58,337 bases of DNA from Podarcis erhardii (GCA_964252035.1 CAXUOO010000139.1); one strand, 5' to 3'. Positions 1 to 58,337 are shown, numbered from the stretch's first letter. Notes: generated by a model from the letters alone, not told the origin. Numbers and translations are program-made.

Positions 1-440
1 CAGTATACAAGCTCTAAAGCGAAAATGTATATGTATGTGATTTCCTCATTTAAGTAGTATCATGCTGCTTAGCTGCATACTAGCGTCGCAGTGTACATAT
101 GTATACCTATATCTAAATCTTCTGTGATTGTGTATTCCTCAAGTCAATTGTGTGCAATGTCTATATTGGGTTTGAAAGCTCCTGGAGCATTCATTATACG
201 TACACATATATAATATAAACGTTCAAGAACAGTGACTTCTTGTTAGATCAGGAGCACGCGCAGAAAGCGGTTTCCGTAGTGCATGTAGACGCCTCAAGGA
301 TGCAGTTGTATACTTGTATGTTTACATATATATACACGCTGGCACATATGTACATACATCTGCGTGTATTAGTGTAGTGGAGACAGCGTTGATTCATGCA
401 CATAATGTCAAGGTATTATTTTGTCACAACTAATACACGT

Positions 441-448
<8 letters not shown>

Positions 449-502
<54 letters not shown>
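449..502. repeat. (AT)27 microsatellite upstream of the first resolved CSL4 exon
   Basis: Perfect AT dinucleotide run read directly from the sequence. Confidence 0.95.
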
Positions 503-509
<7 letters not shown>

Positions 510-590
510 CGTCATATATGATTTGTATACAACATTTCGTAAGTGTAGCCAACAACAAGCATTATTTTATTTTGGGTTTTTCTTTCATAG

Positions 591-1602
591 GAGGAAGAGG
601 ACATTCTTCCCGAAATCTCAATAGCACCTTCCCGTCAAGCACATGCTGCCCTTCCTGTTGTTGGCTCAATCGTTTTCGCACAGGTATCAAGTAAAGCGGG
701 CACAGCGTCTAAAGTTTCTCTTTGGACTATAGATATCTGAGCGGAAAATTGCGTTGATGCAAAGTTGTCCGAATTGTTTGTTCGAATATGATATATGTAT
801 CGTTTGTGTATCTCTAAACTGTAATACCTGTTTGCAGCTTCTCAAGTGAGACAGCCATTGCTGTTTCGATTCATAATGTCACGCAGAGTACATGTCACTC
901 TCTCTAGTACACATGTAGGTATCTACTGTATACATGCGTGTATGCATATAATTAATATATATTATTCCTGGAAAATAGTGGATATCTATGTACGCGAGCA
1001 TAGCTTAATAGTGTTTTGATTGATTTGGCGAAAGCCGTTCTGAATGCGTTGTTGCGACAATTGGGCATCTGTGTAGATTTCCTCGTCTGTCTAGTGTATG
1101 CGATTGCCACACATATTCCCCAAACCCACGGAAACGATATGCATTTATCTCTGCTGGTGTATAGACATCCTCAGATTGCTGCACCTATGTGCGAGCGTAT
1201 ATATGTGTATAGGTGTATATATATATATATATATATAAGTACGTTAAATCTGGACAAATGTGATTTGTACATCAAAGCAAATACTCACATACATATTAAA
1301 TTGATGAAGAATGCCAGTGCAACATGGCATTCTTCTAAAGTCTTTTTTGACGTACATATACATTTATATATATATAGTATGAGCTGATTCACAGCGTAGT
1401 TATTGTTTGCTAGTTCATGTAGTTCATACGAATGGTCAATAATGTAGTGCAATGCGATTTAATCCGTCTCAACAGCCCCTTACTTTTTTGCAGGAAAATA
1501 TACTTTTCAATAATTAACATTAGCTCTTTTCTAACACGTTTGTATTCTATAATCTGTGGGGTATACTGCGTACATATACATATGTTTTTACACGTGCGCA
1601 AA

Positions 1603-1690
<88 letters not shown>

Positions 1691-2220
1691 TAGTCTAGCA
1701 ACTACGTCTTGCAAGTTGCGAAATATCGTTGACTACTTACTGCAATCCCTAATCTTCAGTAACTTCTTCTTCTCTTTGCACAGCACTCGTTTCGTTCATA
1801 CACGGTCTATCGAGCGTAATTTCTCCTCTGCAAAGAATTTTGTTCTACAGGTTGCGAAAGTTACTTTATGGCAAGTGGAATGCAGCATAATAGGTGTCGA
1901 TGGGCATTCTCTAGCTGAGCCTTTTAAAGGCGTTATCAGGTATTGACAGCTTTTTACCGTCCCGTAGAGTTGCATATCTATTTATGCATATCCAGAGTAA
2001 ATTTGCAGACCTGACATGAATATATTATATATATATACATATAAATATTTATATATATACGAATCATGTATACATACATAAGCGCACGCCTATGCGCTGT
2101 TGTTTAGAGATTTTTTTGCGTCAGCATATGCGTGATAGCGGTGTTTTGCTTTGCGCAGTTAGCTTGCCGATCCTCGGTCGAGAGACGTGTACGTGTCGAT
2201 TACACGCCTTTTGATACTTC

Positions 2221-2261
<41 letters not shown>

Positions 2262-2802
2262 TGTATATATGCCAAATACACTCATGCACGTGTCACACAT
2301 TTTTTATGCCTCATATGTGTATATATATATGTTTACATATATATGTATATATATTGTGTAAAAAAATACGTAAAACGTCTACTGCAGATAAAGCGTTGTG
2401 AGTGTATATCAAATTCAACCGTTTACAACTGAAGGTATGCCTTCGTAACCAGGTCCGTTCGTTCTATCATGACTCAATATAGTCTGGATTACTCCATATG
2501 CACGCGTGGGTACGTACCTGAAAAATTTTACATGGGAAGGAGTCTAGAAAACTTCTTTCAGGGTTTTTCGGAGATATATTTGACCTACTTTTAGCTACGC
2601 AGCCTGTGGTGTGTGCGCAGGGCTCAAGATATACGAGAAGTAGAAGTGGATAGCGTTAATATTCTAGAATGCTATCACACCTCTGATGTTGTCCGAGCGA
2701 AAGTTGTAAGTCATACTGAGAAGCTTGCACGCCAACGTCTGCCATGTTTTGAAGAACATTTTCTCAAAGACGTGTATTTAACAATGTATACGTCAAGATA
2801 AC

Positions 2803-2834
<32 letters not shown>

Positions 2835-5702
2835 TGCTTTTTTGTCTTGCAGTTGAGCCTTGATAGATACGTGTAGATACTTTACTTACGTCTTATAGGT
2901 CTGTCTGTGCCTTTCACACAAATTTTTTCAAAAGTATACAAAAAGACTTTTATACAATAAACGTCTCGTTTCGTACACGGAATAGATGAAAAATCAGCAG
3001 CAACAAGGACAGCATTAGCAGATTAAGTACCACAAGCAAAAACAGCGAGCAGGATTGTCAACAAGGAACCGTTGTGATAGAGGGAGAAGGAGATGTACTA
3101 TATCCCTTCCTTCTTCTCCATGGCATTGCGGCGGATGCATATCGCGACACAGATATTTATATACCTGTATCAATATATAGGTTTTCCTCTTCTCTCAATC
3201 TTTTGCTGTCTTATGTTCCTCTACGGTCTTGCTTCTTGTTTTCGTGTCTCTTTGCGCATTCACAGAAAAATATTCACTCTCTTCACTCTTTTTGTAGGCG
3301 TGTACTAACCCATTATCTCCTCTCTAATGACGCTTCGGTCAACTCCTGCATTACGCTGTGCATCAATACTATACATATCGATTATTTCATTATTGGAGGT
3401 GCTATGCAATAGTATTTCTCTTTTTGGTGACAAAGAGTCTCGTATATCTCCAAAATTGTACTCGACATTTTGAGACAGGTCTAAGATGTGGCGCGAACCT
3501 AAAAGAGATTGAAATTATTACACCGAAGTAGTACTGAATTCAAAATATAGAGTGGAGGCTGTGGATCTGATATCAAGCTTTCTATTTTTGTGGATATCAC
3601 AATTTCACTATTGGCTTACTTCTTGGTTAGGCACAGAAGCCTTCGATTAGGCATATCATAGTTGCTTCAGTTCCGTCGTTGACCTAATGTATATATCCAT
3701 GCGTGCGTCTGTGTGTATTGTACGAATGTGCTATCTAAATATTGACAGGCTCCCTGTACCGGCGTCGAACACGGATTCTGCAATTCACATTCTGTCCTTG
3801 TATGCTTGTGGTCTTTCCTTGTGCATGAATTTTTTCCAGATTATTCGCGTGCTCAAGTTAGAAGGAATTAAGATTTTTTTTTTGCTCGAGATGTCACTGC
3901 TTTATGTCCGCATCAAACACTACACAGACCGCTTAAGTACTGCTGTGTTCTTTTTACTTGAAACTCATTTCGTTTGTAGACGGTGAGTAATCTCATATAC
4001 TCTATGCCTGTGTGATCTCACTTTCTTGTTTACCAGTGCTAGTCATTCCACCCATATGCTATTCATATATTGTAGAAAATTGAATTTTTCTCTTTCTTTG
4101 CAATCTTTTTGTACCTTAGGTAAAGGTCACTCATCTCGCGAATGTTATCTAGTGACAGCCGCTGCCCACTTGCCTTCTATCTGCTCCCATATGCCGCCTT
4201 TTCCCCCCTGTATGAACTTTCCTGGCCCTATTTTCACTAGATCTTCTAAACTGATTTCCACACTTTCCGTGTTCAATTACTCGTTCTGCGCTTTCACTTT
4301 CTTTTATATTCAGTGGAATTTTTCTGAATATAATATCGTTCTTTCTTTTCTCTCATCATTTCCACTTCGATCGAATGCATGTGTACATACATGCGTATGC
4401 ACGCTTGTACACTTACAGGCGACACGTACATATATATATATATATATATATATATCAGATCTTCTTAATTCATATAGATGTTTGATGTACGCCAATAAGT
4501 TAATGTATGTCTATACTTATGGAATACTGTTTTTGGATGCATGTGGGCAAGTATTCATAGTTTTCCATTAATTATGTCTGTTATATACTGATTGATGCAA
4601 ACATATATATATATATATATACATATATTATTAACCGAGTCTTTTACCTACAAGTCTCAAAATTTATATGCATTATACGTTTGTAATATCATCTATCTAC
4701 TCATATATATGTACATACATGCATATATCTGCATATTCAAGATCTGCTTAGACTGTTTGATGTTTCATTAAATGCTCATATATATATATATATATATGTA
4801 TATATTCAATGTATTCTACACGCACAGCTGTCGGTGGCGGATCCGCGCTGCTACTTGCTGTCGACGGCAGCCCCTGATTTGGGTGTATTGTTCGCGCAAG
4901 CTGAAGAAGGCGCTCAATTACGCCCTGTAACTACGAGATTGATGCGTTGTGATTTGTCTGGCAGACTTTACAGGAGGTAAGCTCTACTCGTAAAACCAGG
5001 ATAGGTAGCTTTATTCTTTGAATGGGATCAAACCTTTATATTTACATATATATATATCATCGTGTATCTGATTTGCTGGCTAGTCGGTTCATGTCAGACG
5101 AACCTCTTTTTAACTTAGACCACTTTTTTTGAATAGAACCCGTATATTTCTGGTAATTACAATTTTTAAGCACATACACATAAGTATACATGAATTCTCA
5201 ATTGTTTGCAATTGCATGATTACGGAAGTAAAAAAATTGATCCTATTTTTACAAAAACTTCAGCGTCCGCCGTATGCATATTAGACGTATACTTTAGTGT
5301 CGAATTTCAATTTATACATATTGTTCTGTATGTGTATATATACGGTGAGAGCGAGAGTGATAGAAGAGGGAGGAAAAGGAGAAATAAGATGGAGAGAGAG
5401 AGAGCATAAGAGACAAAGTTGAATCTAGCACGGGCTGTATATGCGCATGTCAAGGCATGCAGAAATTGATATGCTAGGATCAACAGAAGCACCTACGCAT
5501 CTCGTTCTACAATCAATGTGAAAGGAAAATTTGGAGATCTACTCATTGTGCACAGAAGACATTAAGGCAGAGCTTTACGCACTTGTACAGAAAAGACTGA
5601 GAGCATTTGAATCTATATTTGTGGATATAAGCATTTGTACATGTGCCCTGTTCTAGTCGACTAGTAATAAAGGTAAAGAATGGATGGAGCAGGGCAGCTG
5701 GG

Positions 5703-5746
<44 letters not shown>

Positions 5747-6346
5747 TAGAACTGTGTGCCTTATCATACACTCAAAAAACCCTATAAACGTAAGAAGAAA
5801 TATATATATACATATATATATTTTGGCTGCATCTTGACTCGCGTTGCTTTGCGCAAACTTTAATTGTACGTTTGTTTAACGTCGGCGTACTTACAGCAGC
5901 CTGTGAAATGTGGCCAAAAAGGGATACACGGCGAAAAAAACCTTTATTTATAACTTTACAGTAATTCAACATCTCTTGCGCAAATTGTTATTGTACGTTT
6001 GTTTAAGCTCGGCATACTTACGGGAGCCTGTGAACATTAGCCAAACAGTTCTACTTAGCAAATTTTGCTACTGACGTAAAAAAACTGTATCTGAAAACAA
6101 GAACTTCCCATTAATTCAATATTTTTACCGCCTGAGCTAATTAGCGGTGTGTAAATGAAAAATTTTTCCAGGACATTGCAAAAGTTTCGCATACTTGAAT
6201 TTCAAAAAATTACAAACTTGTTATTCAGTTCGCTGTCTCACACTTGATAACATGATTATTTGTTACACCGCCCTAATTTTTTGATTCGTTTGTTTTTCAG
6301 GAAGGTGGCTGTCCCGACGACATCAATGAATGTGCAAAGGCTCTAA
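591..6346 (+). CDS. CSL4: Exosome complex component CSL4 (EXOSC1 family), 5'-partial; exons 591-683, 1851-1939, 2621-2705, 4828-4976, 6301-6346
   Basis: All four introns are GT-AG and phase-consistent. Spliced product: EEEDILPEISIAPSRQAHAALPVVGSIVFAQ|VAKVTLWQVECSIIGVDGHSLAEPFKGVIR|AQDIREVEVDSVNILECYHTSDVVRAKV|LSVADPRCYLLSTAAPDLGVLFAQAEEGAQLRPVTTRLMRCDLSGRLYRR|KVAVPTTSMNVQRL*. This matches the Csl4 S1 domain and C-terminal pattern from memory (LPxVGxIV..KV, FxGxIRxxD, DxVxAKVxS, YLLSTA..LGV, RKVA). The N-terminal exon(s) could not be placed with confidence. Confidence 0.92.
1606..1687. repeat. (AT)41 microsatellite, the longest seen; similar (TA)n tracts occur in most introns of the window
   Basis: Perfect AT run read directly; such runs generate the spurious YIYIYI ORFs in the track. 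Confidence 0.95.
5849..6045 (+). repeat. Two imperfect ~70-bp direct repeats (5849-5918 and 5976-6045) in the last CSL4 intron
   Basis: ttgcgcaaactttaattgtacgtttgtttaacgtcggcgtacttacagcagcctgtgaaatgtggccaaa versus ttgcgcaaattgttattgtacgtttgtttaagctcggcatacttacgggagcctgtgaacattagccaaa; offset 127 bp. Confidence 0.85.
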
Positions 6347-7269
6347 TGCGAGTCAAATGCATATGTACTTTACCTTTGGGTACAGATAGAAATATATATA
6401 TTATATTTTTTTTTTTGCGCCTATTTTTTCACTTCGCGCTTTGTTGGAAACTGATGTGAAACGTTTCTTACCGAAGCAAGTCAACAAGGGGTAATGCACC
6501 GACATGGAGGTGTCGAGAAAGACGAGTAAAAGAATTTGAACAAAGTGGCAATGTAGGCCTGAGGCTTACGTACATAAGTGTGATATATATGTGCTGGGTG
6601 TATGGTTCAAGAGCGAGGAACCCGCGCTGGCGCCAGATCGACTTCAAGTCACAAAGAATTTTTGATGAAATCCGACCGATGTTTACGTTGTATTTTGTGG
6701 CACAGATTTGTATTTTACTGTCTTTTTAAAGGGATGAAACTGCAGCACACACCTGTACCAGACCTGCAACCATTGGCAAACCTGAGTGGAGCACGCAGCA
6801 GCTCCCAGATCGACATGCATAAGTTGACTTTTGCTTGATGTGTCACGCAGGCGATGTAATTCTACGTATTGAGTCTATGCTTCTTTGTACTAGTTGCATA
6901 TATTTTCTTTAGGTTTTTGGATACCTCAATGTGAACGGTCGAGGGTGCTCAGCTTTGCTGCATAATAGAGCCAGCCGCCATATCAGGGGGCAATGATCCG
7001 AACTGAATTGTGATTCCGGAGCGGCAAAGTTAACATTACTAACGTGCTGTTATTATTGAACACGATTCAATTGCACGATGATGCTTTAAGACAAACGAAC
7101 CGTGAGCATTCCTTTATTTTGAATTCCATGGTGTATACTTTCATCCGATTTGCTTACTACTGCGCAGACTCCTGTGTGACGGTGATATTCTTCGCTAGTA
7201 GAATGGTAATGCAAGAGAGTCACCGAATATTCCATTGATCACAGGTGAACTTTCCGAAACGTCTAAATC

Positions 7270-7305
<36 letters not shown>

Positions 7306-8266
7306 CTTATGCACATAAAACTTTTGCGAAAAAACGCTGCATCTTACGGTCTCACCTTAGAATTCACCTTCTTTTTCAAACTTCTGGAAGACCTCTGCCG
7401 AGCACTATCGACAGCTGCCCACATGACTATCATTTCATGTTAGGGCTTGACGAGTTGAAAAGCAGCATACTACATTCAGATTTCTTCCCTGCTATGTAAG
7501 CTAGTCAAAATTGAACAGCTACTTTCTTTCAGGCTCTCCCTTCTGCGACGTGTTCGAATCGCAAAACCTGTTTCTGCAGGAATTTTGCTCGTTGATGCAC
7601 AACTGCCGAAAGGCTTGCGACGTAATTTCAGTGTAATTCTTCCAGGTGAACATCTGTCTCTCAATACCATTCAGGTGGTCAGATGATTCGCGGCAAGCTA
7701 TAAACCACAAATTTCTGTAAAGTTCAGTCTCCGCTTGTAACCGCTGCTTTCTAATTCCTCGTTGGTATAAATTCCAGCGAACACTTGACATTCGCCTATA
7801 TGTATATATATATATATATATCACACTGTTGTTTCAAATGCCCATATTTACAAGACGCAAGAATATATGAGCATTCACGGTCAGATGGTTGACAATTGAC
7901 TAGTACTTGCTAAAGCTATCAGATTGTTGCATGCTTTTCCTGCTTATCGATTAAAGTAAAATGCGTATTTAAGAAAAATATGACATTTTTATTCGCCTGG
8001 ATGAGTCCTGCCAGCTGCAGCTCTTTTGAATTGTAGTCTGTTTTGCGTTTTCACTTCAATAAAAATATTCCAGAGCTTAAAATTTTTTAAGACTAGCTCA
8101 ACTTGACCATGTATATACGCTGTGTATGGAAGCATATCAGCATGTTTTGCAACTGTTGTTCCACTCACATGAATAGAACGTCCCAGCCGAACAACGGTAC
8201 CATTATCACACTTTGAGCGCAGCATTTTTTTGAAGTGCATTGAGTATGACGCAAAAAGTTCAAAAG

Positions 8267-8304
<38 letters not shown>

Positions 8305-9138
8305 AAGTGTTGTCAGTCGCTGTGACGGTGAACATGCGGATCTACTATATATATATATATATATATATATACACAAAGTATACAGGCACTTATTCACGCA
8401 TGCAGCCTGCATTTATGTGCGTTCAAGGAGAACCAAGCTGCTGGGCACTGTATTTATTTGTATTATTCCTGTATCTGAGAATGCCCATAAAAATGTAGAA
8501 TCGACGCTATGTAATTCAGGTTATCTGCCTGGAATACAAGTGATTTACTAAAAGAATAAGGCGGGGGAAGCAACTATAAAGAATCCCCTTCGCTGCTTTT
8601 TAAACTATAGCTGAACAACATAAATATATAAATGTATTTTATATATATAGAGAGAGAGGAATTAAGTCTCTTCGGGTTTATTGCAGAAGCTGAATTGCAC
8701 AAAAGTATATATATTCATGTAGATGTACACATAAGTGTATATTTTAAGCATGAATTCTTTCAAAGTGCGATCACTCGCTAGCAGAACTGGCAGCTGACTT
8801 TACCATCGGCGAGAAAGAATGTGAGATACTCGAACAATTATTTTACTAATAAACGACGAACAAAGTTGCTAGTAAAGACCAGAAATATGATTGACTCATA
8901 TCTGCGACATCTCGATAGGCGATCAAGATAAGCGGGCCATGCGTGACACGTGCATGAAAAAAAACTCAAGCGCCAACTGAAAAGCACCCACATTCACGAT
9001 ATTCTTCACAAAAGTTACCCTGCACTCGCATTGAGACCATACATTACTGTCCACAACCTTCCGTTGAGGTGCGGCCAAACAAATACAGTGAAGGTTGTCG
9101 CTGATGTACTTCCGTATGTTCACAAATATATATATATA

Positions 9139-9183
<45 letters not shown>

Positions 9184-9324
9184 TTACGCTTATAGCCTCT
9201 AAACGTATATGCATACGTTTAACATCATAAGAAGTTCATTCAGACCAAATACGGGGATATTGCTTCCCATTGTTAAAATCATTTGATACTGTATTGTAGA
9301 TTTGAGGCACAAAGATATTCAATG

Positions 9325-10617
9325 TCACTGAGCACGGACGAAGCAGCAAAGCCGTTGATTCCATTCGTTCTTTTTCAGACCTGCGGTCTTGCCCTCGTAC
9401 AAAGCCGTCGGAGTTACAGGAATGAAAGTGGTGGTAGAGCGCTCATTTACCTGTTTAATTGGGGGTATATAAGCGTAATTGTCTGGATCAGGCACAGCGT
9501 GCACCACTTGCTTGCGCGGCTCCCATGGCTTGCAATAAGGTTTTGTCTGGTCTATGATCGGCTTTATCGGAGCAAATTTGTAAACACTTTCTCGGAACGC
9601 GTCCAAACCGGCAATTCTTTCATTATGCGGGAAGTTGGTGCCCGCACACTGACTTTGATCTGCCAAGGTGTGAGAGCTTTTATAAAGTTCGTGTATATTG
9701 TCTGGCATCACCCCTGGAGTTTGCGCATGAAAAGTAGTCATACGTTCGTTTTTAGAATTTTTTCTACTTTCTGCATCCCTTGCCACTGCAAGTGAAAAAG
9801 AGTCATGTCTCAGGTCTGGAGCTTGTAATGTTTCGTACAGCTTATACTGGCGTGCTGTTTCTGGGTGATGCAAAACGGCGTCGCGGCCGCTGTCGTAAGA
9901 AAGTATTTCCGTTTTTCTGTCGAAGTATTTGTATGCAGCATGTGTGGTCGATTCTCCAAGTGCGGGCACACTTATACGTTCTTCTTCTTTGAGGGGATAT
10001 GTGAAACTAGAGCCTGGGACGTGCGGCGGAGGCTTCTCACTCACGCCCCATGAGGGTTTTCCGTATTGAGGTAAAGTTAAAAACTTTGTGTCAACGCAAG
10101 CAGACGGTGGCACCAAGGCCCTCACGGAAGAGTTGTCATTATGCGTTTCTTTAGTGGTTGTTTTGAATGTGTTAAGCACCGCGAAAGGCTCAGTATCGGC
10201 ATGTTGCATATTGACGCAGCGTAACAAATGTTTCTGAGGGTCTGATTGGGAAAGATTAAGCGTAGGCATGTTGGACTCATCATTTTGGCGCCCAGCCAGT
10301 GGATTCTTCACCGAATTGATATCGTTGTATTCATTGGCGTAAGTTGTTTCGAATCCAGAAGCAGTATACGACGTTTGTGTACGGGAGGAATCACCAAATG
10401 GTGACGGAAGATGAGAACAACCATGGGCGGTAGTTGCAAAATTGGAGCCGAGCGTCAAAGAAGAGCATTCTCCTCGACCAGTAGGAACACCTGCAGCGAT
10501 CCTGTTTCTAGTAATCGGGGGGGTAAAATCCTCTATATACGATGTAAGATATTGTTCTCTGATGGTGCAGTCTGGCGCGGACGCCGTTCCGCCTGCAATA
10601 TGAAGGTGAGGATTCAT
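9325..10617 (-). CDS. Hypothetical protein (~430 aa), candidate microtubule inner protein with Mn/SAXO-like motifs; may be one large exon of a longer gene
   Basis: 1.3-kb uninterrupted ORF, GC-richer than its flanks and free of microsatellites. First true ATG is at 10617 (MNPHL...), with a possible acceptor ttaatcccag just upstream. Recurrent motifs YLTSYIEDF, FETTYANEY, FKTTTKETH, ESTTHAAY and RMTTFHAQ. Coding status is well supported; the function is inference only. Confidence 0.75.
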   Translation of the reverse strand: MNPHLHIAGGTASAPDCTIREQYLTSYIEDFTPPITRNRIAAGVPTGRGECSSLTLGSNFATTAHGCSHLPSPFGDSSRTQTSYTASGFETTYANEYNDINSVKNPLAGRQNDESNMPTLNLSQSDPQKHLLRCVNMQHADTEPFAVLNTFKTTTKETHNDNSSVRALVPPSACVDTKFLTLPQYGKPSWGVSEKPPPHVPGSSFTYPLKEEERISVPALGESTTHAAYKYFDRKTEILSYDSGRDAVLHHPETARQYKLYETLQAPDLRHDSFSLAVARDAESRKNSKNERMTTFHAQTPGVMPDNIHELYKSSHTLADQSQCAGTNFPHNERIAGLDAFRESVYKFAPIKPIIDQTKPYCKPWEPRKQVVHAVPDPDNYAYIPPIKQVNERSTTTFIPVTPTALYEGKTAGLKKNEWNQRLCCFVRAQ

Positions 10618-11898
10618 GAGGGAGCGCAAGCTGGGATTAACAAGAAACCTGATTCAATGCCGTGTAGGAATAAGAGAGGCCGCTCGCAATTTGCATAAGC
10701 AGATCGGCTGCAATTGGATTACACTAAACAACACACACTATTCTAAATCTGATGACACGATGGAAAAGCAATGAGAGAAAAACAAAAACGTAAGTCGCGG
10801 GTTACTCAATGGGCGTGCTGGATTGTACTTTATCAAAGTCATTTTTGTGTAAGCACACTCTCGGAGCTTTGGGGCTCATTTCTCAGCAGTACTTCACGGC
10901 TTTTCACACATATCCGACGACAGCTTTACGCAGGAGTTGAACGTCACACTGGAACTTTGCAGCATTGTTTTCAATTGTGGATCAATAGCCGACAACATCT
11001 ATAGGCGGAAGTTTCCATTGCGAAAGTATTTGTTTGATAATTAGAACGTTTGCTACTTAAGTTTGCTGACTCTGATCAGTTACTCAATGCACAAACAAGC
11101 AGCAAGTAGGATCGCTAAAATTTGAGACCAAGCTCTTTAGATAAGCGTCTGGTTGCATTTATCTACGAGCAAAGCTATAGATAACTGCAAATTCAGCATG
11201 TACAGTCGAAAAGAGCATTGAGTCATTCAATCGAAAGTTGAAACAGATGCGCAAAAACAAAGGAATTTTGCTCTAAATTTATGGTGTCACCGTGCAAAAG
11301 TTTGTGTTGAGCCAAACATGTGATCAAGAAGTTGCGATCTACGATTCGTGAGGCTTGGCGAAGATTCCGTCGGCAAATTTTTATTCTGCTTCCAGGCTTC
11401 CCTTATCTTATTGCGATACGAAGATTTTCTGCACGGATGTGTAACTGCGCAAGAAATGCGCGTTTTTCGTATTAGACGTCAGTTATGATTTGACCAGAGG
11501 GAAGTTACTGATGGAAGGAACATCTGTCGCACCGCAAAAGTTTGCGCACATCTCTGAAGGTTAACGTCACTTACATTCAAATTGCTGTATAAAGACCAAT
11601 GGTCAATTTTTCTGCTTTACTGCCACAGTGTCCCCAAAATGAGGAAAATTTTTGACAGTCTGTTAGAACTCTGTAGTCGTTGAAGCAATCTGGGAAAATA
11701 CATCTGCACATCTTACCCCAGCTTGCACATGTGGGGAACAGCATATGGAAACGCTGACCGCCGCACAAGGCAGAATTCCGTTTAGAACGGGAAAGGGACC
11801 TATCGATAAGTTTGAAATTTTAATTCTGCTCAGACACGAGAAGCGTATTTTAGTGCCTAGTCGAATAAGTGTTTCAGCATGCATATCTGGATTTATAC

Positions 11899-11942
<44 letters not shown>

Positions 11943-13989
11943 GTATGTTTAGTCTCTTCTGAAGTGGGATTGCTCAAACATGTCCCAACACATAGATGCT
12001 ATTATAAAGCCTATCTGCAAAAATTTCTGAGTTGACCTCCGCATGATGAAAATCTGAACATGTATCAACATACAATATACAATTATCGGGCAAGGGATCA
12101 CTTAGCCTTTGAAGCGTAGTGAGTAAAGAGGATTAGAAAAGAGTATCTGCACTTAATAAACAGATGCATAAATACTTAAGTACGCGTACCATATGTTTGT
12201 GTATCTAATATGTATAATTCTATAAATATACTGTGGCTGTGAAAGACAGATATGGACTGTCTTTCTCGAAAATGTGCAATCAAGCGTGGAATTCATCGAT
12301 ACACTTGCTATACCCTTGACTTAACATCTTTTGCAACTTTTATGTTCAAGGTTTTCCTTTTGTGTAAGTCACGTCCGACAACATTTACGACAATTGAAAT
12401 AAAGTGTTGAATACGCTATTGTTTTGCGAGTAGTATGTTTCAAATAAAACGCCGAGTACAGCTGTTTTGTCAGGACGCAATCTTGTACTCAAAACTACTG
12501 TGTTAATACCAAAATTTTCAAGGTGATCGTACGACACAAACGCGATCACAGTTTGTCTAGCCACACGCCCCCATCAAGTGAAAAAAAAAATGAAGTAAAT
12601 AACTGTGAACTGCATACTAGTACATATAGTTACGTATGTATCTGAAGTTTGCCTGTACAAGCATATAAATGTGCCAATAAGTTAGCAAGAGACATGCCTC
12701 TTCCACCATTGTACTTGCAGATATGCGTATCGTTCTTTGTTCACCTCTACTTATCTTTATATATATATATATATACATATATACATATGCGAGGTTATAC
12801 CTCCATATGCTCCTTTCACATATACCAAATGCAGTATTGGTGCACATTGCAGATTTGGGTTGTTTTATCGAAGTTCTGCATTTGGGCAACTAAAATATAT
12901 GTAGAGTATTCGATAAGTTTAACTTCTCGCCTTTGTACTGACAGCTTTCAAAAAAGGCAATAAAGCTCCCTAGGGATTGTATGGAAATACGTAGACACTT
13001 CAGTAGAGGCTGTTGATAGGAGAACGTGTACGCTTGCATAAATATATCATTCAATTATTCCGTGCTAAAAAAAGCACATGAGCGTCGGAATGTTTGCAAT
13101 AACTTGTGACGTGATAATGCGGGGCAGCCAGGCTGTTTGTTGCATACATCGTAATGTATATACATATGTATTCTATCCAGTTCGAGTCTCTTGAAGCTGT
13201 GAACAAGCGCACGTTGAACACAGGCCAGCTCTACCGATGTATGTTGCAAATGAACTGCGACACTAAAGTAACCTGGATCCGAGAGCGGCCTAGTTGTTAA
13301 AATATAGAAATTGAGCCTTTCCGTCATAGTCAAGGCTACTTGTGACTGCGTTTGAACTAATCATTCTGCTTACGATGAGTCATAGATTAGTTGATGTATA
13401 AATGAACAGAGCTTTGCGCGACAGAATTGTTGGTAACTGAACAAACTTTTCACGCATGAATTGACAAATGAGAATCTACATTTTTATTGTGTGGTCAGGC
13501 GTTTGAAGGTCTATGTTTTGTCTGAGCAATTGCAGCTTACTTTTGCCAGGAAGATCCTGTATAATATATGAACTTGCAGTGAGGAAATGGGTGATTATTT
13601 AGTCTCAGAGCGTGGTAGGCTACGCTGATACGCGCTTCTACTGCGGGCAAGTTGATTTTATTCGTTTTTGATGTGTATATATATATGTAACTATGTCATA
13701 CACACCCACAAACGCTCAGACGTACAATCTAACAATTCTGTAGAAAAAACGTGTGGATTATTTTGCCTCAATAAATATATCAGTTACTTTTTTCGCAAGT
13801 GTACAAAAATCTATATACTCTAATAAGCATGTATACATAATGTCACACTCCAGTACAGATTCAAAAGACACACACAGGGTTTAAATGGCCTCCAAAGCCT
13901 ACTTTTCAATAACAAGAGTTTGACAAATACTGTACGGGACGCATCGCTCATCTCTTACTCATGTCCTTTTACATGCATACATTTGTATA

Positions 13990-14032
<43 letters not shown>

Positions 14033-16482
14033 TGCATGTGCAAGCTGCATCTACCGAATTAAATTGATGAAACGTCAAAGTTCCAGCATGCCAGAGAATT
14101 TTCGGGCACTAGCATTCGAAGCAACTTGTTCAACGTTGCACAAAAGACGTACAAGGTATGTGAGGAGCGGTCAAAGTCTGACACATATACTTACATACAA
14201 AAGCACGTATAAAATAGAATTTCAAAGCAACGAAGTAACATGAGGGACCTCATCAAACTACCCTAAACTTTGCCGCTTCCACGGGCGAGAAACTGCTCAA
14301 ATCTTCTTTCTATCTAGCAGAATATATAATGCGGCGTTCCGCAGTTCTGGTAAACTGATGTCACTCACCAAGTATTCTACAATATGTGGCTCCTAAATTG
14401 TTTCAACTCTACTTTCAGCTTTTGATTCACGCGAATTGCTACGGCCTCAGGAAGCAGGTTTGACCCATTCGTACTTTTTTTCCCATTTTGTGCCGGCTTT
14501 CATGTGGTCTTTGGTGTGGTCTCACATTTCATGTTCTTGCCGCATACAAACGACTATATAAGAACAACGCTATGCACGGTCGACGCGGCATCATACATAT
14601 ACTTATACGAAAGTAAAACCAACCAAAGGTATGCTCAAAGATACGATATGAACACGGAATCTATAAGGAGATTTCACACATCGCAGAAAATTCAATCTTG
14701 AAAAACACGCAACCGACGGTTCAGAAGACTCTATTCGATCAATTCAAGAAACTCGAATGGAGTACTGCAGAATGGTTCACCGTGTAGGAATTGAGAAAGA
14801 CATGAATTTTTCACACACTTTTTTTCAAAATTGGACCTTCTGCTGACTCAAGTTGGAAACTGACGTTATTCTATCAAATCCCAAGTTTGCGTTTCTCAAC
14901 TTCCTAGCTTCCAGTCTCTACAAATTGAATACAGAAAGCAAGAAATTGATTGATATTTGCTCAAAACTGGCGTTGGAGTGAGAAGAATTTATTGTATCTC
15001 CAACTTTCTAACAGGAGGAAAATTTATGCTGTCATGTAGGCGCCTATCGAATTAGAATACGGCTTGCGTGCCGACATTAGATGCGCAAACGTATATCTCC
15101 AGAGAGGCTTCTACAGCCGCAGTGGTCGTGTCACGCACGTGGAAGATCGAGCCATCGTACACGTCTCCTCTGATCTGGTAGCATATGCTACGTAAGCCGG
15201 ATAACGACTTTTCTCACTTTCGACCGCTTTGGTAGCGAAGCTTGGACTTTTTTGACCAAAAGTATTGTACGTTACCCTGTGCCTTTCCGGGTGATTTCGG
15301 ACTCGATGCCAGTTTAACCGCTGGTTCGCCGATAAGGCCTCATTCGCCTACGCGGTTGCTTTAAAGCTTGGAAGGTTTTTTTGAGACATAAATCTTGGAG
15401 CTCTAGCGCACTGTGCTAAAATAACGGTTTGCTCTGCGTTTCTTCCATATCATATAGATGTTGATATGTCAAATGAGTGGGTTTTTGTATGGAGAAAATG
15501 CTCGGCCTCTTCAGTCTCAAACGCCAGTTTTCAGCAAGGAACTCCCCAATACTTGCTCCGGTTCACCTCGTATAGAATTTATTAGGAACCATTGGTTTTG
15601 CTTTTTGCAAATCCGTCGGCTTTCATGTTGCCAGCTTGGTGTGTGATTGATAGTCAAAAAACTCTGAATCCATTTTGCAAAAAAGTTCATTCAATATACT
15701 TCAATTTTTGTGGGCGGTTTGTGGGTTTGATGGACTTGTAGTTCAAATCTCACTTTTCGCATAGGTGACGTCACATATATGCCAGAAGCTCTGCACGGCA
15801 ATCATCAAATATAGTGTCAAGAACGTCTTCCTTCAAAAAAGGTCTACTGCTTCCGGCATGACGCACTGCTAACCTGTCTCTAAGATCATATGTAGTCAAA
15901 CACTTTCAGGCCCGGCCTGTGAAAGCCGTCCTCTACAATGTAACCTCTGCCGCACTTTGCCTTCCAGCAGAGTTTAGCATTTGATACCGGTAGCCCCAAC
16001 CACGTTTATTCGGCAAAAGTGTTCATAGTTGCATCATATCAAATCGATTTCTAGTATAGCTCATTTTTCCATGTGTGTATTTGTACTATGGCAGCATTTA
16101 TTTGCCGCTGCTTCTTTCTTTGCTTTGGCTGCGGTCATCTTCATGAGATTTGAAAGTTTTTCAACGATTCGTGCCATGAGTTGTTTCTTTCATATGTTCG
16201 TGTCGGGGGCGGATGGTCACTCTGTCAGCGTAGCATTCCATATCGTGGATGTCGGTCTTTCGGCTGCTGTTTCGTCATATTTTCATTTATGCCTTTTTAA
16301 CCACCTAAATTAATCCGCTCCACGGTGAGATTATGTGCCTTCAGCGCATATTTGTCTGTTATGTGGCTGCTGGTTTGTCCATTCTATCACTAATGTAGGA
16401 GCATTTCAGTATTCGTAGTCTGTTCTTACTCTACATCGCCCGTCGTTGTCCCTCTACCTCTTGATTTCCAGAAATAGCAGAG

Positions 16483-19400
16483 ATGGCGGGCCTCAAATGC
16501 TCATTCCTGGAGGCTTTTTATACACACCAAACGCTGTTGTTGACTGGAGCAAGCGGCTTTGTAGGCAAAGTCTTGGTAGCACAGTTGCTCAAAAGCACCC
16601 GTGCAGCGAAAATATACGTATTGTTGCGAGCTCCAGCAGGGCGGTCAGCCCAAGAGCGTTTGATGAGCGATATATTTGCAAGCCCAGCATTCGATGAAAT
16701 TAAAAAAGGTTTTACAGAGAGAGACTGGCAAGACCAGCTAAGCACGCGAGTGGAAGCTATTCCAGGCGACTTACTGCTTCCGGATCTTGGGATTCAGCGT
16801 CATAACCTGCTTCGAAAACTTCAAAACGAAGTGACTGTCGTAATTCATCTAGCTGCATCCGTTCATTTCAACTCTCCATTGAAAGACAACTATAGAAGCA
16901 ATGTTGAAGGGACGATGCGTGTTCTTGACTTTGCGAGAAAGTGCCCTCATTTGCAAGTATTCGTTCATACATCCACATGTTACGTAAATTCGGATCGAGA
17001 TGGCCGCATAAAAGAGGCTATCACTCCTTTACCGTGGAAAGTTGAAGAGCTACTCACGGAAGTGCAGAAGACCATCGACTTTAGTGATCGACGTGGAAGA
17101 GTCAGTACAACACGCAGAGTGGAAAATAAACGCCATAATGGTAGACTCCTCAATATCAAATATTATATTCGAAGTAGAGCTCAAGAGATTTTTTGCAAAA
17201 CAGCTCCCTACATGCAATTAGCAGCGTCAGGCCTCGAACGAAGTAAAAATAAGTGTCTTTAGCTGCAACTCAGTGAGGGCCAACTAGCTTCAAGTTTGTT
17301 ATCAAAGCAGCTGCCCGTGCGGACGTTTGAGAGTCACACACTCTTCTTCGACAGTAAAAGGAGAGCTAACAGACGTGGCTTGAAGCTAGTCGATAGTAGT
17401 TCATTGTTGCAATTCTCTGTCGCCAGTCGCTAGTTCTATATTATGCGCGATCTATTTGCACGCTTATCCGCAGAATCCGACCGATTTTGTCATTCTTCGT
17501 TCCTTGCTCACCTGAAAATTTGAATGGTTGCTGTTTGTAGGATTCCCAGACGGATGTTGAAAAACTCGAAAAGCAGCTGCTCGGCAGCTTCCCAAATACA
17601 TATACCTTTACGAAGCGGCTTTCTGAATCCCTTCTATTACGGGAGTGGGAAAAAGCTTTCTTCTTCCCAGAAGACAAGCACAGTATAAAGTTTCCTCTTT
17701 GCATGCTTCGGCCTTCTATCGTGGGTGCTGCATATAGCCATCCTCGACGAGGATGGATTGACAGTGTCAACGCTACTGGGGGCATGCTTCTCCTTTGTGA
17801 GTTCCAGTCACACAAAAAGAATGCTGGACACGCGGCAACTTCCCGCTATATGCCGCTCGAGCTATCCTTCTTACAAAGTTTATACAAACGTTTCAAACTA
17901 GCTGAAACCGCAGTTCACCTCTACAAAGCAATTCTACTTCTTTAAGCACACATACTCATGCCTCCCTGCTAGTGCGAATGCTCTTTTGTAGAGAATAAAA
18001 ATCTTTATGTCTGTCAAAGTTGCTTTATAATGGAAACAGTTTGTCAAGCAGGTAGGAGCAACTTACCTTTCCCAATATCTCGTACAAGGATGTGAAATGT
18101 AGTATATTGAGGTTTCTGCTGAAGGACTTCTCGTAGACGGTGCACGATGGGTTTTAGATTGGTATACGAGGTTGCATGAAGCACTTCATACGAAATTTCT
18201 CTCGCGATAAACAGGAACAGCTTACGACCCTTTTCCTCGGTTTCATATTTTTTAGCTCCTTTAGAATAATTCTGAGAAAGTCAGAGCATCCTCCCGGTAT
18301 GTGGATTTGTCTAGTTGAATATTATCATTTGGTATATGCTAAACACGATATATACGAAGTCGAAACAAGGTAGCTGATAGTGAATCAGTAGCACCAACTT
18401 GTGTAGTTATCAACTAGATACATTCTTTCATGGAACGTTGTTTATGCCAGCCGTGAACTCAGCGTCTCTTAATCAAGCTAAACTGTGAGATGACTATATA
18501 CCAGGTTTATGATATGCACAGACACAGGCGCAATTCAACCAGACTAAAACAAATTGCTCGTCACAGAAAAAAAGTTATATGGATACACTACCCAAAGAAT
18601 TGTGCTGCACTCCCTGCTTCCTGATATCGGCAGGATGTTTTCGTTAGCCCTAACAATATACGTCAACACATATCATCAACGCTATTTTATGTGGGCGGCA
18701 TCTTTAGATCGCTGCCTCTTTTTTCATTATGGTTACTTTTAAAAAGTCAGTTTAACGAAAAAATACGAAAAAAGGGAAACGTTTGTATTACCTCGCGCGC
18801 GTTCAGCCGAAACATATTTCATTATATGTGTATACATGTACTCTGTCAGCAGAGACAGCGGACATTTTCACGAGGACAAAGTCTTAAACGGTTCTTATGC
18901 AAGTAGAACCAAATTGTGTACGCTAGTTTTTTTTCTCTGGCCTTGACATTCGTTGCAGTGCGTTGGGAGTTTTGAAGTGCCTTCCAGCTGACCCTGCTCT
19001 GATAGGAGATAATATTCCAGTGGACGCGGTCGCGGACGGTTTGATTGTGTCAGCTGCAGCCGTGGCAGCTGCCCACGCTCTTAAAAATTCAGTCACAATG
19101 GCAACAGCTGCGGCAGCACATCCTGCTGCAGCAGCTTCTGTCGCTGCTGCCGCTTGTGTGCTACCTGACAGTCTACCCGAACCTGTTAAAATAAAGAATT
19201 CAACGATGAGTGGTGCACAGGCATCTTCTGATGATGAGGCGCATACTGAGAAAGCAGTAAAAGGATCGCCTCCAGGCGTATACGTCTTTCACTGCTGCAC
19301 TAGTGATGTCAATCCAATCCGTTGGGGTGACATCCTAGATTATGGAAGAGAATATAATATGATGAACCCATATTTTCACCGAATCAGCAGAATGCTTCAG

Positions 19401-20969
19401 ACCCCCTATTTCGAAGGCGACTTCGACGAATTTCGACGGTAATTGCTGCAGAGATTATCTTTGACTAGAAGGCCTAGGGCGATTATCAGCACAAAATGTA
19501 TGTATGCGTCCATATATACATCTTTGGATTGCTTGCGAGCGTGCGAGAGTTCGATTTGCTGAAAAAGTGATGTACAGACTTTAACAGTTAACCTTGGTTC
19601 GATTTTCGTATTTAGTTGAAGGCAGCACATCAATTGGAATTAGCACTTTCATCGAAGCAAGTGGCAGTTACCGTATTCATGGAAGGCCCCAAACTTTTGA
19701 GGAGCTTGTCTTGCAGAACTATGCTAGATTTGAATAAGTGTTCATAGAAGTGATACAAATATTCAAGAAAAGCTAGAAACAGGCCTTTACAACGTTGTGC
19801 GAGAAGGGCAGTTTGTTTACTTGGCACATACATAAAGCGACATACTACATATAGTTGGTGGGGCCTGTGAATTGAAAAAGAAAGATTTTGGTAAATGGTT
19901 TGCTCGAAATGATTTGCACCGATTTGGCGCCTGTTTGCACAATGGTATATTTGATCGGTGAATTCGGTGATAGCTAAGAATGCAAAGCGAGAAAGATCGT
20001 TGGATACGGTTAGATTCAGCCGATTTTCATTTCGTATGTTATACTACAGGAAAAACTAGGCGAGGTAGAGTGCGCCAAAGTATGATAGACTCCAGGCATA
20101 CCACTCAATTAGGCCACACACAGCGGTGAAGAGGGCAGGTATCCTTGTAGATAAAGGCTGCTTCTAGCCACGTATCGAGCAGAGGTGAACTCTAGACTGT
20201 CAAAGCAAAAGTGATAAGCCTTATTTGACGTAATCAAGTATCTACATATGCTCCAAAATAGTGCAGTATTAATTTGTTTGATTAAGCAGGACCACTGCTA
20301 TACGTACGCTTTACGCTGTCGCCTCGGAGGGGCTAACGTACGGAAACACGCCTGATTAAATTGTACAGACACACGACTAAAATTGTAAACCTGAGGACTG
20401 TGCCACGTAGAGTATATAGTTTATTCCAGTACACATTGAATGCCTCCTTCATAACCAAGAAGAAGTTGTTTACTAAATTCTGAGCCGAGTTGTAAATACA
20501 ATAACTTGTGATGCTATAACGTTACTTCGACATGCCCGAATCACTTTTCCTACTAGAATGGAACATTGGCGATCTAAAATAGATTCCCTTGCAGACTCTG
20601 AAACCCCAAAGTCTAAGGTCTCCATTTTTGAACATATGTTTTTGCAGGCGCTTTTTCTACCTTCAGCGTCTACCTGCGGCAGTTGTGGCAACCGCAACTT
20701 CATACTTGCTTCCCTCCTCTTCTGTGCTCGCGCGCAAAGCGCACGTATATAACGCAGGCATCAAACGCGTGGAGAAAGCGGCAGATGCTTTTCGGCCATT
20801 TACCTATCATGAATGGATATTTGAACAACGCAACTCGCGAAAGCTTCAGTATCTTCTGACGCCTCAAGAGCGGGAGGTTTTTCTATTGGATCCGCAGAAG
20901 ATTGACTGGCGCACATGGACTCACTACTTCTTCTATGGTCTCGCACGCTGGTTTTGAAAGAACAATCAG
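16483..20969 (+). other. Fatty acyl-CoA reductase (NAD-binding + Sterile/male-sterility) domain of the fusion, exons 1-4
   Basis: GxxGxxG, YxxxK and C-terminal FAR motifs are visible in the translations. Confidence 0.95.
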
Positions 20970-23900
20970 GTCAGACGGAAACCCTTTGGGAACATTACCT
21001 TGCACCAGATCGCCGCCTGTGCAGCCTACAACTTATTTTTATTAGATATACAAAAATGTATTCCTATGCAAAAACACGCAGTTAGATTATTGTTTACACG
21101 TGTACTGTATATATGGGGAAGTGTGTAATCACTACCGTACATCTGTGAAAAATACATTGTTTACAACCTATGAATTAACTCACAAGTTGCCATCAGGTGA
21201 GAAACACATGCGTTTTGTTCATAGCAACTAAAGTGGGTGACTACACTGAAGTGCTAAAAGAACATCAATAGTTGTCGGGTTGAGCCGTGTATCTCTAAAT
21301 TCCAGATTGAAGCATAAAAAAAAAATTTAGATACGCCATTGTAGAAATGACTCTAGTGATTCTACGGTGGATCAGCTTTTAAACAATGCTGCGAAGGGTA
21401 TTAGACCGGTGAGATCGAAGCTCTTCTTTGTCAAAATGGAGGTTATTTGTAACTGGTGCTTTGCCCATTTACCCTCTCTTATACCATGGATGGAAGAAAG
21501 TACAGAACGCAACGTAAAACAGGTGCTCTCAGACAAGCGAAGTTAGCTCGATTACACTTTCGGATGTTGTTGTAGTCGCATTATCATGTTAATTTAAATC
21601 AAGGTGCAAAGCAAGCCTCCACCTCCTCTGCGTCAGCCTTTGCACATTACAGCATGAAATAAGGTTATTGCAAAACGTCTTCACATCAACTCATAACCCG
21701 TGCGACGAACTGCACTTCAAGCGGAGCTTATTTTACAGTAGCCGCATACGAGGATGGCTCCAACGTTGTGTCGTAATATAACCTATTCGTTCAGCCTGCG
21801 AGCCGCCCCCCCCTCCACACCTGTACGTAAATCTACTCTACAAGCACGTTCTCAGTGAGCCGCATAGTCCCCCTGCCTTTATCTCGAGACTTCTGCCCTA
21901 CCCTGCTGCGCTGGATTTTCTGAGGAATGCGGGCCCATTGCAGCACTGCCCCTCCCCTGCTTCCATCAAAAATGCAGTTTTGGACAGTAGAGATATCGCG
22001 GGAGTTGTGCAGGCGGAAGCACATCGCATTACAGCTTCGGGCGTCCGGCGAAGAGGAACAAAACGCAATACTAGACTAGGTGTGTCCTCGCCCGTGCTGT
22101 TGCTGAAGCCTCCTGCACCGTCACTGACACTGAGTGTGAGGAGTCGTCTCAACATGTCACTGTGTAGTAGCTTCAAGAACTTGGAAAAAAAAATGAAAAG
22201 AAAAATCCAATCATATCCAATAATAATTGCGACACCGCATCGTGCCGTGAGAATCTGACATATTTAATGGCTGAAGTAGCAATAATAATCACTGCCGCCA
22301 AAACCGCGATTTGCACAAAATCTCTACAGCATACCAGACGTATGTACGCGTATAGCATAAAAGCAGCGTCCCGTTTGAAGAAGTGCTTAGACACGCCTCG
22401 AAAGAAGCGTTGTGCTCTCCGTGGCTTTCAACTACTGATCTTCAAAGTTCTCGTACTGTGAGGGACAAAATTTCATGGGATGAGAGACTACGTGCGTTTG
22501 CAGCAGCTATTAAACATATAGGGTTTGAGCAGTTGTAAGGCTACCAGCACCAACGCTGGCGGTGATTGCCTCTCAATATGTGTCGCTTACCGGACTTGCA
22601 GAGAATATTTGTAGTTGCAAAAAACCAGCGGCATAATTGCAAATATTCAGCAGCCGTAGCGCATCCGCAGCTTTTTGTTTGGAAAAAAGTCAGACGGCAA
22701 GTAATTGGTAAAACGACGCTTGCGTTTTTCGTGTACATGCAAGGTATGCGCACCATCAGCAGGATCTTAGAAGGTGAAGCAAACATCCGTAGCTCTACAT
22801 TTCAAAAGATTACAACAGCACCATTAGTTGTCTTGGAGTTTGTTTGCTTTGCGGAGCTGCTGGTTTAAAATGGGAAGCTAAAGATTTTTCTGGGTCATCT
22901 CTTGCCACACAAACGAAAATTGAGTTTGCGCTGAGAATGAAGCAAGAATGACCCGGTACGGCCTGACTTCAGCAGGCGGTTGCACTGGATTCTCGCATTG
23001 TCGAGTCTGTTATACTGGTATTCTTCGATATTCACTCGTAGAATCATGTATAAATATGTGTATGTATGCATGCAAGTGTTTTTTAAAAATGATCAATGCC
23101 ATACATGTGTGGGCGCATTCTGCATGAATTTGAAGCAGGCTGCAAGACGAAAGCGGAGAGAATTGCAACGAATATTTTAGAGGTTGAGAGAACCAAAGTA
23201 CACTGTAGTGCTGAAATGAGTAGGCATGATCCAAAATCTTTTACGACGCTTACGTACTTTCTTACGTTGGGGTAATCGGTGACTACAGGCTCAAGGCTGC
23301 ACGAAGTCGAGGCTGAACTGCGCGCTGAAGCTGAAAAGTTATACAATCAAGTAGCTGGCACCATTAAGCCGGCAGCAGTGTATATGATTGGAGCGCTTCT
23401 ACATACTGTTTTTCTACGGCTCTTTGACCGCGTAGTGGCTGAAAAAGTTGAAATGGAGCGATTGAAAAAGGTTATATCTGAGGCGAAAGGCCCCGTTGTT
23501 CTTGTGCCAACACACTGTTCGCACCTGGTACGATACCTCTATCTGCACTGTATACAAAAGGAGTGGCGTCCATACTTATACTGGTCCATCAAACCGCGGT
23601 GCGCGAACAAAATTTGTGATAACATTTTCAAAAGCAGAGAATGCTGTTACTTGGAGTTATATGGACAGAATATAGAAGTGCACGCACACAAAAATAAGAT
23701 TTATTCACGTGAGTCTGAGCTCTAGAGGCGTCAACATTACAAATGTGTGCAATAGTCTAAATAAGATATACATATGTATGCATATATATATATATATATA
23801 TACATACAATTGTACATAAACATATCTATACTCATATGAAATATATATATATATATATATACATGTATATTTGTACATATAAGTACATTTATTACATGCT

Positions 23901-25590
23901 CGTTTCTCGCTAGCTGATTGCAGCTTCTACATATATGTGCTTTCATGTTCAGTTTTAAGGTGGAAGTAGATAATTGAGGTGGTTTTTTTAATTCCGCGTG
24001 TCAGCATATACTAGAAGTTGGCCCCTTTAGTGCTTTCGGGTTTGCGTCATACTTAAGTATTGTTCAACTAGCTGCGTTCTATGAAAAAAAGACGCAGTCT
24101 TATGCAAATGTTATGGTTAGAGACTGGCACACATTCTTGCTTGGCAGATCCGCACATTTTTCATCAAAATCATGTTTACAACGTCTGCGTTGACACAGCT
24201 TAGTAAAACTCTTCTACTTTTATCACATTAGCACTCTACCGTTATTTGCACTTTCTCCAGCTCTTCCTCTGCACTTCTCCGTCTCTCTATCCTCTTGCAA
24301 TTTCTATTTTTCACAAAAACGTGTTAGTTTTCATTCACCGAAACATATGGTTGTTAAGTCATCTGTCCCAGGCTTGTAAATGTAGGCCTTTTTTGAATGC
24401 TAGTCTTGCCGTGTGTAGTCAGACTTCCTCAAGTTCGTCCCGTCAATCTAACTTTTTCTTTTGGCTTACCAGGACAACTCGATCTACATTACGTCGTTAT
24501 TATCCGTAGAAAACATGTAGATACATATATGCCATGTAGAAAATCTTGTGAAAAAATGCAGTTTTACCAATCGAACCTTGAACCTCGTCCATGGCCGTCG
24601 AAGTGCCCAAATTGCTTCTTTTATGGTTTTGACTCTTGGTGTCTACTTTCTCATAGATCTGTGTATGCTGTAAAAATTTGGACTGCTTTTACATTTGTGC
24701 AGGACGCACTTATCCTTTTCTACACGTGCTTAGGAAACGGTATACCTCTACCGTTTCTTGCGGTTGACGAAGCGTTCGCCCACCTCTCATGCGTGAATTA
24801 TTTATTGAGGAATGCTGGCGCCTTTTTTGTCAAAAGGTTCTCTGTCTGCTGCTCATCTCCAGCAACTGCAGCACATTCTACCCTCTACTGTACTATTTTC
24901 AAGGAATATATACGCGCAATCGCGCACAATTACGGGGTCTTGGCCTTATTTCTTGAGGGTGGACGGAGTTATAGCGGTTAGTGTAGTGACTGGATTCGTT
25001 TGGAGACTATACTAAAATAAACACTCATAAGTCTTTCTTTCTGTCTCTCTTTTTATATATATGTCCAATCACATTGTCTGCTACCTCACACCTTTCCTCT
25101 ATAAATTCCGGTATTGCTTAGACTACAAACCATAATGTGCGTGTATTCACTTGTATGGCCGCCTAAGGCAACTGTCTACAAGTGTCATTGACCGCCGGGT
25201 ATCGAGGTGTACATACATTGAAGGGACGTACGGGGAAATCTCTGTGCAACTACCACAGTGAAGACGCCATTTGGTACTTGAACGCGCTGTTGACATTGAT
25301 TGCGCGATATTACACATGATCACAGTGAATACACACACAGTATATTTATAGATTTGTGAAATGTACTTGTGTATAAGTATATTATAAGTATATACATTCA
25401 TACATAGCTGCATGGTTTACGATGCATCCACTTCCGCTTGCATAGCTTTCTTGTAACCAGTGAAACAACCGCAAGAAGAAAAGCAAACTAAACATATTCA
25501 AACTGCTGCATTCTGAAAAGTTAGTGTTTACGTAGACGAAGAGGTGCAGAAAACATAGTTCTATCGACTTAGACGTCGGTAGGTGATACG

Positions 25591-25623
<33 letters not shown>

Positions 25624-27026
25624 GAGCATGTAAATGTACTTATCTTACAAAGCTGATTTCACCTGGTGTTCTCCTGAAGCATCAATACAACAAAATTCTA
25701 CAAGTCATTTTGATTGTATATGGTACATATTTATATTTCCACATATGTATGTACATTAAAATACGTACTTGCACATAATTTGAGATAGCAGTGGGTCACT
25801 TCATAGCTCACTGATTCACATTCAAAGTGCATAATATCTTTTCTCCTGATTGCAAGTAAAATAACTCCAAAAAACATCTTGAATTTTCGCGCCTGGCAGT
25901 CTTCGCTAACACATTTTATGCACAGATATGTCTATTCAGACATATATACACACAAGTAGATATGTGCATCTACGGATACATGTATACAGACGTGGCCTTT
26001 TCTTCTACTTTTATAGCAAAATGCAGACTGCAGCACTATGTTGCACAATTGTTGATGTACGCAGATCAAATCAGCCTTTGCACCGATGAATGATGTATAC
26101 ATGTGTAAAAATTAGATTCACTTCTAGAATTAGAACACATTCGCGTATTAGATATACACTTTCCATACAAGTATAGATCGCCTTTAGCGCGTTCTAGAAA
26201 AACTGTCGCATGCTCACGTTTTTTTTGGTAACCAATAATGTAGTGTACATATACGTGTTTGCATGGTATATATGTACGTCTTTCATGCTGCAAACAAGTA
26301 AGCACACGATAGATATCTGTTTTTGCTGGAACGTCGAACTTAATGGTTTCTAGGCCTGCTAAAACCGCCCAGCACTGGGCTTTTACGCTGTTTGACGGAA
26401 TTCGTATTCTCCGGCGAAGAAAGAGACTTGACGTTTGTGCCGGTTACCATTGCTTATGACAAAGTCTTTGAAGCAAACGACTTTCCGCAGAAGATGGCAG
26501 GCGGTGCTGAAAATTCTAAAGATATAAGGAGTTTGATGCGTGCGCTTTGGAGCGCTGCTCAAGACGGGCCAAATAATCGCATGCTTGACGCCGCGGAAGA
26601 AGCGCAAGGTTTTCAGCAGCGCTTTGGCTTAGGTCAAAAACCAATGGGCTCAACCTACATCCGATTTGCGGCCCCTATCAGCTTTCAGGTACGGTCAAAA
26701 TTGTAGAAGAAATCCATTCAATCTTATTTTGTCCTGAGGGATCGTGGTAGTGAGCTCCGTTGACGTAAAAAATCAACGATAGGTTTTGGTGGTCCGCTTA
26801 CGTGAAATAAAGCACTAAATTCGTCGATCTAGGAGCAGCTCCCAATGCTAGAAGAAGAACTCTATAGCAGCTACTGAGTTATTTGTCCAGGAGATAAATC
26901 AATTACAGCTTGATTAGAGTTCTTTATCGTTTATTTTCTAGGGTAATTCAGCTAAGTTTCCCCAGGGGGTTCTGATATCATAAACATTCTCAAAAGTTAG
27001 GCAACAAGCAAGCTACAGCTCAGCTG

Positions 27027-27057
<31 letters not shown>

Positions 27058-30000
27058 CGTATATAGATGTGGTGCAGACATTGTCACGGTAGTTGCAGTA
27101 TAGTCAATTACATCAGGAAAGTGGAAGTAATTCAAGAAGTCCAGTTCAGGTGCACTCATAGTCTCAAAATGATATGCTCAGTTTTGGTAACCCCACGTCA
27201 CCATAGCAGCTTTGCTGTACAAATATCAGAAATCTGAATGACCGTAATACTCTTCACTCTTTCACTCTCATTCAGACCAACAATGATGAGAGCGTCCATG
27301 TACGCTAATAGATTAATGCTCGAGCTTAGGTGACAGTGAATCTGAACACGTCAAACAATAGAACTGCTGCTGTGCTCACTCATTCCTAGCCTTCAACCTA
27401 GTGAAAGAACAAAATGGAGCACAGATTATGTCTCTGCCCTCTTTACGCACTCTTTATCGATTATTATACGGTATTCTCAGACCGTGTATAAATCAATTGA
27501 CACGTATTCAAAGCATATATAGAAGATAGAATGCGCTAGAGAGCGAAGGCTGTGCCCGTCCAGTCATGGCTCTACATTGCTTGCCTGGGGCGAGTTTGCT
27601 TACTGCAACTGTCAGTCGCAATAAGCAGTCGAAGACTTTTTCACCAAACTGCAGAGCCAGTTGCAATATCTTTCTCCTGAAAAGGGATATAGACATATGC
27701 CTATATATATATATATATTTATATCCATTAAATTTTCTCAGGCCACTAGCCAGATACAAGTGTTGCAGACGTCCGAGAATTTCAGCTATGGTTTCTCTGG
27801 AACTCTTGGCATGGGCATACAGATGAGCAGTGAAGAAGCTAGATACTATAACTTCTATTTTGCTGAGGACGTTTGCTAGTTTGATCTAAAAGTGACTAAA
27901 CTTTCAGAAGAGAAGGAAACTGCATTAAATAACGAGAGACAGCAATATTTAAGCTTCAAGGACAAAACAACGACGCGGTTTAGCAGTAAACTGACGTACG
28001 AGTAAAAGATGCGTACACTATCCCATGTATGATAAAAGAACCACGGAGACTCTTTTTAATGTTGCGTCACTCTTTCTCGGAACTGTTCAATGTGACTACG
28101 GACTAAACGCGTGTGTGGCTTCCTCACTTGCTACACGCCAGAATCTGCTTTTTCCGTCTTCGTAAGATGTACTTACACATTCCTGACATATAAATGTGTG
28201 ACAACGTGTGTCCCTCTTCATCAACCGGACGAAAAGCAGTAAATACCGTCTGTTTTCTCTCAGAATTTTCTGCAACAGCACCTTTTGAGCAATCCTACTC
28301 TTGAAATAAATCTTCCAGCCTTCAGCAATGACGCATCCTCAACGGTTGATTGGGAGCTTTGCTCGCAGAGAAAAGCGAGACAGCAGCAGCAACAACACAA
28401 GGCAAAAAAAGCTGCTACTACTGCTGCAGGCGACTTGCATCAGGATAGGAGTGAAAGAGGAACTGAGAAAAAGCACACGCAGTGTACGAATGAGAAGGCA
28501 CACGTCCACTCTCAACTCAAAAACCAGGCAAGCACACAGGCTCGTTGCTTATTGCTGAAGCGGCAAACTTCTGCGAAATTTTTTCCCGTATTTGATCTAA
28601 ACAAATCGCAGTGAGATAGCGCACACACAGTAAAGAAGTGTTACGGGCATGTGCATGCAAAGCAGTAGAACTGGTCACTCACCGGGAAGGTATTTGTTCT
28701 TACTACGAGGCCATACAACAAGAGGCTTACAATTGTATATATATTTTTTCATTTGTATATATAAGTACAAAGACACGGGGTATAACAGATACATATTGCC
28801 GGTAATAAATGTGCACGTATATATATATATATATCTACATATAAATACACCTGTATATTGATATGACCTAAAAGGACGGTATTATAAGTCGGGGTGAAGT
28901 ATTGTGTCTTTACGTAAGCGTGAGTAGAGCATGTTGATCTACGCGTAGCTCAAATGGTATAGTTTTTTTCCAGGAAAAGCTACGATTCTCGAATTTCATG
29001 CATAGCTGTGTCTACATAAATCGATCGTATTCATCGATGAAGACGGCTGAGCCATTTTCACATCAGTGCTGTGAGTACACTTTGCGAACGCTCGTATGTC
29101 GTGAATTCAGGGAATACATGGATGAGGAACATATAAGTGTATATATATAAATATATATAAATATATATATATATATATATGTATATGTACTGGTATAGAC
29201 AGAATACGAAGCTAAGCTCGAATCAAAAAATTTTGAAACATTCTAGCTATGTGTATATATATATATATATATATATGCACTTACAAAGCAAATTATAATA
29301 TTTATATTCTGTAAGAGATGCCTCTTTCGCATTTACAAGTCTATAAAATTAAATCCTTTGCATTGCTGCGTGGGCCTTAAATCGATTTTTCTCTGTCTTT
29401 GAATGTAACGGGTGTGCTGCAGCTTACAGAAGCTTTTGCAAATCATTTGATTGACGCTTTATCTGACAACTTGATAATTTCCCCTACTTCTCTGGTTTCT
29501 TCTGTTCTCTGTTTGCACCGCAAGGGTGTCAGAGAAGAAGATATGGTGAGATACTTTAGACAGAAGCTTCCCACCAACGACGAAAAAATAATCAAAGGGA
29601 AGTGATAGTCGTCTTTCAGTCTGCATGAACAAATGCAGATTATACAAATTAGTGAACGTAAACGCTTGTTTCCGTATGTTAACGTATACCATTGTATATA
29701 TATATATATATACACTGATGCGTACTTCTGTTGCAAACGGTGCGAGGACAAAGATGAATTCATTGAGGAATTCTATTACTTTATTTATCAAGCTTTACTA
29801 ACTGTATCGATGTGGGGGGGGGGGACTCTTGTTGCACGTACATTAGAAATTCTAATTGGTTTAGGGTGAATTCCTTTAATTCTTTACAAGTAGACTTTTG
29901 CTTAGAGATAGTACTTGTTTATGATACGCGTGCCGCCCAAATTAGTTACTTCAGTCGAGTTCTCTTACTATGTCAGCTTGGAATGGCCTGAGATTGTGTG

Positions 30001-30248
30001 AGCACGGGTCAGTAGTAACAGCTGAACAAATTTTATATTGTAGAGTTCAGACAAAGATTGCAGCCTACTCACATATGTATACGCTTGAAGAAGTTCCTCA
30101 TATATGTCGGCGTTGCAACAGTACCACATATCTACCCGTTTAAAGTGCAAAGAGCCATATATTTGATATCGCCTTGGGAGATTCGAGGTTTGACAATTGA
30201 CGCCGATGTAAATATACTTCTTTTTTTTCTATCATGAGCATATGTTTG

Positions 30249-30308
<60 letters not shown>

Positions 30309-33300
30309 GTATATGTATTATTTCAAAGGCGTTTTCAATATAAAATTTTGAATCATCGAATTGATTACCTGATTTCAAGTCGAAAGCTCCACAACAGCGA
30401 TCAGTGGTTACGCAGCAGCAGTGTCGAAAACGGAAAGGCACACTTAGTCGAAAGTGTAGAGTGTGATTGAAGTATCTTTATTATACGCACTTTCACTCTG
30501 GCGCAGCTGTTCTTATGTATAGAAGTAGTTTGTGTAATTATGTGCTGTATCATGGGAAAAGTGTGTTCAAACAAATAGATATATGTACACAATGTGTGAC
30601 TGTTTTCGTAATTTGGAGTCGTTCATTTGCCGGGTGTCTTTTAATGTACACTCTCTCTGTAACATTTTGCGTAGTCAAAGACAGTAAGCAGGCATTTGAA
30701 TCGTATATGTGTAGAAATATAGAAATTCGCCTCTGTCTCAATCACGGCAGATGTATTCTTTTGCCTCGATGGGTTCAAACCTTCGGTTTAACTTTTTGCC
30801 TTGTTGCTTCTACGAAGGGAGAGTGTGTGACCGTCGCGTGGGCACACGCTTTTTACATCAGTTTCTTATCAGATAACACAAAGTCCTGATGAGTTTGCGC
30901 TCGAAATAATGATAAATAAAGAATGATAAAAGCGTTGCTAATGTGCTTCAATTTATGCTTGTTACGAGCTATGATAGTCACGCCTGGTGCAGTTCTGTAC
31001 ATTACTTCGGATTCTTACTTCAAATATATATAGCTCTAACTTGGAACGATACAGAGAAAATTAGCATTTATCTTCGGCTTACAAGTCACAATCGTCGCTT
31101 TATACGGAATAACTAGACCAGCACAATATATCTAGTAGACACTTGTCTGGTGTGCACATGCAGCACAGGCAATCCTGGCCACTCAGATAATTTTTTCTTT
31201 TGTGCACTACCAGCGCTAAATAAGTCATACGAAAATGCCTCTCACAGCAGCTGAGCATATTGTGCTCGTGTCTGGTTCGGCCGTATAAGGCGACGTTTGT
31301 TACTGTCACGCAAAAGACAAACGTCATATGCCCAGCATAGAGCCTTGGAAGTTGACAGTAAACGTGTTTCCAGACAAACATCATATGCACCAGCATAGAG
31401 CCTTAGAATTTGACAGTAAACGTGTTTCCAGACAAACGTCATATGCACCAGCATAGAGCCTTACAATTTGACAGTAAACGTGTTTCCAGACAAACGTCAT
31501 ATGCCCAACATAGAGCCTTGGAAGTTGACAGTAAACGTGTTTCCAGACAAACGTCATATGCCCAGCATAGAGCCTTACAACTTGACAGTAAACGTGTTTC
31601 CAGACAAACATCATATGCCCCAGCATAGAGCCTTGCAATTTGACAGTAAACGTGTTTCCAGACAAACATCATATGCCCCAGCATAGAGCCTTGCAATTTG
31701 ACAGTAAACGTGTTTCCAGAGAAATGCCACATGCCCCAGCATAGAGCCTTGCAAGTTGACAGGAAAGGTGTTTCCAGACAAACTTCATATGCCCAGCATA
31801 GAGCCTTGCAAGTTGACAGGAAAGGTGTTTCACCTACTTTTTTGTGTTTGCTCAACAGGAAGAACAGGTGCTGTGGCTGCGAGAACAGGTGCTTGTGCGT
31901 GGCGGGCACCTAGCGCCTGGCGTCGGAGGCTTTTCCTTCGATGCTCGATTGATCATACAAGCGACAGTGCGGACGTATTTGAGAGGAATTGTTTCTAGTT
32001 GTGGAAGTGGCTGGGCCGCGATTGAGAATAGCTGCTTGAACACAAACAGTGAAGCGTCTGCGCTAGAAGCGCTATCAGCTCTTTCTCGCGTCACTGTGAA
32101 CGGCGAAACGAGTGTAAGTTCACTGGGCTTAGACGCTTCTCGACTGCTGCTTGCATTCTACCGCAATCAATGTGCACATCTCTTTCTGCCAGAAGCCATC
32201 GTCTGCGTTGCGCTGCTTTCTTTTGGAAAAGAAAAAGGCGTGGGAAGCGGGTGTGAGTCAACAAGCCCTTCACAAAAAGGCTCAATTTGCAGCGCACCTT
32301 GTTGGCGAGCAGTTCGTCGGCCGAGCCAAGACGAGCAGCCACGAAGTCGCGAATGTACGGTACAAATACCTCAGTTTGCAGATTTGATACATGTAATTTA
32401 TGCACACTACACGTATAGGTGTTTCTCTGTGGAGCTTCCGCCTGCGCGAGGAAAAAATACGTAAAACGAACAGATATTCATCAATATATATGTGAACTTA
32501 TGTGCACCCTATGCATATGTTAAAGTATAGATACATATATATGTACATATATCTATACTTTTACATGTCTTTACGTACGTGTAGATCGACGGTGACGGCG
32601 CTGAGATAGCTAAACAAGGCGCGGTTCGATCCCGTTTACAGAAGCGCATGCGTCTGCTGACAAGCAATTCGGCTTCTGCGGACCTTTTTCATATACATAT
32701 ATATATATATATATATACATGTTGCTTGCAAGACCGCAACTCTTCAAATCAGGGTTCTTTTCATGCAGAGAAAGAAAGCATTATGTGAAACACGTGCTTA
32801 CAACGTTTCTCGTTTTTCCGTTCGAACCGAATAAGTCATTTTGTGGATTTTTTTGGGGTGGATTTTCTATCAAGTAGTATTCATGTCTGCGCATCCATCT
32901 ACATGAAGGTACGCGTAAATTAGAGATTATGTATAATATATATATAAATATATATTGTATGCTAAATATGACCTCAAGGATAAATCTAACAGTAATAGAT
33001 GCTGCGTATGAGTGCTGGAAAAGGTTTTTATGACATGAATTGTAACAATACAATGTACGAATAATGTAGTACGTACCTACGATTAGTAAGTTTACAAATA
33101 ATGTACATATGCGTAGAAAACTTTACTATATATATATAATATATAGTTAGATTCATATGTGTATTCATCTTCATATACAAAATGTAAAGTATAGTAGGTG
33201 TGTATGTGTATTCATACGTATGCTAAGTTTAGACGCAGTGGTTATGCTTTTTCTTATTGTACCCGAGAAAGTTCCCAATTGCTGCTAAATAGTTTCTTTT

Positions 33301-35288
33301 TTTTTTGCGGGACAGACTCCGTTTTGTAGCTTACTAAATATCAGCACAACAAACTCGTATTCTGCCTTTTGTACAGTATATGAATATCTGTATGTAAATC
33401 TGTGTATCTATAGCTATATATATACACTTATAATATATGAAAATCAAGTACATCTGATTTCGATAACATTTTATAACCTGCTTCGATTAGTGAATTGAGG
33501 ATTTACGTGACTGTATAATTTGTTCTGAGTCATAAGCACACTTAGAGAGAGCTTTTCGATTGATACAACTGAAGAAGGCCCTTAGCTCACTATTACGTAT
33601 ACACGCGTATATAAATAAATGAATAAATATATATTTATGTCTTCGCTGGTAGAGAAAAAGTCCATGCAGTGCTTATACTCATATGCATTCACGTCTGTGC
33701 CCTACTACTGCTACCACTTTTTCAATTCCCAGTATGTCAGCTGGGCTTACAGAGGAGGAGATTACTTTCTCGATACTTTCACCGAGCAACCGTCAGTTAT
33801 TTCACATGGGATCTCAAATCCACATGTACTCATACATATCCACATACACATCTGAATTTTCCCACCTTGTCCTTTTCGACAGCACGCCCTCCTTCTGTGT
33901 CGTAATAATTTTCTGAAACGGAAAGTATACTACAGCTTACACCGACCGAACCTCAGTAGTGCTTGAGTAAGTGTAGGCAGCCTTCCATCAGTACCTTCCG
34001 CGTACTGGTATATCAAATTTCTCTTAAAAAAATCTGATCTATCTTTACACACTTGCCGCCGCCTCTGGGCCGCGAACCGCATTACTTGTCTGTGTGCATT
34101 TTCTTTGAGAAAAAAGGATACAAATGCAGCTGCCGTTTCCTGCCCTAATACTGCAACTTCCCCTCTTCTTGCACTTCTCTATAATAACCCAAGATTCGTG
34201 TGCTGCTGCCTCGTAACCAGCTTTACTGACCTTTTCTCTTCCTTATTTCCTCAAAACAGGTTATTCATGTGATGCTGTCTCGCCGTCTCCTTCGAGCGCT
34301 GCCGTCTCCGCCCTCTCCGCCAACTACCCCCGCTGCAGAAAAACCGGAACTTCATGTACCAGAAAATGCAGTGGAAACAGCTGAAGCAGTTGCAGGACGT
34401 AGTTACATTTTTCACCCAGCAGCAGAGTCGGACGTTGCGTTCCTGGCTTCGTACATTTGGCCTTTCATTGATAGCTTTTGGGCTTGCGGCATGAGCCTCT
34501 TCGCTCTGCAAGCGACAGAAAAGAACTGCCCTACCGGTGAAACAGGAAGGCTTTTTTTGACTTTCGTTTTCTAGACTGTTCGTGCATTTTCTATAGCAGA
34601 TATAATCAGGTATTCGCATTTGTGAAGATTCCTACTGCTCTATCTATCGAGCTCTATGTCTTACATTCAGGAGTGCATTGGCTGTTTCCTTTGAACGAAA
34701 CTCGTTTCTTCGAAGTCCATTGATGTTGGAACTGGCGTTGAACTCTAGTGGCAATGACTTCTACATTTGCGCAGAACTAGTTTTACATAATCAGCGGATA
34801 CATTTGCATACAAACAATCAGTGAAGATACTCAGAATTATGTCTTGACGCAACCCGCGTCTCACAAGCGTAAAATCACATCAGTTAGATTAGTACGCCAT
34901 AAAAAAAAGAAGACCCCCGCTAGGCCTTTCAGTCACGTTGCGATCTCCTTTGTATAAATAAATAAATAAATATATATATTTTTATATACTATTTTTTTAT
35001 ATATCAGATCGTTTACAATGGAGTATTACATGTATATACGCTTGTTTGTGTGATATATATATATATGTATGTATATATATATACACATATTTTTTTAGAT
35101 ACCGTACACACAGTCATATATGTGCTACACTGCAGCTCAGTCCCGCAGTTTTCATATACTACAGTAAGTAACTGAAAGAAGTTTCGCACTATATTACCTA
35201 TAATATAGCTGTTCATGCACACGCTACATTGTTCAAATATGTATGCGTGTATGTCTGTATATATGTATAAATATGTTTAAATAAATAA

Positions 35289-35324
<36 letters not shown>

Positions 35325-37168
35325 CCGTGTAGATATGCTTACGAATATATTCCTAGTCACACGTGTATATGATATGCATATGCCCTTTACCTGACATGAT
35401 AGACATACATATACGTGTATATATATATATATATATATAAATATATATATATACATATATATAGATCATGCCCTTATTTTTGTACAGTGCTGCAGCTAAA
35501 GAGGGTGTGTTTACATGTACCTTAAAAAAGTGCAGCCGACGGATAGTAGAATGGGAAATGCGGAAGAATGCTTTATTTCGTTGACATTACTTCCCGGATC
35601 TCGTGGGGAACTGGTGTGGAAAACGCGAGAGGTGTTTACACACAGAATACATCTTCCGTTCTCTTTTGCCTTTTGTTTTGTATTCTCTCTCTTCCTGCCC
35701 GTCTTTTTTTCTTTGTGTCCTTATTCACATCTCTCTGCGCATATATGTCAGTCTCCATCTCACTGTCGTCCACTCTCTCTTTCTCTCTCTCTCTATATAT
35801 ATATTTATATACATACGTAATATATGTATTGTATTATTTTTCCTTTACATGTTTAAAACGCTCTTTTCGATGCGTTTCCGACTCAGGTGTAGAATATCCT
35901 GAACATGCACCATACAGTAGGAAAAGTCGCGGTTGTATGACAAAACAGCAACTGGTTTCCCGTGCGCATTGGCTTGCCAATGCTCTTTTCAGAGAAGGCT
36001 TGATAGTGAGTGTAGAGAAGTTTGTATACGTGTATATGTAATATATATATATATATATATAAAGTATAGGTTTATCAGATTTTATCTACACGACAAAACA
36101 CTGCTCGCTTCTTCCACGGCGCTTATAAAATTATAGTTCCATGTGCGTCGATACACTGTCTTCAACACTGGGCGTTAAATTATGTTACCGTGTTGGTTCA
36201 AACGCGGGTGTTACCTGGCAGCACGTTGAAGCACCTCTGACTACGTCAATCACGCATGTCATACAGCTGTCTGTGCATGCGCAATTATCGTATTTGCAGA
36301 AGAGCTTTGTTCTAGTTGCAAGCAGCAGAAAATCAGCAGTGTGAATTCAGCATTCTTAACCAAGCTCAGCCACATGAGATGCATATGTGGTTGCTGAAAA
36401 GTACGATCATTGATATCGAGCTATATTTCTTGCAGAAGAGCAGAAAAAATCATTGTAAGTAGTGAAGAATCAATGGCATACGTCAGGATGTGAATACTCT
36501 GTAGTACAAATCTGCCACATGTACATGTGGTACGTCAGGGTGCACCAATATACTTGTCCTGAAGTCTATATTTAGGTATTGGTAAAGTATATATATATAA
36601 CTTAGAAACGTTACTCTACTACTCGTGTAGGCGGCATTCGATCATTCTAACAAGCAAATCGTTCTTATTAAAAATTTATTTGTATAGATAAATGTAAGTG
36701 AAACGGATTTCCATAGCCCTTCAAAGAAGAGCTTGTTGAATCCTGAGTGGCAAGGAGTTTGAAAATGGGAATCACGCACTTATACTACATTGTCTTACTT
36801 ATCAAAATCGAGCAAGGGTTCGCCATACACATGTACGTATGTAATATATATATATATATATATATATCTAAATTTATACCTATGTAGGCATATCAACAAC
36901 GCTTTTCGTCTGAATTCGCAGCTTTTTCCGGAGAGCTGCGTATTGCCAGCGGTGCGATGTGCAGTGGAAGCGTTTCGGCGCGTGCGATTACTGCGAGAGA
37001 GGAATGTAAACGAAAGCATCAACAGCAACAGCAGCAACAGCAGCGGCTCCAGAGAAGTAGGCGCACTCATTAGCCTGGATGACAGCGAAATCGACGATGA
37101 TATACTACTCGAGCTTGTACCACAATTTCAAGAGGAGACAGCCCTCCAAGTCAGTTCATTGAAGCAAT

Positions 37169-37221
<53 letters not shown>

Positions 37222-37673
37222 TGATCTGGTGGTTGTGCACATAAGATGAGAGAACGTATATGTACGTAGATTAAACATGAACAGGGGCCGCTCGGCTTTG
37301 CAAAACGACGTCAGGTGCTAAAACGTCAAGGGGTGCGTTACAGATCCACTATTTGTATATCTGCCGGAAGTCAACGTTGAGTATGTGAAGGCCTGCATTC
37401 ATGCAGCGGTAGAAGCTCTATTTCGCTTGACACATCTACGCGCTTATTGTAGCACAGCCCAAGCACTATATATATATATACTGTTTAAGTGCTTTCATTT
37501 GTGTGTATCAGGACTTCTTGGACACTCTGCATGAGATGAGGAAAGTAGCCATTTCAGGAAACGGAAACTCCAAGGGGTGGGTCAACACTCTATGGGACCA
37601 ACTAGTTCAAGCTTCTCATTCACTTCCTTTTCCGTTACATTTTCCTGTTGGTTTCGCTACTTGTGTTTTTTGA
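16483..37673 (+). CDS. FARAT: Bifunctional fatty acyl-CoA reductase / glycerolipid (DHAP/G3P-type) acyltransferase fusion; exons 16483-17061 (or 17100), 17541-17796, 18959-19438, 20648-20969, 21795-22079, 23289-23527, 24703-24976, 26354-26688, 28279-28450/28503, 29423/29430-29545, 31859-32354, 34260-34536, 35887-36005, 36922-37149, 37512-37673
   Basis: FAR half: Rossmann TGASGFVGK, IHLAASVHF, HTSTCYV, catalytic PNTYTFTK, RPSIVGA..PRRGWID, IPVD, and a Sterile-type C-terminus (FRPFTYHEWIF, IDW..YGL). Acyltransferase half: PTHCSHL|D (HxxxxD split by an intron), GAFFVKR, FLEGGRS, FVPVTIAYDKVFE, YIRFAAPIS, LIISPTSLV, WLREQVLVRGG, FYRNQCAHLF, IWPFIDSFW. Junctions are GT-AG and phase-consistent except for three single-base breaks (near 17796, 20951, 32232). 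The exon 1, exon 9/10 and last-exon boundaries are uncertain. Confidence 0.88.
21795..37673 (+). other. PlsB/GPAT/DHAPAT-type acyltransferase domain and C-terminal helical region of the fusion, exons 5-15
   Basis: Acyltransferase blocks I-IV: HCSHLD, GAFFVKR, FLEGGRS, PVTIAYD. Confidence 0.9.
31316..31832. repeat. Tandem minisatellite, 9 units of 57-58 bp (last 56 bp), in FARAT intron 10
   Basis: Unit gacaaacgtcatatgcccagcatagagccttggaagttgacagtaaacgtgtttcca. Units start at 31316, 31373, 31431, 31489, 31546, 31603, 31661, 31719 and 31777. No spacers. Confidence 0.97.
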
Positions 37674-39050
37674 TGATTCTCCCTTTTACAAATAACCAGT
37701 CCACTCTCAATTCTGTGCTGCCTTCTTCACCCTCTTTGTCAAAATGTGTCCATCATCTTTATCTTTTCAACCTGGATTTTTTTCTAAAAAAAATGTTGTG
37801 AATGCCGGATCGTTCCTCTTGCTTACAGTTTTGTCCTAAAGCAATCATAACAGCTGTAGTCTATTCACCACGTTTTTCTTCTCTTTTCTTCGTCTCGCTT
37901 TCTTCTCCATCTCGTCTCTCTCCTGCTTCCGCTCTTCGTTCCTAGTGTGACTCAGTCTCTCATCGACCTTCTAGTCAAGTGATTCATTATGCATCTTCCT
38001 TCTTCTCTTGCTTTGTCGCAAAGCAAATCGACTTTTTTTCCTGAGTGTGTTTGATGGGCTGAACACCTTATCTGTTCAATGTGCTGTCTATTGTTGATTT
38101 CCAGTCATTCTCTCTGAGAGCCGCAACTACTTTTGTCCTCCTTCTTGGTCTCCATTCTGTTTGTCCCGAGTTATTTGCAGTTTTTTTTTCTTGCTTTCCC
38201 TATTCTCTATGGTGAAACACAGCCGCATATCACAAGCCTTCGGTATAGAGAGAAGCCGAATTTCGTGGTACAAGTGTAGAGCGTAGATAATATACGGATT
38301 GGTGTATTTTTTTTGAAGAATAGTATCAAGGGGGGGGGGCCACGTAGCATTTTTGAACGTATAACTTAGAATAAAAAGGTAAGTGACTTATTTTTCTGAG
38401 TTTAATAATATTGAGAAGTCGCTGCAAGCAAACAGAATGGGGGTGGATCTTATGGTCCACCTTACGGGAGGGTGAGCATACCAGTCAGTATGCTGTAAAA
38501 TGTCTACAGGTGTTGTTGCAACCTCGTAAATTACGACAAGTCTAAATCTCAGTAAAAGTCTATTCGATTATCTCAAGTACACTGTTAAATTATATAATCT
38601 AATATTAATCCAATCGAGAGGTAATTTCGACTATATATTTCCGCAGCCAGCAGTGCGCCGCGATATACATACGCATGCAATTCACAGAGTGCTGAGAATC
38701 TGCAGAAATGAGTGTACGAAATGAATACGTAAATGGAAGGAAGCATCATCAGCGCCTGCTTCATTCAGAAGTTGCTTGCTTTTGGTTCTGAAAGGAAGCT
38801 CAGCTACAAGAAGACTACAACGTCCGCTTTTTAGTTACAATATACGCTCGTTGCTGAATGTTTTCTTCGCTCGGGAGCATTGAGGAAATAAAGCAACGAA
38901 TAAAGTTTTGTGTGTGCCGCATGACTGCTACAGGCCACTAACGCGCCAGCAAATAATTCTATCTTTGCCAGTCCTTGCTCGACTATGAGTGCGCTTGAAT
39001 TCCGTCTTTCTGCATACTTGGCGATGGGAGGCAGATGAAGCAGTGAATGC

Positions 39051-39093
<43 letters not shown>

Positions 39094-42000
39094 TATTCCA
39101 CGCATTTTTTTTTTTATGTGTGTATCTGCATGCGTAACGCTACGTCGCGACAGCGCGCCAATGGCCCACTAGGCCGTTCGCCGTAAACACCGGAACAGGT
39201 TAATTTAGAACCAGCCCGTCTACTAGACTTCAAAAATTTTTTCTGAATCTATTACAGCACCTGTATGTGGGCTCATTTTTCGTGGATGCAAATGTGTTTA
39301 TTGAGATGGATTTACATGCACATACCAAATTTATACGTGTACATACTATAATAAATATGCGTAAATCATACTCTAGGATTTATACAATTTTTTTTCGTGC
39401 AATCATATTTTCAAGATACAGGACAACTCTCTATTTTTCCAGACACAATGGAAAAGCTCTTCTGCCATTTCTGTAAACACAGATGCACTGCTGGGAAAGT
39501 ATTTTGCTTGCAAATTCATTCAATTTGATTCTTACACAGTACACGTGCATGGTCACTCCACAAAAAAGTTCTCTTCCATCTCAGAAATACTGTAAACTTG
39601 CATCGCTGAAAGCATCAAATTTGTGTAATTTTACTTACGAGTTTACCGTAGTTTGAAAATCTTATGCAGCAACGGCAGTCACCGTTCGAGTTTCCGTACA
39701 AAAAAGGAAATCTCGATGTAACGTCAGACATCAATGACAGACTTAGATAAATTCAAACAGATTCACAGTAGAATCAGTGGCATTTGTCCCTTGTGGCTAG
39801 ATGTCGGGCATAGTACTGCCAGCGCAAGCGTGCGACTACGGCTAAACCAACAAAAAAGTATACAGGGACATAAACAGTAGTCGACTCCTAGCGCTTCTAG
39901 GAAAAACCATTTGGCATGGCTTGAAAAAGGCAGGCGAAAAGCATGCACGTACGATCAACAAGTATCCGCTCCGCCGTTAAAAAAGAAAAGCATATTCAAC
40001 ACAGTACAAAAACAGTGAAGAAATCTGAGCTTCTCAACTGGCATTCGAAAATTAATAATCTTGATATTTGTGGTTATGGTGTGCGTCAGCCTATGCCCCA
40101 CGCAATGCGAATTTGCACAAACCCCTTCTATATTTTCATACCGCGAGGCAAGACAAGCATGAATAGTACAAAAGAGCACTCAGAGCTGTCTTGTAGAATC
40201 TGAATTATACTCTCGTATCTGCAGGGAAGCACGGGACACACAAAAATGGCTTAGTTGGCTTGATATTATTGAATGAACTAGACATGGAAAGCTGTACGGA
40301 GTAAGTGGCAATCTTCGACTCGCTTCGCGCACTTCCCTTCGAGCAGTAAGGGGTGTGAAAAGAGTATAGAAAGACGTGCACCGCTGTATAACCTCCCCCA
40401 AATGCTCCTGTGCACCGCGCATGCTGAAAAAAAGCATGTTGTTAATCCGTATATACTTGATTTTCGGGAAGGTTTGACGCCATGATGCTGCTGCGTGCTG
40501 AGCTTCAAGCCCTGTACTGCGCTCGACTGTCTCCTGGCAGTTGCGTGTCATATACGGATTCCGCGCCTGATTGTGCTCACCGCTAGCTGCGTATTCACAA
40601 GTTGCTCAGTCAGCTTAAGATTGAATATTAATATAACTAGTGTAGGTGTACCTCATTTGGAGAAGTCACTGCGCTGGACGGAGGGGCTGCTGTATGCTTC
40701 ATCACCTGCATATGAACCGGAGCAATGCTAAGGAATAATGTGCCGGTCGCAAGAAAAAGTTAGCCGGTACAGTGTGGGTTCTTACTGCAGCGCCACAAAC
40801 GTTACGCGCATTCTGGTCAGAGTTACGATAAATGACTACGACTTACAACTGCGCAAGCAAGCACGAATGTGGCTGTTATAAAACGAATTGCAAGTTGGAA
40901 CACCAGCTTCGCTTCGGCACATCGCCTCGTTTGTCAGAAGCACGAAAAAACCCTAATTCTGTTTTTCGATCACACCAAGGAATACTTGAGCCACTGTCCT
41001 CGTAATATAATCATTGTTGTGCTTGACACCCACTAGCTTTTCCGGATAACTCAAAAGTAATTGGCGCCTTTGTGATACACGCCATCACTAGTATCCTCAG
41101 CTATTTTTGCTTCTGAAATATGCTTGAGTCAGACAAAGATACATAAGTGGACTGGCAATTGAATTTCACCTACTATACACGCGGAGGGTGACTTGGAAAT
41201 AACAACGTATGCATACATATTCCGCTGTAGGTGAACCTGCTTATATCATACGAATATTCAGGAGCATCTGTCGCTACCGCTTGATAGCAAGTATAAAGCA
41301 CGCAGAAAGGATTGCTGCAATATCAAAATAGAAAAAGATCCGGACCGCTGCAAATCACTGCTCTCTGTGCAGCGTTGACTGCTGCAGCCATCCACAGAGG
41401 AAAACAAAACGCCTGCGGAGCTACACACCAAAACGAAGACTGCGAGACGTACAATAATTCAACCAGCCTTTTAAGCAGAAATAGTCAGACGAGCACCAAC
41501 TTTTCTCTAGGGATATACTCCTTTCCCTACATATACGACGAACCATCACCAATTCACAAATCCGCTGCATGAGACCGCGTAGCGTGGATATAACGACAGT
41601 CAAAGGGCCTAAATATAAATAGTACACATTGCAAAGTGTCACAAACTACGGGAAAGTCTAGTTCACTATTGATCAAGAGCGTAACAGCAGCACCGCGTCA
41701 AATTAATAATATGAAGAGTTATACATCCAACTTCCGCGTCACATGTATATATTTGGATGGACTCCCGATTTCCCACTGCGTGAATCTTTGCCAACGTTCG
41801 ATAAATACCATACAAAAAAATATTTAGCTAACACTCCTCGCTGAGCCGCAGAACGAAAGATTCAACTTGAGCGGGCCTCATTCACAGGGTTACATACATC
41901 CCTTTCTACAATTTGCAGTCTATGGTCCCAATAGGTCTGGAAGCTCTCCTCATTTTCTTCTACAATTGACCTTCATTGGGGCACTTCTTTGACAAAACGA

Positions 42001-43899
42001 CCTTTTATAAAGTCAACGCAAGACAAAGTTAGATCATGCTGTAATATAACGAGAATATGTAGCTTTGATCTAAAGAATGATGCTGTGAATTCCACATTTA
42101 TGTTCGCAGACGCTTTTTTGATATGATACGCTTGAAAATTTTCCTTTCCCCGTACCTCGCGCCAATGCAACCGAATAAGATGAGGTAACCTTTATAGAAA
42201 AGTAAGAAGCACACAAGAAGAGACTTTCTCTCTGTACTTGTGGCAGCAGTCAAAGTCAGGGAAGCAGCACCGTCCAGGCGCATAGATAGACAATAAATCA
42301 GTCGTTGCAGAAAACGCCCTCTTCTTTCCTACTGAGGAAACTGCATCCAATACTTTTCATGTTGACACACTTTGAATGAACATGTACATGAATTACGACC
42401 AAGGTGCATCCTGATGCCAAACAAGAGGAATTAAGCTGACAATGAACTATGGCACACGAAAAACCGAACCAGCGCATGCTGCACTGTTTTCGTCTGCAGA
42501 ACAACACGGGCGTTAATAAATCACAAGCCGCTGACAAGAAGCCGAAATATACAGCTGTCTTTTAAACAGGAGTGAACGATAAATGACTGCCATGCTAGCA
42601 GAATCCATTTACTGCAACAGAAACTCATGCATCTCCTACAGTCGACGTAGATGCAACTATCATAACTTCCAATTCTTGTCAAGTACGGCTTATGTGCAGA
42701 CATTTTTCCACAGAAGACGTCATGCGCCTTAGCCAACACTATACATAGCAAAGAGGATTTTAGGAAAAACATATGCTTGGCCTGTCTTTTATACCGAAAA
42801 GCACCTGAGTCAAGCCAAATCCGTTTAACGTCACCTGACTGTTGCTGCTGTTACTTCCCCACAACGGCGCATCACAGTGTCTCCCTCGAGCTGCCGCTGC
42901 GCGCTCACTAGAGGCAGTACACAAGTAAAAGAGCAGTAGTGGGATCAGATTTTGCTAGTAGGAGGTACTTTTGCTCGGCAGCGCTTAACAGCACCCCGTT
43001 ACGATTAAACATGAGGCATTTCCTGCGGGGAGTCGTAGCAGGCGTCATGCTGCTGGTACAGCGACATACGGAACTGGCCACTAGAGCAACCCTCAGCGTT
43101 TAAATAGTCCCTGTAACGGTATTGACCTTTTACATACAAAGAGACATGTCTTACATCAAATAACGCTGTTACAGCAGCGGGATGCCTTGCGTATAAGTTT
43201 ATGCTCGCTTGGTGCCTTTGGTTACTCTGCCATAGTTACTACTGGCTCCCTCACTCCCACCACAATTACGGTGTCCGAAGCTGAGGAGAAAATCTACCTG
43301 CCTTGCATAATTGCACACATTCATATGCATACCATAAGTATCGCAGTACACTATCGTGTCAACTAGTACTTGTACACTGGTGTTTGTACTTCTGTGTTAT
43401 GGTATGCAGAAATATCAACTTTGAGCGCCTGAGTACCTGTTTATCGAGAAAGGCATGGAAAAACAGGAAAATAAATAAGAACTTCAGAAAGCAACACCAG
43501 CAAGCCTATGTTTCTGGCATACTGCCTGCAATCATGAAAAAAAATTCATTTGAAACCGCAGGCAACACGTATTCTAGAAGAAGTCACCGCAGAATAAAGC
43601 GTCTGTAACGTCAGTCCTCCTACATCAAATCTCTCAGCTGTTATTTGATCGTTATGGTTCATTTAAACACGCAGCCACAGGCTCGCACCAGCAAAAAGTC
43701 CGACGCAGAGACGAGTGTGCTGCAAGTCAACCGGCAGGGTGGAACTTTAGGAAGTAAATTCACACTGTTACTGTCCGAGATGCCGAAGTACGAGCAGAAG
43801 CAAAGCTTTGTCCCTGTACTTCAAGAAAAGTAAAGTGCCGACAAGCGAAGAAGCATTTTATGCCAGAAAATGCCAGGAATACAATTGGAATTTGCACAC

Positions 43900-44873
43900 A
43901 AAAATAACTACTGTAGTGGCTGTCAAGGCACTTCAGAGCCAGCCAAACACTGCTGCTCTCCCTGGTGTTGATAGAGTGCTGATGATGCTGCGATATCGAC
44001 AGAGAAGAAAACCAACTCTCTCGTCGCGAGAAGGTGCGGCTTTTTTTGCTTTGGAAAGTTGCAAAAAGCAGACAACAACGGCCGCGGTTACAGCCATTCG
44101 TTGGGGTTGTGGTTGTGGCTGCTGTCGCCTGCTTCCAAACGAAAAAAGTTGTTCTCTGCAAGAATCGGCAGCGGTGGCTGCTCCTGTTGCTGCCACCCCG
44201 AGTGCATTCCGCTGCGGCTATAGCGCTGCAGCCCCAACACCAATAACAGTAAAACATGCCCTGCAATTGTGAAACGCGATTAGCAGATCTCACGTGCCTG
44301 CTTTTGTAAAGAATTACAAAAGCACGATTGGTTACTATGAGGCAGCGCATCTCGCTGCGCAACTGCTACTGCTGCTACACTTACGTCTCTTTCCAGAAGT
44401 TGTAGCCTTCCCTGATATGGTTGCTGTTTTTTCTCTTGCAGCTGTTCTTGCTGCAGCAGGCTAGATGAGGGTGACAGGCCGATATCCTGGTGCTGCAGCC
44501 GCAAGGCAGAAGCACTCGCCGCTGCTGCCTCATCTTTCCGCGCTGCGCACTCACCAGCAAAGACGCAGCAGCAAAAGTTTTAGAAGCATCCGCAGCAGCA
44601 ACAGAAAGTGCACATACTGTACGAGAGAGAAAAAAGTGAAGAGTTGCTTTTCCCACAAAAACATTACTTTTTCACATGTGGAACGGCGTGAAACAGTACG
44701 GGTGTGCTGACTTTAGTTAAGCCTCGCTCCATATACAGTTGAATTTAAGCACGCGTACGCCTGATCGAATCTATTGATTGAAAGATGCTTCACGTATACT
44801 AATATATACATGTATATTTGGTACGTACACGAAAGCACTACATAATGTTCAATGATACAAATATATGCATATG

Positions 44874-44917
<44 letters not shown>

Positions 44918-47900
44918 TGTACGTGAGGCTAGTCGCACAAATAAGAACGCCCACCACATAGATTGCGCTCGGCCATGGTTGATTGCAGTAGGCTGAGAGT
45001 CTCCGATCTAGCAGCAGCTTCTGGTAGACCGCAGCTGTCCGTAGGGTCCTGCAAGAACAAGCGCTTTTCTACTTTCCTCAGAGATCTTTTTGCGAACATC
45101 GGCAAGTGAGAGGTTTGCCGCTGGTGCTGTTGATGAGCCGACTGGCACCAAAAGGAAAAAGCAGGCTGCGACTGCTCCTCCTTCTCATGTGCCGGCTGGT
45201 CCACCACCTGCTGTTGTAATTGTGTAACTTCTTCACCGAGGCAATTTGAGGGCGAGGAAGGAAAGTTTTCTTGCTGCTTCTGCTTATAACGCAGACATGA
45301 TTCACGATGCAAAGAAAACAAACAGCTACCTTCTGTAGCTGTTTGACTGTGCTGCGTCTGCTGTTCATGCGGAAGTGTGTGCACCTCTCCCCATGCCGGC
45401 ATCTCTCGCTGCGGTGCTGCCACTGCTTTGTCCTGCTGCTGGTGCGACGAATCCTCTCGGTCCCTTTGTCCCACAGGGCAAGGCCTCGCACTACGGGGGC
45501 TGCGGGAATTGCTGCTGTAGCAGCTGCTGGTCTCGCAGTTTCTGCTTTTGTATGAGGCAGCGACGGCATACTGCTCTTCTCCCTTCTTTAGCTGCACCTT
45601 CAATCTTTTGCCGTGTACCTGCATGCACGTCACAAAAGCAGAGCTATCCTGCGCATGCACACTCAAACATTCATATACTAATACATGAGTGCATATGTAT
45701 ACGTAGTACCGTCAAAGAGACCAACAGTAGCATACTACCAGTTACGCCAATGCCCAACTATAATAAGAGTTCCAGTAAACGCGACAGACTCTTGCTGCTC
45801 AAACGCTCAGTTGCTGATACTGCGAAAGTTAACCAAAAGAAAGCACACCACCACCAGAAGCAGATAGACGCTGTTATCACTGCAGCATAACCTGGAAGCC
45901 GTTCATTGCAGAAACCGCGGCCACTGCAGCATCAACGTGAGCGAAACTAACAAAGCCGAAACCTCTATTTCTCCCTGTATGACGGTCAGCAGCGATTCTC
46001 GCTAAAACAACGGGCCCATATACAGCAAAGTGAGTTAGTAAATCTTTTTCAGTCCATTCGCTGGGAATGTGAAAGAGGAATATATTGGCTCCCGGAGGAC
46101 CATGTGCTTGATTCCCTTGAATTGAATATAGCGCTTCCGATGCGTCCATGCAACGGTGCCGGTGCACGTCCTGCTGCTGCTGCGAAACGTGCATCAGCGA
46201 GCGCATCATCGGCGCATCGCGCTGGCTGCCGTTTGAAAAAATTCTTGATTTGCAAGGGAGATCGGCCGCTCCTGGTCTTGTTCGGCAGGGACTACTCTTT
46301 GGATAATTCGGTGAAGTGAAAGAGAGTGGAAGGGGCGTTCTCTGTTGCAGCGGTGGCAGTCTCTCACTTGCCGATGCAGAAATTTCGAGCAACAAGTTTT
46401 TCTGCTGGTCACGAGTGTGCGAAATTGCTCCTTGGGAAGGCGCTTTCTGCTGTTGTTGCTGAAGCAGTTCTTTCGGCAGATATTTCTCTTTCTTCCTGCT
46501 CTCATTTAATGTTGTACGCGGTGCTCGATTCTGCTGCTGTTGCTGCTGCTGTGCTGCAGTTTGTATGCAGTGCCCTACAGCGGCGGCAGCAGCGGCGGAA
46601 AACGGTAAGATAGGAGTTTTTCCTTTGTTGCGCTTCCGCGCTTGTTGAAGTGTTGAATAGCTGCTTCCTGTTGTCTCTGGGGAATGGTATCCGAAGATAG
46701 TTCCAGCGGCATTCGCTTCTATCAAGGGGATAACGTCGGTGTCTTTAGACGCTGCCAACATCGTATCTGCGTCTCTTATGCTTTGCCAGGATGCCTTTTT
46801 GCTGGCTTCTCCTCCGAAATCTATTCCTGGCAATGATGCACGCTCTAGTTGGTGACTCACGAAAGGCACATCTTTGCGTCGATCCAGTTTGCTTATAGCT
46901 GCAGCCGCTGTAGAAGTGCTATATTTCTTTAGGTCAGATAGAAGGAAGCAGAGGTCATATTTCGCTTCGCTGAAGCTCTGAGTTTGCTGTTGCTGTGAAC
47001 GAGCAGGAGCAGTAGTAACGGCCCGAGCACTGTTGAGTGTTGTTGCCACAGGTTGCTGCTGCATCACGCGCGCCACCATTTCTGCAGTTGTTGCTACGCC
47101 CGTTTCCCCTGCTTTGCTTTCTTTGGAGATGCTTTGATGTTTCCCCGAGAGTTTCTGCTCGTGCAGCTGCCAATTCTCCAGATAGGAAGAGCCACTGAAA
47201 AGCCCCAGACGAGCTGCCATATCTGCCAGTAGTGCAATATCGTCCTTCGCAGAAAAATCGCTCTCGCTTCTTCCTTTCTGTGCTGTTGCTTCTGGATCCT
47301 CAAGGCTGCTGTCTCCGTTGTGTTTGTCGCCGCATATCTTGTTCCCTCCCATCAGAGTCCACCTCCTCCCCCACCTAAGTAGGAGTGTGCTGATGATTTT
47401 GCATTGCCGCTGCTGTCCACACTGCTGCCAATGTTGCTGTGCATGCCTCTGCTGCTGCTTCTACTATTTTGTGGGTAAAAAAGACTGCTGCAACAGCTAT
47501 GTTCATTCAAATCACCAATTTGCTGCTGCCTGGAGGAAGCGATTGCTGTTGTCAGGGTGCCGACAGCGACAGGTAACAGCGAGCCGGAAACCGCATTCTG
47601 GTTCTGCTGCTGTTCTTTCTGCTTTTGACTGAGAAGCTTATGCGAGAGTTTCACTGCTGCCGCTGCTGACTCATTGCCCGCACTGGAATGCACGGAGGGG
47701 TGAAGGAGGCGGAGCAGAATATACTTGCTGCTGCTGTACGTTGGAGCTGCTTCTTTTGAAAATTTCGAGGGTGCCATGTGCATCGCTGCTTCTACTTCCG
47801 CATCTCGGCGCTTCTTTCCAGCCTTCTTGCATATTATAGCCCGACTCGTCCCACCGACTGTGTCGAACTCGATCTTCGACTCCTTTTTCGACTCTGTTCA

Positions 47901-49150
47901 ACGCACCCTCAACTTGCTCGCGCTCGTTTTGCTGCTGAGGACTATTGTACGGTGTAGCTTCTGCAGGCATATATGGAAGGACACTGGCAGACGGCGTGTT
48001 CACCAGTTGCGGATGCTGAACAGAAACAGAACCTTCGAGCAGCGGAAGCATCTTTTCCTCGAGGTGAGCGAAGCTGCCTTGTAGCAGCTGTTGTTGTCGC
48101 GCGGCCAAGAGCCTATTCCTGCAAATCATTTTCGCTGCTACGCTGTACACGGAAGATATTGCCCCAGCTGCTGGCGGAGACATACACTGCGTGCCCGATA
48201 AAAAGCTGCTGCTGTTACTGCTATCGTTAATTGTATCTGCTGCTGGCGTAAGAGTGAACGAAGAAGAAGCAGCAGCCGCAGTACTGCGCCGTAAGGCACT
48301 TTCCGTCTGGACGTCATCATACAAACCCCTGCTCTTTGCCCCATACAATCTGCTGCTGCTCAGTGCATGTCGCTGCTCCTTTCCATTTGACCAAGCAGCT
48401 GTACCAGGAAACCGCAAAGCTCCTGCTGCTCCACCGGGATATGCACCACCACCAGCAGCAGCGTCTCTGCATGCACTTCCCCCATTTGGGCGGCGACTCT
48501 CCGCAAACCGCACTTCCAGTGCGCGCGTTGCACCTGCGGCAGCAAGCAAGTACGAAAGCGGCAGCGTTAAAAGAGTTAAGAGCAGCAGCAGCATTCTGTG
48601 GTGATGCGCAAACTCCAGCCGTAGCGGTCAACGTGTCACCAGCAGTACTATAATCTGCAGCAACGATTGCTGTGGAAGCAGCAGGAGTATGTGTAACAGC
48701 AGCCATCAATGTGCATGAGGAACAGCAGAAGGAGCACAACTATCTTTATGATCAGCTTCAACACTTTATGTTTACGCAGCGTTAACAGTACCATATGCCA
48801 ACGCACAGCAGCAACAGCAGAGACAATGAAGTGCAAGTCTTCAGAAGCACACCTGACAGGAAGCATGGTGTTATTAGCAGCGGCAGCGTTCACTGATTGC
48901 ACAGCAAAAGCACCAGAGGCACTAGCAGAAGTAAAGCGTAAGCAACAGCACCAGCAGTTGCACGAAGTACGGTGCAAGCGGCACTATGAGGAGATTTAGT
49001 AGGCACGAGCATCACACATCAGCAGCATCATTTGCAAAAAACTACAAAACAAACCGCAACAGCGCTCTTCACAGTAGAATAGGGCATCAACCAAACGCAG
49101 CCTTCTCTACACTAGTCACGGTTCAATAGCTGTAAATCGTGTGTGTAATT
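43900..49150 (-). repeat. CAG/GCA-rich low-complexity zone encoding poly-Q/A/S tracts in the CELF linker and C-terminus
   Basis: Dense short (CAG)n/(TGC)n runs; translations contain QQQQQQQ, AAAAAA and SSS tracts. Confidence 0.8.
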
Positions 49151-52100
49151 GTAACTTGCAGCAGCAACAGCATTTGGTATATGAATAGACAAATAAAATT
49201 TGCGAATTACAGAAGCGATGTATCACTTTCCGCTCACAGCAGTACTAATCAGTATGTAATTGACAGCAGTAGTGCTTGCTAGCAAAGTCGCATGAGAAAC
49301 TGTGCCTTCACGTCGCACGAACAACAGTGTTTCACGATGACAATAGTAGCAGTAGCACGTATAAAAGGGAAAAACACTTGATCCTACACAGCGGCAGAAA
49401 CACTTCTCTGTGCCTACAACAGCAGCAATAGCACTACTGAGCGATCGCAGCAGCAGTATATTACACGGATTTCTAGATGCGGGTCTAAGGTGCTGAAGGA
49501 AAAACAGAGTGTAGATATGTACCAATTTGAATGCAATGCCAAATTTACATACCTACATACACACAGGTAAAAATACCTAGAGGAATGTCTATATTCACAC
49601 ACATAAGTAAACATATACATCCAAACATTAGCAGAAATCTGACACAAATTACACTCTATGAGTCGCTCTTGTCAAGCAAAGAGCCAATCTAGTAACTGTA
49701 TTACAGCCAATGCCTCCCACCAGCATTCTTACCGGTGTGTGTCCGAGACCTATTGCGACTTCATCACTGTAAGAAAGCGCTTCGATTTGTACCGCAGCTG
49801 GTTCCTTACGCGCCTCGTGCTTAAGAATTTTAACAGGTACCAGTGCAGCCTATCACATATGCACTTGATTGTATAAAGGTATGCGGCTAAGGTGCGAAAA
49901 AGTAAATTGTACTTTGCTTGTAGGTATTACTTTTTATACGAAATAAGTAGTATACATATGCACATAGTATGCATATATACAATTCTGAGTACCAGATAAG
50001 TATTTATTTTCTTATTTGTCGTGAATGCATAGAAATATATATATATATATATATATGTATGAAAACATAAATGTAAGTAAGTGCACATATGCACACGTAT
50101 GTGCATGTGTGTTACTCGCATCGATGTTCATATAAACACATATCCACGTGCAAGCCTGTGCGTGTGAGTGTATATATATATATATATATATATATAAGCA
50201 GCTGATTTGGACCTGGCATAACATAGCGTCCGTCCAAGTGTTTGATGGCGTCGAAGGCGTCGTCTTTATGGGCAAAGCGTACAAACGCGCAACCTGTCCG
50301 ACTGCGTACACCAGGGGCCCCAGTTGCATGGCAAAGCTTTATGCTGCTGCTATTATGAAGGTGGGGTTCATCTCGCATGATAAAAACTTCTTCTACCGAA
50401 CCGAACTGCTCAAAGATTCTGCGCAGCTGCAACACACAGCGCATATTGACCGCACACACCGCCATTAATATACACACTGATTATAAAAACATATCGTTGC
50501 AATGCACTGCGTTCGTAAGTAGAACCATATAAAAATACGCATAAAAAACCACGCGGAAAGTTTAGCATCCACAAGGAAAACCTTGAGTAGCAGCAATAAC
50601 AGCAGCAGCAGCAACTGAAAAACGCAGGGTCGACGAGAAGTGTTTCATATAATGTTAGCAGTCCCTTGCATCGAATGATTTTTCAACGTGAAAATTCAAA
50701 AATGCAGCAGTTGAATTTATTAGCAAGGAGCGACAAAGGCAGCTCTAGCGACAACTACAACGACATCAGCAGCATCGTTTTCCTACTGCGACGCACCCAA
50801 ACCTGCTTTACTCAAAAGATTATGAAAGACACTTAAAGGGAGAAAGAGAGGGGGAGAAGTCAAGAAGAGAGGAGCAAAGCGGACGAAAGAAGAGAGACAA
50901 AAAAATACCTCAATACTGTACCAGTTGGTGTAAGGTAACCTTTGCTCAGATAAAGGTAGGTTAGGGTCAGACAACAAGCAATCACCTAAGAGTGGCAAAG
51001 CCTTCTAGAGATCCTCCCTGAGCTTTGACAAACAATAACAGCCTAAAATGAATGCTCGAAACCAACGAGCGACCAGCAACACGCACTGCTGAAATAATAA
51101 TAAGTTTATACTCTCATAGAAACATTCTGGTGTTCCTTAAAAACACAAGCTTTATTACGAATGTCACAAAAGTCCCAAACTAATAGGAACGGACATCATC
51201 AGTGGTTTGTTTTACCTTCATGTATTTTTGCTCTTCTAATACATAAACGTTTATATGTATTTATACATATATATATATATGTATATATGCACACACATGG
51301 CAATTGAAGCGAGCCTCACATCATGTACTTTGATTGAAGAATCACATACATCATTCACAGGGTAATTATCTACCCGTATTTCAAACGGAAGCTGCTAAAG
51401 TGAGCCGCGTAGTTTTCTGCGGCACTCGTATAAAACAAGTGTACGTACCCGTGCAGGCAAGTGCACATATGGGCGTTGCTCTCATTCAGGGAGGTCTCTA
51501 CAAGAAAATAGAGCTACGTAAAGTGATCGAGAAAAAAATTTTTTGATTGTAAATTGTGCAGGTGTCTTAGAGTGCGTGTATGTGTATTTACATGTAATTT
51601 TACTATATTTGTAAGCGTATATTTATGTCTATACATTTAAGGTTTAGTACACGTATAAAGGCAAGCAAGCGCTTGACTTGAAATCGAGACAGAGTTGCGT
51701 ATGCCGTTCTTAGGATTCGGAATGAATCTACCAACTCGTTCTGAATATTAGTGTGACACGATGGTCCGCACTCTGCTAACATATCTATTGCGGATGCTGC
51801 TGCCGCTGCAGCACCCTCCGGTGCTGCTTTTTCTACTGGTGCAGATCTCGGGTAGCTTTCGCTGATGCCGCTGCTGCTGCTCTTTCCGGCAAGCACTTGC
51901 CTCATCCTGTCGCACATCTAAAGGAAGAGATCCGACAAATAGCTTTGCTCTATTCACACCTGCCGCGATTCTGCCCACGTTATTGAATGGCTGTCTAAGA
52001 CGCTTAAACTCTCCTCTCAAACACTTCACCTGCAACGGTGCACACCCCTGCAGCAATAAGGGCAGTTACAAAATCCACTTCTTTGAAATAAAGAATTTGT

Positions 52101-54581
52101 GTATAGATATATATATATGTACATGTATATTGAATTTAGTACCTTGCAGCATTATCTGTAGTGTGGTACAATCACACCTGCAGGAAGTCAACAATCAGAG
52201 TCTATTGCATAGGCGAGTTCAGCACCGATCTCTCTGCGTACATCGCGCATACACACGTCGGTAGCCATTTGACTAGAAATATGTAGACATATATATCACC
52301 TATCTGTATAAAATTCGACGTTCACAAACAAAATCCGCAGCACGCGTGAAAAGCGCAAAGCAAAGCAGAACCTCCAAGTAGAGAAGGCGATATAAATTGA
52401 ATATAACTAGTAGAACTACCAACGCTTGAGTTACATGCATGCAACTCAGCAGTCTCCACACATGCTTCTTGCCGGCCTTAGCAGCATCAATAACAATAAA
52501 GTCTAATAAGTCAGTGTTATGACACGCACTACTTCCACAGCGATAGGATTTTTACATCGTCCTCGTTAACAGTGCTCACCCTACCTACGGCAGCGCTGTC
52601 ATTCAACACACACGTTTGATAAATATGAGAACGTTTTACCTGAGTTATTCAAGTAAAATGCACAAGCAAGCACTTTACGCCGTAATCGGCACCAACAAAC
52701 CTAATGCACCACCGGCCATTGCTGTGCCATCGGCAAGTTCTGCAGGTGCGGCTATTGAAGGCACCAGCCCGCAAGGCAGCAGTTTCAGCACCATTCATCT
52801 CTACGGCAGCGGCACCAGAAGTAGACGGAATTAGCAATCACCTTGAGGGGCCATTGTAACAAGCGGTTTTTGCGCTGCTCATCATAATTGCACAAACAGT
52901 GACGCGCACAACTGCAGCATCACACATATAGCTCATGGAAGACGCTTTCAGCTGACGTACGGAGCCTAGAGCTCGAGGACGGGTGCCATTTAATTGTCGG
53001 ATTGCGCGATCAGCCTCACTAATTGATTGCATCCGTACAATAGCGCAGCCTATAGAATTGCCTGTGTTGCGATCACGTATTATGGCAAAATCCACCACGT
53101 GTCCACACGCCGCAAACAGCTGAAACACCAATACAACAGTAGCGGCATCCGACACCTACGGTATAAAAGCAGACTACCGCAGCATAGCTGAAATTATGTG
53201 AGTGCTCGTGACCCACGCAGCAGGTGTATTAGTTATACACATACCTCAAAAGCTGTTTCTATCTAGTAATGTTTTCGAGCAACTGAAGCGGTGAAGGAAG
53301 TGCAAGACCAGATGCGGCAAAAGACGAAAACGCGTGAAATCAATGTGGGACACGTGGGGGTAGAGCTGCGATAGCCACAGCGTCGACAGCACTGACCCAC
53401 TTTCTATTCTCAAATATGATTGCAGCCTCCCACAGAAATCATTACGAACAGAAGCAAATACAAAAGAATTGAAGCGGCAAAGCCACCAAGAGTGCCACCG
53501 CATGCGCTCACCAAAAGTAAAGCTTGGCAAACCGCGCATCAGCGACAGTATCATCAGCAGCACGCTGTCTACTCTAGTTGAATGAAGGCGGAACAATCGG
53601 ATTTGGACTCGTCTTTATGCCTAAATGACTGCTAAGTACTGGACAATGTTCGCAAGCAGCCGTGCCTGTGAATGTTGCTCGGCAGGCTTCCTTGAGCACC
53701 ACAAGCTTTGAGGGTTTGCATTACAGAAAACTTTGCTCATTCTTGTTGAGTAATTGCTTATGCGGTTCCCTGGTTTGCGACAAGAGTGTTCTTAGTGTAG
53801 ATGCAAATGTGGCGGCGTTGCTACATGCAGCCAGCTGACGCAACCTATAGCGCAAAATTCGAAGCAGCCATTGACATGCTGTCCGAGCTAACTTTTTGGT
53901 TCGCCAATCTGCGTAGAGTGTTGCCGCTCGCTACTGAAACGCTCTACATTAAGGATAGGCTGCAATTGTTTGCAAACGTGTGTATGTACAAACATGCATT
54001 GGACATGAGGCCACTCACCGAAAATAAACATCCAGGTTTATGTCCAGAAACCATGATGTAGGCTGAGGAGCCCATAGTTCGAGACACAGTAGAAACTTAC
54101 CGCTCGGACGACACGTTCACTGCAGCCAACCGGCAACGAGCCGACGATAAGCCTCACACCCATTAGTGGCGCTTTCTGTGCTGCAGGTCTATTTCTACTA
54201 CTAGAAGCCACTTTAGGCGTAGGAGCTGCTAATGTTCCCGTAGTAGTCTTTATGGGGTTTGACGTGGATCCGCCCATCTGCGGTGTTAGAAAACTTTTCA
54301 TCTTGTTTCGGCACCGACCGATCGCGTTTTCGCTGCTAAAGAATGTTTTCTCGCCACGGTATTGCTGCCGTTGCTGATCGTATTCGGTTCCGTCTTGGCT
54401 GTAGACGAAGCAGAACCGTTCTAAGTTGAGATATTCGTGCGACTCGTGCTGCTGCCGCTTGGCGCAGCCAGCAAACCGTCTTCTTCCTCGCTTCAGTAGG
54501 AGGTTCTTTCCCTTGCTCTGAGGCGCTACTGAGATTCTTAGGAACACTGAGCATTTACGACTGGTGCTCCTTGAACTCCAT
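44929..54581 (-). CDS. CELF: CELF/Bruno-like RNA-binding protein with 3 RRMs (~1,300-1,400 aa); exons 54581-54559 (tentative), 54398-54101, 53119-52961, 52047-51901, 50426-50213, 48533-45892 (interrupted at ~47700-47370), 45618-44929
   Basis: RRM1 VRLIVGSLP..|[16 protein letters not shown]..|[11 protein letters not shown]2 [16 protein letters not shown]|[25 protein letters not shown]|[16 protein letters not shown]3 [26 protein letters not shown]|[12 protein letters not shown], which resembles the CELF RRM3 signature (GPEGxNLFIYHLP ... [16 protein letters not shown]). Junctions are phase-consistent. The start codon may lie further upstream. Confidence 0.88.
50427..51900 (-). other. Non-canonical GC-AG intron splitting RRM2 of the CELF gene
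   Basis: Donor GAG|GCAAGT and acceptor gtgttgcag|CTG; the phase-0 join gives the canonical RRM helix-1 sequence VRQDE|LRRIFEQFG. Confidence 0.85.
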
Positions 54582-57500
54582 ACCAGCCGCTTCTATCTCC
54601 TGCTTCGTGTTTACTGTGTGGCGAGACTGAAGACAGAGACGTTTTGTTGATTTTCCCGCTTTCACAAGCGAGCTGTTGCTCCACCTGCGCGGTCATTCTG
54701 CCGCAAGCATTAGTCTTGCAATTCGACAGAAGGCTACGCCAGTACCAGTGGCTGGTGCTGGCAGTGTGTGACCGTCACCTGCTGCAGCACCAACTGAAAG
54801 TATCTCTGATGCAGCACGTGCTCCTCGGCAATTTTTCGTCAGCTTCGCTGCCGAAGTCTACCTGTGGTTGGGTTTCACAAAAGCGCAGTTACTTGTTCGC
54901 CTCGGCATCGGCTCTATTCTTTGAGGCAAAGAGAGACATCTCCAGGAAGCCTGGTGGATCGTTGAGTGTGTCTCGCTTAAGGACCTGCACTCTGGTACTT
55001 TGCAGGCGCTAGTTTTTCATTTCATGTGGTCCTGGTTCGAAAGTGCTTTATAGCATGAGCGGAAAATTCCTATGACGCGTATTTGTACAAATTAGATAGT
55101 TTTTCAAACCTTTCAAGCACACGCCGCAGAAGCAATTGTATAGGTGCGCTTGGGCCAACCGGTCGCAAGATCTCAAAAATCCTGCTGAAAGCTGTAATAT
55201 TTCCTTGTACACAAAGTATTCACAAGGGCATGAGTCTCGAGTACGATGACTTGTGAACGGTATACTGAAGAGGATACGTGTGGCACCAGCTGGTGACTCA
55301 GCTCTAACAATGTTCTAAAGGCTTGAGGACTCGACAAGTCGCAGGATAAAAACAAAAGAAAATTTGATTCGGCTTGCACGCGTGATGTGCGAGCCGCTTT
55401 GCCGTTTTAACGCGATAGCACAAAATCTCTTTTCAGCCAGCAGTTACCCGACACATATACGTACCAGCTTTGCAAGCTGCGCTACTAATGACATACAAGT
55501 TTTTGCCCTCTACGCAGCAACTATTTTTTTCCAATCAATTCACAAAAATGGGTAAGCAGCCCAACTGCATCAAGCTGCTTTGATTATCGTGGCAGTCCGG
55601 TGTACAATTTGAAGAACAGGATTCAGTGATGCTCGCACTGTGCGACCTCGCGTGATCCCAATTAGAAGACGCAATGTCGTAAGGCGCTTAGGGAGCAAAT
55701 GGACGCACCACATTTTCCCACGGTATTCGACTTCAAGTGACGTTCACCATATCAGAAAACTTATCTACCTTCTGAAACGCCTGGCGCAAGCACAAACCAG
55801 TCCCACAACTGCCAGTATCTGATGGTCTCCGCACAAGCGTCAAAAATGGTGTCAAAAGTATAGATTTCATCGACTGCACCTCATTGACGACTGGCAAGGA
55901 TGCACGATTTCGTACGCTGATACAATGTTCACTGTAAGACGGTCGACGGTCGTGTGGACCACCTTGCATAAAATTGAAAAGTATAAATGAAGGCGGCATT
56001 CGGAAGCAACCAGATGTCTACCGCATGACACTGCACCGGGAGGCGGTGTAACTCCGGTAGAAATATAACCAACATACAAACGGAAATCTAGGCAGACAAA
56101 TCGTATTCCCTTAAGCGAATATAACTTCGGTGTCCCGACACAAAATTTATGCGCATTGATCTACTGTTACGAAGCAACGATACGTCGATAGTGACGTTTT
56201 TTATCCACAAGAAGGCTAAGATCAATCTTAAGTATTTTGGGAGCGTGTCGAGAGTGGACTATGAATTTAGCAACTGCTTATGATAACGCCTCCGCCGACT
56301 TTGTATGGGCAGCGGGAAGCAGGTGGCCTGCTCGACTTTCTATGGGCGAAAGACTATGGACGTACTTCCGCTCTTCCCGCCGTAGTACGCTTGTGATTAC
56401 TCGTGCCGCTGTTCTGCATCCGGTAGTTCCTTTCTCAATCAACACCCAGACGGCAGCACCGCAGCTTTATATTTTTTCTAAACGCGCGCCAATAGTATAT
56501 ACATAGCGAAGAATGCCAAGTATACAAGCGCCAAGAGCGCGTACGGAAACTGTTAAAGCCGCAGCAGCTCTCCCCAGAGCTCCAGTGGTAGGAGAAGCCG
56601 TAACAGCCACATTCTAATCCAGCTACGAAGCGCTTCCACAGGAGCATATCAGCGGCGGAAATTAACCATAACGGATTGCTGTTATTTCCGTAGAAGCTTG
56701 TGTATACTGTGATTTCGATTTTCACGCGCGTGCAGCCATTTATCTTTATTCATTTGATGGTTGCAGCAATAAAACATTACCCTAACGTGCCACACCCTCC
56801 CAAAGGAAATGGAGAATGTTGAAGCAAAGCAAAATCGAAAGAAGGTGACCCGGAAAGTTACCAGAGAGAGTCAACAGCATCGTAAAGATCGTGCGGCTGG
56901 AACTGCAATCACTGCATCTGCCCATATTGAAATGAAGGAGAGCAATACGGAAATTGTCACGTTATGATTCGGACGAGGAACTATGGCGAAGTTTTTGTCG
57001 TTGCTTGGAAACAAACAAATGAAAGCCAAGTGGACAGAAACTCTGAAGCTATGAAGCTGCGCTGTCGGAATGGAGAGACACCCCACAAACAAATAAGATT
57101 TGTGTTAGTTGTAGAATTATAGTGATCAAACGTCGTTATGTGGATTTTCGTATTAAGCAAAATGCAAGGCCCAAAACAAGAACTTCTTTCAAGCATACAT
57201 CATGTATACACAAAGTGAAGATGACGGCATTTACTAGGATAGATTACTTTAGGTTTCGTAAGCCCTAACGACTATCTAGACGGCGCGCAGGTACCACTTC
57301 ACCGTTACCGTCTGCCGGGGCAGGATAGACAGGTTGTGCGATTGAAATACAGTTGCCGTGTGTTTAGACCACTAGCTCAATCTTCACTAGAAATCTGAGC
57401 CGTCTGAAAGTCTTCAGGGACTGGTAATAATGCCCATACCTCCTCTTTCACGCTTTTCCACTAAGGGGAAGTAGCGATGGTTGCCGAATCTTGCTTTACC

Positions 57501-58337
57501 ATGAACGATCTTTGTTCATCCACTCCGCACGCAATTCCAAAAAGCAAGTTGATTTATTTGAGGTTCTGCGTACTACGGTCACAGTTCATGACCTTCAAGG
57601 TCGACCGTGTCTGCTTTACTGTAATCAAGCAAATTCCAATCGTAATTTTGCTAAAAATTGTAAGAATAACCTGTCCAATTACTTCGCCTAGAGGGCAAAT
57701 AGCGGCATGAAGAGACTGCTGGAGCACCCATCAGCTGAGTATTTATTACAAATTTTGAGAGGGAACGTAATTTTTCTTAGCTTACAACTCTAAATACAGT
57801 ACATAAACTGGTGCTTAAACTTCATTTGTGTTTGTTTACGTGTTCTTCTGCTGAACAAAAAGAAGCAAGTATTTTAAGGCTGCTTTGTCCTCAAGCAGTA
57901 AAAATACGGCTGTGCGTGAGTCACGACGCATTCAGTAAAACATAAGCACGGCCCTGTTTGGCACCAATTTGCAGCGCACGGCGACACGTGTCCGAGTTGA
58001 AGTTCGTTTTTTTCTGGCTTATCAAATACTTTAGCGTAGTAAGAAATAACAGTAACAGAATTTCTTTTTTCCTTACACTATGTAGAGCTTCTAAACAATA
58101 CTAATTGTCAGAGGGATTGTTGAGCTCGTGGAGCGCGAAATTCTCGCATGAGTGGTGTACTATGAAGCTGATCTTGACTGAAGGTGGAACTAAACTGGTG
58201 ATGATTCTGATACACGCAGGTGGGGAGTGCGCGTGCAAGATTTCGGATGCAAGGCTGTTGAAGGTGTCTCTACCGGGTACGAGCTTTTTAAGGGGCGGTC
58301 AAAAAAATATTTTCTTCTCAAGTATAATGCACATTCT

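Follow-up and report, generated by a model that had tools for sequence, protein, structure and literature searches.

A coccidian FAR-acyltransferase fusion gene of the FARAT type in DNA assembled together with a wall lizard

Gene structure and domain content

The window analyzed here, a stretch of 58,337 nucleotides from the Podarcis erhardii assembly, is coccidian parasite DNA assembled together with that of the wall lizard, and it carries one long spliced FAR-acyltransferase gene. Homolog-guided splicing places this gene on the + strand at 16483-38988, in 16 exons that encode a product of about 1,480 residues. The spliced model is colinear from end to end with the 1526-aa Cystoisospora protein (51% identity, residues 7-1479), and the GT/GC..AG dinucleotides are intact in 15 of 15 introns. 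The gene order g2-FARAT-RRM gene is common to the window and T. gondii.

The N-terminal half has the features of a fatty acyl-CoA reductase (NAD_binding_4 plus Sterile), with the GxxGxxG and YxxxK motifs intact. Exon 1 (16483-17100) contains the start codon and encodes the FAR Rossmann fold (Pfam NAD_binding_4, 4.4e-45), whose GxxGxxG motif reads TGASGFVGK; it is 67-69% identical to Toxoplasma/Neospora and ends at the donor aga|GTCAGT. The active-site YTFTK (YxxxK) lies in exon 2 (17541-17800; NAD_binding_4, 3.5e-9), whose 3' end is uncertain by 4 nt. Both motifs align with those of the Tetrahymena enzyme TtFARAT and of amoebozoan FARATs. Exon 3 (18959-19438), which matches Cystoisospora residues 287-453 in tblastn, completes the Rossmann fold and, after a low-complexity insert rich in Ala, opens the C-terminal FAR domain, and exon 4 (20648-20969) encodes the Sterile domain (Pfam, 1e-15) and a linker up to the conserved fusion donor, cag|GTCAGA at 20970, a position shared with four other coccidia.

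The C-terminal half corresponds to a predicted acyltransferase of the GNPAT/DHAPAT type, with blocks I-IV and a GPAT_C domain. It begins in exon 5 (21795-22079) with a conserved N-terminal part (ACEPPPPP...; 54-58% identity in tblastn), followed by exon 6 (23289-23527), which ends inside block I (THCSHL|D, HxxxxD), exon 7 (24703-24976) with block II (GAFFVKR) and block III (FLEGGRS), and exon 8 (26354-26688) with block IV (VPVTIAYD). Exon 9 (28264-28527) is a poorly conserved insert that ends in a GC donor, cag|GCAAGC, equivalent in position and phase to a GT donor in T. gondii and Neospora. The GPAT_C region starts in exon 10 (29423-29545; weak GPAT_C match, 53-55% identity in tblastn) and has its core in exon 11 (31859-32354; GPAT_C, 2.2e-8). 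Exon 12 (34260-34536) was placed by tblastn, and exons 13 (35887-36005) and 14 (36922-37149) by tblastn to Cystoisospora and by their junctions. Exon 15 (37512-37576) ends at the donor ggg|GTGGGT at 37577; the original prediction had run through this donor into the intron and closed the gene at 37673, whereas the true last exon is exon 16 (38934-38988), which encodes the last 17 residues, ...LPVLARL, and then TGA. The domain content that had been predicted was thus recovered by Pfam for NAD_binding_4, Sterile and GPAT_C, but Acyltransferase stayed below threshold: the search was run on single exon ORFs, and because the domain is divided among three exons, exon 7 alone scores only 19.5 bits against a cut-off of 23 bits.

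All catalytic H/D/G/R/E/S positions are kept in the alignment, including the catalytic H and D of block I. Block I also carries two changes, R>C and Y>H (HRSYxD to HCSHLD), that are unique to the window among 12 FARATs, and they belong to a total of seven unique changes at columns invariant in the 11 other FARATs, compared with one to five in the others. The terminus -ARL is a PTS1-like signal, from which import into peroxisomes is predicted. Five other coccidia also conserve a terminal exon with ARL/ARM and a stop, which was located in T. gondii, Besnoitia and Neospora (..FPFFARL) and in E. stiedai (..FPIFARM). TtFARAT and the FARATs of Acanthamoeba and other amoebozoans end in the same ...P-x-x-A-R-L motif.

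The fusion junction

The two halves meet at intron 4 (20970-21794; 825 nt, GT..AG, phase 1), exactly as originally called. The junction phase and the acceptor, ..GCAG|CC TGY GAR CC, are identical in T. gondii, Besnoitia, Neospora and E. stiedai, and single blastp HSPs of the spliced model pass through the fusion point in Paramecium (9-891, 2e-85) and in an oomycete FARAT. The earlier claims of a FARAT architecture and of a second half without an evident start of its own are both supported: orthologs are fused in six coccidian genera with conserved junction phase, junction-spanning HSPs and a common C-terminal end, and exon 5 contains no Met. As for the single phase-linked exon chain that had been described, the FAR and acyltransferase exons are indeed colinear and form one chain, but the reading frame is broken in the assembled sequence. 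On sequence grounds, the FAR-acyltransferase architecture is real, but it is not new.

The locus could also be read as two adjacent genes, a stand-alone FAR of ~490 residues ending after the Sterile domain and a separate downstream DHAPAT-like gene. Such a reading could draw on the in-frame stop just past the Sterile domain in the window, on the separate GenBank models of 487 aa and 793 aa in T. gondii, and on a 2011 survey that calls the fusion absent from Toxoplasma (PMC3143110). It is nevertheless highly improbable, as the T. gondii FAR model owes its end solely to a missed GC donor (CAATCAG|GCAAGT), beyond which it continues into the intron, and the T. gondii acyltransferase model begins inside the conserved exon 5, the first 152 nt of which (of 285) lie upstream of its start, with an invented N-terminus and without the ARL exon. 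Exon 5 lacks Met in every species examined, in five genera its acceptor and the donor of exon 4 agree in being phase 1, five other coccidia have fused models, and homology to ciliate FARATs is unbroken through the junction. A stand-alone, FAR1-like enzyme was also considered for the first half and rejected: the stop at 20955-57 follows directly on the Sterile domain without a hydrophobic tail or C-terminal membrane anchor, and all relatives continue to the conserved donor. A search of sequencing runs for RNA containing the locus found none. The evidence at the junction is consistent with one fused gene.

Frame breaks in the assembled sequence

The frame of exon 4 runs into a TGA at 20955-57, 13 nt 5' of the conserved donor. 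This stop (break 1, 20952-20957) directly follows a T4 run and arises from a loss of frame at that run, where the window has 1 nt fewer than its relatives; in the DNA comparison, T. gondii, Neospora, Besnoitia and E. stiedai read W-L-L-K/Q-E-Q/P-S with one base more, and relative to all four the missing base falls in the first Leu codon after Trp. Break 2 is a +1 shift in exon 11, where an A5 run (32232-36) has one base too many and homology changes frame at ...SFGKE/AWEAG. In addition, the register at the exon 2/3 junction differs by 1 nt from that of the four relatives, whose exon 2 donor is T|GTRAGT in phase 1, and the window stays in frame only through a weak donor at 17801, at the cost of one additional residue. 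Two alternative donors that would rescue break 1 (GT at 20938 and GC at 20947, both phase 1 and in frame) were rejected, as they remove 8-11 conserved residues and are unused by the relatives.

Taken together, the gene is probably an intact coccidian FARAT ortholog in the organism itself, a single 16-exon gene with a predicted bifunctional and peroxisomal product, and each of the two frame breaks most likely reflects either an error in the consensus or a minority variant, at a short homopolymer in a co-assembly of low coverage. Splice dinucleotides are kept throughout, the roughly 1,480 codons contain no other stop, homopolymers are the site of both internal breaks, and a set of DNA contigs (X1, depth 2-3), whose coverage reaches the region of break 1 and not break 2, has a hole there: one contig ends exactly at 20951, at the T4 run, and the next begins at 20982. 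Another X1 contig break, at 21317/21325, is likewise at a homopolymer.

The opposing reading is that of a true FARAT ortholog that is really broken in this lineage, a young pseudogene or decaying gene with its frameshifts in the DNA. In that case, the FAR half would stop at 20955-57, and any read-through product would be without the PTS1 and the final third of the acyltransferase half. Two frame breaks plus one junction dependent on a weak donor, all within 4.4 kb of coding sequence, count toward decay, as do the seven unique changes, two of them in catalytic block I, and a terminal branch of 0.71, compared with 0.23 for Cystoisospora, both of which would fit relaxed constraint. Moreover, X1 contigs match the assembly letter for letter elsewhere, with zero differences over about 4.3 kb, and so the assembly is not error-ridden in general. 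Weighing against decay, besides the lack of other nonsense codons and the intact introns, are the retained PTS1 exon and catalytic positions and the position of the X1 hole, the sole one in exons 4-5, whose start exactly at T4 would be unexpected had T4 been the only true sequence there, at flank depth. Decay thus seems unlikely, albeit a real contender. Because the contigs break exactly at the T4 run, X1 does not separate assembly error from real decay; assembly error is favored. A word search with exon 4 alone for fragments in closer relatives or other samples returned nothing, and too little of the neighboring RRM gene aligns with T. gondii for it to serve as a gauge of the assembly indel rate.

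Coccidian orthologs and phylogeny

Judged by its protein sequence, the window gene is an ortholog of FARAT-type genes in Cystoisospora, Besnoitia, Eimeria, Neospora and Toxoplasma. Its closest proteins among 1.84 billion are all coccidian (Neospora, 1111 aa, 67% identity; T. gondii, 66%; E. stiedai, 54%), and the fused domain set was found in Neospora and E. stiedai and, by precomputed domains, in a third-party T. gondii model, Besnoitia, Cystoisospora and E. flavescens. Annotated, fused models accordingly exist for Cystoisospora suis (1526 aa, P0158), Besnoitia besnoiti (BESB_065680, P0157), two Eimeria species (E. flavescens, P0159; E. stiedai, P0004), Neospora (NCLIV_021430, P0001/P0151) and the third-party T. 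gondii annotation (A0A0F7UUD5, P0155), while the standard T. gondii annotation divides the gene in two. The division of the T. gondii models goes back to the GC donor of the junction intron, and these models also miss the last exon. Most coccidian models are faulty: those of Neospora and the third-party T. gondii annotation skip the Sterile exons, the last exon is missing from the Besnoitia, Neospora and T. gondii models, and the E. stiedai model is divided after block IV.

A maximum-likelihood tree of the acyltransferase half (44 rows, 607 columns), built without eukaryotic mitochondrial GPAT1/2, bears on whether this half groups with ordinary glycerol-phosphate acyltransferases. Within that sampling it groups with FARAT/GNPAT, apart from PlsB-like enzymes (100/99). 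The window falls inside a coccidian clade (100/100), where its terminal branch exceeds those of all other Sarcocystidae-like rows, and the coccidian, ciliate and environmental FARATs are held together (99/98). A bacterial origin of the environmental FARATs nearest to the ciliates was rejected, as their neighbors are eukaryotic genes. FAR-acyltransferase proteins with the same Pfam set are also present in an oomycete, a labyrinthulid and a rhizarian in the protein collection.

Possible role and significance

By analogy with the Tetrahymena and Dictyostelium enzymes, the FARAT protein would be imported into the parasite peroxisome, its FAR half would convert acyl-CoA to fatty alcohol with NADPH, and its acyltransferase half would convert DHAP to 1-acyl-DHAP. 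The original prediction saw in this a one-gene entry into ether-lipid synthesis, a reading that is weak because two surveys list FAR and DHAPAT as present and AGPS as absent in T. gondii (PMC5755239, table 2; PMC6320678). The usual pathway context of FARAT would then be missing, which also counts against the main reading of the gene. The canonical alkyl-DHAP route, which would require that AGPS has been overlooked, is doubtful. Because Toxoplasma-group coccidia are reported to be without AGPS, the two products may instead go separate ways, the fatty alcohol into wax-type or free-alcohol lipids of the oocyst/sporocyst and the acyl-DHAP, once reduced to lysophosphatidate, into glycerolipids, a scheme that we put forward tentatively, at somewhat less than even chances. 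The oocyst-lipid role of FARAT, which the original prediction had offered as an alternative, is one that we infer. Fatty alcohols have reportedly been found in Eimeria oocyst walls, in an older account. A literature search returned nothing usable on Toxoplasma ether-lipid lipidomics or on fatty alcohols in Eimeria oocyst walls.

The window gene itself is an ordinary ortholog, and its worth lies in the comparison that it prompted. The 2011 paper states that the FAR-DHAPAT fusion is absent from Toxoplasma, and a 2026 paper that ciliates are the only Diaphoretickes with FARAT; contrary to both statements, the fusion is conserved from Eimeria to Toxoplasma. As by-products, the comparison reveals an overlooked GC donor and an overlooked PTS1 exon in published gene models of the Toxoplasma group, and FARAT becomes a new candidate, with a conserved PTS1, for the short list of predicted coccidian peroxisomal proteins, which are reported to be mainly oocyst-stage. 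This raises the question of what FARAT does without AGPS. That the coccidia as a whole retain a peroxisome-targeted FARAT despite AGPS loss is rather unlikely on present evidence; if true, the fusion would act outside ether-lipid synthesis, as a lumenal source of fatty alcohols (for wax-type or free-alcohol lipids in the wall of the oocyst or sporocyst) and of acyl-DHAP (for glycerolipids), and FARAT would be vertical in alveolates, as opposed to transferred into ciliates alone.

Comparison with known FARAT and GNPAT systems

The annotated coccidian homologs, none of which has been studied, share exon junctions, the terminal ARL exon and, in T. gondii, the neighboring genes with the window, to which the Sarcocystidae homologs are 51-63% identical; the frame breaks are confined to the window copy. 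TtFARAT of Tetrahymena thermophila (P0274, 1140 aa), a characterized bifunctional FAR/DHAPAT (PMC13012113), has the same domain order (NAD_binding_4, Sterile, Acyltransferase, GPAT_C), the same catalytic motifs and a C-terminal ...P-I/V-L-A-R-L, and its acyltransferase half lies in the sister clade of the coccidian one, although identity to the window is only about 25-34%. Ala-rich and charged inserts add about 340 residues to the coccidian protein, and its gene, unlike that of TtFARAT, is interrupted by 15 introns. AGPS is present in Tetrahymena, which produces plasmanyl lipids, but is reported absent in T. gondii. The FARATs of Dictyostelium (PMC7375469), Balamuthia (P0014) and Acanthamoeba (P0215) likewise combine the fusion with a PTS1-type end (..FPVVARL) and align with the window over the whole span between the FAR start and the final residue, but they form a different clade, and the organisms that carry them have the full pathway, including AGPS and PEDS1. 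Animal GNPAT (Myotis, P0315; Anolis, P0327) resembles the window in blocks I-IV, GPAT_C, a C-terminal A-K/R-L and membership of the FARAT/GNPAT clade. In animals, however, GNPAT and FAR1 are separate genes without fusion, and FAR1, rather than being a lumenal domain, is anchored in the membrane by its tail and acts at the cytosolic face of the peroxisome.

Gene model and genomic context

The window contains no N runs and has a G+C content of about 40%. When exon 1 is compared with 1.84 billion proteins, its best matches come from Neospora (67% identity), Toxoplasma (66%) and Eimeria stiedai (54%), confirming, at the level of protein similarity, that it is coccidian by affinity. Pfam searches of single exon ORFs recovered the predicted FAR domain (NAD_binding_4, 4.4e-45 and 3.5e-9; Sterile, 1e-15) and acyltransferase half (GPAT_C, 2.2e-8), the Acyltransferase match being sub-threshold because this domain is spread over three exons. 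Splicing was guided by the Cystoisospora (1526 aa), Besnoitia and Toxoplasma proteins, and each junction was solved by frame, GT/GC..AG and template fit. The resulting model has 16 exons (16483-38988) and 15 introns of 362-2313 nt, and encodes a product of 1,479 residues that is 51% identical to the Cystoisospora protein from residue 7 through the last residue. The start codon and the junction intron (20970-21794) of the original prediction are borne out by this homolog-guided splicing. Its phase-linked exon chain, however, is interrupted by a TGA at 20955-57 in the exon 4 frame, 13 nt ahead of the donor, and its gene end at 37673 results from reading exon 15 on into the following intron; the last exon lies at 38934-38988 (+ strand) and encodes ...LPVLARL, followed by TGA.

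The exon 9 donor, cag/GCAAGC (28528; slash, splice site), defines a GC-AG intron, and T. gondii and Neospora have GT at the same position. Considering this site and the alternative in-frame GC donor at 20947, the window gene has at least one GC-AG intron. At a fixed intron position, a GC donor seems to be gained or lost from one coccidian lineage to another.

The order of genes is common to the window and T. gondii: a hypothetical-protein gene (- strand), the FAR/acyltransferase locus, and an RRM-protein gene (- strand). The first is an intact, single exon ORF of 442 codons (9328-10653), without a Pfam domain on record, and is 31% identical (2e-33) to a 429-aa hypothetical T. gondii protein encoded upstream of the T. 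gondii FAR gene. The multi-exon RRM-protein gene (45565-47460, with more exons up to about 54000) encodes a CELF/Bruno-like RRM and is syntenic with the T. gondii 1066-aa RRM gene downstream of the locus, with one exon being 77% identical to this neighbour. It also contains long low-complexity stretches rich in Gln/Ala. (TA)n/(TATA)n microsatellites, translated as YIYIYI, are very common in the parasite introns and intergenic DNA (intronic examples: 30256-30318, 37173-37219, 23761-23910). A minisatellite (31315-31831; 58-nt unit, 9 copies, 92% matches, alternatively scored as a 230-nt period) occupies the end of intron 10, ending 27 nt short of the exon 11 acceptor, and creates spurious long ORFs in all three frames.

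A probable single fused gene in coccidia

The FARAT architecture is not new, and public databases already contain fused coccidian models, annotated in Besnoitia, Cystoisospora, Eimeria flavescens, E. stiedai, Neospora, and a third-party T. gondii annotation. Single alignments with a Paramecium FARAT (residues 9-891) and an oomycete FARAT cross the fusion point. As predicted, a separate start for the acyltransferase half is not evident, because exon 5 lacks a Met. The standard T. gondii models nevertheless divide the locus into proteins of 487 and 793 aa, consistent with FAR and acyltransferase being separate genes. This is highly improbable, since the FAR model reads through the GC donor of the junction intron (CAATCAG/GCAAGT) to a stop, and the 793-aa model begins within the conserved Met-less exon 5, omits its first 152 nt, replaces the frame with an invented N-terminus, and ends ahead of the last exon. 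Based on these faults, the two-gene reading looks like an annotation artefact. The GC donor of the junction intron is common to T. gondii, Neospora and Besnoitia, and its presence at the fusion junction in the Toxoplasma group seems to be absent from the literature. The published models of all three species mis-handle FARAT: the intron donor is GC (G/GCAAGT), read through by the T. gondii FAR model, and the last exon lies beyond the annotated ends. In the T. gondii locus (L001) the sites are L001:13849-13860 and L001:22082-22138, and the loci of the other two species (L003, L004) are alike.

Frame breaks in the window gene

At the end of exon 4, T. gondii, Neospora, Besnoitia and E. stiedai (4/4) encode Trp-Leu-Leu-Lys/Gln-Glu-Gln/Pro-Ser, followed by a phase-1 splice into ..GCAG/CC TGY GAR CC. 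The window sequence is the same but for one base missing from the first Leu codon, where it has a T4 run (20952-55). A second break is found within exon 11, where the homology changes frame at an A5 run (32232-36) that is one base longer than in the four relatives. The exon 2/3 junction, T/GTRAGT ... AG/GC in phase 1 in all relatives, has a perfect donor in the window (GTGAGT, 17797-17802), but the acceptor side (18955-18962) is one base short compared to the four relatives. The frame is preserved only with a weak donor 4 nt downstream of GTGAGT, adding one residue (Asp), indicating either a compensated shift to this donor or a third 1-nt loss in the assembly.

No RNA sequencing runs containing the window stretch were found. 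A single sample supplied contigs from two DNA runs (depth 2-3), which flank the first break without reaching the second and show zero differences from the window in about 4.3 kb. One contig stops precisely at 20951, immediately before the T4 run, and the following one starts at 20982; another contig break (21317/21325) is likewise at a homopolymer. The gap at the T4 run fits reads disagreeing at the run, but proves nothing. On balance, the gene is probably intact and the breaks are errors or minority variants, as its approximately 1,480 codons include no nonsense codon, all 15 introns are intact, and the catalytic residues and terminal signal are all retained. These same properties argue against real decay of a truly broken gene, which is rather unlikely even though, at columns that do not vary among 11 other FARATs, the window has seven changes of its own (others have 1-5), two of them in block I (HRSYxD to HCSHLD), and sits on a long terminal branch of the tree.

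Family placement

The acyltransferase half was placed in a maximum-likelihood tree of 44 rows and 607 columns that leaves out eukaryotic GPAT1/2. The window protein groups there with FARAT/GNPAT, separate from PlsB-like acyltransferases (100/99). It falls within coccidia (100/100). The sister group of coccidia and one environmental protein consists of FARATs from ciliates and from other environmental sequences (99/98); the genes around the environmental relatives are eukaryotic. Judging by these sequences, the fusion appears to be conserved across coccidia, which seems to be absent from the literature, goes against PMC3143110, and contradicts the claim that in Diaphoretickes FARAT occurs only in ciliates (PMC13012113). 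The full FAR-acyltransferase Pfam set is also found in proteins of an oomycete, a labyrinthulid and a rhizarian (Thraustotheca, Hondaea and Spongospora; proteins P0255, P0301 and P0287), which are 1151-1222 aa long and end in -AKL or -ARI. Diaphoretickes FARAT therefore extends beyond ciliates, against that 2026 paper.

The terminal exon and possible functions

The last exon ends in ..LPFFARL in T. gondii, Neospora and Besnoitia and in ..FPIFARM in E. stiedai, each followed by a stop. A conserved, putative PTS1 exon appears to end all these coccidian genes; it is missed by most models and seems to be absent from the literature. The gene's absence from the predicted T. gondii PTS1 proteome is probably due to this omission.

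Its PTS1 would direct the protein into the peroxisome, where it would convert acyl-CoA to fatty alcohol and DHAP to 1-acyl-DHAP. Oocyst walls have an acid-fast, triglyceride-rich lipid layer, and most of the peroxisomal proteins predicted in T. gondii are oocyst/sporozoite proteins, making an oocyst-stage role plausible but unproven. Fatty alcohols have reportedly been found in Eimeria walls. Use of both products in ether-lipid synthesis is doubtful, because two surveys that record FAR and DHAPAT in T. gondii give AGPS, the next enzyme, as absent (PMC5755239, PMC6320678). Separate fates for the two products are a better, if still tentative, possibility: the fatty alcohol would enter wax-type or free-alcohol lipids, and acyl-DHAP would pass via lysophosphatidate into neutral lipids. 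The mechanism is modelled on the characterized Tetrahymena and Dictyostelium enzymes (PMC13012113, PMC7375469). The C-terminus of TtFARAT, the Tetrahymena enzyme (..YPILARL), matches the coccidian last exon, as do those of the Acanthamoeba and Physarum FARATs.
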